From Polyangiales bacterium (lineage in GTDB: Bacteria > Myxococcota_A > Polyangia > Polyangiales > Polyangiaceae), in NCBI GenBank assembly GCA_038231275.1, contig JBBRLQ010000011.1, positions 32,001 through 96,000 of the forward strand: a stretch of 64,000 nt of DNA. Direction: 5' to 3'. Every line of letters starts with the position of its first letter. Position 1 is the stretch's first letter. Both the position numbers and the translations under genes were made by a program. A model generated the notes under the pieces. The model was given only the letters and a program-made list of their open reading frames with translations, ran no database searches and was not told where the DNA came from. Of this stretch, positions 1-64,000 are shown one piece after another.

Positions 1-102
1 CACGACGATGATCGGGACTGCGGTCTCGGTGAAGAGGCTGCCGAGCGCGCGCTCGATGCGCTCCGCCCAAGCGCGCCTCTCCTCTTCGCTCTGCTCGCCC
101 AC
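1..102 (-). CDS. Partial CDS (5' end only), possibly a PAS/sensor protein
   Basis: GTG at 102, 6 nt after a -10-like TACGCT; reads MGEQSEEERRAWAERIERALGSLFTETAVPIIVV off the window edge; LFxxxxVPIIVV resembles a PAS-domain start. Confidence 0.45.
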   Translation of the reverse strand, partial: MGEQSEEERRAWAERIERALGSLFTETAVPIIVV

Positions 103-126
103 GTATCGAGCGTACCACTGGGGCCG

Positions 127-504
127 CTACTTGGTCGCGCTGCTGCAGGCGGAGGGCGACGAGCAACCGCCGTTTTGCGTGCAGTCTGCACAAGTCTGCT
201 GGCACTGCTGGAGGCACTGCTGGAGTCTGCCGCCGCTCAGGTTGTCGCGGCAATTCGACGCGCACGAGCGCGCCGACGAGATGCACGAAGCAGACGGCGT
301 GCACGCGGCCGAGTCTCCTTGCCCGCCGCCGTCGCCGCCTCCGCCGTCGCGCGCGCCTGCCGCGTCGCCGCCGCCGTCGCCTCCGGGAGCGACGCCCGCG
401 TCGCCGACGATCGGATCGAAGACGTCGAAGTCGTTCGCGCAGCCGAACGCCGCCACCGAGATCGCGGCGACGAGCAGCCAACCGCCAAGACGCTCCGCCG
501 TCAA
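127..504 (-). CDS. Small Cys-rich lipoprotein
   Basis: TTG start overlaps the upstream stop (TTGA); signal peptide with AFGC lipobox; DAG/DGG linker; CxxxC-rich C-terminus. Confidence 0.7.
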   Translation of the reverse strand: MTAERLGGWLLVAAISVAAFGCANDFDVFDPIVGDAGVAPGGDGGGDAAGARDGGGGDGGGQGDSAACTPSASCISSARSCASNCRDNLSGGRLQQCLQQCQQTCADCTQNGGCSSPSACSSATK

Positions 505-1508
505 AAGACGCCTCCGATGCCGCCCGCGGTCGGCGCCAGCACGAGGCCCGTCGAGCTGGCGGGGGCTTTCTTCGGCGAGCTCACCAGAAACAGGGTGACC
601 CCGGCCGCCACGCCGATCAAGCCGATTACGAGGCCGACGTTGGCGATCGTCTGATCGCGCCGCCCCGCGTCGATGTCGTCTTGCCGCGACGGTGGGCACG
701 GTCCGCCGCGGCACGCCGTCTTCAGATCTTCGAATTTGCCGTTCGACAGGGCCCCGAAGATCGCGAACGTCGCGAGGCCGGCGACGCCGACGCCTCCTGC
801 GACGTACGAGAACGTTCGCATGCGCGCCCGGCCGGCGTCGTCGGTGGGGGCGGCCGGTGGCGCTGCGGCGACCGGCGGCGTCGTAGAGGGAGCGGCCGCG
901 GCGTCCACCGACATGGTCTTCGTCTCGCCGGCGGCGACGTCGGCACGCTGCCGTATCGGCGCGCGTCCTGGCGTATCGACGACGATCTCGGCCCCGCCCG
1001 GCTCGACCGGTACCGCCTCGGCACGGCCGCCCGGGATCTCCTCTCCCGCCACGGTGAGCTTGGTCCCAGGCTCCGCGTGCGGGACCGTCAACGTCAAGAA
1101 GCCGAGCTTGGGCGCGAGGGCCTTGCGCTCTTCGTCGGCGCTCTCCGCGGTGCGCGCGTAGCGAGGATCCTCCTGCGCGTGCTCGCGCGCCTCCACGATG
1201 GTCCGGCCGAACTCCGAGTACGCCGCCACGAGGTGACCGAGCTCGCGGTGGCATCGCGCCGTGTAGAGCCGCGCGTTGGGGCTCGCGACGATCCCGTGCG
1301 AGCCCCGGAACTCCTCGAGCGCCGCGTCGAAGCGCCCTTGCGTGTACAGCTCGCGCCCTTTGAGGAACCGCCCTTGCGCTTGCTCGCGCTGGACCGGTGT
1401 CGCACCTCCGGGATCGACTCCGTCGGCGCGCGCAGGTGCACCCGAGGCCGCGAGCGCGAGGGCCATCGCGAGCGCGGGCAGGAGGCGTCGAGGCGATCGT
1501 GCGGTCAT
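501..1508 (-). CDS. Secreted TPR/PEGA-like protein with C-terminal hydrophobic segments
   Basis: Signal peptide (ARA-D), TPR helices (GRFDAALEEF...ARCHRELG), beta-rich PEGA-like region, two hydrophobic stretches flanking a Cys pair, ends GGIGGVF. Confidence 0.8.
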   Translation of the reverse strand: MTARSPRRLLPALAMALALAASGAPARADGVDPGGATPVQREQAQGRFLKGRELYTQGRFDAALEEFRGSHGIVASPNARLYTARCHRELGHLVAAYSEFGRTIVEAREHAQEDPRYARTAESADEERKALAPKLGFLTLTVPHAEPGTKLTVAGEEIPGGRAEAVPVEPGGAEIVVDTPGRAPIRQRADVAAGETKTMSVDAAAAPSTTPPVAAAPPAAPTDDAGRARMRTFSYVAGGVGVAGLATFAIFGALSNGKFEDLKTACRGGPCPPSRQDDIDAGRRDQTIANVGLVIGLIGVAAGVTLFLVSSPKKAPASSTGLVLAPTAGGIGGVF

Positions 1509-3395
1509 TCAGATCCCCAGCGGATCGTATTGCTTCTTGGGTTTCGGCCCCGGCGGCGGCGGACGAGGCCCCGGCGGAATCACGTTCGGGGTCGGGGTCG
1601 AGGTCGGGGTCGAGGTCGGGGTCGAGGTCGGGGTCGAGGTCGGGGTCGAGGTCGTGGTCGCGGTCGGCACGACGACCGGCTCAGGCACGGCGATGTTGGT
1701 CGCCGGGGCGGTCGGAAGGGGAGGGGGTGTCGGCTCCGCGAGCGCGCTCGGCTCGGGCATCGGGTCCGTGCCCTCCGGGGTTCGCGTCAGCACGCGAACG
1801 CCGGCCGCGACGAGGAGAAGCAGCATCGCCGCGAGCACACCGAGGACGATCCTGCGGGAACGCGCCAGTCCAGCCGCGCGCGGCGGTGAGCTCTCGATCA
1901 CCTCACCGAGCTCCCTCGCCTCCGGCATCGATGGACGTCGCGTCGGCGCGGGGAACGCTGGCGTCTCTTTGCGCGACAGATCCACCGCGAGCTCGATCGC
2001 CCACTCCTGCTGCGCGATCGCCTGAACGATCTGCGGCGCCACGCGCGTCACCTCTTCGTAGTCTTCCGGGTGGGCGACGCTGACGATGGCCGGCGTCACG
2101 GCGGGCGGGGCGGTCGCGACCGCGCGCGTCGGCGGCTTCGTGAGCGGCTTGGCGCCCGGTGGCGGCGGAGGTTTTTTGGGCCGTGCCGACAGCGGCGGGG
2201 CTGCAGCGCTGCTCGCCGGCGGGGCCGCGGTCCCTACCGTCGCCTGGAGCAGCATTCCTGCGCCGATCTCCGCGGCGTCGTCGGGCGCGCGCGCCTTCGC
2301 CGGTGCGGCTTCGGGGATCGACGCGTGTCCGACCGGCGTTCCCGGGATCGCGTCGACGAGCGCGCGCGCGAGGACGTCGCTCGGAATGGCGATCGCCGGC
2401 GTTGGCAGCGCCGCCACCTTTCGAATGTGCGCAGACGGGGGCGGGGCGAGCAGCGTCCTCCGGCGCTCGCCGATGCGATCGGTCGCCAGCTCCTTGAGCG
2501 CGCCCGCCACCGCCGACTTCAACGCGAGCCTCGCGCCCGCGACCTTTCGCACCTCCGCGGCCATCTCCGCGGCCGTCGCATACCGCGCGGCCGGATCGGC
2601 CCGGAGCGCGCGCGCTGCGATCTCTGCGAGCGGCGCCGCCCACTCGTGATCGAGTGGCGCCTGCGCGAGGTCCAGCCGATCGCTGAGCTGGCGCGGCAAG
2701 ATCCGCCCGTCGCTGTCGCCCGGAAAGAGGCGCTTGCCCGCGAGCGCCTCCCACAGCATGACACCGACGCTGTACACGTCTGCCCGTTCACTCGGCTGCG
2801 CGTCCGCGTCACCAAGCCGCACCTCCGGCGCGACGTACCCGAGCGCCTCGGGCGCGTTCCGCCCACCGAGCGCGCGGCATGCGTGCGCCATTCGGGCGCC
2901 GCCATCGAGGCAGAGGAGCACGTTCGCCGGACATGCCTCGCCGTGGATCAGCCTCCCCGGCGCGCCCCGCGCATCCTTCAGCGCGTGCAGCGCGCTCAGC
3001 GCAGCGAGGACATCGACCAGGATGCGCAGGTGGAGCACGAGCTTGAGCGGCCGGCCGATCTTGACGGCCGACGCCGTCACGACGTCGTACCGCTCCGCGT
3101 CGAGAAACTCGCTGATGACGAGCACGTCTCCCGGCAGCTCCTCGACCGCGCGTACGCGCGCGACGTTCGGATGCGCGAGCGTCGCGACGAGCTTGCCGGC
3201 GCGCACGAGCCCTTCGGCAGCGTCTTCGTTCCCCTGGCGCGGGAGGCGCTCGACCACGACGAGCTCCGTCAGCCCATCCTTCCCGCGCGAATGCGCCGCA
3301 TAGGTCGGGACACGCCGCGCGCCGAGCTCGCGCACGATCGTGAAAGCTCCCAGATTGGTCCCGCCGGCGAGCACGGGCGCGCGCGTCGCGGCCAC
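1509..3395 (-). CDS. Membrane Ser/Thr kinase-fold protein with degenerate catalytic motifs (pseudokinase)
   Basis: [21 protein letters not shown] retained; VAIK is VVVE, HRD is HGE, DFG is AHA; TM helix, Pro/Thr stalk, tail YDPLGI; GTG 6 nt after TATGAT. Confidence 0.8.
1594..1653. repeat. 12-bp tandem repeat (GGGGTCGAGGTC)x5 encoding TSTP units
   Basis: Directly visible; lies in the stalk of the 1509-3395 CDS. Confidence 0.95.
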
Positions 3396-3451
3396 GGGGG
3401 GATCATACGATCCTCGAGCGTTCGACACGAGGTGGGTTACGTACCTACGTC

Positions 3452-4531
3452 TCACTTCACGGGAAAGAGCTGCCGCTTCTGCCACGCGGGGAGGCCCCGC
3501 ATGTCCGCCCAGACCTCGCGCGGCGACGTGTAGCGAAACGCCTCTCGCCGCCGAAGCATCTTCGCGATGAGCGCGCCGAGCGGCGTCCCGATCGCCTCCG
3601 CCCGCCGCCGCGGCTCGCCCTCGGAGACTTGCTTCGTGAGCTCGGCGTACTGGAGATCTTTGTCGATCGCCGGACTGCCCACGAGCATCCAGTAGAGGAG
3701 CAGCCCCGCCTGGTAGAGATCGCTCTGCTTGGTCGTGTAGCCGGTCGCGAGGATCTCCGGCGCCATGATCACGTGGTGCACGACGTTCGGCCGGATCGCC
3801 GCCATCCCGCGCAGCTCGTGGCTGATCCCGAAGTCGGAGATCTTCACCACCGGCCGATCGTGATGCGTGATGAGCACGTTGCCGGGGTGCAGATCGTCGT
3901 GCACGACGTCGTTGTCGTGCAAAAATTGGATGGCGGCGAGCAGCTGGCGCGCGAGCTCCAGGACGAGCCCCTCTTGCATGGGCGTGCCGAGCATCGCGGT
4001 CAGCGGGTGATCGCAGCGCTCGAGCGCCAGGTAAAAGAGGTGGTTTTGCTCGAAGGCGTCGTGGATGTAGACGACGTTCGGGTGGCGCAGGCTCATGAGC
4101 CGCTGCACCTCGCGCGCCCACTCGCCGTACACCTCTTGGTACGGGCGGTTCGACGGTCGCATCATCTTCATCGCGTAGACCTGATCGAACGGTCCCACCG
4201 TCTCGTAGACGGCGCCGAATTCGCCAGCGCCGAGGACGTCGCGCACGACGTAGCTCCCTTTGGGCGACGACAGGGTGCTCCCGACCTGCGGATACTGGAC
4301 GGTGATGACCTGCGTCTGCGCCCCGGGCGCCACGAACTGCGGGCCCGTCGGCACGCGCGTCGACGGGTAGCCGGTCGACATCGGCGGCGTTCGCTGCGAC
4401 GCGGGCGCGCTCGACGGCGCGGGCGGAACGAGCGGCGAAGGGGCGGGCGCCGGCACGGGCGCGGGAGGCGATGCGGCGGGGATGACCTGCGTCTGAACGC
4501 GCTCACGGTAGTTCGGAGGACGCTCGGTCAC
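3452..4531 (-). CDS. Cytoplasmic Ser/Thr protein kinase
   Basis: [38 protein letters not shown]; no TM; GTG 6 nt after TACAGT. Confidence 0.85.
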
Positions 4532-4594
4532 GCTGGAACTGTACCGCAAAGATCCCTTCGGCCCACGCGAAAGGACATATCCTCGCGACCTAGC

Positions 4595-7345
<2,751 letters not shown>

Positions 7346-7355
7346 TGTCCGAGAG

Positions 7356-9524
7356 CTACCTAGGCGTGGGCCTCGCGCAGCGGCCGTTGATGCAGTCGAA
7401 GCCGAGCGGCTGATCGCAGCAGTCGCTCGCCTTCGTGCACTTCTCGTCCTCGTGCGCGCAGGTCGGGGGCGGCGTGACGCACACGAACGCGCCGGCGCCG
7501 CCGTCACTCGTGTCTTGCCGGCAGAAGCCGCTGCAGCAATCGCTCCCCGACGCGCATCCGTTGCCGTTCTGCCGGCACGGCTCGAGGGCCCAGAATCCGC
7601 GAAGGTTTCCTGACGCGAGCTCTTGCCCCTCGAGGAAGAAGGCAGGGTGGCTCGGATCGGCGTTGGCCGGCGCGTTGATGTCGATCGCCGCGACCCAGAG
7701 CTTCTTTCGGACGGAGTCCGACGGATCGGGATCGGTGATCGTGTTGCCGAACTTGCGCCGGCTCGTGAAGACGACCCAGTAGTAGCCGCCCTCTGCGACG
7801 GGAAGGACCGTCGGCTCGTAGTTCATGAAGATTTCGCCGGGATCCTGCAGGTACACCTTCCCGCCGAGGACGCCATTCAGGACCTTGAGCTTGGTGGCGC
7901 TCTTCGCCGCGACGTCGGCGACGAGAAGCTCGCCGGAGCCGCCGCGCCACGTCGCGTAGTCGTCGCGATCGCCGACCATGTAGACGAACTGCTTGCCGTC
8001 GGGCAGAAACGACGGCCACCCGAACGTGACGGAGTTGTCGGAGACGACGAGCGAGAGGTTCGAGAACGTGTGCGTCGGCTGGTCGAAGTCGAGCACGCTG
8101 AGGCCGGTGCCCTTGCTCTGCTCGTAGTGCATGAACGCCACGCGCTTGCCGTCCGGTGAGAACGCCGGCATGAGCGCCTTCTTAACGGCGCCGCCGAGGA
8201 TCTGCGGCTCGATGACGGTGCCGGTCTTCGTGTCGAAGAGCTTCGTGTCCAGATCGTGCGTCATGCTGACGACGTTCGGGCCGAACTCGCCGTTCGCGGG
8301 CGGTCCACCGGCCTCGGCGTCAGGCCCGGCGTCGAGCGCCGACGCGCCGCACGAGAGGAGGTACTTGCCGTCGGGCGTGAGCGCCCCGAACGCGTACGTG
8401 TTGTCGGGCTGCTGGCTCACGGGCGCCGACGGAGCGCTCGCGTCGTTCGAGATCGCGTAGACCGCGTCGTATTTGTGGCCGGCCGACGCGGTCATCGTGG
8501 TGCCGTCCGCGCTGATCGTGTGGCACACCGTGCAGCTCCCGCGCGCGGCGCCGCCGATGAGCACCTCGGGCACGCTCGCCCCAGGCTTGATGCGCATGAC
8601 CGCGCCTTGATCGTTGTTGCCACCGTCGGCGCCGCCGTCGCCTTGCGCGAGCGGCGAGTCGTACGTGTTGTAGTAGACGATGCCCTTGAGGCTCCCTTGC
8701 GCGACCGTCCATGACTCGGCGATGGGTCCGGTGATGAGCAGCGCGCCGCCTGCGCCTCCCGTGGAGGCCTTCGTGATCTCGACCTTCACCGGATCGCTGG
8801 CCTGCGCGCTCTGCGTCACGGTGGCCCAAAGAGCGGGCGTCCACGCGACGCGCAGCGGGCTATTGCCCGCGTAGAAGCCCTCGTACGAGAGGAGCTTGCT
8901 CGTGATCTTCACGTAGTACGCCGTCGCGGCGACGCCCTTGAACTGGAGCGTCGGCGGCATGAGGCCGCGCGGGAAGACGGTCTGATCGTAGGGATAGAGC
9001 CACGCGAACGTGCCGTCGGCGGTGCCGCCGCCTTTGAGCTGCCCTTGCGTTCCGGGATCGACGCCGCCGGGGTTGTCGCTGAGGTGCAGCTTGACGGTGA
9101 GCGTCGTCTGCCCCTTCACGTGACCCGCGCTCTCGGCGAACACCGTCACGACGCCTGCCGTTTGCGCGTTCGCGGTGAAGACGCCCGCGCCGTCGATCCT
9201 GCCGGCGAGCGCGCTGTCGAGGTTCCACGTCACCGGCACCGGCGAGCCGTCCAGGAGCGCCGTGAATTTCACAGTCGCGCCGGCGGCGCTGACGTCGAGC
9301 GTCGAGTCGGCGGGCTGAATGGTGAGCTTGCGGCCCGGCCCGTCCTCGAACGAGGCGTCGGCGAACGGCGGCGTCGTGCCTCCCTCGCCGATGGGGATCG
9401 ACGCGTCCTCGTTCACGAAGGCGGCGCCCGCGCCCATCGGGTCGCCGCACGCCGCGGCGATCGCGCCGCCGGCCGAAGCACAGATGAGGAGGAGACCGAA
9501 CGCGCGCGTCTTGGTCTTAGGCAT
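7356..9524 (-). CDS. Lipoprotein with Ig-like region, TolB/PD40-like beta-propeller and Cys-rich C-terminus
   Basis: AAAC lipobox; PAFSPDG, PSFLPDG, LTPDG repeats; CTVCH motif; two C-x6-C-x5-CC units at the end. Confidence 0.8.
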   Translation of the reverse strand: MPKTKTRAFGLLLICASAGGAIAAACGDPMGAGAAFVNEDASIPIGEGGTTPPFADASFEDGPGRKLTIQPADSTLDVSAAGATVKFTALLDGSPVPVTWNLDSALAGRIDGAGVFTANAQTAGVVTVFAESAGHVKGQTTLTVKLHLSDNPGGVDPGTQGQLKGGGTADGTFAWLYPYDQTVFPRGLMPPTLQFKGVAATAYYVKITSKLLSYEGFYAGNSPLRVAWTPALWATVTQSAQASDPVKVEITKASTGGAGGALLITGPIAESWTVAQGSLKGIVYYNTYDSPLAQGDGGADGGNNDQGAVMRIKPGASVPEVLIGGAARGSCTVCHTISADGTTMTASAGHKYDAVYAISNDASAPSAPVSQQPDNTYAFGALTPDGKYLLSCGASALDAGPDAEAGGPPANGEFGPNVVSMTHDLDTKLFDTKTGTVIEPQILGGAVKKALMPAFSPDGKRVAFMHYEQSKGTGLSVLDFDQPTHTFSNLSLVVSDNSVTFGWPSFLPDGKQFVYMVGDRDDYATWRGGSGELLVADVAAKSATKLKVLNGVLGGKVYLQDPGEIFMNYEPTVLPVAEGGYYWVVFTSRRKFGNTITDPDPSDSVRKKLWVAAIDINAPANADPSHPAFFLEGQELASGNLRGFWALEPCRQNGNGCASGSDCCSGFCRQDTSDGGAGAFVCVTPPPTCAHEDEKCTKASDCCDQPLGFDCINGRCARPTPR

Positions 9525-9793
9525 GGGGAAGTCCAAATCCAACGAAGAGAGGTTGAGAAAGGGCGCTGACACGCAGGGGGGCCCATGGCCGCGCACCAGC
9601 GTCATACGCAGCTCCCGAGGTGCAACTCCCCGCGCAGGCGTTCAGGCAAACACGCTCGTCTGGATCGTGCGCGCACCAGCTCCAGCGGATCTCGACGTGC
9701 TCCTCCCGAGGGAAGTGCCGGTCTTGAGAGCGGAATTCATTCAAGAATCAAATGCCCTACATGTAGGCTCAGAACTTGTATGGCTCGAATCCC

Positions 9794-9970
9794 ATGCCCT
9801 TGGAAATTCCGAACTACGACAGCATCGTGGGTCGCGCGGTGCGTCCCATCGCCGAGGATCCGGTCCCGGCCAGTCTCCCTTCGAGGACACGCGAGATCGA
9901 CGATGGGTGGGATCTGAACCACGTCGAGCTCGACCTCGACGAGCTCGAGGAGTGCCTCTCGCGCCCCTGA
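9794..9970 (+). CDS. Small acidic hypothetical protein (58 aa)
   Basis: ATG ORF filling an otherwise empty gap; protein-like composition (DDGWDLNHVELDLDELEECLSRP). Confidence 0.45.
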   Translation: MPLEIPNYDSIVGRAVRPIAEDPVPASLPSRTREIDDGWDLNHVELDLDELEECLSRP

Positions 9971-10040
9971 CACGCGCCGCTCCGTTTGCGTAGCCACCGA
10001 TGCGTTTGCGTCCGCGCCGTTCGTGCGCGACAACCAGCGC

Positions 10041-10865
10041 GTGACGAGCCTGAGCCCCCGCCCGATTCGCTGGACGAGCCGGCTCCTCGCGATCCTGTCG
10101 ATCGTGAGCCTGTCGGCGTGCATCCTCCTCGTCGACACCGGCACCGATCTCGGCGGCACCTGCCACATCCGCGGCGAAGCGACCGCGTGCGGCGCGTGCC
10201 TCTCGACCAAATGCCGCGCCGAGCTCGACGCATGCTGCGGCGACGGCACCTGCGCCATCCTCCTCAATACCTTGGACTCCTGCGTCGCGGATTTTTCGCA
10301 GCCCACCTGCACGCTCTTCTCGACGAAGCTGCCGGTAGCGACGACCACCACCGATCGCCTCCGCTCATGCGCGGCCGACTGCGCCCCGATCTGCGACGCG
10401 ACCCACGGCGGATCGTCGGGCAGCTCCGGCGCCTCTGGAGGCGGCCCGTACGTGACCGGGTGCTCCAGCTTCATCGCCAGCGAGTGCGACTGCTCCGGCG
10501 ATCTCGCCGCCAACGGCACCACGTGCAGCAGCGACTCGATCGGCGCCGGCGTGTGCTGCGCCGACTACGGATGGCCGAACAAGGGTCTCAGCTGCTCGTG
10601 CAAGGCGTACCGCTGCAAGGCCACCGGCGCCGACTCGTGCACGTGCGGCACCTCCGTGAGCGGCCCCGATTCGACGTGCAACGGGACCCACTGCTGTATC
10701 TTCGAGGGCTGGTGCGACTGCAGCGCGAAGGCGTGCGACACCTCGTCGAAGCCGGTCGCGTCGTGCACGAAGGCCACCGCGACGTGCCCGAGCGGTCGCG
10801 CGGTGACCTCGTGCTCTCTCAGGCCCGGCGAGACGCTCCCGCCCCTCGACGGCGGCCCGGGCTGA
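10041..10865 (+). CDS. Cys-rich lipoprotein
   Basis: LSAC lipobox; two Cys-rich domains joined by a GSSG linker; start could be 10023. Confidence 0.8.
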   Translation: MTSLSPRPIRWTSRLLAILSIVSLSACILLVDTGTDLGGTCHIRGEATACGACLSTKCRAELDACCGDGTCAILLNTLDSCVADFSQPTCTLFSTKLPVATTTTDRLRSCAADCAPICDATHGGSSGSSGASGGGPYVTGCSSFIASECDCSGDLAANGTTCSSDSIGAGVCCADYGWPNKGLSCSCKAYRCKATGADSCTCGTSVSGPDSTCNGTHCCIFEGWCDCSAKACDTSSKPVASCTKATATCPSGRAVTSCSLRPGETLPPLDGGPG

Positions 10866-10869
10866 CGCC

Positions 10870-12462
10870 CTACTTCATCAGCTCCTGCTCGACGAGCTGG
10901 ATCTCCGCGGCCGAGAGATCGCGGAAGCGCGCGGGCGGCATGTGATCGCAGTCGGTTGCCGGGAGCTTGATGCGCCGAATCGCCTCGCCCTTCTCCTGCG
11001 GGCTCATCGCGGTCGCGAGCGTCTGCACGTTGAAGCGCGCGCGCGTCGTCGTCTGATCGAGCTGCGTGTTGTGGCACTGCTGGCACATTTGCGTGAGCAG
11101 CCCCTTGCCGTCGAGGCCCGGCGCGGCGTGGAACGTCATGTCGCTCATCGCCGCGTCGAGGAACGTGTCGCGGATGTCCGGCAGCTGCGACGCGGGTAGC
11201 GTGCCCTTCACGAACGCCTGGTACGCGTTCGTCGCGTACGCGAGCTTCTGCGGATCGGTCGTCTTGAAGTCGTGGTACGGCACCGGGATCACCTGCGCCG
11301 CCTCGCTCTTGGCATACTGCGTGCGCCACGTCGCGCTGACGCCGGGCGGCACGTTGGTCATCGGCTGATAGGAGCTCGACGCAATGACCTCGTTCATGAC
11401 CGTCTTGGTTTGGAGCTCGTTCGGCTGCGCGATGAAGCCGTTGTTCTCCACGAACGCCTCGAGCACCGGCGGTGCGGCCTGATCGAGCAGGTTCGCCGGG
11501 ATGCCCGCGTACGCCTCGGCGTTGCCGTGCGCCGCGTGGAAGTCGTTCCGTAGGTACAGGTTGCCCTGCGGCTCGTTGAAGATGAAGTGGATCCACGGAA
11601 ACTGGAGCTCCTGCATCCGGAGCAGCTTCGGCGTGCCGGGGCCCGCGGGTTGGTGGCACTGCAGGCAGTCGACGACGGTGTCCTTGATGTCGACGTCTTG
11701 GTAGAGCGTGTAGCTCGCGAAGTTGGACTCGACGGCGGGCGTGAGGAGATCGCCAGGCGTGCAGCCGTTGGGAGAGGCATCGCACGCGAGCGTGTAGCGG
11801 AAGAGAAAGAAGTTGATGTCGCCTTTCACCGGATCTTTGCTCACGAGCTCGACCTCGCGCTCGACGCGCGCAAATCCCATCGCGACGTAGTTGGCGTTCG
11901 GTTTGAACGGTGCCGCCTGGCGCCCGCGGCCGTTGGGCGCGGTGAAGACGAGCGCGCGCGGGTTCAAGACGGTCGTGTGGCGCGTCACGAGCGACGTCGA
12001 GTGACTCGTCATCGCGAAGCCCGGGTTCCCGTTGGTTCCGTTGGTGGTGACGCCCGGCTTGAAGTCGAGGCCCAGGAGCTTCTGGAGCTCGACGACGCTC
12101 GTGATCGCTGGCGGCGCGCTGCCGGCGCAGAACGCCTTGGAGACGAGATCGCCGTTGCCGCGCGCGCACAGCGCTTGCCACTGCGCGGTGCCCGTTGGCA
12201 GGTACCTGAGCTCGTCGGTCGTGCACGCCGTCGGGACGGGCGGAGGAGGGGGCGCGGTCCACGCATCGGCACCTGCGCCCGCATCGGCTGAGGGATCGGG
12301 AGCGCCGGGGTCGGCCGCGGGCGGGGGAGTCGCGCCGTTCGGTCCGCCGCCGATCACGTTGGTGGAGTCGGCTCCGCCGCACGCGTTCACGACGAACGCG
12401 GCGAGCACGAGGCCTAGCGCGGTGCGAACGACCATCGTCGGGCTTCCGTGGAGTGCGAGCAT
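10870..12462 (-). CDS. Lipoprotein with two CxxCH haem-c motifs
   Basis: VNAC lipobox; CLQCH and CQQCH; C-terminal HMPP; alternative start at 12435. Confidence 0.75.
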   Translation of the reverse strand: MLALHGSPTMVVRTALGLVLAAFVVNACGGADSTNVIGGGPNGATPPPAADPGAPDPSADAGAGADAWTAPPPPPVPTACTTDELRYLPTGTAQWQALCARGNGDLVSKAFCAGSAPPAITSVVELQKLLGLDFKPGVTTNGTNGNPGFAMTSHSTSLVTRHTTVLNPRALVFTAPNGRGRQAAPFKPNANYVAMGFARVEREVELVSKDPVKGDINFFLFRYTLACDASPNGCTPGDLLTPAVESNFASYTLYQDVDIKDTVVDCLQCHQPAGPGTPKLLRMQELQFPWIHFIFNEPQGNLYLRNDFHAAHGNAEAYAGIPANLLDQAAPPVLEAFVENNGFIAQPNELQTKTVMNEVIASSSYQPMTNVPPGVSATWRTQYAKSEAAQVIPVPYHDFKTTDPQKLAYATNAYQAFVKGTLPASQLPDIRDTFLDAAMSDMTFHAAPGLDGKGLLTQMCQQCHNTQLDQTTTRARFNVQTLATAMSPQEKGEAIRRIKLPATDCDHMPPARFRDLSAAEIQLVEQELMK

Positions 12463-12474
12463 GGCGACGTCTTG

Positions 12475-12490
12475 AGCAAGCGCCGGGCCG
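12475..12490 (-). promoter_or_regulatory. Sigma54 (-24/-12) promoter
   Basis: Minus strand CGGCCCGGCGCTTGCT = GG-N10-GC with TTGCT, just upstream of the 12462 CDS. Confidence 0.65.
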
Positions 12491-12529
12491 ACGCGAAATC
12501 CGCGTAAAAATCCGTTTCGAAGCAACGTC

Positions 12530-12608
12530 GCGAACGATTCGTTCGCCGCCTGCGAACGGTTCGTTCGTCCCGCGAACGGCGAGTTCGCGGACGGCGCCTG
12601 GCGTTCGC
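12530..12608. promoter_or_regulatory. Array of palindromes GCGAAC-N5-GTTCG(C), putative enhancer
   Basis: Copies at 12530, 12552 and 12572, plus a half-site GTTCGC at 12603. Confidence 0.65.
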
Positions 12609-12645
12609 CACTTGCGACGGCACGTGAGATGCTGAGGAGGTGAGG

Positions 12646-13485
12646 ATGGCCTGGCGCACCCACCTCGTCGTGGTCACGATCGTCGCCGCCCTCGTCATGG
12701 CGATCGGCTGCGGCGTGAGCAACCTCGACCTCGACGGCAAGCAGTGCGACGGGAACGGCAGCTGCGCGTCGGGCTACGTGTGCGATCCGAACACCAACAC
12801 GTGCAACCGCCCCGCGTGCATCCCGCGGACGTGCGAGGCCGCCGGCAACCCGTGCAGCCGCGTCGACGACGGCTGCGGCGGGTTCCTCGACGGGTGCTCG
12901 TCGTGCGTCGATCCGTTCCGCTGCGTCGACGCGAAGTGCCGGTGCGTCTCGCAAACGTGCCAAGAGCGCGGCGCAGCGTGCGGCGTCCTCCCCAAGCAGT
13001 GCGCCGATCCGAACGACAGCTTCTGCGGCGATTGTCCGGGCGGCCAGACGTGCGGCGCCGGCGGTGACCACAGATGCGGCGCGGGCACATGCGTTCCGCG
13101 AACGTGCAAACCGAGCGACTGCGGCGACGTGTCCGACGGCTGCAACGGCGTCCTTCACTGCGCGACCTCTTGCGCGCTTCCGCAGACCTGCGGCGGTGGC
13201 GGCGCGACCGGCACCTGCGGGTGCGCGCCGAAGACATGCCCGCAAAAAGGGTGGGCGTGCGGCACCGGCGGCGACGAGTGCGGCGGAACACTTACGTGCA
13301 CGGGGACGTGCACTGGCGCGCAGACCTGCTTCAACCACGCGTGCTGCACGCCGCGGACGTGCCAGACCGGCGGACCGCACTGCGGCGCGGGTTATCCCGA
13401 CCTGTGCGGCGGCACGCTCACGTGCGGCGGCTGCGACACGAACAAGAAGTGCAACATCGACACGCACCTCTGCGTTCCGCTGTGA
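12646..13485 (+). CDS. Cys-rich repeat lipoprotein
   Basis: RBS GAGGAGG; AIGC lipobox; repeated CxPxTC...CG...DGCGG units. Confidence 0.85.
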   Translation: MAWRTHLVVVTIVAALVMAIGCGVSNLDLDGKQCDGNGSCASGYVCDPNTNTCNRPACIPRTCEAAGNPCSRVDDGCGGFLDGCSSCVDPFRCVDAKCRCVSQTCQERGAACGVLPKQCADPNDSFCGDCPGGQTCGAGGDHRCGAGTCVPRTCKPSDCGDVSDGCNGVLHCATSCALPQTCGGGGATGTCGCAPKTCPQKGWACGTGGDECGGTLTCTGTCTGAQTCFNHACCTPRTCQTGGPHCGAGYPDLCGGTLTCGGCDTNKKCNIDTHLCVPL

Positions 13486-13491
13486 CTCTCC

Positions 13492-14211
13492 TCAGAAGGC
13501 GCCGGAGATTCGAAGGCCGCCTACCGTCGGCGTGACCTCGACGCGGGGGATCGGGCCCGAGGCGCGGAGATCGAGGATGCCCCACACGACGCCCGCGGCT
13601 GCGAGGGCGCCGCCGGCTACGTACGCGACGGTCGCGACGGTCGCGTCGGTCTTCGCGACGTCTTGGTCGTGCGTGGCGGTCGTCTGCACCGGCTCCTTCA
13701 CGCCGTCCGCGTGCTTGCCGTTCGACAAGAGGGTGAACGCGATGCCGGTGCCGACGCCCGCGACGCCGAAGCCCGCGACGATCCAAGGCGCAGCGCTCGG
13801 CTTCTTCTCCGGAGGCTTTCGCTCCGCCGCGCGTCGCTTCTCGGCCTCGCGCTCGGCGATCTGCCGGCGCAGCGTGGCGATGCGCTGCTGGATGGCCCCC
13901 TTGTCCTTCGCGTCCGGCTGCACTGCGAGGAAGTCTTCGTACGCCTTGGCCGCGCTCGCGAGATCTCCGAGGCCTTCGTACGCGCGCGCGAGATTGTAGA
14001 GGAGGACCGGCTCTTTTTGCAGGACGTACGCCTCCCGCAAGAGACGCGCGGCCTCCGCGAACTGCCCCTTCTGGTAGGCCACCTCACTGCGGTCGAAGAG
14101 GTCGAGCGCGCGCTGCTGCTCAGCGGTCTCCGCGAACGCGACGGTCGGCGCAAAAACCACGACCAGCGCCAAAAAGAGCCGGATCGCGAGCGGGACGAGG
14201 CACCGAGGCAT
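13492..14211 (-). CDS. Secreted TPR protein with C-terminal hydrophobic segments
   Basis: Signal peptide (AFA-E), TPR (LLYNLARAYEGLG), two hydrophobic stretches, ends GLRISGAF. Confidence 0.85.
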   Translation of the reverse strand: MPRCLVPLAIRLFLALVVVFAPTVAFAETAEQQRALDLFDRSEVAYQKGQFAEAARLLREAYVLQKEPVLLYNLARAYEGLGDLASAAKAYEDFLAVQPDAKDKGAIQQRIATLRRQIAEREAEKRRAAERKPPEKKPSAAPWIVAGFGVAGVGTGIAFTLLSNGKHADGVKEPVQTTATHDQDVAKTDATVATVAYVAGGALAAAGVVWGILDLRASGPIPRVEVTPTVGGLRISGAF

Positions 14212-14269
14212 CCGTTCGATCTAGCCCCACGGGGCAGCTCCCGTCCATTCGTGCGATACTTTCTTTGCG

Positions 14270-15754
14270 GTGAGCCTCCCTACCACCATCGGTCGGTACG
14301 AGATCCTCGGCGAGCTCGCGACGGGTGGCATGGCCGAGATCCTGCTCGGCCGCGTGACGGGGCAAGGGGGCTTCGAGCGGCCAGTCGTCATCAAGCGCAT
14401 CCTCCCGCACCTGGCGCGTCAGAAGGAGTTCGTCGAGATGTTCCTCGACGAGGCGCGCATCGTCGCGCAGATCCGTCACCCCAACGTCGTCCACGTGCAG
14501 GAGCTCGGTCAGGAGGCGGGGGAGCTCTACCTCGTCATGGAGTACCTCGAAGGGGAGAGCGTCGCGGGCCTCGTAAAGCGCCTCCTCTTGAAGCAGCGCG
14601 CGGTGCCGCCGTCGCTCGCCGCGTTCGTGATTGCCGAGGCGTGCGCGGGTCTCCACGCCGCCCACGAGCTCGAGGACGCCGACGGCGCGCCGCAGCGGCT
14701 CGTGCACCGCGACGTGTCGCCGCAGAACGTATTTTTGACGTACCAGGGGCAAGTGAAGGTCATCGACTTCGGCGTCGCGAAGGCGACCGATCGCATCGCG
14801 CGCACCGAGGCGGGGCAGATCAAGGGAAAGTACGAGTACATGGCCCCCGAGCAGTGCCTCGGCGGCGCCGTGGATCGGAGGAGCGACGTCTTCGCGCTCG
14901 GCGTCCTCTTGTACGAGCTCGGGACGATGCGGCGCCTCTTCAAGCGCTTCAACCAGATGCTTGCGCTGAAGGCGATCTGCGAGGAGCCGGTCGTTCCTCC
15001 ATCGCGGGCGGCGCCCTCCTTTCCCCCGCGCCTCGAGGCGATCTGCCTCCGCGCGCTCGCCAAGAATCCCAACGATCGCTTCGCGTCGGCCGCCGACATG
15101 CGCCGCGAGCTGCTCGCATTCCTTCGCGAAGCCAGCCCAAGGGAGCACGCGCCGGAGCCTAGCGAAGAGCTCGCGGCGGTGATGAACGACGTCTTCGCCG
15201 ATCGCATCGAGGAGAAGCGCGAGCTGCTCCGAAAGATGGGCTCGGGCTCGGCGGTCACGCACGTCCCCGCGGGAGAAGCCGACACCGAGGTCGACGTTCC
15301 CGGCGTCGATGCGGGCGCAGGCCTCACCACGGGGACGGGCTCGTCCCTCGACACGCCCGCCGGCATTCCGCGCCGCCGCACCACCTCCTTCGCGCTCGTC
15401 CTCGCGTCCCTGGTCCTGGTGGGCGCCGCGGCGTTCGTCCTCGTGCGGGTGAGATCGCACCCTCCTCCGCCGTCCGCCGCGGCGATCGCGACTCCGACTC
15501 CGACTCCGACTCCGACTCCGACTCCGACTCCGACTCCGACTCCGACTCCGACTCCGACTCCGACTCCGACTCCGACATCGACCGCCACATCGACCGCGGC
15601 GACGACCACGACCGCGACCGATCCCAGGGGCGTTCGCCGTCCCCGGGGTCCCAGGCCTCCTCCCCCGGCCGCGTCCTCCATCGCCGTGACGCCGCCTCCG
15701 CCTCCGCCGGACCCCGCGCCGGCCTCGAGCAAGGGGTTTCACCGCTTCGAATAG
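14270..15754 (+). CDS. Membrane Ser/Thr protein kinase
   Basis: LATGGMAE, VVIKR, HRDVSPQN, DFG, YMAPE; TM helix; (TP)n stalk; tail KGFHRFE. Confidence 0.92.
   Translation: MSLPTTIGRYEILGELATGGMAEILLGRVTGQGGFERPVVIKRILPHLARQKEFVEMFLDEARIVAQIRHPNVVHVQELGQEAGELYLVMEYLEGESVAGLVKRLLLKQRAVPPSLAAFVIAEACAGLHAAHELEDADGAPQRLVHRDVSPQNVFLTYQGQVKVIDFGVAKATDRIARTEAGQIKGKYEYMAPEQCLGGAVDRRSDVFALGVLLYELGTMRRLFKRFNQMLALKAICEEPVVPPSRAAPSFPPRLEAICLRALAKNPNDRFASAADMRRELLAFLREASPREHAPEPSEELAAVMNDVFADRIEEKRELLRKMGSGSAVTHVPAGEADTEVDVPGVDAGAGLTTGTGSSLDTPAGIPRRRTTSFALVLASLVLVGAAAFVLVRVRSHPPPPSAAAIATPTPTPTPTPTPTPTPTPTPTPTPTPTPTSTATSTAATTTTATDPRGVRRPRGPRPPPPAASSIAVTPPPPPPDPAPASSKGFHRFE
15491..15574 (+). repeat. Perfect hexanucleotide repeat (ACTCCG)x14 encoding (TP)14
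   Basis: Directly visible. Confidence 0.95.
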
Positions 15755-15770
15755 GTGTACCATCGCCCTC

Positions 15771-17141
<1,371 letters not shown>

Positions 17142-17180
17142 GTGGAGCGAAGCGCAGCGGAGCGGAACGGTCCTGAGGGA

Positions 17181-17211
17181 AAGGGCTGAGCGGCTTTTCC
17201 GGTCAGCCCTT
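17181..17211. terminator. Hairpin after the EBP gene (terminator or REP-like)
   Basis: AAGGGCTGA(G)CGG-CTTTT-CCG(G)TCAGCCCTT inverted repeat. Confidence 0.5.
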
Positions 17212-17220
17212 GAGGGCGGC

Positions 17221-17260
17221 GCAACGCGCGGCGGGTTGCATGCAACCTTCCCTGCGTTGA
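17221..17260. promoter_or_regulatory. Double palindrome GCAAC-N9-GTTGC-AT-GCAAC-N9-GTTGA, putative enhancer
   Basis: Contains the perfect palindrome GGTTGCATGCAACC (17234-17247); same architecture at 24261-24302. Confidence 0.65.
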
Positions 17261-17332
17261 ACAGGCGCGCGGCCAGTGCGTCGGCCCGTCGCATTTCGAG
17301 GGAGACGACGGCAACCTCCGCGCGAGCCCGCG

Positions 17333-17348
17333 TGGAACGACGATTGCT
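17333..17348 (+). promoter_or_regulatory. Sigma54 (-24/-12) promoter
   Basis: TGGAACGACGATTGCT, one mismatch to TGGCAC-N5-TTGCW. Confidence 0.75.
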
Positions 17349-17361
17349 CTTGAGGGCGTGC

Positions 17362-18168
17362 ATGCGAATCCGTTCCCGTCTCGTTGCCTCCGCGTGCAGC
17401 GTCGTTCTCCTCGCAGCGTCTCCCGCGGGCGCGCAATCGCCGTCGGATGCGCCAAGCGATCGAGAGGGGACGCCCGACGCGCGGGGGTCCTCGCCGATCG
17501 TCGCGTACACCTACGCCGCCGCGGGCGCCGCAGGTCATACGATGGGCGCCCAGACGTACGGTCTCGCGCTCGGCGGCCGCGGCGCGGGGCGCGGCGCGAT
17601 GCTCGGCGGCGGCGTCACGATCTGGGGCGCGCCCGTCGACCGGCTTACGCTCGTCGGCGACGCGTCCCGCGATGGGTTCGGGCAGTTCGCCCCGTCGGCC
17701 ACCGCGATCGTTCGTGTGCTCGGGCGCGCGGACGACGGCTTTTCCCTAGGGCTCCTCGGAAAGTTCAAGGTCGACGGCTTCGCCGTCGGTCCGAACGGCG
17801 AGATGGAGAGCGAGATCGAGTCCGGCCTCCTCCTCTCCTACGCGCGCACGGGGTGGCATGCCGATCTCAACGCGATCGGCGGGGTCGGCACGGGCGACGA
17901 TGGAGAGGTGGACGCCGAGGGACGGCTGCGTCTAGGGAGGGACCTGGGCGACCTCGCCCGCGTCGGCGTTGACGGGCAGATGCGCTATCGCCTCCACGGG
18001 GACACGCCGCTTCTGGGGGGACGCACATGGGACTTCGCCGGAGGGCCGCAGCTGCTCGTCGGGCGGCGCCCCTTCTATGCCGCGCTCACCGGCGGGCCTG
18101 CGACGATGGGTATCGCTCGCGGCGTGGGTTGGTCCGGCGTCATCACCGTAGGCGGCACGATCTTTTAG
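17362..18168 (+). CDS. Secreted protein, probable outer-membrane beta-barrel
   Basis: Signal peptide (AGA-Q); Gly/aromatic amphipathic strands; terminal Phe (VGGTIF). Confidence 0.65.
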   Translation: MRIRSRLVASACSVVLLAASPAGAQSPSDAPSDREGTPDARGSSPIVAYTYAAAGAAGHTMGAQTYGLALGGRGAGRGAMLGGGVTIWGAPVDRLTLVGDASRDGFGQFAPSATAIVRVLGRADDGFSLGLLGKFKVDGFAVGPNGEMESEIESGLLLSYARTGWHADLNAIGGVGTGDDGEVDAEGRLRLGRDLGDLARVGVDGQMRYRLHGDTPLLGGRTWDFAGGPQLLVGRRPFYAALTGGPATMGIARGVGWSGVITVGGTIF

Positions 18169-18215
18169 CGCGCCGTTCAGCTCGCCCGCGCACTCGCACC
18201 AGAAAAGGAAGCGTC

Positions 18216-20069
18216 ATGACTACAGGGAAGAACACGAGCTCGCTCCATCGAACGGGCTTGGCGACGATGGCCTGCGTACCGCTCCTCTTTCTGTTCTTGA
18301 GCGGCGACGTTCACGAGGCCATCGCCGCGTGCAAGGAGGGATCGACCTCGCCCTGCATCGTCGGCGGAAGGAAGGGCACTGCCGAGTGCATCGGCGGCCG
18401 GATGCTGTGCGAGCCCGACAACCCGCCGCCGACGACGCCGCCGGGCGTGGTCGTCCCGCCGGGGCCGGGAAAATTCGATCTGCTCGCTCCGTCGGAGGAC
18501 GACAACGGCCTCCCGCTCAACCCGCGCTGGCGGTTCCAGGAGCAGTACCCGAACCTGCTGCCGCTCCTGACGTTCGACGCACCCCAGCGTTGCGGCAGCG
18601 AGGCGTGGAAGTCGCCGTGCACGGCGTACCCTACGACCGACGACAACTGGAGCTCCGCGAAGAGCAGCGTCCTCGGCCCCCTCTCCTCGGCCTTCGGCGT
18701 TACTGGCTGCTTGTCCGGGCACCACAACTGGATGCCGGTCACGTACACCGGGCAGCTCTACTGGGAGAGCCACTCCGAGCCGGGGACCGACGACGACTAC
18801 AACTTCCGCCTCGTCCCGCCGCCCGCCGGGAACACCGGGATGTTCATCGTCGGCGCCGGCGTCACCGGCGAGAGCTACACCATCTTCCCGACGACCGGCG
18901 AGATCCGAAAGTCGGACGGGAGCGACGAGATCTCGCCCATCGACGGGACCCGGCTCCCCATCACCGCGGGCGCGTACAGCCTCGGGGTGGAGTTCGATTC
19001 GGACGAGACCATCGACCACTTCACGACGCCCTGGTGGGTCTCCTTCCACGACGCCGTCGATGCCGTCTCCAAGGCCAAGGGGGCCATCACCAACTGCGTC
19101 GTCCTCGGCGGAACCGGCTGCACGCAGAGCGCGCTCGTTGCCCTCTTCGAGGTCCTTCGACAGAAACAGTGGGCGGTCTACAACATGGTCGCCGGAAAGC
19201 ATACGATCGTGTCCGGCCTCTACGGCCTCGACTGCGCGCACGGGTGTTTTCCAGAGATTCATCCGGTCTTCGCGATGGCGATCCGCGTGAAGGACGATCC
19301 GACCGACGAAGTGTGGGAGATCTTCGCGCGCCGCTCGGGGGACGAGGGGTTCTGCAGCGAGAAGGAGTACGCGATCGGCGGGCTCCCGAATGACGCCTAC
19401 GCGCTCCGCCTGCCGACGCGCGGCACGGGCGTGCAAGTCACCCGCGAACAGTGGGGGACCAAGTCGGGATCCATCTCTGTCAGCTATCCGCCGATCGAGG
19501 CGCGTCATGGAAAGATCGTCGCGTTCAACACCGCCAGCCTCGACGACGTGATCCACGGTGAGCTCCATCTGGCCTGGACGGGCCCTGTGATTCACCCGCT
19601 GCCAGGCGGAATCGTGACGCCGCCCCTCACGCGAGGCGCGGCGCCGCGCCCGCCGATCCCGACGGGGCCGCCGCCTTCCATCGGCCCGGGCGTCGCGCCA
19701 GCCTCGCCGACCCCAAGCAACGAGGAGGGCCTCGAGCAGATCGTCTCGAGGATGACGGATCCGCAGCGACAGATCTTTCTCGGCAAGATGCCGGCGAAGG
19801 CGGCCTTCAAGCACACGACGCCGCCGAGGGCGCTGACGTCGTCACTCGTGAAGCCGGTCCGTCCGCCGCCCGTGCCGCTCCGTCCCAGCGTAAAGGTTTC
19901 GTCGAACCCCGGGCAGCAGGCCAAGGACCAGCAGCTCATCGACGCGCTCCGCGCCGTCTTCGGGCCGAACCTCGATCAGAACCTGCCGCCGCGCCGGGCC
20001 CCGAGGCCGCCGCACTGCCACACGAACCCCAGGACGGGAGTCGTCGTCTGCACCGACGGTGGGCCGTGA
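18216..20069 (+). CDS. Secreted hypothetical protein with Pro-rich C-terminus
   Basis: RBS AAGGAAG; hydrophobic N-terminus; motifs DDDYNF, EFDSDETIDHF, GLDCAHGCFPEIHP. Confidence 0.75.
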   Translation: MTTGKNTSSLHRTGLATMACVPLLFLFLSGDVHEAIAACKEGSTSPCIVGGRKGTAECIGGRMLCEPDNPPPTTPPGVVVPPGPGKFDLLAPSEDDNGLPLNPRWRFQEQYPNLLPLLTFDAPQRCGSEAWKSPCTAYPTTDDNWSSAKSSVLGPLSSAFGVTGCLSGHHNWMPVTYTGQLYWESHSEPGTDDDYNFRLVPPPAGNTGMFIVGAGVTGESYTIFPTTGEIRKSDGSDEISPIDGTRLPITAGAYSLGVEFDSDETIDHFTTPWWVSFHDAVDAVSKAKGAITNCVVLGGTGCTQSALVALFEVLRQKQWAVYNMVAGKHTIVSGLYGLDCAHGCFPEIHPVFAMAIRVKDDPTDEVWEIFARRSGDEGFCSEKEYAIGGLPNDAYALRLPTRGTGVQVTREQWGTKSGSISVSYPPIEARHGKIVAFNTASLDDVIHGELHLAWTGPVIHPLPGGIVTPPLTRGAAPRPPIPTGPPPSIGPGVAPASPTPSNEEGLEQIVSRMTDPQRQIFLGKMPAKAAFKHTTPPRALTSSLVKPVRPPPVPLRPSVKVSSNPGQQAKDQQLIDALRAVFGPNLDQNLPPRRAPRPPHCHTNPRTGVVVCTDGGP

Positions 20070-20100
20070 TCCCGTTGCTGACGTGGTATCAAAGGAGGGA

Positions 20101-22851
20101 ATGCTGGCCGCTGCCGGGGACTCCTTTCGCCTCGTAGGCACGGTCCTCGAGCGCAAGTACCGCGTCGATCGCCGCGTCGCGGAGGGTGGGTTCGGCGTGG
20201 TGTACGCGGGTCATCACCTCGGTCTCGACGTCCCGGTCGCTGTGAAGGTGCTGAAGCCGAGCGAGGACGCGAGCGCGGGGCTGGCGTCGGTCCTCGAGGA
20301 GGCGCGCCTCCTCGCGAAGCTGAGGCACCCGTGCATCGTCGCCGCGCTCGACTCGGGCCTCACGTACGTGGAGGCCCTCGGCCGCGACGTGCCGTGGATC
20401 GTGCTCGAGTGGGTCGATGGCGAGACGCTGCGCGACGATCTGTCGCGGCGGCGCGCCACCGGGTCACGCGGTCGATCACGTGTAGAGTGCATGGATCTAC
20501 TTCGGCCGGTGCTCGAGGCGATCGCAGCGGTCCACGAGGCGGGGATCGTCCACCGCGATCTCAAGCCGAACAACGTGATGCTCGCGCCCGGCGGCAAGGG
20601 CAACGTCACCGCCCGTGTGCTCGACTTCGGCGTCGCCAAGCTGATGCGCCGCGAGGAGAGCGAGGCCATCCCCACCGGCGATACGGCGACGGGCACGCGC
20701 GGCTCGGCGTTCACGCGGGAGTCGGCAGCGCCCGAGCAGCTGTCGGGCGCGCGCACGGGCCCGTGGACCGACGTGTTCGCGCTCGCGCTGCTGCTCGTCG
20801 AGGTCCTCACCGATCGCGCGCCGTGGGGCACGACCGACGCGAATGAGCACTACCGCGCCGTCTTTGCTCCGGAGCGGCCGACGCCGGCGCGCCTCGGCGT
20901 GGACGTCGGCGCGTGGGAGGCGATCGTGGCGCGCGCGCTCTCAGTGCGCCCGGCGGATCGTCCGCCGAGCGCGCGCGCCCTGCTCGAAGAGCTCGACGGC
21001 GCGCTGGCGACGGCGTCGCGGGATGCGCCCCAGGGTGGGGTCGCGACGTCTGACAGCGTGCTCCCGGACAGCGGTTTCGCGGCGACCGAGCGCCGCGCGG
21101 ACGACGCCGCCCCCGAGACGACCGCTCGCGCGCGGCGCAACGGCGCGGTGCTCGCGCTCGCCGCGATCGCAGGCTTGGCGGCGCTCTCGTTGGGAGCCTT
21201 CGCGATCCGCTCGCGCGACCGCGGACCGAGCGCGGTCGCGTCGCCCGACGTCGACGCCGCCGCAGCAGCGCGCCCAGGCGTCTTCGCGCTCGCGTCGCCG
21301 CCCTCGCAGATCACCCGCGCAGGCGACTGCTCGGGATCGCCCATCTTCGCGGAGGACGGCTCGATCGTCTTCGTCCGCCAGGAATCGGGCGCGAGCCGCC
21401 TCGTCCGAATCGATCCCGCGACGCACGAGGAGCGCGCGCTCACGAGCGATCCTGGTGGCAGCGCCTCGCGTCCCGCGCCCGGCGAAGGCGGCAGCGTCAC
21501 CTATTCGTTCCGTCCGAAGGGGAGGGCAGCGACGGAGGTGCGTACCGTGCCGCTCGCCGGCGGCGCGTCGCGAAGCCTGGAGCGCGGAGACGATCCGTGG
21601 TTCGCCGGCGGTTTTCTCTTCTTCCTCCGGGGCGACGATCGGGCCATCCGTCGGCGGGCGCTCGACGGGAGCGTCGACGATGTCGTCTTCGAGGCGCCCT
21701 CCACCTCGCTCTTCGAGAGCCTCGTCGTCTCCCGGGACGCACGCTGGATCGCGGCGACGAAGGGGGGCCTGGATACCGGTCGCCCCGCCAAGCCGCTGTG
21801 CATCGGCGAGGTAGGGTCGGGGAGGCCGCTCGACTGCACGTCGGCGGGCTTCACCACCGGGCGCCGCGCCGCGTTCTCTCCCGATGGCCGCGCCGTCTAT
21901 CTCACCCGGCAGGATTCGATCGTCCGCTTGGAGCTGGCGACGCTCGAAGCGACGACGGTGCCGGTGTCGCCGAGCGCGACGAGCCTCGCCATCGCCAAAG
22001 ACGGCGAGCGCATGGTCATGTCGACGTGCCGGACCGTCTACGAGGTCTTCCGCGGTGACGGGGGCGCGACCGCTCCGCTCGCGGCGGCCGTCGGCGCCGT
22101 CGGCTCCCCGGCAGTCGGTCCGCGCGGCGAGCTCGCGTTTCCTGTCGCCGCCGGCGGGTTCACCGCGCTCGCGTTCGCCGCGGACGGCGCCGCGTCGCGT
22201 CGCGTGCTGACGACGGGAGAGCGCCTGATCACCGAGGCCGCGTTCTCCCCCGACGGGACGCGGATCGCCTTCCACGACGGCGCAGCGGGTGGCGGAATCT
22301 TCGTCGTAGAGGCCGACGGCGATCGCGGTCCGACGCGCCTGACGTCCGATCCCGCCGACGCGACGCCGTTCTGGCTCGATCAAGAGCACGTCGTCTACAT
22401 GCACCCGGAGGAAGGGCTCGCCTATGGCCGCGTGTACGTCGTGTCCGCCGTCGGTGGCACCCCTACGCCGCTGCCGAAGGTGCCAGGTACGCTCGTCGGC
22501 GCGGTCCCGTCGCGCGGCACGTTGCTCCTCGCGTACCAGAACCCTTCGGGCGACAAGCTCGTCGAGGCGACGCGCGCGGGGAAGGTCCACGACGTGGCGC
22601 TCGCCGGGAGCCCCCCCGACATGCGCTGGGAGACGTACACCGCAGCGTCTCCGGGCGGGCGTCACCTTGCCTGGTTCTCGGGCGGCAAGGCGTGGCGCGC
22701 GGACTTGACGACGGGAAAGGCCGCGCCGGTCGAGATCGACGCCCCGAGGGGCGCGCCGATCTCGATCCAGCCCGACGACGAGGGGCGGGTGACGTCGTCG
22801 TTCCGTCACTCCGAGGGGCAGCTCTACGAGGCGCGCGGCACCTTCCGCTGA
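20101..22851 (+). CDS. Membrane Ser/Thr kinase with extracytoplasmic TolB-like beta-propeller
   Basis: RBS AGGAGG; GGFGVVY, VAVK, HRDLKPNN, DFG, APE; TM; AFSPDG repeats. Confidence 0.9.
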   Translation: MLAAAGDSFRLVGTVLERKYRVDRRVAEGGFGVVYAGHHLGLDVPVAVKVLKPSEDASAGLASVLEEARLLAKLRHPCIVAALDSGLTYVEALGRDVPWIVLEWVDGETLRDDLSRRRATGSRGRSRVECMDLLRPVLEAIAAVHEAGIVHRDLKPNNVMLAPGGKGNVTARVLDFGVAKLMRREESEAIPTGDTATGTRGSAFTRESAAPEQLSGARTGPWTDVFALALLLVEVLTDRAPWGTTDANEHYRAVFAPERPTPARLGVDVGAWEAIVARALSVRPADRPPSARALLEELDGALATASRDAPQGGVATSDSVLPDSGFAATERRADDAAPETTARARRNGAVLALAAIAGLAALSLGAFAIRSRDRGPSAVASPDVDAAAAARPGVFALASPPSQITRAGDCSGSPIFAEDGSIVFVRQESGASRLVRIDPATHEERALTSDPGGSASRPAPGEGGSVTYSFRPKGRAATEVRTVPLAGGASRSLERGDDPWFAGGFLFFLRGDDRAIRRRALDGSVDDVVFEAPSTSLFESLVVSRDARWIAATKGGLDTGRPAKPLCIGEVGSGRPLDCTSAGFTTGRRAAFSPDGRAVYLTRQDSIVRLELATLEATTVPVSPSATSLAIAKDGERMVMSTCRTVYEVFRGDGGATAPLAAAVGAVGSPAVGPRGELAFPVAAGGFTALAFAADGAASRRVLTTGERLITEAAFSPDGTRIAFHDGAAGGGIFVVEADGDRGPTRLTSDPADATPFWLDQEHVVYMHPEEGLAYGRVYVVSAVGGTPTPLPKVPGTLVGAVPSRGTLLLAYQNPSGDKLVEATRAGKVHDVALAGSPPDMRWETYTAASPGGRHLAWFSGGKAWRADLTTGKAAPVEIDAPRGAPISIQPDDEGRVTSSFRHSEGQLYEARGTFR

Positions 22852-22855
22852 CGCG

Positions 22856-24166
22856 CTACTGGCAGCGCAGCTGCCACACGTGAAAGCCCACGCCGTTGCC
22901 GCCGGTCCACAGGAGACTCTGCCCGAGCTTCACGAGGCTGTTGTTGTTGATCCCCACACCCTTGAGCGGCACGTTGGCGCTCGCGACGGGCTTGGTGAGA
23001 TCGATCCCCGTCGGGTAGTCGGCGAAGCTGCCCATGCCGGCGAGCGCCACCGCCCCTTTGCCGTCGGCGCCGATGCGGTAGACCCATCCCTTGTTCGAGC
23101 CGGCGATCAGGTTCTGCCCGTCGTTCGTGAGCGCGAAGATGATCGCCTGCTGCGACGAGTCGGTGTTCGGATATACGCCGCGCGCCTGGTAGACGACCTT
23201 CTGCGCGCCCGACGTGGGGTCGATCTCCCAGAGCAGATCGTCGGTGACGGTCGCGCCGGAGACGTACAGCTTGCCGTTCAAGACGGTCATCGCCAGCGGG
23301 TTCTCCTGATTGGCCGCCGAGTACTTGAAGAGCGTCGATACCGTGTGCGCGGCGTCGTTCGCGATCTTCTTGATCTTGGCGTTGCCCTTGTCTGCAAAGT
23401 ACACGTTTCCCTGCGCGTCGGCGGTGGGGATGGCGATGCCATTGAACTTCGCGCTCGCGCCGGGGCCGTCGACGTCGCCGGGCGACGCCACACCGCCGGA
23501 GATGTCTTGGTCGAGCGTCTTCGCCGGGTTGCCGGCGTAGGGGGCCGCAGTGCACGTCGCCGCGGGCGTCTTGAGCTCCACGAAGCCGTTGCCGCGGGTG
23601 TCGACGACGAGGACGTTCCCGTTGGGGAGCGCCGTGACGCCGTTCACGATGATGAAGCGCGCCGCCGAGCACGCGCCGCTCGGCGTGTAGGACGACGTCG
23701 AGTCGGTCTCGTCGCCCGCGACCCGCAGCACCTTCGTCCCCTCGGTGCGCCAGACCTCCTGGTTCGTGTCGATGTACACGGTCTGCCCGACGACCGTGAG
23801 GTTCTCGCTGCGCAGCGGCGGATCGGCGAGCTTCTCCTGCCCGGCCGGATTCCACCCGCCGAGCGTTCCGTTGAAGTACGGGTTGCCGGAGAAGAGCACG
23901 GCGTCCGGACAGCTGGAGATCGCGGCTCCCCCTCCTCCGTCGTTGCCGCCGCCGCCATCGTTGCCGCCGCTGCCGTCGTTGCCGCCGCTTGCGTCGTTGC
24001 CACCCGCGTCGTTGCCGCCGCCCCCGCCGTCGCTGCCCCCGCCGCCGGCGTCGCCGGTGGGGGTGCCGTTGGGCGTGTCGGTCTTGGCGGCGGGAGAGCA
24101 GGCGGCGAAAAGAGCGGCAACGGACGCCGCGAGCACAGCGGACAAGCAGGTGTGGGAATAGTTCAC
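22856..24166 (-). CDS. NHL-repeat-like beta-propeller lipoprotein
   Basis: RBS AAGGAG; FAAC lipobox; GGND linker repeats; DGPGASAKFN, ADAQGNVYFADKGN. Confidence 0.8.
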   Translation of the reverse strand: MNYSHTCLSAVLAASVAALFAACSPAAKTDTPNGTPTGDAGGGGSDGGGGGNDAGGNDASGGNDGSGGNDGGGGNDGGGGAAISSCPDAVLFSGNPYFNGTLGGWNPAGQEKLADPPLRSENLTVVGQTVYIDTNQEVWRTEGTKVLRVAGDETDSTSSYTPSGACSAARFIIVNGVTALPNGNVLVVDTRGNGFVELKTPAATCTAAPYAGNPAKTLDQDISGGVASPGDVDGPGASAKFNGIAIPTADAQGNVYFADKGNAKIKKIANDAAHTVSTLFKYSAANQENPLAMTVLNGKLYVSGATVTDDLLWEIDPTSGAQKVVYQARGVYPNTDSSQQAIIFALTNDGQNLIAGSNKGWVYRIGADGKGAVALAGMGSFADYPTGIDLTKPVASANVPLKGVGINNNSLVKLGQSLLWTGGNGVGFHVWQLRCQ

Positions 24167-24195
24167 GGTTGGATCTCCTTCGGTGGAGACCCTTT

Positions 24196-24211
24196 AGCAA
24201 GCGATGTACCG
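24196..24211 (-). promoter_or_regulatory. Sigma54 (-24/-12) promoter
   Basis: Minus strand CGGTACATCGCTTGCT = GG-N10-GC upstream of the 24166 CDS. Confidence 0.7.
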
Positions 24212-24260
24212 CAGCGAGTCGCGGTAAATGATCGGGGTTTGGCGGAAATGCGCGCGCGAC

Positions 24261-24302
24261 TGCAACGCCTTTCCCGGTGGCATGCAACGCGCGGGCAGTT
24301 GC
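24261..24302. promoter_or_regulatory. Double palindrome, putative enhancer
   Basis: Minus strand GCAAC-N9-GTTGC-AT-GCCAC-N10-GTTGCA, matching 17221-17260. Confidence 0.65.
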
Positions 24303-24311
24303 GCCCGCACG

Positions 24312-25703
24312 TCACTCGCCGCGGTACGCGCGCGGATCAATATCGAAGCGCCGGAGCCAGCGCTGGACTTGCTGCCGGGCCTTGCCCATCGCGCGCGCGA
24401 CCTCGGTGACGTTTCCCTTCGCCTCGCCGAGGCGGACGAGGAGCTCCCTCCGCAACTCCACGTCGCGCGCGTCGGGCACGTCTTCGGGCGACGGTGCGAC
24501 GTCCTCGAGCGCAGAGGCGACCGCCGCCGGCAGATCCTCGACGGTGACGACGCCGTCCTTGGCGAGCACCGAGGCGGCGTGCATGCATTGTTCGAGCTCG
24601 CGCACGTTCATCGGCCACGCGTGACGGAGGAGGGCGCGCGTCGCCTCCTGATCGAGGCGCATCTCGGCGCCGCCAATCTTCCCGGCGCGGGAGAGCGCGG
24701 CGACGAGGACGCCGAGATCGACCTTTCGCTCGCGCAGCGGCGGCAGGAGGAAGGTGTACCCCGCGAGCCGCGCATAGAGGTCGCGACGGAACGCGCCGCG
24801 CTCGATGAGCTCCTCGATGGGCATGTGCGTGGCGGCGACGATCCGCACGTCCACCTTCGCTGGCTGCGTGCTGCCCACCGGCATGACCTCCCCTTCTTGG
24901 ATCACCCGTAAGAGCGCGGCCTGCGAGCTCATCGGCAGATCGCCGATCTCGTCGAGGAGCAGCGTCCCGAAATTCGCCGCGCGCACCAAGCCGATCTCGT
25001 CCTTCACGGCGCCGGAGAACGCGCCGCGCAGGTGGCCGAAGAGCTGCGACTCGACGAGGTTCGCCGGGATGGCGCCGCAGTTGACGGCGACGAACGGACC
25101 GGGTCGCTTGGAGAGCGAGTGAACGGCGCGCGCCATCACCTCCTTGCCCGTGCCGGTCTCACCGAAGAGAAGGATCGAGAGCTGGGACGGCGCGACACGC
25201 GCGAGGCGCGCGAGGCGCTGGGCGAAGGATGGGTCGAGCGTGACGAGGCCGGGCGGTGCCGTCGCCGCGGCGTCGGGGATCAGATCCTGCGCGCGTCCGC
25301 CGGTGTCCTCTTCCACGTCGCGGTACACGAAGGCCGTTTGTCCGAGCGCGACGACGTCATGGTCCTCGAGCGCGTGAGCCTCGACCGCCGCGCCGTTGAC
25401 GCGCGATCCGTTGGTGGAGCCTGCGTCTTCGAGGAGGAACCGCCCCTCCTTCCTCACGATGCGCGCGTGCGCGCTGCTCATCCGCGGATCGGGGATCTCG
25501 AGGGTGGCCTTGGAGCCCGACGCGCGGCGCAACGTGCGGGCGTCGCCGCGGCCGATCGCGAGCTCGTCGAGGTCCGCGAGCGCGACCCGAAGCCCACCGG
25601 CGTCGAGCCGCGCGCCCTCGAGGACGAGGAACAGGTACGGCTCGATTCGCGCGCCGCGCGCGCCCCCGCCGGACGGATCTCGCTCGGTCGATTCGATGGG
25701 CAC
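24312..25703 (-). CDS. FHA-domain sigma54 enhancer-binding protein
   Basis: FHA (IGR, MSSAHA, DAGSTNG), GETGTGKE, GAFSGA, LLDEIG, WPMNVREL, HTH. Confidence 0.92.
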   Translation of the reverse strand: MPIESTERDPSGGGARGARIEPYLFLVLEGARLDAGGLRVALADLDELAIGRGDARTLRRASGSKATLEIPDPRMSSAHARIVRKEGRFLLEDAGSTNGSRVNGAAVEAHALEDHDVVALGQTAFVYRDVEEDTGGRAQDLIPDAAATAPPGLVTLDPSFAQRLARLARVAPSQLSILLFGETGTGKEVMARAVHSLSKRPGPFVAVNCGAIPANLVESQLFGHLRGAFSGAVKDEIGLVRAANFGTLLLDEIGDLPMSSQAALLRVIQEGEVMPVGSTQPAKVDVRIVAATHMPIEELIERGAFRRDLYARLAGYTFLLPPLRERKVDLGVLVAALSRAGKIGGAEMRLDQEATRALLRHAWPMNVRELEQCMHAASVLAKDGVVTVEDLPAAVASALEDVAPSPEDVPDARDVELRRELLVRLGEAKGNVTEVARAMGKARQQVQRWLRRFDIDPRAYRGE

Positions 25704-25732
25704 ACGCCCATTCTAGAGCGGAAGCGCGGAGG

Positions 25733-27196
25733 CTAGTAGCCCATGTCGGCCATGCCCGACTTGTTTGCCTTGAGCGCCTCGTCGCGCTGGACGGCCTTCG
25801 GTGCCGCCGCTGCCGCGCCCGCCGCGCGCCGCGTCGCCTGGATGCTCGCCGCGCTCGCGTCGAGGCGCTTCTTCTGCGTGTCGTCCTTGGTCACGGCCGC
25901 TTGCGCGACGATTTTGCGCTCCGCCGCCGCGAGCTCCTTGTCCGCGTCGACGAACTGCCCTTGGTTCATCGCCTGCGCGGCCTGCATCTTCAGCTTGCCG
26001 GCCTCTTGAACTGCGACGATCGCCTGCGTGCGCGCGCTCGCGTGGCTCGCGATGGCCGAGCCGTCGCTCGTCGCCGACACACGCGCCACGGTCTCCTGGA
26101 TGCGCTCGAGATCGCCGTCGTTCGGATCGTGGAACACGAGGCGCACGCTCGCGAGCGGCTTCTGCGCCGCACCCTCGAAGCGCGCCGGATCCACGCGCAC
26201 CTTCACGAGCGCCTCGCGGTGCTGCCCCGAGTAGAGAGCGCCGAGCGGGATTCGAAGCGCGCCGGAAGGCTGCCAGTCGGTGCGGATGCCGTCGGTCCCG
26301 ACCAGGCGAACACCCGGCGCGGGCATGACTTCGACGAACGCGTCGCTCGCGACGGTCGACGTGAGGAGCTCGACCTCCTTGCGTAGGAACGCGGTCATCT
26401 CGACCGGATCGCTCACGTGGAAGAGGCGCCCGCTCGACCTGATCGCGAGCGCGTTGAGCGTGTGCTCGTCGTAGTCGTTGCCGACGCCAAGCGAGGTGAC
26501 CTGCGCGCGGAAACGGAGGCCGCGTTCCGCGACCATCCCGAGCGCCTCGGGCGTCGACGGGCCGACGTTCGCGATGCCATCCGAGATGACGACGACGCGG
26601 CGGACCGTGTGCGTCCCCGGCGCCTGCGCGACGTGCGCCTCGCCGAGCGAAAGGCCATCGAACAAGTTCGTCGAGCCTTGCGGACGGAGGCGCGCGACGG
26701 CGGCGAGCAAGCGCTCGCGCGAGTCCGGCGTGATGACCGTCGGCGCCACGAACGTCTCGGCGCGATCGCTGAAGGTGTCGATCGACACGATGTCGCCGTC
26801 CTGCATCGCCTCGATGAGCTGCTTCGCAGCGGCGCGCGCGTTGGTGATCTTCGCACCGGCCATCGAGCCGCTCGTGTCGACGACGAGGGCCAGATCCACC
26901 GGCGGCTTGTTCGCGATCTTCACCATCGGCACGTCGACCCACACGCCGAGGAACGCGTCGGTGGTCCCGCTGAGGATCATCTCGCTCTCGGCGCTTGCGC
27001 CGATCCAGTTGCCGGCCTTGATGGCGTCGGCGGGCTCGATGCCCTTGGGCTCCTCTGCTGCTGCGACCGGCGCGGACGCCGGATCCTTGACGACCGGAGC
27101 CGCGACCGCCGGCGTCGCCGCCTTGCCGCTCGCGCCGCAACCGGTCATGAGCGTCGCCGTCACCGCCAGAATCCCGAGAATCGCCGCGCGTCGCAT
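25733..27196 (-). CDS. VWA-domain lipoprotein
   Basis: MTGC lipobox; MIDAS DTSGSM, GSTNL, ISDG; RBS AAGGAG. Confidence 0.88.
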   Translation of the reverse strand: MRRAAILGILAVTATLMTGCGASGKAATPAVAAPVVKDPASAPVAAAEEPKGIEPADAIKAGNWIGASAESEMILSGTTDAFLGVWVDVPMVKIANKPPVDLALVVDTSGSMAGAKITNARAAAKQLIEAMQDGDIVSIDTFSDRAETFVAPTVITPDSRERLLAAVARLRPQGSTNLFDGLSLGEAHVAQAPGTHTVRRVVVISDGIANVGPSTPEALGMVAERGLRFRAQVTSLGVGNDYDEHTLNALAIRSSGRLFHVSDPVEMTAFLRKEVELLTSTVASDAFVEVMPAPGVRLVGTDGIRTDWQPSGALRIPLGALYSGQHREALVKVRVDPARFEGAAQKPLASVRLVFHDPNDGDLERIQETVARVSATSDGSAIASHASARTQAIVAVQEAGKLKMQAAQAMNQGQFVDADKELAAAERKIVAQAAVTKDDTQKKRLDASAASIQATRRAAGAAAAAPKAVQRDEALKANKSGMADMGY

Positions 27197-27294
27197 GCCG
27201 TGCTCCTTTGGAGATCACCCTTCGCCGTCGTGGCGTCGTCGTGTGTCCTACGTACGCGCGCGCTCGGCGAAAGATCTGGTAATGCTCGGCCGCG

Positions 27295-27879
27295 ATGCCG
27301 ACCTTCGACGAAGGCTACTACCAGCGCTTCTATATGGCGAAAAAGACTCGAGTTTCGAGCCCCGCGCAGGTCGCCCATTTGTGCGCGGGGGCGGTCGGGA
27401 TGATCCGCTGGTTCGGCGGCGACGTGGCCACCGTCCTGGACGTGGGCGCCGGCGTCGGCCTGTGGCGCGACTGGTTTCAGGAGCACGTGCGCGGCGTGAA
27501 ATACCGGTCGACCGAGATCAGCGACTACGCCTGCAAGGCCTACGGTCACGAGAAGCGCGACATCGCGACGTGGCGCTCGAAGGAGAAGTTCGATCTTGTC
27601 GTCTGCCAAGGCGTGCTCCCGTACCTCACGGATCGCGACGCGGCCTCGGCGCTCGAGAATTTGGCTGCCATGACGCGCGGCTTCCTCTACCTCGAGGCCA
27701 TCACGCGCCGCGATCTCGACGACGTCTGCGACCGCGATCTCACTGACGTAAGTGTCCGCGAGCGACCCGGCAGCTTCTACCTGAGCCGCCTCGACCGCCA
27801 GTTCACGCGCCTGGGCTGCGGCCTCTTCTACAAGAAAGCGGGGCCTCTCCTCTTCTACGAGCTCGAGTGCCTCGTCTGA
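27295..27879 (+). CDS. Class I SAM-dependent methyltransferase
   Basis: VLDVGAGVG; FDLVVCQGVLPYL. Confidence 0.85.
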   Translation: MPTFDEGYYQRFYMAKKTRVSSPAQVAHLCAGAVGMIRWFGGDVATVLDVGAGVGLWRDWFQEHVRGVKYRSTEISDYACKAYGHEKRDIATWRSKEKFDLVVCQGVLPYLTDRDAASALENLAAMTRGFLYLEAITRRDLDDVCDRDLTDVSVRERPGSFYLSRLDRQFTRLGCGLFYKKAGPLLFYELECLV

Positions 27880-27924
27880 GGCTCTCGGCGTGCCCGGAGC
27901 CGGCGGGTTCGACGGCGCGCCGCG

Positions 27925-27954
27925 AAGTTGTATTACAAATTTGTATTACAACTT
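27925..27954. promoter_or_regulatory. AT-rich 30-bp palindrome, putative operator
   Basis: AAGTTGTATTACAAATTTGTATTACAACTT, containing two TTGTATTACAA units. Confidence 0.6.
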
Positions 27955-28088
27955 GGTGGTTGAAAGCTCTCGCTGCACTGGATCTTTGAACGACCGGCCA
28001 GGGGCACCAGTTCCCTCGGTGCAGCGGTTGTAACCGAAGGAAACAACTGAAAATCCCATTAGGCACACATGTCGCATAATGGGCGAGC

Positions 28089-30029
28089 ATGTCGTTCTTT
28101 GGATATTCCGCGGTTGCCCTCGTCCTGACCGGAGTCTCGCTCGTCGCCGTCGCGGGTTGCTCGTCGAGCGACGCCTCCAGCAGCTCTTCGGCCGCGGCGG
28201 TCAAAGCGAACGGCTTCGACCGCAACGACGTCCTCGACGACGCCTCCCTCGTCGATGTGGAGGCGATGAGCGAAGAGCAGGTTCAGGCGTTCCTCGAGAA
28301 GACCCCGTATGGCACGCGCTCGGGCCTCGCGGACTACACGGTCGGCAGCAAGACGGCGGCGGCGCTCATCCACGACGCGGCCGTCAAGAGCCGCATCAAC
28401 CCGCTGGTCATGCTCGTGCGACTCCAGATGGAAGAGGGGCTCATCCACGCGACCAACGCCGTCGACGCGAAGGTGGACATCGCGTTCGGCTGCGGCTGCG
28501 AGAGCGCCTCGTCGTGCGACGACAAGTATGTCGGCCTCGCGAACCAATCGACCTGCATGGCGCGCACGCTCCGTCGCGACATGGACCAGCTCGCGCAAGG
28601 CGGCTCGACCCTCTCGGGCTGGAAGCCGTGCGTCGCGAAGAAGGCCGAGGACGGATTGTCGGTCACGCCGGCGAACAACGCGACGGCGGCGCTCTACACG
28701 TATACGCCGTGGGTCGGTGAGGCCGGCGGCGGCGAGAAGGGCGTCGGAGGCGCGAGCCTGCACAAGCAGGTCTGGGCGAAGTACTCGACCTACGCCGGCT
28801 ACGGCCAGAAGAAGCAGATCCAGGCCGACAAGGGCGGCGCGTGCGGCGCAGATCATGGCGGCGGCAGCGGCGGAACGACGGACGACGCGGGCAGCGGCGG
28901 CGGCGTCGTGACCCCGCCGGCCGGCGGTTGCACCGACGACTCGCAGTGCGCGGACGCCACGCCGGTGTGCGATCGCGTCGGCAAGAAGTGCGTGGCCTGC
29001 CAGGCCGACTACGCCGCAGAGAACGCCGCGCCGCTGGCGTGCCCGACCCTAGCTGCCCCCGCGTGCGTCTCGACCGGACCCGGCGCCGGCAGCTGCGCCG
29101 AGTGCAGCGATCAGAACTCGACGGTCTGCGACGCGAGCGATGCGACGCCGGCTTGCAACACCGACAACGGGACCTGCGGCTGCACGGCCGACGGCGACTG
29201 CGGCGAAGCCAAAGTCTGCGACACGACGGCGAGCAAGTGCATCGACGGCTGCCGCGTGAGCGCGGGCGCCGACTCGTGCCCGACCGGCAAGGTGTGCAGC
29301 ACGAAGGACGGCACCGTCGGCAAGTGCATCGGCGAGACGTGCGAGCAGACGGGCTGCAAGACGGTGCCGAACCTGAAATGCGACACGACCGCCACGACGC
29401 CCACGTGCGTGGAGTGCCTCGCCGACGCCGACTGCACGGGCGGCAAGGTCTGCGACCCGCACGCGAAGAAGTGCGTCGAGTGCGCGGTGGGCGACAAGAA
29501 GGCGTGCGACGCGACGAAGACCGGCAGCGCGTGCTTGCCGACCAACCTCTGCGGATGTGTCGCCGACGCCGACTGCGGCAACGCGACGAGCGGGCGCGTT
29601 TGTGACAAGGTCGCCCACGCATGCAAGGCGGGCTGCCGCGACGTCGGTGGCAACGGCTGCCCCGATGGACAGACGTGCACGTCGGGCGACAAGGACGTCG
29701 GAACCTGCAAGGCCGTGACGACGCCCACGCCGCCCGGCGGCAAAGGTTCGGGGTCGGGCTCGGGCTCGGGCACGGGTTCGGGTTCGGGTTCCGGCTCGGG
29801 CTCGGGTTCGGGGGAGACCCTCGGCGGCGGCGGCGGTCACGTTCCTTCGAAGGGCAGCGGCGGTGGCGCGGCCGCCGACCCGACAACGCCCGATCCGACG
29901 GCGACCGACCCGGCGCCGGCAAAGAAGGGCTGCGCCGTGGGCGCCTCGTCGCCGGCCGACGGCGGAGTGTTCTTCGGGATGGCAATCGTCGTCGGCGCGA
30001 TGATGAAGCGTCGCCGCCGCACGGCCTGA
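28089..30029 (+). CDS. Cell-surface Cys-rich protein with MYXO-CTERM sorting signal
   Basis: VAGC lipobox; globular N-domain; CxxDxDC repeats; GS linker; KKGCAVG + TM + KRRRR tail. Confidence 0.85.
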   Translation: MSFFGYSAVALVLTGVSLVAVAGCSSSDASSSSSAAAVKANGFDRNDVLDDASLVDVEAMSEEQVQAFLEKTPYGTRSGLADYTVGSKTAAALIHDAAVKSRINPLVMLVRLQMEEGLIHATNAVDAKVDIAFGCGCESASSCDDKYVGLANQSTCMARTLRRDMDQLAQGGSTLSGWKPCVAKKAEDGLSVTPANNATAALYTYTPWVGEAGGGEKGVGGASLHKQVWAKYSTYAGYGQKKQIQADKGGACGADHGGGSGGTTDDAGSGGGVVTPPAGGCTDDSQCADATPVCDRVGKKCVACQADYAAENAAPLACPTLAAPACVSTGPGAGSCAECSDQNSTVCDASDATPACNTDNGTCGCTADGDCGEAKVCDTTASKCIDGCRVSAGADSCPTGKVCSTKDGTVGKCIGETCEQTGCKTVPNLKCDTTATTPTCVECLADADCTGGKVCDPHAKKCVECAVGDKKACDATKTGSACLPTNLCGCVADADCGNATSGRVCDKVAHACKAGCRDVGGNGCPDGQTCTSGDKDVGTCKAVTTPTPPGGKGSGSGSGSGTGSGSGSGSGSGSGETLGGGGGHVPSKGSGGGAAADPTTPDPTATDPAPAKKGCAVGASSPADGGVFFGMAIVVGAMMKRRRRTA

Positions 30030-30042
30030 TCCGCGAGTTCTC

Positions 30043-30990
30043 TTACGCGGTGAGAAACTCCGCGATCGGAGAGAACACCCGCTCCTGCGCGCCGCGGGCG
30101 ACGAAGAGATCGGCGTGCGCGATCGGCGTGGCCGCGTCGCCCACGCACAGGAGCTCCTTCACGCGGGAGCCGACCTCGTCGAAGATCGCGCGGCCCGTCG
30201 CCGGAGGGACGATGCCGTCTTGGTTGGCGACGACGACGAGTACCGGCTTGTCGAGGGTCCCCAGCGCCTGCGACACGTTGACGCCATCCACCACGAGCTC
30301 GCGGCGCTTGAGCCACTCGGCGATCTCGCGGTTCATGCGCGGGCTCGGATCTTCGACGGTGTTCACCATCGTCGGCGCGTGAGACAAATCGGTCGACTGC
30401 GCGTGAACGTAGAGGTTCAAGAGGCGCGGCGCGATGCGGGCGAGGATTGGGAGCGCACGGCTCGCCATCTGACGGGTGCCGCCCATCGGCACCATCCCGA
30501 CCAGGCGCGGCGACGCGAACGCCACGCGCACGAGCGGATGCGGATCTTTCCACGTGACGAGGCCGCCGAGTGAGACGAGTGCGCGCACGGGCGCGGCGGG
30601 CACGCAGGCGACGTGCGCGAAGGAGAGCGCGGCGCCGAGGCTGCACCCGACGAGATCGACCGTCTTCATTCCCGACCACTGGCGCGCACCTTCGATCGCG
30701 ACGCCGAGATCGGTCACCGCGAGATCGCGGAGCCCGAAGCGCTTGTTGCCGCCGGCGTTCTCGGCGCGACCCTGCGCGCGCAGGTCCACGCTGTAGACGT
30801 CGATGCCACGCGACGCGAGGTAGGCCTCGAGCGATAGACCGCTCGGGTGAAAGCCGAAGATGAACGAGTTCATCCCGTAGCCGGGCACCAGCAGCGCGGC
30901 CCGAAGCGCGCGGCCGTGCGCCGGCGTGCGTTTCAGCGCGATCCGCCAGCCGTCGCCATTGTCGACGAGCCGGACGTCGGGCGTCGTCAT
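30043..30990 (-). CDS. Alpha/beta hydrolase (PhaC/lipase-like)
   Basis: LLVPGY, DLRAQG, GCSLG nucleophile elbow, DGIVP, HADL; ATGA overlap with the upstream gene. Confidence 0.85.
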   Translation of the reverse strand: MTTPDVRLVDNGDGWRIALKRTPAHGRALRAALLVPGYGMNSFIFGFHPSGLSLEAYLASRGIDVYSVDLRAQGRAENAGGNKRFGLRDLAVTDLGVAIEGARQWSGMKTVDLVGCSLGAALSFAHVACVPAAPVRALVSLGGLVTWKDPHPLVRVAFASPRLVGMVPMGGTRQMASRALPILARIAPRLLNLYVHAQSTDLSHAPTMVNTVEDPSPRMNREIAEWLKRRELVVDGVNVSQALGTLDKPVLVVVANQDGIVPPATGRAIFDEVGSRVKELLCVGDAATPIAHADLFVARGAQERVFSPIAEFLTA

Positions 30991-32195
30991 GCGAGGACCA
31001 CGAACTTCAGGTACCGACCTTCGGTCCACGCGGGCAGGGTGGGGTGGTCCGACGGAGGACCGTGGAGCTCGACGAGCCGCAAATCGCTCCGCCCCAGCGA
31101 CGCGTCGTCGAGCGTCGTCGCGAACGCCTGCGCGTCGACGTGGCTCGAGCACGACGACGCGCAGAAGACTCCGCCCGGCGCGAGCACCTCGGCGCACGCG
31201 CGGTGCAGCTTGCGGTAGGCGGAGAGCGCGCGCGGGACGCTCTTCTCGTTTGGCGCGAAGCTCGGCGGATCGCTGATCACGATCTCCCAGGTCCGCCCGC
31301 GCCGCTTGGCCTCTTCGAGGAACGCGAACGCATCGGCCGACGCGAACTCGTGCGCGCGCGGATCGACGCCGGCGGCCGAGAAGCTCGCCTGCGCCGTCGC
31401 GTGCGCTTGCGCCGCGATGTCCACGCTCGTCGTCTTGGCCCCCGCGAGCGCGGCGTGCAGCGAGAAGCCGCCGGCATACGAGAAGAGGTTCAGGACGCGC
31501 GCTGCCTTCCGCGACATCGTGAGCTCACCGACGCGCCGCCGGCTCTCCCGTTGATCGAGGAAGGCGCCGGTCTTTTGGCCGCGCAACAGATCGACCACGA
31601 ACGGGACGCCATGCTCCCGGACCGTGAGCGTGTCGGGCGGCGCGTCGCCGAAGCGCACCGTCCGTTCGCGGCCTTTGTCCTTGGTGTCTTTGTCGGCGTC
31701 GCTGGCGCGCGCGCCGGAGCGCTCCACGAGCGTCTTTACGCCGAGCGCCTCGAGCGGCGCGCGCAAGAGGCGTGCAATCCTTGCCCCGTGCACGATCGCT
31801 GCGTCGCCGTCGAGCCGGAGCACTGCGACGTGACCGTACCGATCGACGACGACGCCGGGCATCCGATCCCCTTCGCCGTGGACCAGTCGGTACGCCGTCG
31901 TCGAGTCGTCGAACGTCCAGGCACGCAGGGCGAGCGCGCGCGCGACGCGGCCCTCGATCGACGCGTCGTCGATCGGCGCGCGCCCCGTCGTCCAGACCCT
32001 CACCGCGATCGGCGAGCCCGGATCCCAGATTCCGCGCCCGAGCGCTTCGCCCTTTTCGTCGACAAGCTGCACTTCCGCGCCCACCGGTCCCGCGTCGTCG
32101 GCGCCTCGCGCCAGCGCTCCTCTCCAGACCCACGGATGCCCATGACGGACGGCGTCGGCACCGGCGCGCCGCAGCACGATCTCGGGGATGCGCAC
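30987..32195 (-). CDS. rlmI: RlmI-like rRNA m5C methyltransferase
   Basis: PUA-like GHPWVW, RLVHGEGDRMPG, GQKTGAFLDQRE, VLNLFSYAGGF, DPPSFA, SCSSH, EGRYLK. Confidence 0.8.
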   Translation of the reverse strand: MRIPEIVLRRAGADAVRHGHPWVWRGALARGADDAGPVGAEVQLVDEKGEALGRGIWDPGSPIAVRVWTTGRAPIDDASIEGRVARALALRAWTFDDSTTAYRLVHGEGDRMPGVVVDRYGHVAVLRLDGDAAIVHGARIARLLRAPLEALGVKTLVERSGARASDADKDTKDKGRERTVRFGDAPPDTLTVREHGVPFVVDLLRGQKTGAFLDQRESRRRVGELTMSRKAARVLNLFSYAGGFSLHAALAGAKTTSVDIAAQAHATAQASFSAAGVDPRAHEFASADAFAFLEEAKRRGRTWEIVISDPPSFAPNEKSVPRALSAYRKLHRACAEVLAPGGVFCASSCSSHVDAQAFATTLDDASLGRSDLRLVELHGPPSDHPTLPAWTEGRYLKFVVLA

Positions 32196-32613
32196 GGACT
32201 TCACTCTAACGTCACGGCCTCGTCGTCGTCGCGGCCGATCGGAGTGCGATACGGTCGGAGGTACACTCACACTCGCTGTGCCAACCTGGCGCAATCACGG
32301 GAACGTTTTGGGACATTGTCGTCGTGCGGCGATTGACGCGGCATGCTTCCATACGCTCAAATCCACGAATTCCCGGCGCGCACAGCCTTTGCTTTACGGC
32401 CCCGTCATGGCGGCACCGAACGGTCTCGAGAACGTATTTGTCGATGAAGGCACTGGCATCTGGCCATCAAACGGCAAAGAAGAAGAAGTCGGAAAGATCG
32501 CTTCGTCTTCCGCCGCGCCACTAGCAAAGAGCGCGGAGGAGTCCCCGGTCGAAGGGGTTCACGGCGCGCCAGACGGCAGCAGCAGCAGCACTAGAAGAGC
32601 CTCGAGAGGTCCG

Positions 32614-33825
32614 ATGAGCAAGAAGGGGAAGCGGAAGAAGGGCAATACCGGGTCGCCGCCGCCGCGATCACGGCCGTCGCTGCCCGACGTGGGTGGTGCG
32701 CCGAGCGCGCCGTCCTCCCGCGCCGCGGTCGCGGCGCCGAGCAGCTCCGTCTCGGTGTCGACTTCCGCATCGAGCTCCAGCGCGGCGACGCCGACGACGC
32801 GCGCGCCAAGTCACACCGACGTGCTCGTGGGCACGACGTCGGAGTCCTCCGCCGCCGAAGCGCTCGCCGCGGCTCCCGCCCCCTCGGACGTCCCGCCGCG
32901 TGACGACCATCAAGAGGAGTCGGGCCCGCGCATCGTCGCGTTCGCGTCGGAGAAGACGGACAAGATCGAGAAGATCGAAAAAGCGGGGAAGCCCGCGAAG
33001 GCGGAGGCGAAACCGCAGAAGGCCGAACCGAAACCCGAAAAGGCCGAGAAGTCCGCAAAGACGGACAAAGCCGAGAAGAAGCCGGCGTCCGCCGTGGAGC
33101 TCGATCACGAGAGCTTCTTCGAAGCCGGAGAGAAGGCCGACAAGGAGCACCGTGCCGTCGCGCGTGGCGTGATCCCCGTCGATCCGCACCACGAGGAAGA
33201 CCTCGCGCTCAAGCACAAGATGAGCCCCGCGGTCCGTGAGCGACGCGCGCGGTTCACGAAGTACGTGAAATGGGCGGTCGGTGCGTCGGCGATCGTCTGC
33301 CTCGCGGCGCTCGTTCGGGTCACCGTCGCGCGCGGCCAGCACGGCACCGAGAACCTCGCCGGCGGCTCGCAGGCGACGGAGATCGCACAGGCGGAGACCC
33401 TGGCGCCGCCGCCTCCCGTCCCGGAGCCGACCGTCGCCGCGACGCCGCCGACCCCCTCACCGGCGCCGACCGACACGGCGACCGCGCCCCCGACCGACAC
33501 CGCGACCCCGGCGCCGGCGGACACCGTGACCCCGGCCGCCGCTACGACCGCCGCCGCGGCCGCAGACACCCCCACCGATCCGGCCGCCGCCAAAGAAGAG
33601 AAGACCGCCGCCCGCAAGGCCCTCGAGCGCGGCGATCTGAAAGGCGCCATCGAGGCCGGCGAGCGCTCGGTCGCGTACGATCCGACCGACGGCGACGCGT
33701 GGCTCCTCCTCGGCGCCGCGTACCAGGAGAAGGGCAAAGGCGCGGACGCGAAGCGCGCCTTCACCGCGTGCCTCAAGCAAGGCAAGCGCGGCGCGGTCGG
33801 CGAGTGCGCCGCGATGCTGCGCTGA
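32614..33825 (+). CDS. Membrane protein with Pro/Thr stalk and C-terminal TPR
   Basis: Low-complexity N-terminus, single TM, PT-rich linker, TPR (AWLLLGAAYQEKG); start uncertain (32408 possible). Confidence 0.7.
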   Translation: MSKKGKRKKGNTGSPPPRSRPSLPDVGGAPSAPSSRAAVAAPSSSVSVSTSASSSSAATPTTRAPSHTDVLVGTTSESSAAEALAAAPAPSDVPPRDDHQEESGPRIVAFASEKTDKIEKIEKAGKPAKAEAKPQKAEPKPEKAEKSAKTDKAEKKPASAVELDHESFFEAGEKADKEHRAVARGVIPVDPHHEEDLALKHKMSPAVRERRARFTKYVKWAVGASAIVCLAALVRVTVARGQHGTENLAGGSQATEIAQAETLAPPPPVPEPTVAATPPTPSPAPTDTATAPPTDTATPAPADTVTPAAATTAAAAADTPTDPAAAKEEKTAARKALERGDLKGAIEAGERSVAYDPTDGDAWLLLGAAYQEKGKGADAKRAFTACLKQGKRGAVGECAAMLR

Positions 33826-33863
33826 CGCCGCGTTTTCGCGCTTTTTAAAACCTCGGCCGTGCG

Positions 33864-33892
33864 TTGACACACCTCCGCGCGAAAGCTAGACC
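33864..33892 (+). promoter_or_regulatory. Sigma70-type promoter of prs (leaderless arrangement)
   Basis: TTGACA-N17-TAGACC, then 6 nt to GTG. Confidence 0.65.
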
Positions 33893-33898
33893 TCGCGC

Positions 33899-34843
33899 GT
33901 GTTCAAGAAGGTTTGTATCTTCTCGGGGAACGCCAACATCGCGCTCGCACAATCGATCGCGCATCACCTCGAGACGCCGCTGTCGAAGTGCAAGGTCACT
34001 CGCTTCAGCGATGGCGAATCCTTCGTCGAGGTGAACGAGAACGTGCGCGGGGTGGACGCCTTCGTCATCCAGCCGACGTGCAGCCCCGTGAACGACAACG
34101 TGATGGAGCTCCTGATCATGTGCGACGCGCTCCGTCGCGCGTCGGCGGGCTCGATCACCGCGGTCATCCCGTACTACGGCTACGCCCGCCAGGACCGCAA
34201 GGTCGCGCCGCGCACGCCCATCACGAGCAAGCTCGTCGCGGACCTCATCCAGGCGAGCGGTACCACGCGCGTCGTGTCGGTGGACTTGCACGCCGGGCAA
34301 ATCCAGGGGTTTTTCAACATCCCGTTCGATCACCTGTACGCGATGCCGGTGATGCTCGAGGACTACCTGAAGAAGAACTTCGACTCGTCCGCGGTCTTCG
34401 TCTCGCCGGACGCGGGCGGCGTCGAGCGTACGCGCGCCTACTCGAAGCGCCTGAACGCGACGATCGCGATCATCGACAAGCGCCGCGAGCGCGCGAACGT
34501 CAGCGAGGTCATGCACCTCATCGGCGAGGTCAAGGGCAAGGACTGCATCATCGTCGACGACATGATCGACACCGCGGGCACCCTCGCCGGCGCCGCGCGC
34601 GCCCTCCTCGACGAGGGCGCCAAGCGCATCGTCGCGGTCGCCACGCACGGCGTCTTCAGCGGCCCCGCCATCCAGCGCATCACCGACTCACCGCTGAGCG
34701 AGGTCGTCGTGACCGATACCATTCCGCTGAGTGATTCGGCCAAAGGGTGCAGCAAGATCAAGGTCGTCTCGATCGCGCGCCTCCTCGCCGAGGCCATCAA
34801 GCGCATTCACAGCTCGGACAGCGTCAGCAGCCTCTTCGCCTAG
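33899..34843 (+). CDS. prs: Ribose-phosphate pyrophosphokinase
   Basis: [43 protein letters not shown]. Confidence 0.98.
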
Positions 34844-34989
34844 CGGAGTCCGCGTAGAGCTTCCGCCTAGAGGGTCCTCCTCTGGAGAATCCGCTACCGT
34901 CCAAGGCAACGCTCTGCTATGCGTTCGCCCCCCGTCCTTCTTGGCGGGTGTGGCTGCAGAATCCCTAGGTTTTTTTCGAGGAACTTCAA

Positions 34990-35775
34990 ATGACCTCCGC
35001 CGCTCCGACCAGCGCTCGCAACCCGAAGAACGACTCCACGACGATGCCGGGCCTCGTCGCCGCGCCGCGCACGGCGCATGGCAAGGGAGGCTCCCGCGCG
35101 CTTCGCAAGAGCGGGCAGGTTCCGGCGGTCGCGTACGGCAAAGGCCTGCCGACCACGTCGCTCGCGGTCTCGCCGAAGGAAATCCTCAGCATCCTCAAGT
35201 CGGAGCGCGGTCAGAACAACGTCATCAAGATGAAGGTCGAAGGCGGCAAAGTGGCCGACCTGCTCGTCATGATCAAGGACTACACGTACCACCCGGTCAC
35301 GCGCGATCTCGAGCACGTCGACTTCGTGCAGGTGAGCCTCGAGAAGGAAGTCCAGGTCGAGCTCCCGCTCGTCTTCACGGGCAAGCCGGTGGGCCTCACC
35401 GAGGGCGGCGTCATTCGTCAGGTCTACCGCACCATCCCGATCCGCTGCCTCCCCGACAAGATCCCCGTCAAGGTCGAGGTCGACATCGCGCACCTCGCGC
35501 TCGGCGAGCACATCGCGACGCGTGATCTGAAGCTCCCTGCGGGCGTCGTGGTTCGTCTGCCCGAAGAGCAGACGCTCATCGCGATCGTCACGCCGGAGAA
35601 GGATCGCTCGGCCGAAGAAGCGGCGGCGGTACCGGGCGCTCCGGGCGCGGCGGTTGCGGGCGCGGCTCCGGCTGCGGGCGCGGCTCCGGCTGCGGGCGGC
35701 AAGGACGCGAAGGCGGGCGCGGCTCCGGCCGCAGGCGCGGCGGCGGCTCCGGCCAAGGACGCCAAGAAGAAGTAA
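34990..35775 (+). CDS. rplY: 50S ribosomal protein L25/Ctc
   Basis: GKGGSRALRKSGQVPAVAYG, HPVT...HVDF; follows prs. Confidence 0.95.
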   Translation: MTSAAPTSARNPKNDSTTMPGLVAAPRTAHGKGGSRALRKSGQVPAVAYGKGLPTTSLAVSPKEILSILKSERGQNNVIKMKVEGGKVADLLVMIKDYTYHPVTRDLEHVDFVQVSLEKEVQVELPLVFTGKPVGLTEGGVIRQVYRTIPIRCLPDKIPVKVEVDIAHLALGEHIATRDLKLPAGVVVRLPEEQTLIAIVTPEKDRSAEEAAAVPGAPGAAVAGAAPAAGAAPAAGGKDAKAGAAPAAGAAAAPAKDAKKK

Positions 35776-35832
35776 CCGTCTCACGCGGCTCGCTCGACCA
35801 CGAGCGACGCCGCGTCGAGCAGGGGCTCCTCC

Positions 35833-36420
35833 ATGCTCCTCATCGTTGGGCTGGGGAATCCCGGCAAGAAGTACGAGAAGAACCGGCACAACGTCGGGTT
35901 CATGGCCGTCGACGCGCTCGCGGCGAAGCTCGGCCTGCCCGACGTTCGCGAGAAGTTCAGCGGCGTGTGGACGAAAGGCGACGACGTCGCGGTCCTCAAG
36001 CCGATGACGTACATGAACTTGTCCGGCGACAGCATCCAGCCATGCGCGGCCTTCCTCAAGGTGGCGCCGGCGGACATCGTCGTCGTGCACGACGAGCTCG
36101 ATCTGCCGTTCGGCGACGTGCGCCTCAAGGCCGGGGGCGGTCACGCCGGGCACAACGGGCTTCGCAGCACGATCGAGCGCATGGGAACGCCGGACTTCCT
36201 CCGTGTGCGCATCGGCATCGGCCGTCCTCCGCCGGGTTTTCGCGGCGACGTCGCCGACTACGTGCTGCAAGACTTCGACGCGAGCGAAAGAGCGGAGCTC
36301 CCCGACGTGATCGTGCGCGCGCTCGCGGCGATCGAGAAGGTCGTCAAAGAGGGCGCGCAGGCGGCGATGAACGTCGTGAACCAGAAGGCGCCCCCGAGGA
36401 ACTCGCCGAAGAAGGGTTGA
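35833..36420 (+). CDS. pth: Peptidyl-tRNA hydrolase
   Basis: LIVGLGNPG, RHNVGF, KPMTYMNLSG, HDELDL, GHNGLRS. Confidence 0.98.
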   Translation: MLLIVGLGNPGKKYEKNRHNVGFMAVDALAAKLGLPDVREKFSGVWTKGDDVAVLKPMTYMNLSGDSIQPCAAFLKVAPADIVVVHDELDLPFGDVRLKAGGGHAGHNGLRSTIERMGTPDFLRVRIGIGRPPPGFRGDVADYVLQDFDASERAELPDVIVRALAAIEKVVKEGAQAAMNVVNQKAPPRNSPKKG

Positions 36421-36517
36421 GCGCGGACACACGAAAGGGGGGATGTGGGACGCCACCATCTCGAAATGACGGGGAAAAGGGACGGAGCGCCACGGTTCCC
36501 GTAGAATCGATCGAGGG

Positions 36518-37918
36518 ATGGTACAGCCCGAGGTCACCTCCAGCTCGCTTCAGCCTGGCGTCATGGTGGCCGGCAAGTACCGCATCGAGGCCGAGCTCGG
36601 CCGCGGCGGCATGGGGTGCGTCTACCGCGCGCACCATCGCGCGCTCGCGCAGCCCGTAGCCATCAAAGTGCTCTTCGGGCGATCGCCCGCGGACGTCGCT
36701 CGGTTTGCCCGCGAGGCACGGGCGGCGGCGCGTCTTCAGAGCGAGCACGTCGTGCGCGTCTCCGACGTCGGTGTCGCCGATGGGGTGGGCCCCTACATGG
36801 TGATGGAGCTCCTCGAGGGCTCTGATCTAGGACGGCTCGTCGATCAACAGGGGCCGCTCGCCGTTCCGTTCGCCGTCGACGCGATCCTGCAGGCCATCGA
36901 CGCGCTCGCCGAGGCGCACGGGCTCGGCATCGTCCACAGAGATCTCAAGCCGCAGAATCTGTTCCTTGCGACGCGCTCCGACGGGACCTCGATCGTCAAG
37001 GTCCTCGACTTCGGGATCTCCAAGGCGAACGCGCTCGATGACGAGACGCAGAAGCTCACCGAGACGCGCGCGCTCATCGGCTCGCCGCACTACATGTCCC
37101 CCGAGCAGCTGCGCTCCGCGCACGACGTCGACGCGCGCGCCGACATTTGGTCCTTGGGCGTCGTCCTCTACGAGCTCCTCACGACGAAGACGCCGTTCGA
37201 TGGCCGCACCGTGGGAGCCGTCTTCGCGAGCATTCTCGAGAACACGCCGAGCCCCGTGACTGCGCTGCGGCCCGACGTGCCGCCCGCCGTGCAGGCTGCG
37301 ATCACGCGGTGCCTCCAGCGCGATCCCGAGCACCGGTACCCGCACATCGGAGAGCTCGCGCTGGAGCTCGCGCCGTACGGGAGCGGTCGAGAGGCGGCGA
37401 GCGTCGAGCGAGCGTCGTCCTTCGCGACGCGCGCGGGCGCGAGACTTCCGTCCGGATCGGGGATGCGCCCCGCCGCGACCGTGACGCCGAACCCGAGCGC
37501 GTCGGCCTGGACGCCTCCGCCCGCGAACCTGCGGGTTGCGCCGTCGCCGAATCGCGCACGCGCGCCGTGGCTGGCCGCGCTCGCGCTCGGCGGGGTCGTG
37601 ATCGGCGCGGTCGTGGTCCTCGGCGCGCTGGGCGCGCTCGGGAAAGGGAAGGGGACTCGATCCGTCCCGCCGGTCGCGTCGAGCCCGACGGTCGCCGCCG
37701 CGAACGACGATCTCGCGCCGCCGGTCTCGCCGATCCTCACGGCCGATCCCCCGCCGACCGGCGCGCCGCCGCCGTTCGCTTTGTCCGCGTCGTCTGCGCC
37801 CATCGCGGTCGCGCCGCCGCTGCGCCCCAAGCCTCCGCCGCGCCCCACTCCGTCGACTCCCGCGGTATCCTCTCCGGAGCCTCCGAGCACGGAGCCGGAC
37901 CTCGACCGCCGCCGATGA
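36518..37918 (+). CDS. Membrane Ser/Thr protein kinase
   Basis: LGRGGMG, VAIK, HRDLKPQN, DFG, YMSPE; TM; Pro-rich stalk; tail DLDRRR. Confidence 0.93.
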   Translation: MVQPEVTSSSLQPGVMVAGKYRIEAELGRGGMGCVYRAHHRALAQPVAIKVLFGRSPADVARFAREARAAARLQSEHVVRVSDVGVADGVGPYMVMELLEGSDLGRLVDQQGPLAVPFAVDAILQAIDALAEAHGLGIVHRDLKPQNLFLATRSDGTSIVKVLDFGISKANALDDETQKLTETRALIGSPHYMSPEQLRSAHDVDARADIWSLGVVLYELLTTKTPFDGRTVGAVFASILENTPSPVTALRPDVPPAVQAAITRCLQRDPEHRYPHIGELALELAPYGSGREAASVERASSFATRAGARLPSGSGMRPAATVTPNPSASAWTPPPANLRVAPSPNRARAPWLAALALGGVVIGAVVVLGALGALGKGKGTRSVPPVASSPTVAAANDDLAPPVSPILTADPPPTGAPPPFALSASSAPIAVAPPLRPKPPPRPTPSTPAVSSPEPPSTEPDLDRRR

Positions 37919-38877
37919 CACGCGCCAGAGTCACGCGCCTCTTCCTCCTCGCTTCACTCCTCGCGCCCGCCGCGCGGGCGGAGCCGTCCGCGCAAGACAA
38001 GGCGCAGGCCGACGCGTTCTTCCGCGAGGGCCGCGCGCTCATGAACGACGGGAAATACGGGCTGGCATGCGGAAAGCTCGCCGAGAGCCAGCGCCTCGAT
38101 CCGGCGCCCGGCACGCTCGTGAACCTCGCTCTCTGCCACGAGAAGGACGGGCAAACCGCGAGCGCGTGGGCCGAGTTCAACGAGGTCGCCGAGCGGCCCG
38201 GCGACGACAAGGCGCGCGGCCCGTTCGCGCGAACGCACGCGCAGGAGCTGGAAAAAAGGCTCTCGCGCGTGCGCGTCAGGGTCGCGGCGGTGGCTCCGGA
38301 CGAGGCCGTCGCCATCGACGGCCGCACGCAAGGCGCCGGCGCGTGGGGATCCGCGTCGCCGCTCGATCCGGGCGAGCACACGGTGGTCGTATCGGCGCCC
38401 GGCAAGAAGAGCTGGCAGACTACGGTGCGCCTCGCGCAAGGCCCGGTCGTCGTGGACGTCGAGGTCCCAGCCCTCGAAGAGCTCCCGGTAGCGCGCCCGG
38501 TGATTCCGCCGGCGCCGCGTGACGTCCCGGAGAGCGCGCCGCCCGACGGTCGCGGCCAACGCACGGTGGGCTACGTCGTCGGCGGGGCGGGCGTCGTGGC
38601 GCTCGGCGTCGGCGTGGTCTTCGGCCTCCGCACGCTCGGCAAGAAGAGCGACGCCGACGCGCTCTGCCCAAACAACAAGTGCGCCGGGGATCCGCGCGTC
38701 GCCGATCTCGACGACGCCGCGAAATCCTCCGCGCTCATCTCGACGATCGCGGTCGGCGTCGGCGCGGTCGCGATCGCCGCCGGCCTCTACCTGGTCCTCG
38801 CCGCGCCCGTCGCAGGAGTGAAATCCGCGGCCGTCGCGATCTCGCCGACCGGCGCCTCGCTGATGGGGAGGTTCTGA
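37915..38877 (+). CDS. Secreted TPR/PEGA protein with C-terminal hydrophobic segments
   Basis: ATGA overlap with the kinase; signal peptide; TLVNLALCHEK; LDPGEHTVVVSAPG; Cys pair; ends SLMGRF. Confidence 0.85.
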   Translation: MTRARVTRLFLLASLLAPAARAEPSAQDKAQADAFFREGRALMNDGKYGLACGKLAESQRLDPAPGTLVNLALCHEKDGQTASAWAEFNEVAERPGDDKARGPFARTHAQELEKRLSRVRVRVAAVAPDEAVAIDGRTQGAGAWGSASPLDPGEHTVVVSAPGKKSWQTTVRLAQGPVVVDVEVPALEELPVARPVIPPAPRDVPESAPPDGRGQRTVGYVVGGAGVVALGVGVVFGLRTLGKKSDADALCPNNKCAGDPRVADLDDAAKSSALISTIAVGVGAVAIAAGLYLVLAAPVAGVKSAAVAISPTGASLMGRF

Positions 38878-39489
38878 GTGCGCCGCCTCCTCGTCGTCGC
38901 CGCGACGCTCATCGCGCCGCTCTCGCTCACGGCGTGCGCGCTCGTCGCCGGGTTGAAAGATCGCGACGCGCCCGACGACGCAGGCACGACCGGCGACGCG
39001 ACCGTGGAGGCCTCTGCCGACGGCGCCGGCGCGGACGCGCCAGGCAACGACGGCGCAGGCGGCGACGCAGCGGGGGGTGATGGTTCTGGAGGCGACGCCG
39101 GACGGGACGCGGCCGGCGACGCCGCGGACGGAGGCGACGCAGCCGACGGGGCATGCGTTCAAAGCGCGACCACCGTGATGTGCGGCGTCGGCGGCGCGGT
39201 CGCGTGCGACGGCGGCAACGGCGGCGGATGCTGCGTCGAGGCGGGGACGTGCGGCTCCGTCACCGACTGTTTTGGGCACCACCTCACCTGCGACGGCCCC
39301 GAGGACTGCGCCGGGCAGAGCTGCTGCCCGCTCTCGTCAGGCAGCTTGGTCGGCACGATCTGCGGCAACTGCGGCCCCGGCGGCGCGACCTTGTGCCACT
39401 GCGCGTCCGACTGCGCCTCGGACGTCTCAATTTGCTGCCCGTTCCCCGACGCGCCCGCGTACTCCCGCTGCCGCGCGACCTGCCCCTGA
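38878..39489 (+). CDS. Cys-rich lipoprotein
   Basis: LTAC lipobox; DAG/DGG linker; CDGPEDC-type domain; abuts the upstream stop. Confidence 0.85.
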   Translation: MRRLLVVAATLIAPLSLTACALVAGLKDRDAPDDAGTTGDATVEASADGAGADAPGNDGAGGDAAGGDGSGGDAGRDAAGDAADGGDAADGACVQSATTVMCGVGGAVACDGGNGGGCCVEAGTCGSVTDCFGHHLTCDGPEDCAGQSCCPLSSGSLVGTICGNCGPGGATLCHCASDCASDVSICCPFPDAPAYSRCRATCP

Positions 39490-39586
39490 CCTGCTCCCCA
39501 ACCCCGCGAAAACGCAGCGCGAAAAAAGGTAGGAGCCGGGGCGCGCCTTTGTGCTAGAAAGCGCGCCCCCGGGAATTTTTCCGGGA

Positions 39587-39633
39587 TTCCTTGCTCGTGG
39601 GCAATCGTCCCACGGGCCAACGTTCAAAAGGAA
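39587..39633 (+). ncRNA. Putative S6:S18-binding ribosomal leader
   Basis: TTCCTT can pair with RBS AAGGAA; inner hairpin GCTCGTGGG/CCCACGGGC followed by C; directly upstream of rpsF. Confidence 0.55.
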
Positions 39634-39637
39634 GACC

Positions 39638-40240
39638 ATGACCGCAGAAGTCACGAACCCCGTCTCCGTGCGTGCAGGCGCCCCGGCGCTGCCGATGCGC
39701 GGCGTCGCGCAGAAGCTCAAGACCAAAGAATACGAGACCATCTACATCCTCCGCTCGGACGTCGACGCCGACGCCGCGGAGAAGGTGCAGGGCCGCTTCG
39801 CGGAGGTCATCGCCCGCGAGGGTGGACGCCTCCTCAAGGTGGAAGCGTGGGGCCGTCGCCGCCTCGCGTACCCCGTCGCGAAGCACAAGAAGGGCGTCTA
39901 CGTGTACGTGAAGTACGTCGGCAAGGGCGGCCTCGTCGCCGAGATCGAGCGTAACCTCAAGCTGTCGGACAGCGTCCTCAAGTTCCAGACCGTCCTCACG
40001 AACGAGGAGATCGCCGACGCTGGCGCGATCACCGTCGATCCCGAGGAGATCAAGTGGAACCGCCTCGAGCTGCCCGCCGAGGAAGACGAGAAGGAGTCCC
40101 GCGAGAAGGCCCTCGGCCTCATCGACCTCGGCCCCGACGCGCCCCGCGCGCCGCGCCGTGAGGAAGACGAGTTCGCCGACGAGCCCGAAGAAGATGCGGC
40201 GCCCAAGAGCGTCACCGCGCCTGAGGAGACCGAGTCATGA
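39638..40240 (+). CDS. rpsF: 30S ribosomal protein S6
   Basis: [18 protein letters not shown]-terminal and acidic C-terminal extensions. Confidence 0.95.
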
Positions 40241-40539
40241 CGATGCGAAACCCCGCCATGATGGACGACGACAAGGACTTCGGCCGCACGCCGGACCTGA
40301 ACGCCGACGCCCCCGGCCGTCGCCGCGGTGGCAAGAAGCGCGTCTGCAAGTACTGCGCGGACAAGACCGTGCTCATCGACTACAAAGACCCGCAGGCGCT
40401 GAAGTACTTCATCAGCGAGCGCGGCAAGGTCGTCCCCCGCCGCATCAGCGGCAACTGCGCCCGCCACCAGCGCAAGGTCACGCTCGCGATCAAGCGCGCG
40501 CGCAACATCGCGCTCCTGCCCTTCACCGTTTCGGGTTGA
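40237..40539 (+). CDS. rpsR: 30S ribosomal protein S18
   Basis: [25 protein letters not shown]; Zn-binding form. Confidence 0.97.
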
Positions 40540-40552
40540 GGAGAGACCAGTC

Positions 40553-41008
40553 ATGCCCGCCACGATTCAAGTCATCCTCCAGTCCGACGTCGCCAAGCTC
40601 GGCGAGTCGGGCGAGCTCGTGAAGGTCCGCCCTGGCTTCGCGCGCAACTTCCTCCTGCCCCGTCAGCTCGCCGTCCCGGCGACGACCGCGCAGATCAACC
40701 GCCTCAACCACGAGAAGGCCGTCGCCGTGGCGAAGGCCGAGAAGAACAAGAAGGAGATGAAGGACCTCGCTGCAAAGATCGAGGCCCTGAAAATCCAGAT
40801 CGCTCGCCCCGTCGGCGAGGACAACAAGCTCTTCGGCTCGGTCACGGCCAAAGACATCGAGAACGCGGTCAAGGCCGCCGGACTCGAGATCGATCGCAAG
40901 AAGATGCACCTCGCCGAGCCGATCAAGACGCTCGGAACCTTCGAGATCCCGGTGAAGCTCCTCACGGACGTCACCGCGGCCTTGAAGGTCGAGGTCACGA
41001 AGAAGTAG
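40553..41008 (+). CDS. rplI: 50S ribosomal protein L9
   Basis: LGESGELVKVRPGFARNFLLP, KLFGSVT. Confidence 0.97.
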   Translation: MPATIQVILQSDVAKLGESGELVKVRPGFARNFLLPRQLAVPATTAQINRLNHEKAVAVAKAEKNKKEMKDLAAKIEALKIQIARPVGEDNKLFGSVTAKDIENAVKAAGLEIDRKKMHLAEPIKTLGTFEIPVKLLTDVTAALKVEVTKK

Positions 41009-41115
41009 GTGTAGAAGTACTCGTCGCGACTTCGCGTTCGTCACAAGATTGAGGCCCCGTCGGTCCACGGCACCTGCCGCGACCGATGGGGTCTCGTCAT
41101 TTGGAGGTTCTTCCT

Positions 41116-42591
<1,476 letters not shown>

Positions 42592-42639
42592 AGCGGTAGC
42601 GACCCACCCGCGGTTACTGTGCTCTAATTCCGCCGGTCG

Positions 42640-43797
42640 ATGCCCGCTCCTAGTCTCGCGTCTCTGACGAAAACCAAGCGCGTGCTGATCACCGTGGGGG
42701 CGGGCGGTGTCGGCAAGACGACGAGCGCGGCGGCCCTCGCCGTAGCGGCGGCGCGTGAGGGACGACGAGTGTTGTGCCTCACCATCGATCCGGCGCGGCG
42801 GCTCGCCGAATCGCTGGGCATCGCGAAGATGGATACGAACGGCCACGTCGTCGACAAGGCGCTCTTCGAGGCGGCCGGCGTCACGATGACCGGCTCGCTC
42901 ACCGCCATGATGCTCGACACGAAGCGCACCTTCGACGAGCTCGTCATCAAGTATTCGTCGACGCCGGAGAAGGCAGAGAGGCTCCTCTCGAACAAGCTCT
43001 ACACGTACGTCTCGACCTCGCTCGCGGGGACGCAGGAGTACATGGCGATGGAGAAGCTCGTCGCCGTCAAAGACGATCCCCAATACGATCTCGTCATCCT
43101 CGACACGCCGCCGACCGCGAACGCGCTGGATTTTCTCGATGCGCCGGAGCGCCTGATGGGCGCGCTCGACAGCGCGGCGATGAAGTGGTTCATCCAAGCG
43201 TTCGAGTCGAGCGGCAAGCTGTCGCTTAACCTCCTCGCAAAGTCGGCGGCGGTCATCCTCCGCGGCATCGGAAAAATCACCGGCGGCGGCTTCCTCGAGT
43301 CGATGGCGGAGTTCATCACCGAGCTGAACGATCTGTTCGGCGGCTTCAAACAGCGCGCGAAGATCGTACAGGCCGCACTACGCGCGCCCGACGTCTCGTT
43401 CGTCCTCGTGACGTCGCCGGCGCCGATGAGCATCCAAGAGGTGCTCTTCTTCTCGGAGCGCCTCGCCGAGCACCGGATGCCGCGCGGCGCGTTCGTCGTG
43501 AACCGCTTCCGCCTCCCGCCCGCACGCGCGGTGGAGGGCGTGACGGTTGCGCAGGCGAAGGACGCCCTGGCGAAGAGCGGCCTCGCACTAGAAGAGGAGG
43601 GCCCCGAGCGCCTCGTCCGCGCGCACCAGGATCAAGTGAAGCTCGCGCAACTCGACGCCCTCCACGTCGGCGCCCTCGCGCGCGAAGCGAAATCAGGCGG
43701 CGTCGCCATCGTGCGCGTGCCCGAGCTCGCGAGCGACGTGCACGATCTCCGGCTCCTCGCGCAGGTGGGGGAGATGCTGATGAAGGGCGGCGTCTAG
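42640..43797 (+). CDS. ArsA/GET3-family ATPase
   Basis: GAGGVGKTT, TIDPA, DTPPT. Confidence 0.88.
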   Translation: MPAPSLASLTKTKRVLITVGAGGVGKTTSAAALAVAAAREGRRVLCLTIDPARRLAESLGIAKMDTNGHVVDKALFEAAGVTMTGSLTAMMLDTKRTFDELVIKYSSTPEKAERLLSNKLYTYVSTSLAGTQEYMAMEKLVAVKDDPQYDLVILDTPPTANALDFLDAPERLMGALDSAAMKWFIQAFESSGKLSLNLLAKSAAVILRGIGKITGGGFLESMAEFITELNDLFGGFKQRAKIVQAALRAPDVSFVLVTSPAPMSIQEVLFFSERLAEHRMPRGAFVVNRFRLPPARAVEGVTVAQAKDALAKSGLALEEEGPERLVRAHQDQVKLAQLDALHVGALAREAKSGGVAIVRVPELASDVHDLRLLAQVGEMLMKGGV

Positions 43798-43802
43798 AGG
43801 CG

Positions 43803-45311
43803 CTAGAGCCGGCGTCGTTTGCCCGTCGAGGGCGGGCGGCGTTCGCTCTGTTGTTCCTCTTTCTTCTCGTCCCGCTTGCGCCTCGCCTTGTAGAAGATGC
43901 GCACCGGCGCGCCTTCGAAGCCGAAGTGTTTGCGCAGCTGGTTGACGACGAACCGCCGGTAGGAGAAGTGGATCGCGTCGGGCCAATTCGTGATCGCCAC
44001 GAACGTGGGCGGTGAGGTCTCGGCCTGCGTCACGTAGTAGAGGCGCGGCGCTTTGCCGCCTTGGGTCGGCGGCGGGTGGGTGTCGAGCACCTTCTCGAAG
44101 AAGCGGTTCAGCTCGCCGGTCGTGACGCGCTTCTTGTATGCGGTCCGCACCTGGTCGATGGTCTCGAGCAAGTCGCCGACGCCGCGCCCGGTCTTAACGC
44201 TGAGGCGAACGAACGGCACATACGTCGCGAAGGTGACCTTGTCGCGCGCGAGCTCCTCGGTGCGCTTGAGATCCTCTTTGCTCATCAAGTCGGTCTTGTT
44301 GAGCGCGATGATCATCGCGCAACCGCGATCTTGGGCGAGGCCCAGGATTTTTGCGTCCTGCTCGGCGACGCCTTCCTTCGCGTCGCACATGACCACGACC
44401 ACCTCGGCGCGCTCCATCGCGCGGATGGCCTGCATCACGCTCATCGACTCGATGTCGCTGCCCTCCTTGGTGACCTTGCCCTTCTTGCGGATGCCGGCGG
44501 TGTCGATGAAGACGTACTTCTTCTCGCCGCGCGAGATAAGCGCGTCGATCGAGTCGCGCGTCGTGCCGGGGCGCTCGTCCACCAGCATGCGATCTTCGCC
44601 GAGGAGGCGGTTCAAGAGGCTGGATTTCCCGGCGTTCGGGCGCCCGACGACGGCGACGCGCGCGACGTTGGGGTCGGGCGGCCCGCCGGGCTCGGCCTGC
44701 TTCGGGAGCGACGCCATGACGGCGGCCTCGAGATCGCCCATGCCGCGGCCGTGCAGCGCGCTCACGGGGAAGACGCGCTCGACGCCGAGGCGATAGAGCT
44801 CGGTCGCGTAGGCGTCGCCGGCCTGCGAGTCGACCTTGTTCGCGACGAAGAACGACGGTTTGGCCGCCTGCCGCAGGAGCTTCACGGCCGCGCGATCGGC
44901 GCTCGTGAGATCCGTGGTGCCATCCGTGACGAAGATGATCGCGTCGGCCTCGGCGATCGCGGCCTTCACGTGGCGCGCGATGCCGGTCTTCATCGGATCG
45001 GCGTCCTCCGGATCGAACCCGCCGGTGTCGATGAGCGTGTAGCCGCGGCCGAAGGCGCTCGTGTCGGCGTAGTGCCGGTCGCGCGTGACGCCCGGCTCGT
45101 CGTGCACGATCGCGAGGCGCTGCCGGGCGAGACGGTTGAAGAGCGTGGATTTGCCGACGTTGGGACGGCCGACGATCGCGACGAGCGGAAGCCCGCGCAG
45201 TCCGCCCGGCTGCTTCGGCGCCACCTTCTCGCGCTCGGTGTCACGCTCCTCTTGTTTGTCGCTCTTGGTGGCCCGCTTGTGGCCTCCGCGCTTGCCCGCG
45301 TCGCCGGTCAT
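43803..45311 (-). CDS. der: Ribosome biogenesis GTPase Der
   Basis: Two G domains (GRPNVGKS, GRPNAGKS), DTGG/DTAG, C-terminal KH-like domain. Confidence 0.97.
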   Translation of the reverse strand: MTGDAGKRGGHKRATKSDKQEERDTEREKVAPKQPGGLRGLPLVAIVGRPNVGKSTLFNRLARQRLAIVHDEPGVTRDRHYADTSAFGRGYTLIDTGGFDPEDADPMKTGIARHVKAAIAEADAIIFVTDGTTDLTSADRAAVKLLRQAAKPSFFVANKVDSQAGDAYATELYRLGVERVFPVSALHGRGMGDLEAAVMASLPKQAEPGGPPDPNVARVAVVGRPNAGKSSLLNRLLGEDRMLVDERPGTTRDSIDALISRGEKKYVFIDTAGIRKKGKVTKEGSDIESMSVMQAIRAMERAEVVVVMCDAKEGVAEQDAKILGLAQDRGCAMIIALNKTDLMSKEDLKRTEELARDKVTFATYVPFVRLSVKTGRGVGDLLETIDQVRTAYKKRVTTGELNRFFEKVLDTHPPPTQGGKAPRLYYVTQAETSPPTFVAITNWPDAIHFSYRRFVVNQLRKHFGFEGAPVRIFYKARRKRDEKKEEQQSERRPPSTGKRRRL

Positions 45312-46258
45312 CCTTCGTCTCCGTAGCCCATCTCTTTCAGTTGGGCGTCGCTCTCGTACCAGCGCGGGGTCACGCGCACCCAGAGCTCGAGGTGGACCTG
45401 CCGACCCACGAGCGCCTCGATGCGCTTGCGCGCCTCGATGCCGACCGCCTTGATGACGGCCCCCTTGTCGCCGATGACGATCTTCTTGTGCCCGTCGCGG
45501 TCGACGTGGATCGTGGCCGAGATGTGCGGTACGCGCGGCGTCTCGTCGAAGCGCTCGACGGTGACGGCGATGCCGTGCGGGACCTCGTCGCGCGTCTTGG
45601 CGAGGATCTGCTCGCGGACCATCTCGGAGACGAAGAAGCGGACGGGGCGATCGCTGAGCTCGTCGTCCGGGAAGATCTTCTCGCCTTCGGGGAGGAGCTT
45701 CTTCGTCTCCTCGATGAGGCGCGCGACGCCGCTGTCTTGCTTGCGCGCGCTCATCGGGACGATCGCCGCGAAGGGGTGCGCCTTTTCGTACCCGGCGAGG
45801 ATTGGAAAGAGCTTCGTCTTGTCCTTCACCTTGTCGGATTTGTTGAGGACGAGGATGACGGGGACCCCCTCCGGCACCTGGGCCAGGATGACCCGGTCGA
45901 CCTCGCGCATTTCGGCGCCGGATCCGGGGGCGAGATCGGTCATGAAGAATACGATCTCGCAGTCGCGCGTTGCATCCCGAGCAAGTTGATTCATGCGTGC
46001 GCCGAGCTTCGTGCGCGCGCGGTGCACTCCTGGGGTGTCGATGAAGACGAGCTGGGAATCCTCATCGGTGAAAATGCCGCGGATTTGGTCGCGGGTCGTC
46101 TGCGGGTGCGAGCTCGTGATCGCGATCCGCTCGCCCACCAGCGCGTTCAGGAGCGTGCTCTTGCCGACGTTGGGCCGGCCCAGGATCGCGATGCGCCCAG
46201 CGCGGAACGGCCCCTTTTTCTTGCGGGGTAAGGCGGCTTTTGGCGTGGGGGGCGGCAT
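45308..46258 (-). CDS. era: GTPase Era
   Basis: GRPNVGKS, PQTTR, DTPG, NKSD, EVPH, IVIGDKG KH domain. Confidence 0.96.
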   Translation of the reverse strand: MPPPTPKAALPRKKKGPFRAGRIAILGRPNVGKSTLLNALVGERIAITSSHPQTTRDQIRGIFTDEDSQLVFIDTPGVHRARTKLGARMNQLARDATRDCEIVFFMTDLAPGSGAEMREVDRVILAQVPEGVPVILVLNKSDKVKDKTKLFPILAGYEKAHPFAAIVPMSARKQDSGVARLIEETKKLLPEGEKIFPDDELSDRPVRFFVSEMVREQILAKTRDEVPHGIAVTVERFDETPRVPHISATIHVDRDGHKKIVIGDKGAVIKAVGIEARKRIEALVGRQVHLELWVRVTPRWYESDAQLKEMGYGDEG

Positions 46259-46353
46259 CGGGGGCGCACCTCTTTAGCACGTTGCGTCGCGGGATCGTTT
46301 GCTACTACTGTCCGGCCGCTTCTCCAGGGCGACCTTTCTTTTTGGGGACTTCC

Positions 46354-49236
46354 ATGTCGAACGACGAGAACGAAGCCAAACCAACCGACGACGCGCCGAA
46401 GGCCGAGGCACCCGCCGCCGAGGCCGCTTCCCCAGTCCCCCCCGCTTCCCCAGTCCCCCCCGCCGGGGACGAAGGCGAGGGGTGGCGGAGGCGCATCCCG
46501 CTTTTGCTCGCGATCGCGACCCCCATCCTCTTTTTCTTCGTGCTGCCCCCGCTCTACAAGAGCGGCCTCTGGGACCCCTACGAGCTGAACGTCGCCGATC
46601 TCGCGCGGCGCCTCGCGCTGAACGTCTACGGCGCGCAGAATTTGTGGCTGACCGGCGCCGACAACTCGATGCCGCACCTGAACGACCTCGGTCGCCCCGA
46701 GCTGCCGTTCGACTCGATCGCGCTGGGGTTCAAGGTCTTCGGTCTCCACGAGTGGGCCGGCCGTGCGCCGCTCGCGCTTTGGGGGACCGCGGGGGTCCTC
46801 TCCACGTACGCGTTCGTGGCGCGACTCGTCGACAAGCGCGCCGGCCTCTATGCCGCGGTCGCGCTGTCGAGCATGCCGCTCTTCTTCGTCGGTGCGCGCA
46901 CCATGCTGGGCGACGTCGTCACGATGGCCGCGATCGCCATGAGCTTCGGCGGCTTCACCGTCGCGGTCTTCGATCGTGACGCCGATGGTCCGACGCCGGC
47001 GATGCGTCGCCTGCCGTGGATCGCGCTCGGTGTGATCGGGCTCGTCGCCGGCTTCGAGAGCCGCGGCGGCATCTTGGGCCTCGCGGTTCCTCTCACCGCG
47101 GTGGGCCTGGCGTGGGGCGTGTCGTGGGCGAGCGGCGAGCGCCGCGTCGACGTGATCGGCGACATCGTCGGCGCGATCCTCCTCGTCGCCGGCGTCCGCG
47201 CGATGATCCAAGGTTACACGGCGATCGAGGCGGCCAAGCCGGGCACATTGAACATGTGGGTCGGCGCGATGATCAAGCCGCCCGCGAAGTACCCGACGTT
47301 CGACTATTTCGTCGGCCACCTCGGCCCTGCGCTCGCGCCGTGGAGCGCGTTCGCGCCGTTCGCGCTCGGTCGTCTCTTCCTCACGCCGCCCCATCGGAGC
47401 GGGTACCTGTTCCAGCGCGAGAGCTTCGTGCGCATGGCGCTCGTGTGCGGCACCGCCGTCGCCTTCGCGGCGCACGGCTGGCTCGCGACGAAGACCGATC
47501 TGATCGCCTTCTCCGCCCCCGCGCTCCTCGCCGCGGCGTGCGGCATCGCGATCCGCGACTACGAGCGCGGCGCGCACCCGTCGATCGCCGTCGGCGTCGG
47601 CACGGGCGTCTTTTTGGGCGTGTTTCACCACGATTTCCACGAGATTCCCGACAAGGCGTACCAGGCGTTCGCGGTTGTCGGCGCGCCCTTCCCCGAGAGC
47701 TTCAAGACGCAAGCGCTCCTCCTCTGGACGATCGCGCTCGTCGGCTTCGCGGGCGTCGCGTTCCTCACCTGGGTCGAACGCGAAGGGACGCGGAAGCCCT
47801 TCGATCCGGCCGGCTACCTAAAGGTGCTCAACGCCCTCCGTGACGCATGGGACGGTCTCCTCGCCCTCGCGTACTTCGCGATGGTCGCTGGGGCGTCGCT
47901 CGCAGGGCTCACCATTTGGGTCGGCGTGAAGACGCACGCCAAGTGGCTGCCCAGCCTGTCCCTCCAGATCCGTGACGGCGTGCTCAACGCGTGGTGGGTG
48001 ACGGCGTTCGTCCCGCTCGGGATCATCCTCGGCATCTACTTCGCGTGCGACGTGTGGCTCTGGGCCTTTGGCCGCGCGCAGCCGTTCACGTGGGCGTCGC
48101 TCACGCGCGGCTTCGAGCCGTTCGAGGAGCTGTGGGACCGCCTCCGCAAGGGCGGGGGCGACGCGGCGCAGAAGCAAGAGCGGCTCGTCGTGCTGGTCGT
48201 CCTCGTTCCGTTGATGGTTCTCGCGCTTCCCGGCGGCGTCATCGGTTACCTCTGGTCGCACGGCACCCGCCCGATCATCGCTGCCGCGCTCGGCGTTCCC
48301 GCGGGCGTCGCCGCGTTCCTCGTGATGGGGTTCATCGGCGATCTGCTCCGCGGCAGCCGCGCGGCGTTCTTCCCGCTCTTCGCGGCGGTGACCGGCATGG
48401 TCCTCTGCTTCTCGTACTACCCGGCGCTCGCCAACCAGCTTTCTCCGAAGGAAGTCTTCGAGAGCTACCAGCGCATCCACGAAGGCTCCGAGCCGCTCGC
48501 GCTCTTCGGCGTGGGCGGTCGCACGTCGGCGTACTACGCGGGCGGCGAGCCCAAGACGTTCAGCGACGCGCAGGGCGCCTTCACGTGGCTCATCGGCGAA
48601 CCCGGCGCCGGCCGCCGCTTTCTCGTCATGAAGACCGACGAGCTCGCGAAGCTCAATCAGATGTACCGCGACAAGGCCCCCGCCGGTCAGCGCGAGAACC
48701 TCCCAGTGCTCGACGGCCGCTCGAGCCAGATCGTCCTCGTCGGCTCGCGCCTCGCGTCTGGCGAGAAGAGCCAGAACCCGCTCGCCAAGGTCATCCTCAC
48801 CGGCCCACCCGCGAAGGTGCAGCACCGCCTCGACGTGGAGATGGAGGACAAGCTCTACGTCATCGGCTACGACCTCACCGATCCGACGGGCCGCCTCGTC
48901 GAGTCGGTCGCGCCCGGCCGCAAGTACCACTTCAAGACGTACTACAAGGTCCTCAATCCCATCACGACCGAGTGGGAGGCGTTCATCCACATCGACGGGT
49001 TCCATCGCCGGCACAACGGCGACCACAAGCCGATGGATGGCAAGTACCCGTTCCACCTGTGGCTGAAGGACGACGTCCTCCTGGACGACCACGAGTTCAG
49101 CCTGGAGCCGAATTTCACCCCCGGCGCGTACACCGTTTACTTCGGCCTCTTTGTGGGCGATACGCGGTTGAAAGTGACCAAGGGGCCCAGCGACGGGGAC
49201 AACCGCATCAACGGCGGCGCGCTCAACGTCCAGTGA
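46354..49236 (+). CDS. ArnT/PMT (GT-C fold) family membrane glycosyltransferase
   Basis: GLWDPYE after the first TM, FGLHEWAGR, many TM helices, C-terminal soluble domain. Confidence 0.75.
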   Translation: MSNDENEAKPTDDAPKAEAPAAEAASPVPPASPVPPAGDEGEGWRRRIPLLLAIATPILFFFVLPPLYKSGLWDPYELNVADLARRLALNVYGAQNLWLTGADNSMPHLNDLGRPELPFDSIALGFKVFGLHEWAGRAPLALWGTAGVLSTYAFVARLVDKRAGLYAAVALSSMPLFFVGARTMLGDVVTMAAIAMSFGGFTVAVFDRDADGPTPAMRRLPWIALGVIGLVAGFESRGGILGLAVPLTAVGLAWGVSWASGERRVDVIGDIVGAILLVAGVRAMIQGYTAIEAAKPGTLNMWVGAMIKPPAKYPTFDYFVGHLGPALAPWSAFAPFALGRLFLTPPHRSGYLFQRESFVRMALVCGTAVAFAAHGWLATKTDLIAFSAPALLAAACGIAIRDYERGAHPSIAVGVGTGVFLGVFHHDFHEIPDKAYQAFAVVGAPFPESFKTQALLLWTIALVGFAGVAFLTWVEREGTRKPFDPAGYLKVLNALRDAWDGLLALAYFAMVAGASLAGLTIWVGVKTHAKWLPSLSLQIRDGVLNAWWVTAFVPLGIILGIYFACDVWLWAFGRAQPFTWASLTRGFEPFEELWDRLRKGGGDAAQKQERLVVLVVLVPLMVLALPGGVIGYLWSHGTRPIIAAALGVPAGVAAFLVMGFIGDLLRGSRAAFFPLFAAVTGMVLCFSYYPALANQLSPKEVFESYQRIHEGSEPLALFGVGGRTSAYYAGGEPKTFSDAQGAFTWLIGEPGAGRRFLVMKTDELAKLNQMYRDKAPAGQRENLPVLDGRSSQIVLVGSRLASGEKSQNPLAKVILTGPPAKVQHRLDVEMEDKLYVIGYDLTDPTGRLVESVAPGRKYHFKTYYKVLNPITTEWEAFIHIDGFHRRHNGDHKPMDGKYPFHLWLKDDVLLDDHEFSLEPNFTPGAYTVYFGLFVGDTRLKVTKGPSDGDNRINGGALNVQ

Positions 49237-49306
49237 GCGTCTCGAATCGGGCGTAGAAAACGCCACTTCGGGCCTTGCCTCGGCACTCAAAGAGGGGGAT
49301 AGGCAA

Positions 49307-49756
49307 ATGGGAATCATGGTGACGACGAAGGATGATCCGGCGCTCGAGGCCGCAGTCATGGACGCGACGATTGGGGCCTCGGACTCCGACGCGCCTCTCT
49401 CGGCAGACCGCCGCAACTCCGCCCGCTACGAAGTGAGCTGGTCGGTCGACTGCGTGGGGGACGACACGTTCCTCTTCGCGTCGATGGCGAACATCAGCGA
49501 GATGGGCATCTTCGTACTGACGACGGACCCGCTCGCGATCGGCACCAACATCATGCTCTCGTTCTCGCCGCCCGGTCACGAGCCGTTCAAGCTCGCCGGT
49601 CAGGTCACGTGGATCAACAAGGTCCGCCCGAACGGCGACAACCCCAACCCGGGGATGGGCGTCCGCTTCGTGAACCTGACGCCCGACGATCGCGAGCGCA
49701 TCGTCGAGGTCATCCGCGCGATTTGCTACCTCCGCCCCGGCAGCGCGCCGAGCTGA
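49307..49756 (+). CDS. PilZ-domain protein (TIGR02266-like)
   Basis: RRNSAR (RxxxR), NISEMG, GQVTW, PGMGVRF. Confidence 0.88.
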   Translation: MGIMVTTKDDPALEAAVMDATIGASDSDAPLSADRRNSARYEVSWSVDCVGDDTFLFASMANISEMGIFVLTTDPLAIGTNIMLSFSPPGHEPFKLAGQVTWINKVRPNGDNPNPGMGVRFVNLTPDDRERIVEVIRAICYLRPGSAPS

Positions 49757-49766
49757 GTTTTCGCCC

Positions 49767-51488
49767 TTACTTGGGAACGGGGAAGCGGCGTCCGACGATC
49801 CCGAACGGCGCCGCGGTGCCTTGGTCCGTCCAGCCGATCGCGATCGACGGGCTCGCGCCGCCGACGGCGACCACCGGCTCTGCGCGCGGGCGGCCGTCGG
49901 CGATGCTCGCCTGAAAGTCGCCGTTCTGGCCGTCCACGTTGTTGAAGAGGAAGCCGGACGCGCCGCCGAGGAGTCGACCTCGCACGTGGCGCGTCTGCGC
50001 GTCAAGCCACACGACGACGAAGGACCCTGCGGCGGCGTTCATGCCGGCGATCCGGGGAGTCAGCTGATCACCGGGGACGGTCGTGTTGATGGGCGCCGCC
50101 TGATCACCGGCCGCCTTCGCGGCGGCGGCGCTGTAACGCTGGCCCACGATGTCGGCGCCGTTCGCGCCCGCGTGATCGCTCCACACCACCGCGAAGCGCC
50201 CGTCGGAGAGCGCCGCGATCGCCGGGTGATCTTGCTGGCCCTGCGTGCTGTCATTCACGATGGTCTCGCTGCCGAACGCGTTTCCGTTCGCGTCGATCGA
50301 TCGCATCTTGATGTCGCCGGCGCCCTCCCACACGGCGATCCATCCGTTGGCGGTCGACGCGAGCTGCACGCCGCGGTTGCCCGATCCGCTCGAGATGTCC
50401 TGCTGCGGGCCGAGCGTTCCGGGAGTGCCGGGCTTGTACGTTCGCCCCGCGATTTTCTGGGCGCCGTCGTCCTGCCACGCGATGAAGAGCATCCCGTTCG
50501 GGCCTGCTGCCACTGCCGGCGCGGTCTGGATTCCCGCCTCACCCGTGTCGCCGGCGCCGTTCACCGAGACCGGCGCAGCGAACGCTTGCTGCGCGGTGAA
50601 CGATCCGTCCATCGAGCGGAGGTGGATGTCGGGCGTCGCGCTCGAGCCGCTGTTGTCGTCGAAGACGACGAAGTACTGCGAACCGATCACCGCCGCGCTG
50701 GGGAGCTGCTTCGCGCCGGGCTGCGGCTTGGCCGCTTGCGTCGGATCGTTGGGGATGTACGTCGACGACGGGAAGCCCGACAGCGGCGCGAACGTGTCGC
50801 TCATGACGCGCATCGAGATCTCGCTCTTCGAGGTCGAGAGCCCGTTCGGTGTCTTGTCGCCGAAGAACGCGAGGAGCCGGCCGCCGTCCCCGGCCTGCGC
50901 GGGCCACAGGAACGCGGGCGCCGACTTGTCGCCGGGGCCCCCGTCGGTCGACAAGAGCTGCTCGGTCGTGTGGCACTGCGCATCGCACGTCGGGTCGACC
51001 GGATCGCGCTCGCACTGCTCGGTCGAGTCGATCGTCTTGTTGCCGCAGACCGACGGCGGCACGTAGCGGATCATCACGATCTTGAGCGGGAGCGCGTCCT
51101 GATCGACGACGGCCTTCGTGCACCCGTCGGCCAGATCCGCGACCGTCGCCGACGAGGCCTGCGCTTGGAAGAGGCGCGCGGTGGCGCTCTTCGCGATCGA
51201 GAGCTGCCCGCAGAATTTTCCCCCAGTAGGGCAGGGACCGCCGGCCAGGCTCGTCCCGAGATCCGCCGTCGCGATCGGCTTCGGGGCGCCGGTGATCTTC
51301 CCGGTCGCCGCGTCGCAGTCGACGCCGTTCGCGAGGTCATAGACGCTGACGGTCACCTTCGTGACGCCGTCGAGGAGACCTTGTGGGAAGAGCAGGCTCG
51401 GCGCCGTCGAGATCGTGACCGGCTCATGGCCCGCGCTGCACGCGGCGACGGCGACGGCGACGACGAGGAGGTGACCGTGTGCGCGCAT
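49767..51488 (-). CDS. Lipoprotein with myxobacterial Cys repeat and beta-repeat C-terminus
   Basis: VAAC lipobox; CGNKTIDSTEQCE; repeated PAIAA...FAVVW units. Confidence 0.8.
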   Translation of the reverse strand: MRAHGHLLVVAVAVAACSAGHEPVTISTAPSLLFPQGLLDGVTKVTVSVYDLANGVDCDAATGKITGAPKPIATADLGTSLAGGPCPTGGKFCGQLSIAKSATARLFQAQASSATVADLADGCTKAVVDQDALPLKIVMIRYVPPSVCGNKTIDSTEQCERDPVDPTCDAQCHTTEQLLSTDGGPGDKSAPAFLWPAQAGDGGRLLAFFGDKTPNGLSTSKSEISMRVMSDTFAPLSGFPSSTYIPNDPTQAAKPQPGAKQLPSAAVIGSQYFVVFDDNSGSSATPDIHLRSMDGSFTAQQAFAAPVSVNGAGDTGEAGIQTAPAVAAGPNGMLFIAWQDDGAQKIAGRTYKPGTPGTLGPQQDISSGSGNRGVQLASTANGWIAVWEGAGDIKMRSIDANGNAFGSETIVNDSTQGQQDHPAIAALSDGRFAVVWSDHAGANGADIVGQRYSAAAAKAAGDQAAPINTTVPGDQLTPRIAGMNAAAGSFVVVWLDAQTRHVRGRLLGGASGFLFNNVDGQNGDFQASIADGRPRAEPVVAVGGASPSIAIGWTDQGTAAPFGIVGRRFPVPK

Positions 51489-51514
51489 TTCCGCGCTTGC
51501 TTATAGCACGGCGG

Positions 51515-52141
51515 CTACCGCCCTCGGCGAAGCCACGGGATCTTGAAGATCGACGATCCGCCCGCGTCCGGCTCGGTGAGGATCTCGACGCCGGCCAGAT
51601 CGAGCGCTTCGACGAGCGCGAGCCGCGCCTTCTCGCCGCCGTCCACCCGCGCGCGCCGCACCTTCGCGCGCACGGCCTTGACGGCCACGCGCGCCGCCCA
51701 CTCGCCGAGCGCGTCCGCGTCTTCGTCGGGGGGCCCCGCCACGAACCCCATCGTGACCTTGTCGATCCGCACCGCGCAACGCGGAAAATCCCACGCCTTC
51801 ATCGCGTCCACGCGCGCCTTGTCGATCCGCGCGGCGGCGTACCCCTCCGCCAGCGACGCCCGCGCCGACACCAGCCACTCGCCGGTCGTCCCCGTCTCTT
51901 CGATCGCCCCATCCATCGTCGCCGCCGCGAGCGTCGGAGTGCCGCCATGCTCGGCGATGAGCCGCCCGAGCACCAAGCACGCATGAAACAAATCCGCATG
52001 CCCGTCACCCAGCAACCTCGTCACGACGAGCGCCCTCGCCGCATGCGTGGCGTCGATCGCCATATGGTCTTCGGGAACGAGCGCCCGCGCGTGGTCCCTT
52101 TTGGACCACCCCGCCGTCATCGCCTCGATCCGCGCTTCCAC
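51515..52141 (-). CDS. Hypothetical protein, possibly degenerate RsbR/STAS-like
   Basis: GTG start; helical N-terminus followed by an alpha/beta segment. Confidence 0.6.
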   Translation of the reverse strand: MEARIEAMTAGWSKRDHARALVPEDHMAIDATHAARALVVTRLLGDGHADLFHACLVLGRLIAEHGGTPTLAAATMDGAIEETGTTGEWLVSARASLAEGYAAARIDKARVDAMKAWDFPRCAVRIDKVTMGFVAGPPDEDADALGEWAARVAVKAVRAKVRRARVDGGEKARLALVEALDLAGVEILTEPDAGGSSIFKIPWLRRGR

Positions 52142-52184
52142 TCCTCTAGTGTGACACAGGCTTGGTCTGGTTTTGGGGGCACAG

Positions 52185-52329
52185 GGTGCAATGCTCGCTC
52201 GCTCGACTCCGCGCCTCGTCGGCGCTCCGCTCGACTCGCGATTCTCGATGAGCTTAGGGGGCGCCCGGTGGAGTGGCGCCACTCCCCCAGACCCCCAGCG
52301 GGAGGGCGATATTTGCCTCCCGTTGCACC
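52185..52329. repeat. Structured intergenic element with terminal inverted repeat
   Basis: GGTGCAATG...CGTTGCACC ends; internal GGAGTGGCGCCACTCC palindrome and CGGGAGG/CCTCCCG hairpin. Confidence 0.5.
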
Positions 52330-52331
52330 AA

Positions 52332-53810
52332 CTAGAACGCCGAGTCCTTTTGGGGAGGCGGCGCGGGGGCTTGCTGTTGGCTGGGCTCGGGGGCCTTGCG
52401 GGGCTGCGGTTTCGCGGCCGCTTTGGGGCTCATCGCATCGAGCTCGCGTTGGGCGCGGGCGGCGTGGCTGGTGACGGTGAGGAGGCGGACGAGGCGCGCG
52501 CGGGCGGTCTCGAACTGGCCGAGCTGGCGGTAGCACTGGCCGCCCTCGAGGAGCGCGTCGTTGCCGTTGTTCGTGCCGGCTTGGCGGCCGACGATCGCGT
52601 CGTAGCGCATGAGGGACGCGCCGCAGCCGGAGCCGTCCCGCACGCTGCGCGCTCCCCAGAGCGCGGCGTTGTTGTCGCCGCTCGCGGCGAGCGCGTCGAA
52701 CTGTCGGGTCGCGTCGGTGAAGTTGCGTTGCGCGTAGGCCGCGCGCGCGGTGTCGAACGCCGACGGGCCCTGATCCACTTTCTTCGGCGCGCCGTCCTTC
52801 GTCGTGTCGCGAAGATCGCCGCCTTGCGCCTGCGCGAGCTGCGGCGCTTGCGCGGGAGCAGCGGCAGGCGGGGCAGGGGCGGCCGGGCTGGCCGTGATCG
52901 TCGTCGGAGCGGGGCGCGACGAGGCCCACGGATCCGCGTTGTCCGCGGCGGGCTTCGAGGCGCGCGCCGGAGGAGTCGTCGGTGCGTTGTTGGCGTAGCC
53001 GCCGTAGCCGCCGCCCCCACCGGGCGCGCCCGCCGCACGCGGCCGACCGTACGCCGAAGCGCCGCCGATGGCGCCCGCGTTGGACGGACCTGCGCCGCGC
53101 GTCGCGACCTTGTTCTTTTCTTCTTTTCCTTCCGCGTCGTCCATATCGAGCGCGCCGAGCGCGCCGCTCTTGTCCGCGCGCCCCTGACCCTTCGTGAGGC
53201 CGTCCATGAAGCCCTTCGATTCGTCTTCGGGCAGCGCCACCGCGGGAGTGGGCGCCGCGGTGGCCGTCGCCATCGCCACCGCGCTCGCGGACGACTGCGC
53301 CTCGCCCGCCTTCTTCGCGCCGTGCGCGGCGTTCGCGGCAGGCGTGTCGAGCGACTCTTCGCGATTGAGCGCGGCGATGCTCGCGGCCGGCGCGCCTTGT
53401 TCGGTCACCGTCATCGGCGCCGCCGCCATCGGGCTCGCCTTTCGACCGCCCTTCAAGAACACGACCGACGACCCGATCATGAGGAGGAAGACCGCGGCCA
53501 TCTGCGTCTGCGGGCGCATCGCCCAGCTCCCGGCGGCTGAGATGGCGCTCGCGAAGCGGCGACGGAACGGCACGACCTTCTGCGCCTCGCGCGTCGCGGC
53601 GAGGATGCGATCCTCGAGCGTGCCGGGCAGCTCCACCATCGGCACGCCGCCGGCGCTCACCATCACGCGGCGCGTCGCGCGGAGGCCACCGTAGATCGAC
53701 GCGCAGCGCGCGCAGCCCGCGACATGCCGCTTCACCGCGGCGCTCGTGAGCTCGTCGAGCTCGTCGTAGAGCTCGTCGATCATCTGGGTTTCGAACTTCT
53801 CGCAATCCAT
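52332..53810 (-). CDS. Anti-sigma factor (zf-HC2, TM, C-terminal TPR-like)
   Basis: MDC...HVAGCARC zinc motif; TM; downstream of the ECF sigma gene. Confidence 0.85.
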   Translation of the reverse strand: MDCEKFETQMIDELYDELDELTSAAVKRHVAGCARCASIYGGLRATRRVMVSAGGVPMVELPGTLEDRILAATREAQKVVPFRRRFASAISAAGSWAMRPQTQMAAVFLLMIGSSVVFLKGGRKASPMAAAPMTVTEQGAPAASIAALNREESLDTPAANAAHGAKKAGEAQSSASAVAMATATAAPTPAVALPEDESKGFMDGLTKGQGRADKSGALGALDMDDAEGKEEKNKVATRGAGPSNAGAIGGASAYGRPRAAGAPGGGGGYGGYANNAPTTPPARASKPAADNADPWASSRPAPTTITASPAAPAPPAAAPAQAPQLAQAQGGDLRDTTKDGAPKKVDQGPSAFDTARAAYAQRNFTDATRQFDALAASGDNNAALWGARSVRDGSGCGASLMRYDAIVGRQAGTNNGNDALLEGGQCYRQLGQFETARARLVRLLTVTSHAARAQRELDAMSPKAAAKPQPRKAPEPSQQQAPAPPPQKDSAF

Positions 53811-53886
53811 GACTACCCTGAAAACCTAACCCTTCCTCTATCGTCTGCCACTTCTCTGCACGTCCAGCCCATCCGCTCTCACGCTC

Positions 53887-54501
53887 TCACCGAAGAGCCC
53901 TCGAGTACTCCTCGTACTCGGCGAGCGCCTCCTGCAGCCGTTCCAGCGCGTAGCGCATGCGGCTCTTCACGGTGTTTTCTGCGATGCCCGTCACCTCGGC
54001 GATCTCCTTGAACGGCAGCCCGGCGATCTCGCGCAAGAGGAACACCTCGCGCTGCTCGTCGGGGAGCGTCTCGAGCGCCTTGGCAATTCGCTCCTTGAGC
54101 TCACTGCTCGTCGCGTCGCGCTCGACGCTCGCCTTGCTGTCGGCCGTCTGCTCACCGAGCGTCGGGCCCCCTTCCTCCCCATCTCCGCCCCGCGAATCGT
54201 CCAGTGACGCGTGACGCCGAAGGGCGCGCTTGCGGAGCTGATCGATGCATAGGTTTCGCGTGATCGTGTAGACCCACGTGGTGAACCGAGCCTCGTGCTT
54301 GAAGTCCGCCGCGTTCTGCACCACGCGCACGAAGGCCTCCTGAACGACGTCCTCCGCGGCCGATTGAAGCCGCAGCTGTCGATAGGCGAAATTGTAGAGC
54401 GCCCCCTGATGCCGCCGGACGAGGGCGGTGAACGCCCCCTTGTCCCCCCTCTGGTAGCGGACCATGAGGGCTTCGTCGGAGATGTCGAACCGCGTCGTCA
54501 T
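53887..54501 (-). CDS. ECF RNA polymerase sigma factor
   Basis: AEDVVQEAF, FTTWVYTITRNLCID, LPDEQREVFLL, TVKSRM. Confidence 0.95.
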   Translation of the reverse strand: MTTRFDISDEALMVRYQRGDKGAFTALVRRHQGALYNFAYRQLRLQSAAEDVVQEAFVRVVQNAADFKHEARFTTWVYTITRNLCIDQLRKRALRRHASLDDSRGGDGEEGGPTLGEQTADSKASVERDATSSELKERIAKALETLPDEQREVFLLREIAGLPFKEIAEVTGIAENTVKSRMRYALERLQEALAEYEEYSRALR

Positions 54502-54572
54502 GAGGGCCTCGTTCGAGACAAACGAGGACGCATGCGGGCGCTGACACTGGGTGTCGCATTTTCTTGGGGATA

Positions 54573-54598
54573 TAGACGCGCGACCTGCCCCAAAGTTC
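54573..54598 (-). promoter_or_regulatory. ECF-type promoter, probably autoregulatory
   Basis: Minus strand GAACTT-N16-TCTA upstream of the ECF gene. Confidence 0.6.
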
Positions 54599-55044
54599 TA
54601 TTGGGGTAGCGGCTGTGTTTTCCCGAACAAGTCTCTACGTCTACACCCCGGATGAGCCGGCGGCGTGGTTCGAGGACGGGACGATCTGGCCGTTTCCCCA
54701 TGGGGTCGAGCTCTGCAACGAGGACGTTACGGCGACGTTTTGCGAGGCTATGCCCCTCCCGCCGCTCGCACAACCTGTTTGAGGAGGGCCCTCTTCCGGG
54801 CGTTCGTCGACCCCTCGGCAAGATCTCGCCGCCTCTGGCCACCCGTAGGACCATGGCCACGCCGCAGCTTTGCCACACCGAGGGGTCAGGAGGCTTCTGC
54901 AAAACCCGACTTCATTTCGACGGTTGCAAGCTGTGAGCGCAGACGTCTAGACTCGGTGCGCCAAACGGTAGCCTAAGCCGGTGCGAGCGTTCCCAGGTCC
55001 TGGCACGTCGCACCCAGTTGTTGTCTTCGAAAGGGGATCTCGAG

Positions 55045-55944
55045 ATGCGTCACGCGAATCTTGCAGCCATTGCGTTCGTGGCTTCACTGGCTTTCTCGTT
55101 CTCTGCCGTCGCACAGCAGAAGGACGCTGGAGCTCCGAAGCCCAGGAAGGACGCAGGCGCGCCCTCCTCCGCGGCGGCTGCGGCGTCTGCGCCGAGCACA
55201 CCGACCGCTGCCGGCGGTGACGGCGGCGCGCCCGCGATGCCGATGCCGGTCGCCGGCGGTCCGTCGACGCCTTCGGACAAGCCGGTGATGGACGGGCCGA
55301 CCTACGCGGTGCGCCTGCGCGATCTCGAAGCGCGCGTCGACGAGCTCAAGGATCAAATTCGCCGAAGCCACACGCGCCTCGCGCTCCTCTCGGACACGAT
55401 CCTCGGCGGCGGCGCCGCGGGCTCGCGCTCGGAGGTCCAGTTCATGAACGAGATGTCGAGCGCGTTCCGCCTGACGAAGGCGCTCTTCGTCATCGACGGC
55501 ACGGTGCAATACAACCGCGCCGACGACACCGGCGCGCTCGCCGATCAGAAAGAGATTCCGATCTTCAGCGGCTCGATCCCGCCGGGCGATCACACCGTGC
55601 AGGTCCTCCTCAACTTCCAGGGCAACGGCTACGGCGTCTTCACCTACCTCCGCGGCTACAAGTTCGAAGTGAAGTCGAGCCACTCGTTCACGTCGGTCGA
55701 GGGCAAGACGCTCACGCTGACCGCGACGGCGCTCGAGAAGGGCGGCGTCACGACCGCGCTCGAGCAGCGTCCTGCGATCGAGTGGCACGAGAAGGTGCAA
55801 GCGCTCGGCGCGGGCTCTGGTCCCTCGGCGCCCGTCGCGCCAGGCGGGGCTCCCGGCACGCCTGGCGCAAGTGGCAACGTCAGTACGACGCCGAGCTCGG
55901 CTGCCGGGTCCATGTCGGTCGGCGGTGGGGGAGAAAAGAAGTGA
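55045..55944 (+). CDS. Secreted protein, first gene of the TPR operon
   Basis: Signal peptide (AVA-Q), coiled coil, beta-rich domain; GTGA overlap with the next gene. Confidence 0.8.
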   Translation: MRHANLAAIAFVASLAFSFSAVAQQKDAGAPKPRKDAGAPSSAAAAASAPSTPTAAGGDGGAPAMPMPVAGGPSTPSDKPVMDGPTYAVRLRDLEARVDELKDQIRRSHTRLALLSDTILGGGAAGSRSEVQFMNEMSSAFRLTKALFVIDGTVQYNRADDTGALADQKEIPIFSGSIPPGDHTVQVLLNFQGNGYGVFTYLRGYKFEVKSSHSFTSVEGKTLTLTATALEKGGVTTALEQRPAIEWHEKVQALGAGSGPSAPVAPGGAPGTPGASGNVSTTPSSAAGSMSVGGGGEKK

Positions 55945-58331
55945 AGACACGATCGCTTGCCCAGCTTGGTGCGAGCGCGCTGGTCTTCTTGCTCGCCCCG
56001 CACGCGTGGGCTGGCTCCGACGACGACGCGAATCACGCCCAGCAAGAGGTCGTCGCCGTCGACCGCGAGAGCGGCTCGGTCCAGGCCGCCATCCAGAAGG
56101 CGGCGGCGCAGAAGATGACCGCCGAGCAGCGCCTCGCCAACGGCGAGATGCTGTACCGCACGAAGGACTACTCGCGCGCCGGCGTCGTCTTCAGCGAGAT
56201 CATGGAGGAGTACCCCGATACTCCGAACTACCCCGACGCGCTCTGGCTGCGCGGCGAGACGTACTACGCGACCAAGGAGTACCTGTCGGCGCGCCGCGAC
56301 TACCGCGCGCTCGTCGATCGCGGGAGCGAGGCGCGCTTCCAGCCGTACTTCGGTAAAGCGCTCGCGCGTCTCGTCGACGTGTCCCTCCGCATCGGCGACA
56401 TCAAGGGGCTCGACGAGGTCTTCGCGAAGCTGAATCAGGTCCCGCCGTCGCAGGTCGACGCCGGCCTCAACTACGCCAAGGGGAAGGCCTATTACGCGAC
56501 CAAGGACTACGGCAACGCGATGTCGTCCTTGCAAGCGGTGCAGCCGAACACGCCGTACACGCACCAAGCCCGCTATTTCCAAGGCCTCGTGCAGATGAAG
56601 CAGGCCAAACCGGGCGCGACGTCGATCGGCCTCGATGGCCGCCCGAAGACCCAGCCGGCCAACTACAAAACCGCGATCGAGCAGTTCAAGCTCGTGACCG
56701 ATCTGCCGCCGGACAGCGACGACCACAAGCACGTGATCGATCTCTCGTGGATGGCGATCGGCCGCCTCTTCTACGAGATGGAGCAGTACCAGCAGGCGAG
56801 CGAGGCCTACGCGAAGGTCGGGCGCGACTCGCCCGAGTTCGACACGATGCTCTACGAGCTCGCGTGGGTGTACGTCCGCCTGGGAGACGTGCAGCGTGCA
56901 GAGCGCGCGCTCGAGGTCCTCTCGATTGCCGATCCGTCGAGCCCGTACGTGGGCGACGGCTCGCTCCTCCGCGCAGATCTTCTCCTCCGCGCCGGCGCCT
57001 TCGACAAGGCGCTCACCCTCTACGAGGGCGTCCGCGCCCAGTACGAGCCGATGCGCACGAAGGTCGACGCGTTCATGGACCAGAACTCCGACGTCCGCGT
57101 CTTCTACGACAAGCTGAGCCAGCAGCAGCTCGATACGCTCGATCAAAGCGAGCAGCTCCCGCCGTTGGCAATCCGCTGGGCGCGCGAGGCCGAGGACGGC
57201 CCCATGGCGTTTGCCGTCATCGACGACGTCCTCCAGTGCAAGACGCTCATCCGGCAGAGTAACCAGCTGATCGACAAGCTCACCGCGCTGACCGAGGCCT
57301 CGAACCGCGTTCGCGCGTTTCCGGAGCTCGCGGCAGGTGAGGAGAAGGCGCTCGGCCTCATCAACCGCATCTCGCGCGCGCGCGTCGAGATCGCGACCGG
57401 GCTCGACTCCGAGGAGCCGGGCGAGCTGTCGGGCGAGATCGGCGGCGTGCGCAAGCAACGGCGCGATCTCATGGCGACCATGACCGGCCTTCCGATCCAA
57501 TCGAAGGACTTCATCGATCGCGAGCAGCAGGGCGTGAGGCAGTGGAATGTCGTGAGCCAGGAGCTCACGCGTCGAAACCTCGAGATTGATCAGCTGCAAG
57601 CCGTCATCAACGGCCTTCGCCGCTGGCTCAAAGAAGACTCGCAGCGCGGCGTCGCCCGCGACGCGGCCTCGATCGAGCGCTTCAACACGGAGCTCGTCGA
57701 GAACGAGAAGCTCCTGAAGCAGTACCAGGCGCAGGTCGTGGAGCTCCGTCGTCAGGTGGAGTTCGGGCGCTTCCAGATCGGCATCGGCGACGCGCGCTTC
57801 CAGGCCGACGCGATGGGGCGCGTCCAGTTCCGCGACGTCCTCGATCGCGAGGTCCAGCTCGCGGTCGGCGGTCAGGCAGGTGCGAACGCGCAGCGCTACG
57901 GACAGCGCGTCCAGACCGTTCTCATGCAGGCGCGCAACGTCGAGGACAAGCTCGTCGCCGCGTTCGCGCAGCTCGAGCAGCAAGTCGGAATGCGCATCGG
58001 TGAGGTGCGCGCCAAGATCGACGCCGAGCGCGCGAAGATGGTCGGCTTCCAGACCCAGCTCGACGGGCTCGACGGCGAAGCGCGCCAGCTCGTCGGCGAG
58101 GTCGCGCGCCGCAACTTCGGCTACGTGCGCGACAAGCTCCGCGGCATCGTCCTCCGCGCCGACGTCGGCATCACCGAGCAGGCGTGGGAGGTCCGCGAAG
58201 AGGAGCTCGATCGCGTGCACAACCTGCAAGCCGAGCGCGCGCGGGAAGAGCAGCTCCTCGACGAAGAGCTGCGCGAAGTTCTCGACGATTCGGGGGATTC
58301 GTCCAAGGCGGCCACGCCGCCGGGCAAGTGA
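55941..58331 (+). CDS. Secreted TPR/coiled-coil protein
   Basis: Signal peptide (AWA-G), multiple TPRs, long coiled coil. Confidence 0.85.
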   Translation: MKTRSLAQLGASALVFLLAPHAWAGSDDDANHAQQEVVAVDRESGSVQAAIQKAAAQKMTAEQRLANGEMLYRTKDYSRAGVVFSEIMEEYPDTPNYPDALWLRGETYYATKEYLSARRDYRALVDRGSEARFQPYFGKALARLVDVSLRIGDIKGLDEVFAKLNQVPPSQVDAGLNYAKGKAYYATKDYGNAMSSLQAVQPNTPYTHQARYFQGLVQMKQAKPGATSIGLDGRPKTQPANYKTAIEQFKLVTDLPPDSDDHKHVIDLSWMAIGRLFYEMEQYQQASEAYAKVGRDSPEFDTMLYELAWVYVRLGDVQRAERALEVLSIADPSSPYVGDGSLLRADLLLRAGAFDKALTLYEGVRAQYEPMRTKVDAFMDQNSDVRVFYDKLSQQQLDTLDQSEQLPPLAIRWAREAEDGPMAFAVIDDVLQCKTLIRQSNQLIDKLTALTEASNRVRAFPELAAGEEKALGLINRISRARVEIATGLDSEEPGELSGEIGGVRKQRRDLMATMTGLPIQSKDFIDREQQGVRQWNVVSQELTRRNLEIDQLQAVINGLRRWLKEDSQRGVARDAASIERFNTELVENEKLLKQYQAQVVELRRQVEFGRFQIGIGDARFQADAMGRVQFRDVLDREVQLAVGGQAGANAQRYGQRVQTVLMQARNVEDKLVAAFAQLEQQVGMRIGEVRAKIDAERAKMVGFQTQLDGLDGEARQLVGEVARRNFGYVRDKLRGIVLRADVGITEQAWEVREEELDRVHNLQAERAREEQLLDEELREVLDDSGDSSKAATPPGK

Positions 58332-58351
58332 GCGGACAAGTGAAAGCATTC

Positions 58352-61300
58352 ATGAGGACGAGAGCTTCCTGGGGCATGCGTGGGATCTTCGGAGGCAGCA
58401 TCGTCGTCCTGACGGCGGCGCTGACCTTGTCGAGCGTGTCGGCGCAGCCGCGTCGTCCGGCGGCAGGTGCTGCAGCGGGAGGCGCAGGGAAGGCGGACGC
58501 GGGGAAGGCCCCGGCGCGCCCCGGAGGTCGACCCACCGGACGCGCAGGCGCTGCCGACGCGGGCGCGCCGATCCCGGTCGGCGTCGCGAACGCGTCCGAT
58601 GCTGGCGCTTCGACCGCTACGAACGACGAGGCGGGCACATCGTACACGACGGCGCAGATGGACACCGCCGCGCCGCAAGCGAGCGCGCGCGTCATCACGC
58701 CGCCTCCCCCTCCTCCTACGCCGCAGCAGGTCGCCGCCCTCGATGCGCTCCGCGCCGAGACCGATGCCTACGAGCAAGGCGCCAAGGAGTACCGCGACAC
58801 CGTCACCACGATCATCAAGCTCCACTACGAGGCGAAGAAGAAGGAGGTCCTGTCGGGCCTCGACCACGAGATCACCGTCGAGAAGGCGGAGCTGAAGAAG
58901 GCCCGCGAGATCGCGATCAAGCGCCTCGAGGAGTTCGTCGCCAAGTACAGCGGCCCCAACGCGCAGCCCGAGGCCACGCCCGACGCGATGTACCGCCTCG
59001 CCGCCCTCTACGAAGAGCGCGCGCGCTCAGAGGACGCCGTCGAGCCGATCGAGATCGGCCTCAAGCCCGCGATCGTCCTCTACAAGCGCGTCATCACAGA
59101 GTTCCCGCAGTACCGCGAGCTTGCCGGCATCTACTACTTCCTCGGCCACGCCTACAACGACTCGAGCCGCATCAACGAGGCGCAGCAAGTCTGGCGCTCG
59201 CTCGTCTGCCACAACAAATTCCCGTACCCGACTCCTCCCGATCCGAAAAATCCCGAGGCCGACTCGATCACGCCGCTGCCTCAGGATCACGACGAGGCGT
59301 ACTGGACGACGTGGCTAGCGCAGCACAACGACGCCAAGCGCTTCAGGAAGGGCGCCGGCGCCGACACGATGTACATCGACCCGTACCCCGCCGACTGCGC
59401 GGGCATTCCGCAGCCCGGCCTCCGCGCCGGCGAAGAGCCGAAGTACGTGGCCGAGATCTGGTGGCAGATCGGAAACTGGGAGTTCGACCAGCTCGATCTC
59501 GGCGGCGGCGTCGCGAAGGACGAGCCGAACGCCGCCTACGACTTCAACCGCGCCGCCAGCGCCTACACCAAGGCGATGCAGTTCAAGAAGCCGCCGCTCT
59601 TCGGCGTCAGCCTCTACAAGTACGCGTGGACGCTCTTCAAGCAGCAGCGCTACGAGGCCGCGACGAAAGAGTTCGTCCGCCTCCTCGTTTACACCGACGA
59701 GCAGCAGAAGCTGACCGGCGATCCCGGCGCCGACTTCCGCTCCGAGGCGTACACGTACATCGCCGGCTCGCTCACGAACGTCGACTTCAAGGGACCTGAT
59801 CCCGACGAACCGTACATCCAGCGGCCGGACATCATCGACACCGAGCCAAAGCCCGACGTCGCGGAGAGGAAACTCCACGTCGCCGTCGACCGCGTGAAAG
59901 ATCCCACGATCATCCCCCAGGACAAGCCCTGGACGATCGAGATCTACAAGGCGCTCGCCGACGAGTTCCGGAGCCTCAACCAGTTCGTCAACGCGGTCGA
60001 GGTCTACGACACGATCCTGAAGAAGTGGCCGATGGATCCGACGGCGCCGGACGTGCAGAACGCCATCGCCGAGACGTACGACCAGATGAACTTCACGCGC
60101 AAGCCGGGCACGCCCGAGCACGACGCGAACGCCAGCAAGGCGCTCGAAGCGCGGACGAAGCTCGCGAACTACATCGGCAACACGCCGTGGGTCGACGCGA
60201 ACAAGGACAACCCCACGGCGCTCCACAACGCCGAGCGCCTCGTGCGCGGCGGCCTCCGTCAGGCGGCCGTCCAGCACACGAACAACGGCAAGGCCGCCCT
60301 CGTCGCCGCCAGCTCCACGGGAGACGTCGCGCGCCAGGTCGAGCAGCTCTCGCGCGCGCAGGCGGAGTACCGTCTCGCCGCGCTCGGCTGGCTCGGCTTC
60401 CTGAAGCAAGACGAGAACGCCCCCGACGCGTACGAGAGCCGCTACTGGCTCGCCGACGCGCGTCACCAGCAGGTGCGCATCTCGGTCGTCCTCCACCAGG
60501 TGTCGCCGAAGCAGTTCGGCGAGCCGACGCGCAAGGACATCGACGAGGCGAAGGCCGCGGCGGTCGACGTGCGCGACTCGAACGAGGACGACAAGTTCCT
60601 CGACAACGCGGCGCTCTTCGTCGTCGACGAGTCGGACATCGATCGCGACCTTTCGTACACGCGCTTTACCGAGTCGAACGGCTCGCAGGGCGTCGAGAAG
60701 CGCGGCGAGCTGCGCTTCGACTCCGACGGCCCCGACAAGAAGGTCGTCGTCGACAAGGTCCCGCCGGTGGTCCAGCTCTCGATCCAGGCGCGCGACGAGT
60801 ACACTTCGCGCGTCCCCGAGCGCCTCGACGTCGCCAAGAACGGGATCCAGTACCAGTACTACATCGGCGAGACCTACTTCCTCTACGGCCAGTTCGAGCT
60901 GGCGCGCCAGCGCTTCGAACCGATGTGGAAGGACCACTGCAAGAAGGACGAGTACGGCTACAAAGCGTGGGAGAAGCTCATCACGATGAGCAACGCCATG
61001 CGCGACGCCGAGCGCTCGCGCGGCCTCGCCGAGGCCGAGAAGTCCAACTCGTGCGCCGTCACCGCGGAGCAGACCGCAGGCGCCGGCACGATCATCAACC
61101 CGACCTTGCAAGAGGCGGCGTACGTCGACGCGCGCAAGAAGTTCGAGAAGGCGTGCGAGGCCCCCGTCGGCTCGCCGTGCAAGAACCCGAACGCGCCCGA
61201 GAAGAAGCCCCTCTGGCGTGACGCGGCGGCCGCATACGGCGTCGCCCTCCAGGACGCGCCGGGCCGCGACGAGGCGCCGGAAGCGGCGATGAACTCCGCC

Positions 61301-62770
61301 TACGCCTACAAGCAGGTCGGCGACTACAACAAGGCGATCGAGCTCTACAACAAGTTCATCGCCGAGTACGGCAGCGAAGATCGCCTGACCAAGCTCGAGA
61401 AGGGCGACCCGAAGTCGAAGACCGCGCCCGAGCCCAAGAAATACGCAGAGCGCGTCAAGTACTTGTATGATGCATACGACGCGCTCTCGACCACCTACTA
61501 CTCGTTCTTCAACTACCAGCGCGCCGCCGAGTCGTACGACAAGATGGCGACCAGCCCGCGCTTCGACGAGACGAAGCGCAAGGTCGCCGCGCGCAACGCC
61601 ATCGTCCTTTTTGCCAGCATGGGCCAGAGGGACAAGATGGTCAGCGAGTACAAGACGCTGAACGGCCTTCACCCGAACCCCGAGGAGAAGGCGAACGCCG
61701 ACTTCCTGGTTGCCAACTACGACTACACGCAGTGGGACAGCAAGGGCGGCGACACGGGCAGTAACCGCGCGGCGCGCCTCGCGGCGGACGGTTCGCTCCA
61801 GACCTTCTACATGCAGCACCGCACCAAGCCCGAGGCGTCCAAGTACGCGCTCATGGCGGCGTACCAGGTCGGGCACATGAAGAAGGTGGTCGGCGATCCC
61901 ACGTACCGCACGTGGTTCAAGACGATCATCTCTGCGTGGGCGTTCATGTCGAAGAACGGCACCGCGGTAAAGGGCGCGAACGGCGCGACGCAGGCGGAGG
62001 CGCTCCAGCCCCCGTTCGTGGACTACGCCGCCGAGGCCGAGTTCACGCTCCTCGACGAGGAGATCGCCGACAAGTTCGACAAGAGCCCGAACCGCGCGCG
62101 CTACTGCGGCAGCCTCGACGAGGTGCTCGGCAAGTTCGACAAGAACGGCGGGCGCATCAGCCAGGGCAAGTACAACGCCGACGCGCTCATCGCCGACAAG
62201 TACGACAAGGAGCTCGATCGCATCGCGCGCACGTACCCGTCCGTCGAGTGGACCCCCGCCGCCATCGCGCGTCAGGGCTCGCTCTACGACGGCCTCCGCA
62301 CCGGCCTCTACAACACGACGACGGCCGGCGGTAAGGACAACTGCTTCAAGCTCTTCACCGCCCAGCAGGAGAACGTCCTGAAGACGATGGAGAACAGCGG
62401 CCGCGAGGCTCTGCAGAACCAGGCCGACGAGATCCGCTCGCGCGCGAAGGAGGGCTGGCGCTCCAAGAAGGAGAGCGAGCTCGCCGGGACCGACACGCTC
62501 ATGGTCCGCAAGTACTCGCAGTCGGTGTACCTCGGCCGCCGCTACAACGTGCGGAACGCCTGGGTGAACCGCGCGATCTCGAAGCTTGCATACTACACGG
62601 ACATCATCGGCGACGCGAAGATGAAGGACTACGTCACGTCGACGACCGATCCGACCGACGCGAGCAAGAAGCTCGACTACAAGGACCAGATGTACCCGCA
62701 GTCGCGTCCTGGCCTCGGCGCAACGCCTCCGCCCAACGGCGGCGCGTTGCCGCTCCCGGTGGCGCCGTGA
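58352..62770 (+). CDS. Very large secreted TPR protein (GltD/AgmU-like by context)
   Basis: Signal peptide; PDAMYRLAALY, YYFLGHAY, LYKYAWTLF TPRs; start could be 58328. Confidence 0.8.
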   Translation: MRTRASWGMRGIFGGSIVVLTAALTLSSVSAQPRRPAAGAAAGGAGKADAGKAPARPGGRPTGRAGAADAGAPIPVGVANASDAGASTATNDEAGTSYTTAQMDTAAPQASARVITPPPPPPTPQQVAALDALRAETDAYEQGAKEYRDTVTTIIKLHYEAKKKEVLSGLDHEITVEKAELKKAREIAIKRLEEFVAKYSGPNAQPEATPDAMYRLAALYEERARSEDAVEPIEIGLKPAIVLYKRVITEFPQYRELAGIYYFLGHAYNDSSRINEAQQVWRSLVCHNKFPYPTPPDPKNPEADSITPLPQDHDEAYWTTWLAQHNDAKRFRKGAGADTMYIDPYPADCAGIPQPGLRAGEEPKYVAEIWWQIGNWEFDQLDLGGGVAKDEPNAAYDFNRAASAYTKAMQFKKPPLFGVSLYKYAWTLFKQQRYEAATKEFVRLLVYTDEQQKLTGDPGADFRSEAYTYIAGSLTNVDFKGPDPDEPYIQRPDIIDTEPKPDVAERKLHVAVDRVKDPTIIPQDKPWTIEIYKALADEFRSLNQFVNAVEVYDTILKKWPMDPTAPDVQNAIAETYDQMNFTRKPGTPEHDANASKALEARTKLANYIGNTPWVDANKDNPTALHNAERLVRGGLRQAAVQHTNNGKAALVAASSTGDVARQVEQLSRAQAEYRLAALGWLGFLKQDENAPDAYESRYWLADARHQQVRISVVLHQVSPKQFGEPTRKDIDEAKAAAVDVRDSNEDDKFLDNAALFVVDESDIDRDLSYTRFTESNGSQGVEKRGELRFDSDGPDKKVVVDKVPPVVQLSIQARDEYTSRVPERLDVAKNGIQYQYYIGETYFLYGQFELARQRFEPMWKDHCKKDEYGYKAWEKLITMSNAMRDAERSRGLAEAEKSNSCAVTAEQTAGAGTIINPTLQEAAYVDARKKFEKACEAPVGSPCKNPNAPEKKPLWRDAAAAYGVALQDAPGRDEAPEAAMNSAYAYKQVGDYNKAIELYNKFIAEYGSEDRLTKLEKGDPKSKTAPEPKKYAERVKYLYDAYDALSTTYYSFFNYQRAAESYDKMATSPRFDETKRKVAARNAIVLFASMGQRDKMVSEYKTLNGLHPNPEEKANADFLVANYDYTQWDSKGGDTGSNRAARLAADGSLQTFYMQHRTKPEASKYALMAAYQVGHMKKVVGDPTYRTWFKTIISAWAFMSKNGTAVKGANGATQAEALQPPFVDYAAEAEFTLLDEEIADKFDKSPNRARYCGSLDEVLGKFDKNGGRISQGKYNADALIADKYDKELDRIARTYPSVEWTPAAIARQGSLYDGLRTGLYNTTTAGGKDNCFKLFTAQQENVLKTMENSGREALQNQADEIRSRAKEGWRSKKESELAGTDTLMVRKYSQSVYLGRRYNVRNAWVNRAISKLAYYTDIIGDAKMKDYVTSTTDPTDASKKLDYKDQMYPQSRPGLGATPPPNGGALPLPVAP

Positions 62771-62778
62771 GAGGCACG

Positions 62779-64000
62779 ATGATGAAACGAGGCGCTACCA
62801 GGACCGTGTTGGTCCTCGCGGCCTTGGCGTCTGGCGGCGCGTACGCGTCACTGGGCGCCGGCTGCGGCGGTGACGACAAGAAGGTCGAGTACCCGAAGGC
62901 GACGAACGACGCGGGGACCGTCGACCAAGGCACCGCCGTCAACACCGACACCGGCCAGACCGTCGGCGTGACCGGTGGCCCCGACGCGCACTCCGATCTG
63001 ACGGGCGCCGCGAAGGTGTCGTACGACAAGGGCTTCCAGGCCTGGATCCGCGGAGATCTGGCGGGCGCGAAGGCGGGCTTCCAGGAGGCGGCGTCCTCAG
63101 CGCCCACTTCGGCGGCGCCGCACTACTCGCTGGGGTGCGTCTACGATCGCCAGGGCGAGTACTCGTCGGCGCAGCAGGAGTACCGGAAGGCGCTGGACAT
63201 CAAGAGCGACTACGAGCTCGCGATGGGCGGCTACGCGATGAGCCTCGCGACGAGCGGGCACGCGGGCGAGGCCGACACGTTCCTCGCCGACAAGCGCGCG
63301 AAGATGCCGAACTCGGCGCGCGTCGCCACCTACCTCGCCGAGGTCAAATCGATCGAGAAGGACTCGGGCAGCGCGCAGCAGATCGCGCAAGACGCGCTCC
63401 GCCTCGACCCGGACTACAAAGACGCGATGGTCACGATCGCGCGCGATCACTACCGCGCGCGCCGCATGGAGCTCGCGAAGTACGCCATCCAGGCCATCCT
63501 GGACGGCTTCGGCGACGTGAGCCCGCCGCGCGATCCGACGAACGCCGAAGCGCATTTGCTCCGCGGCCTCATCTACAAGGAGACCGGGTTCCGCCAGGGC
63601 GCGTTCAAGGATTTCGAGGCGGCGGTCGCCAAGCGCCCGGACATGGTCGAGGCGCTCATCCAGCTCGGCGTCATGAAGCTCGAGGCCGGCAACAGCGCCG
63701 AGGCCGTCCCGCTCCTCGAGGCCGCGACCAAGTTCGGACCCAAGAGCTCGCTCGCGCACTTGAACCTCGGCGACGGGTATCGCCTCGCGGGCCGCCCCGC
63801 CGACGCGAAGAAGGAGTTCGATCAAGCGCTGGCGATGGACTCGTCCCTCGCGGTCGCGCACTACGATCTCGGCCTCCTCTACCTCTTCTCGTCCAACATC
63901 CCCGGCACGACGGCGAAAGACCAGGTCGACACCGCCATCAAGGAGCTCAACACCTTCAAGACCATGCGCGGTCCGAAGGCGCCGCCGGGTCAAGCGGACG
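62779..64000 (+). CDS. TPR lipoprotein, truncated by window end (GltE/AglT-like by context)
   Basis: Open frame from ATG 62779 to the edge: MMKRGATRTVLVLAALASGGAYASLGAGC, then TPRs (AHLNLGDGYRL, AHYDLGLLYL). Confidence 0.8.
   Translation, partial: MMKRGATRTVLVLAALASGGAYASLGAGCGGDDKKVEYPKATNDAGTVDQGTAVNTDTGQTVGVTGGPDAHSDLTGAAKVSYDKGFQAWIRGDLAGAKAGFQEAASSAPTSAAPHYSLGCVYDRQGEYSSAQQEYRKALDIKSDYELAMGGYAMSLATSGHAGEADTFLADKRAKMPNSARVATYLAEVKSIEKDSGSAQQIAQDALRLDPDYKDAMVTIARDHYRARRMELAKYAIQAILDGFGDVSPPRDPTNAEAHLLRGLIYKETGFRQGAFKDFEAAVAKRPDMVEALIQLGVMKLEAGNSAEAVPLLEAATKFGPKSSLAHLNLGDGYRLAGRPADAKKEFDQALAMDSSLAVAHYDLGLLYLFSSNIPGTTAKDQVDTAIKELNTFKTMRGPKAPPGQAD

Follow-up and report, generated by a model that had tools for sequence, protein, structure and literature searches.

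Exported TPR proteins as predicted partners of the C-terminal tails of membrane Hanks-type kinases in a myxobacterium

Characterised periplasmic partner systems of Hanks-type kinases include TagQ/TagR-PpkA, the sensor module of the Pseudomonas aeruginosa H1-T6SS (PMC13713981), and RtkS-PpkA, in which RtkS is the periplasmic partner of the Serratia marcescens kinase PpkA (PMC6082577). A sequence-only reading of the locus described here had stated that no characterised mechanism was known for such a system, a statement that is too strong in the light of these examples. Both systems share with ours a membrane Hanks-type kinase with a co-encoded exported partner, which in those systems regulates the kinase from the periplasm and for which such a role is proposed here. 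The TagQ/TagR-PpkA complex is described as including a lipoprotein, TagQ, with kinase dimerisation as the proposed activation and an FHA-domain protein as output. PpkA has a folded periplasmic domain and there is one TagQ/TagR-PpkA system per T6SS, whereas the three kinases of our locus have only a disordered tail and a terminal motif and belong to a genome with about sixty paralogous pairs. The exported partner, unlike TagR and RtkS, combines TPR and PEGA with a membrane hairpin of its own. No family link of our TPR proteins or lipoproteins to TagR, TagQ or RtkS was found in Pfam or NCBIfam matches, libraries that may have no such models. A 77-residue chain of unassigned identity in the RtkS-PpkA crystal entry 9k1u was a Foldseek neighbour of the model of one of the TPR proteins, T3 (TM 0.65, target-normalised).

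The window, that is, the whole 64-kb stretch of DNA analysed, had been said to contain a trio of kinase (K), TPR protein (T) and lipoprotein (L) genes three times. All nine genes were found, at or near the coordinates claimed. The host is a myxobacterium of soil or sediment. The features are as follows.

127-504, minus strand: L1, small Cys-rich lipoprotein with 11 Cys
501-1508, minus strand: T1, with signal peptide, TPR, PEGA-like domain, Pro-rich linker and Gly-rich helical hairpin, ending GGVF
1509-3395, minus strand: K1, membrane Hanks-type pseudokinase with one TM and a 95-residue Pro/Thr tail ending YDPLGI (Pkinase 38.5 bits)
3452-4900, minus strand: soluble active-type Ser/Thr kinase directly upstream of K1 (Pkinase 137.6 bits)
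12640-13485, plus strand: L2, Cys-rich lipoprotein with 45 Cys, convergent with T2
13492-14211, minus strand: T2, short member with signal peptide, TPR, linker and hairpin, without PEGA, ending SGAF (TPR_2 35.4 bits)
14270-15754, plus strand: K2, active-type membrane kinase with a 102-residue Thr-Pro tail ending KGFHRFE (Pkinase 121.4 bits)
15771-17141, plus strand: FHA-domain sigma-54 enhancer-binding protein (FHA 56.6 bits, Sigma54_activat 210.1 bits, HTH_8)
36518-37918, plus strand: K3, active-type membrane kinase with one TM and a 96-residue Pro-rich tail ending DLDRRR (Pkinase 156.4 bits)
37886-37915, plus strand: predicted docking motif of K3, last 10 residues STEPDLDRRR, class Phi-D-x-R-x
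37915-38877, plus strand: T3, with signal peptide, TPR (26-113), PEGA-like beta-sandwich (117-184), linker and hairpin (213-296), ending MGRF
37990-38253, plus strand: TPR domain of T3, whose concave groove is the predicted holder of the kinase tail end
38551-38802, plus strand: Gly-rich helical hairpin anchor of T3, helices 213-250 and 260-296 (pLDDT 74-81)
38878-39489, plus strand: L3, Cys-rich lipoprotein with 21 Cys and an acidic Gly/Asp linker, abutting the T3 stop

The gene ends bore out that cassettes 1 and 3 are collinear with abutting or overlapping stop and start codons: T1 abuts the K1 stop, the TTG start of L1 overlaps the T1 stop (TTGA) and the T3 start overlaps the K3 stop (ATGA). 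The start of K1 is uncertain, with GTG codons at 3395, 3428 and 3455, the last of which overlaps the stop (3452-3454) of the upstream soluble kinase gene; the start of the latter is not fixed either, its frame being open to 5587. Cassette 2 is rearranged, K2 and T2 being divergent, and the gene for the sigma-54 enhancer-binding protein begins 16 nt after K2. L2 is merely convergent with T2 and is, therefore, assigned to this cassette by proximity alone. No RNA run was found to contain the window.

Pairing of K with T extends well beyond the window. A kinase ORF was adjacent to 63 of the 88 members of the T family (TPR(-PEGA)-hairpin) genome-wide, with the kinase first in 51 pairs, T first in 10 and a divergent arrangement in 2; T1 belongs to the family HMM with an E value of 1.7e-81. 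In the whole genome, a kinase stop was located no more than 150 nt upstream on the same strand for 40 of 87 T members, where fewer than one would be expected by chance, as estimated from about 305 Ser/Thr kinase ORFs in 9.28 Mb. A neighbourhood survey, one of the checks proposed with the sequence-only reading, detected conserved linkage in related genomes: 23 of 40 T loci were paired with a kinase (20 with the kinase first, 2 with T first and 1 divergent). The other 17 had none, and T homologues of the more distant genomes mostly lacked a kinase. The own genome likewise has 25 of 88 T members without an adjacent kinase, indicating that T has some kinase-independent function, and kinases are followed there by unanchored TPR-PEGA partners of 217-314 residues as well. 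Distances among K and among T proteins were correlated (Mantel r = 0.38, reached by 0 of 2000 permutations), a correlation for which co-duplication alone suffices. A literature search found no paper on the T family.

The partner kinases have a uniform architecture. K1, K2 and K3 all score above the Pfam PF00069 cut-off of 31.7 bits, and K2 and K3 are among the 62 of 63 partner kinases that carry the catalytic signature KDND (VAIK Lys, HRDxxxxN Asp and Asn, DFG Asp). The sole exception was K1, which has EENH instead and is, hence, classed as a pseudokinase. One TM was present in 60 of 63 partner kinases, followed by a tail with a median of 100 residues (IQR 90-111) and 24% Pro, as compared to one TM in 152 of 242 other kinases, with a median tail of 140 residues (85-327) and 10% Pro. 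The median tail of K-T pairs from other genomes (n = 35) was likewise 100 residues. The outer parts of K1 to K3 have 95 to 102 residues and 27 to 32% Pro and gave no domain match. The description of these tails as a Pro/Thr stalk with a short end after one TM thus stands; the claim that the ends are distinct is too simple, as a small number of C-terminal motif classes recur among them genome-wide and co-vary with the class of the partner T protein.

The classes were named Phi-D-x-R-x, NPY-type, D-x-G-Phi and Cys-loop. Of the 14 T proteins whose N-domain is not a TPR but has 4 Cys, 13 were paired with a Cys-loop tail by pattern (and all 14 with a tail that has two Cys within its last 60 residues), as compared to none of the 49 T proteins with TPR. 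An NPY-type end was present in 8 of 9 TPR cases with T preceding K. A strict C-terminal Phi-x-x-R-x was confined to partner kinases, 13 of the 63 having it and none of the 242 others. The ends of another 13 of the 63, including KGFHRFE of K2, fitted no class. For K3, the last 12 residues exhibited one difference from the neighbour locus L001 (73% identical). In a comparison with same-genus orthologues (20 loci fetched, 12 kinases passing filters), identity was 0.84 for the kinase domain, 0.87 for the last 10 residues and 0.92 for the last 6 residues but only 0.47 for the tail without its last 10 residues (Wilcoxon p = 0.00024). These comparisons indicate that purifying selection acts on the kinase tail end.

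T1 to T3 have a cleavable signal peptide of the AxA type and no lipobox Cys, and the two C-terminal hydrophobic segments and the ends GGVF, SGAF and MGRF were confirmed. The TPR assignment is above the Pfam cut-off in T2 (TPR_2 35.4 versus 27) and below it in T1 (TPR_16 20.1 versus 32.7) and T3 (TPR_2 18.4 versus 27); a TPR_2 match at E ≤ 0.1 was found in 58 of 74 family members. PEGA is present in T1 and T3 only, with 26 of 74 members matching at E ≤ 0.1; in T3, PF08308 reached 18.5 bits against a cut-off of 20.8, and strands are predicted at 117-184. The AlphaFold2 model of T3 has a mean pLDDT of 85.7, with 92-98 for the TPR and beta-sandwich. Best Foldseek matches of this model were carboxypeptidase entries (E 5.7e-4; CarboxypepD_reg-like). 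The TPR helices (26-113) align with peptide-binding TPR domains, such as that of LGN (VIA-align Z 15.5, rmsd 1.2 Å, 89 residues aligned). The terminal Phe had been noted as typical of the BAM beta-signal; an outer-membrane beta-barrel is not supported by the model, in which residues 213-250 and 260-296 form a Gly-rich helical hairpin without any barrel, and the BAM reading, hence, fails. The C-terminal residue is Phe in 68 of 88 T members and aromatic in 71 of 88, as compared to 691 of 13794 long ORFs. At the tip of the T3 hairpin is a C-x4-C motif whose cysteines, C251 and C256, are nearly invariant in the family.

TPR domains of Hop, CHIP, Sgt2, Tom70 and FKBP clamp the EEVD C-terminus of Hsp70 and Hsp90. 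Clamps of the Hop/CHIP type and T3 have in common a three-helix-pair TPR with a concave groove that holds, in T3 by prediction, the last residues of the partner. Structural neighbours of T3 among TPR-peptide complexes included 1elw, 3kd7, 4cgv, 5lyn and 3fp4 (Foldseek) and 5mgx and 5njx (VIA-align). The K-T pairs differ from these clamps in being bacterial, extracytoplasmic and membrane-tethered on both sides and in their motifs; the link shown is the common TPR fold.

Complex prediction with T3 residues 22-200 and the K3 tail gave a score of 0.65, as compared to 0.38 for the best of three controls, so that this cognate pair passed its controls. Of 157 solved complexes 116 attain the score mark, as do 2 of 215 mismatched pairs, counts that apply here only roughly, as own alignments were used. 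Contact agreement between runs was at least 97%, and partner pLDDT was at least 47. As solved TPR-peptide complexes exist, the pass may reflect likeness to those rather than the pair itself. The predicted interface involves K3 tail residues 40-50 and the TPR groove of T3 (residues 32-33, 36, 40, 58, 62, 64-67, 69-70, 73, 96-98 and 100-104), with the conserved Arg at −1 predicted to contact S58, D62, G66 and T67 and the hydrophobic residue at −4 to contact 40, 66, 69, 70 and 73. Grooves paired with the D-x-R class carry S58 in 19 of 19, D62 in 15 of 19, G66 in 19 of 19, T67 in 17 of 19 and R101 in 16 of 19 and those of the NPY class A58 in 14 of 14, motif classes and groove signatures being confounded with clades. 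Contact columns told the classes apart modestly better than the remaining TPR columns did (median mutual information 0.49 versus 0.39, one-sided p = 0.028) and exhibited no excess of within-class conservation over them. The proposal that the TPR grips the kinase tail is, in sum, supported in silico by motif co-variation, tail-end conservation, complex prediction and linkage.

The lipoproteins are predicted to be lipidated at lipoboxes that follow hydrophobic stretches (AAFG-C in L1, MAIG-C in L2 and SLTA-C in L3). They differ and are Cys-rich, as had been noted, with no Pfam or NCBIfam match for L1 to L3 at E ≤ 0.1 and no BLAST similarity of L2 to the other cassette lipoproteins. A lipoprotein gene follows 26 of 88 T members, 10 of the 25 without a kinase and 16 of the 63 paired with one. 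The lipoprotein is, then, facultative and heterogeneous and tracks T rather than the kinase, and a role as obligate sensor is not supported, as it is found as often after T members without a kinase as after those with one. In the relays RcsF-IgaA, NlpE-CpxA and LpoA/LpoB-PBP, an outer-membrane lipoprotein acts on an inner-membrane partner. Like L, such proteins are Cys-containing lipoproteins with a long disordered linker, by which they are thought to reach the partner across the periplasm; those relays feed histidine-kinase phosphorelays or cell-wall synthases, whereas L is facultative and heterogeneous and its partner putative.

We consider it on balance probable that K and T form a two-gene split receptor in which the TPR groove captures the kinase tail motif. 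K would be an inner-membrane Hanks-type kinase with nothing outside the cytoplasm but a disordered Pro-rich tether of ∼100 residues and the short C-terminal motif at its end, and T, exported by Sec, is predicted to capture this motif in its TPR groove while its Gly-rich helical hairpin would hold it at a membrane. The PEGA-like domain of T, together with the variable Cys-rich L in about a third of cassettes, would offer the input surface, and changes in the occupancy or geometry of K-T(-L) would alter kinase activity. About one cassette in four has an adjacent gene for an FHA-domain sigma-54 activator, to which the signal may then pass; such genes are enriched near the partner kinases, 16 of 63 having one no more than 3 kb away, as compared to 14 of the 242 other kinases. 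Myxococcus xanthus has FHA-domain sigma-54 enhancer-binding proteins, and here as there such a protein adjoins a Ser/Thr kinase; the protein encoded at 15771-17141, after K2, is a probable output regulator. The same docking evidence (motif classes, tail-end conservation and complex prediction) would also fit a T protein that stabilises the kinase or acts as its gatekeeper instead of sensing, capping the kinase C-terminus against periplasmic tail-specific proteases or keeping the kinase inactive, with regulated proteolysis or tail release as the signal. The extreme C-termini are conserved in both K and T, and RtkS is reported to be required for the stability of Serratia PpkA (PMC6082577). We regard this alternative as unlikely, since it leaves the variable PEGA and lipoprotein parts unaccounted for and, likewise, the kinase-less T proteins, and no protease gene came to notice in the cassettes. 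Very improbable, in our estimation, is that K and T are only co-regulated neighbours, envelope proteins that are co-transcribed and co-duplicate without contact. The Mantel correlation and class co-variation would follow from co-duplication alone, and distant genomes have T without kinases; against this, the last 10 residues of a drifting tail are conserved like the catalytic domain, the strict end motif is limited to partner kinases and the T3-K3 prediction passed its controls.

The split receptor leaves a choice of membrane for the T anchor. On biogenesis grounds we lean slightly towards the inner membrane, as the AxA signal peptide without a lipobox closes the Lol route of SlyB-type proteins to T and we know of no route by which a helical, non-lipidated protein is exported to the outer membrane. 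Long tethers on both proteins would have no evident reason if both were in the inner membrane, and several observations point indirectly to the outer membrane instead. In a trans-envelope bridge, a corrected version of the model offered with the sequence-only reading, which we hold to be a reasonable possibility though short of probable, docking would be the same as in the split receptor, and the two would differ only in where the anchor lies and in what is signalled. The Gly-rich hairpin would sit in the outer membrane in the manner of SlyB-type glycine-zipper hairpins, the kinase tail of ∼100 residues would span the periplasm to the TPR, outer-membrane or surface events would be reported and the lipoprotein would be an optional surface or outer-membrane component. 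In the own genome, homologues of the TPR-PEGA module occur in fusion with outer-membrane modules: two are joined to DUF3570, and a gene encoding TPR, three PEGA, Plug and a TonB-dependent barrel directly follows a one-TM kinase with a 107-residue Pro-rich tail. FecA-type TonB-dependent transducers carry N-terminal signalling extensions and share with this barrel gene a periplasmic extension and a neighbouring inner-membrane signalling protein, whereas T1 to T3 have no barrel and a Ser/Thr kinase stands in place of an anti-sigma factor as the inner-membrane partner. The bridge would also suit the steady tail length, which persists in own and other genomes despite sequence drift, and the frequently aromatic C-termini of T. 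Kinase tail and T linker lengths were negatively correlated in the own genome (rho −0.33, p = 0.023, n = 48) but not significantly in other genomes (rho −0.22, p = 0.21, n = 35), and the unanchored TPR-PEGA partners of kinases do not favour a bridge. The hydrophobic segments of T are Gly-rich, with median Gly counts of 5 and 3 in 19 residues, and of marginal hydrophobicity, with medians of +1.18 and +0.62 on a biological hydrophobicity scale, as compared to −0.84 for the partner kinase TM, whereas their Kyte-Doolittle hydropathy of 1.9-2.6 resembles that of ordinary TM helices. The far-side loop of the hairpin has a net charge of −1.28 and the near-side flanks +0.86 and +2.18, contrary to the positive-inside rule for an inner-membrane hairpin, and the C-x4-C at the far tip could form a disulfide only outside the cytoplasm. 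Two-TM glycine-zipper hairpins are known in outer-membrane lipoproteins such as SlyB and YfgH, which share with T a Gly-rich two-helix hairpin beside a beta-sandwich domain; T differs in having no lipobox and a reversed domain order, T1 to T3 had no match to Pfam glycine-zipper models at E ≤ 0.1, and no such match was present for 74 members among the families listed (25 of 48).

A further reading combines these elements into a peptide-in-groove address code for bacterial receptor kinases, in which about sixty kinase/co-receptor pairs per genome would be kept apart by short C-terminal motifs at the ends of Pro-rich tethers that span the periplasm, each motif being read by the TPR groove of its own partner, with a Gly-zipper hairpin that carries no lipid holding this partner in the outer membrane. 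We hold this only tentatively and consider it rather doubtful. If true, such a hairpin would be a new way of outer-membrane anchoring, and outer-membrane or surface events would have a direct connection to Ser/Thr phosphorylation and to transcription by sigma-54. Docking to T may explain how many kinases without a sensor domain get outside signals.

Three cassettes were present in the window (bases 32001-96000 of contig C11 of a 9.28 Mb genome in 164 contigs, the near relatives of which are metagenome bins labelled Polyangiaceae or 'Myxococcales'), each consisting of a membrane Ser/Thr kinase (K1 to K3), a TPR or TPR-PEGA protein ending in a hydrophobic hairpin (T1 to T3) and a Cys-rich lipoprotein (L1 to L3). 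The sequence-only reading had proposed these trios, and they were borne out by gene coordinates, Pkinase matches, TM segments and lipoboxes in all three lipoproteins.

Genes of the three cassettes in the window
1509-3395, minus strand: K1, kinase of cassette 1, Pkinase match of 38.5 bits
501-1508, minus strand: T1, TPR protein of cassette 1, abutting the stop of K1
127-504, minus strand: L1, lipoprotein of cassette 1, TTG start overlapping the T1 stop, 11 Cys
12640-13485, plus strand: L2, lipoprotein of cassette 2 (rearranged), 45 Cys
13492-14211, minus strand: T2, TPR protein of cassette 2 (rearranged)
14270-15754, plus strand: K2, kinase of cassette 2 (rearranged), Pkinase match of 121.4 bits
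36518-37918, plus strand: K3, kinase of cassette 3, Pkinase match of 156.4 bits
37915-38877, plus strand: T3, TPR protein of cassette 3, ATGA overlap with K3
38878-39489, plus strand: L3, lipoprotein of cassette 3, abutting T3, 21 Cys

The K1 gene was found where it had been placed, although its start is uncertain (GTG at 3395, 3428 or 3455). L2 lies near T2 but is only convergent with it, so that its membership of cassette 2 is by proximity alone. Each kinase had a single TM segment and an extracytoplasmic C-terminal tail of 95 to 102 residues, 27 to 32% of them Pro. T1 to T3 shared 29 to 31% pairwise identity, and all three combined a signal peptide of the AxA type with a TPR region and a pair of hydrophobic segments before a G-x-F end; T1 and T3 had a PEGA-like domain in addition. 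No matches to Pfam or NCBIfam were obtained for L1 to L3 at E ≤ 0.1. A search of RNA runs listed none that contained the K3-T3-L3 region. Short DNA repeats in the tail regions of K1 (∼1560-1640) and K2 (∼15460-15560) encoded runs of Thr-Pro or Thr-Ser-Thr-Pro and could allow fast changes in tail length; the length was nonetheless kept at about 100 residues. Another Cys-rich lipoprotein-like ORF (9918-10862, plus strand; 33 Cys, no Pfam match) was located about 2 kb from cassette 2. A contrast case was provided by a membrane kinase (19894-22848, plus strand) with its own sensor domain, a large outer part matching the PD40 (beta-propeller) repeat.

A T-protein profile, iterated once on the six-frame ORFs of the genome (E ≤ 1e-5), detected 118 ORFs, 87 of which extended to the C-terminal hairpin module (88 counting T2), while a kinase profile detected 305 ORFs. 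For 40 of the 87 T members, a kinase gene of the same strand ended no more than 150 nt upstream, as against a chance estimate of <1 from kinase density. With looser limits for members whose N-terminal domain escaped the profile, and with the T2-K2 pair added by hand, 63 of the 88 members adjoined a kinase, in the order kinase-T in 51 cases, T-kinase in 10 and divergently in 2; no single ORF in the genome carried both the kinase and the T models. One TM segment was present in 60 of the 63 partner kinases, the tails of which had a median length of 100 residues (IQR, 90 to 111) and 24% Pro; for the other kinases the corresponding values were 152 of 242, 140 residues (IQR, 85 to 327) and 10% Pro. 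The unit of a kinase and a TPR co-receptor is real, conserved and strongly expanded. The catalytic K/D/N/D residues were kept in 62 of the 63 partner kinases, the exception being K1 (EENH), which is a predicted pseudokinase and the only one in this set. A soluble kinase of the active type (3452-5587, minus strand) lies directly upstream of K1, one possible start of K1 overlapping its stop, and the two may form a pair in which K1 is the receptor pseudokinase.

A search among relatives gave matches to the T family in each of its 21 genomes (2 to 95 matches per genome), and in a phylum-wide sample the family was matched in at least 61 of 151 genomes at E ≤ 1e-15, a lower bound as 14 candidates were scored per genome. 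Neighborhoods were surveyed for 40 loci from 26 other genomes, each genome contributing the one or two matches listed first (three in the case of G166). Linkage to a kinase was confirmed at 23 of the 40, with 20 in the order kinase-T, 2 in the order T-kinase and 1 divergent, and 17 loci had no kinase. Nearly all kinase-T cases were from the same family, order or class, the T proteins of farther genomes being mostly kinase-less. Four distant kinase-less loci had a Cys-rich lipoprotein with a MopE-type motif (PF11617) downstream of T, and at four loci from another family of the phylum (L040, L043, L046 and L047 in genomes G087, G092, G137 and G142) a cytoplasmic GAF histidine kinase replaced the Ser/Thr kinase upstream of the T homologue. 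The occurrence of T without a Ser/Thr kinase in distant genomes indicated that T, often with a lipoprotein, is the older unit and that its pairing with kinases expanded in this lineage.

A variable surface lipoprotein had been proposed as the sensor of each cassette. An abutting lipoprotein gene was located 3′ of 26 of the 88 T members, as against 77 of 1,000 random long-ORF ends in the same screen, and a lipoprotein followed T at 9 of the 40 loci from other genomes. Lipoproteins followed kinase-less T members (10 of 25) as often as kinase-paired ones (16 of 63; 9 of 19 in the D-x-R tail class described below), and an obligate sensor was not, therefore, upheld. The lipoproteins did carry different Cys-rich domains, as claimed: BLAST of 27 lipoproteins (E < 1e-5) gave 16 singletons and a largest cluster of 5, most being unrelated, and L1, L2 and L3 had no matches to one another or to 24 other cassette lipoproteins at E < 1e-3, an alignment of the window lipoproteins not being meaningful. 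By these comparisons, the lipoprotein is an accessory of T that is optional and variable, and does not belong to the cassette as a constant component. A motif following the lipobox, C-x-x-[ILVF]-[LVATI]-[GDNP], often with Asp next, was present in 17 of 26 cassette lipoproteins, compared with 58 of 1,627 lipoprotein-like ORFs, and recurred in distant genomes (loci L019, L035, L041 and L042); the case noted in the window is L3. As many carriers lie away from T genes, a role as a T-binding site was rejected and the motif was read as a general signal, which may serve lineage-specific sorting or tethering of lipoproteins.

The ends of the kinase tails fell into motif classes. For TPR-type T proteins in the kinase-T order (n = 38), the tails ended in Phi-D-x-R-x (Phi, hydrophobic) in 19 cases, D-P-[YW]/NPY in 6, D-x-G-Phi in 3, including K1, and other sequences in 10; in the T-kinase order (n = 9), 8 had an NPY-type end. 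In a T subclass, a four-Cys helical domain replaced the TPR region and was followed by the same PEGA domain and hairpin. By pattern, 13 of the 14 tails of its partners had a C-x(19-21)-C loop as their end, and all 14 contained two Cys within the last 60 residues, as against 0 of 49 Cys-loop partners for TPR-type T proteins. These fourteen Cys-loop cassettes (e.g., C8:111773-114117, C13:149507-151888 and C1:230190-232818) had a disulfide-type tail end, C-x-P-P-[FY]-T-x-D-x-x-G-x(4)-K-x-E-C-[LF]. Of the 63 partner kinases, 13 had a strict Phi-x-x-R-x C terminus, which none of the 242 others had, and the D-P-x-Phi-x-x-R-x end was also present in other genomes. Conservation was compared for 12 kinases from 20 same-genus loci, filtered for a complete ORF, a detectable TM segment and ≥60% identity to one of the kinases encoded here. 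Mean identity was 0.84 for the kinase domain, 0.47 for the tail without its last 10 residues, 0.87 for the last 10 and 0.92 for the last 6 (Wilcoxon P = 0.00024), a pattern indicating that the tail end is under selection.

A complex was predicted for one cognate pair only, T3 residues 22 to 200 (alignment A3) with the last 50 residues of K3 (alignment A4). The score was 0.65, compared with 0.38 for the best of three controls; among solved complexes 116 of 157 attained this mark, and among mismatched pairs 2 of 215, counts which are only rough here because our own alignments were used. Runs agreed in ≥97% of contacts, with a partner pLDDT of ≥47. Just the last 11 residues of K3 were in contact, inside the TPR groove of T3, with Arg at −1 contacting T3 residues 32, 33, 36, 58, 62 and 64 to 67, Leu at −4 contacting residues 40, 66, 69, 70 and 73, and Pro at −6 and Asp at −5 contacting residues 98 and 100 to 104. 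As TPR-peptide complexes have already been solved, this result may stem from likeness to those, and the prediction supports tail binding but does not show it. Groove residues of the D-x-R class were S58 (19 of 19), D62 (15 of 19), G66 (19 of 19), T67 (17 of 19) and R101 (16 of 19), while the NPY class had A58 (14 of 14) and lacked the D-x-R set. Contact columns discriminated between classes with a slight excess over other TPR columns (median mutual information, 0.49 versus 0.39; P = 0.028), and their conservation within a class was not above that of other TPR columns. The motif and groove classes also coincide with clades, and kinase and T distances were correlated (Mantel r = 0.38; 0 of 2,000 permutations), a correlation that co-duplication alone would yield. 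The proposal that the TPR protein grips the kinase tail thus gained support from the motif classes, tail-end conservation, complex prediction and groove residues, and the predicted docking of the tail in the groove has good in silico support.

In the AlphaFold2 model of T3 (74 sequences; mean pLDDT, 85.7), a TPR domain of five helices (26-113) is followed by a beta-sandwich (117-184) and, after a linker of low confidence, by two long helices (213-250 and 260-296) with a short connecting loop; the C terminus forms a weak hairpin. The TPR domain matched LGN (Z score, 15.5; rmsd, 1.2 Å; 89 residues aligned) and, among many peptide-binding TPRs, PP5, Tom70, SycD, LpoP and Rap/NprR, and also aligned with the collagen prolyl hydroxylase domain that binds Pro-rich peptides; the beta-sandwich resembled the carboxypeptidase transthyretin-like domain. 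A PDB sequence search with T returned generic TPR proteins only, matches in the ESM Atlas were exclusively 'hypothetical protein' clusters from Myxococcota, and the names given in databases were 'hypothetical protein' or 'PEGA domain-containing protein.' As the model contains no beta-barrel, the terminal Phe is not the BAM beta-signal of a barrel protein, contrary to what had been suggested. At the far tip of the helical hairpin, whichever membrane anchors it, a C-x4-C pair (T3 residues 251 and 256; window 38665-38682) was nearly invariant in the family, with C-x3-C in the four-Cys subclass.

The TPR protein had been placed in the outer membrane, a location which is possible but unproven. By the textbook route, a hairpin reaches the inner membrane by means of an ordinary signal peptide and two hydrophobic stretches after it, and the T proteins have such a signal peptide, stretches with Kyte-Doolittle values of 1.9 to 2.6 and no lipobox. 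In favor of the outer membrane, the hairpin segments, which are Gly rich, had medians of +1.18 and +0.62 on a biological hydrophobicity scale, compared with −0.84 for kinase TM segments. Glycine-zipper two-helix hairpins of SlyB-type lipoproteins are described as sitting in the outer membrane; no Pfam glycine-zipper model matched T1 to T3 at E ≤ 0.1 or was among the 25 of 48 families listed for 74 members. An outer-membrane anchor would also be consistent with the net negative far-side loop and net positive near-side flanks of the hairpin, the near-invariance of C251 and C256 at its far tip and, likewise, of C52 and C74 in the TPR domain, and an aromatic C-terminal residue in 71 of 88 members.

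Further evidence for this location came from fusions of homologous TPR-PEGA modules to outer-membrane modules. A gene for a protein with TPR, three PEGA, Plug and TonB-dependent barrel domains (G000:C42:32919-35855; L073) directly follows a kinase gene, the product of which has one TM segment and a Pro-rich tail of 107 residues, and two TPR-PEGA-DUF3570 proteins (G000:C5:40283-42115, L078, and G000:C13:61470-63257, L079) are encoded without an adjacent kinase. A tail length of about 100 residues was kept both here and in 35 kinase-T pairs of other genomes. Tail length was negatively correlated with T linker length in this genome (rho = −0.33; P = 0.023), but not significantly in other genomes (rho = −0.22; P = 0.21). 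On balance, the inner membrane is slightly favored for the T hairpin, with low confidence.

A literature search, which did not cover the myxobacterial kinome survey of Perez et al. (2008), found no description of the T family, and publications on the 'PEGA domain' concerned other topics, as judged by title. The nearest characterized concepts are TagQ/TagR-PpkA, in which a lipoprotein (TagQ) and a periplasmic protein (TagR) form a module proposed to dimerize a Hanks kinase (PMC13713981), and RtkS-PpkA (PMC6082577). By contrast, the kinases studied here lack a folded outer domain, their partner is a TPR-PEGA protein with its own anchor, and the system is multiplied about sixty-fold with class-specific tail motifs. 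With respect to output, a gene encoding FHA, sigma-54 activator and HTH domains (15771-17141, plus strand) starts 16 nt after K2, and 16 of the 63 partner kinases had an FHA-sigma-54 activator gene within 3 kb, compared with 14 of 242 others.

Myxobacteria encode hundreds of Ser/Thr kinases, many without a recognizable sensor domain, which raises the question of how these receive signals. The kinase-T family would explain about a fifth of the kinases of this genome (63 of 305) and would reduce the question to simple tests in which a peptide of 10 residues is paired with a small TPR ectodomain. If the hairpin lies in the outer membrane, it would be a new kind of trans-envelope link. If the pairing code is true, these cassettes would provide natural orthogonal peptide-TPR pairs and could serve as a model of signaling systems that multiply without cross-talk.
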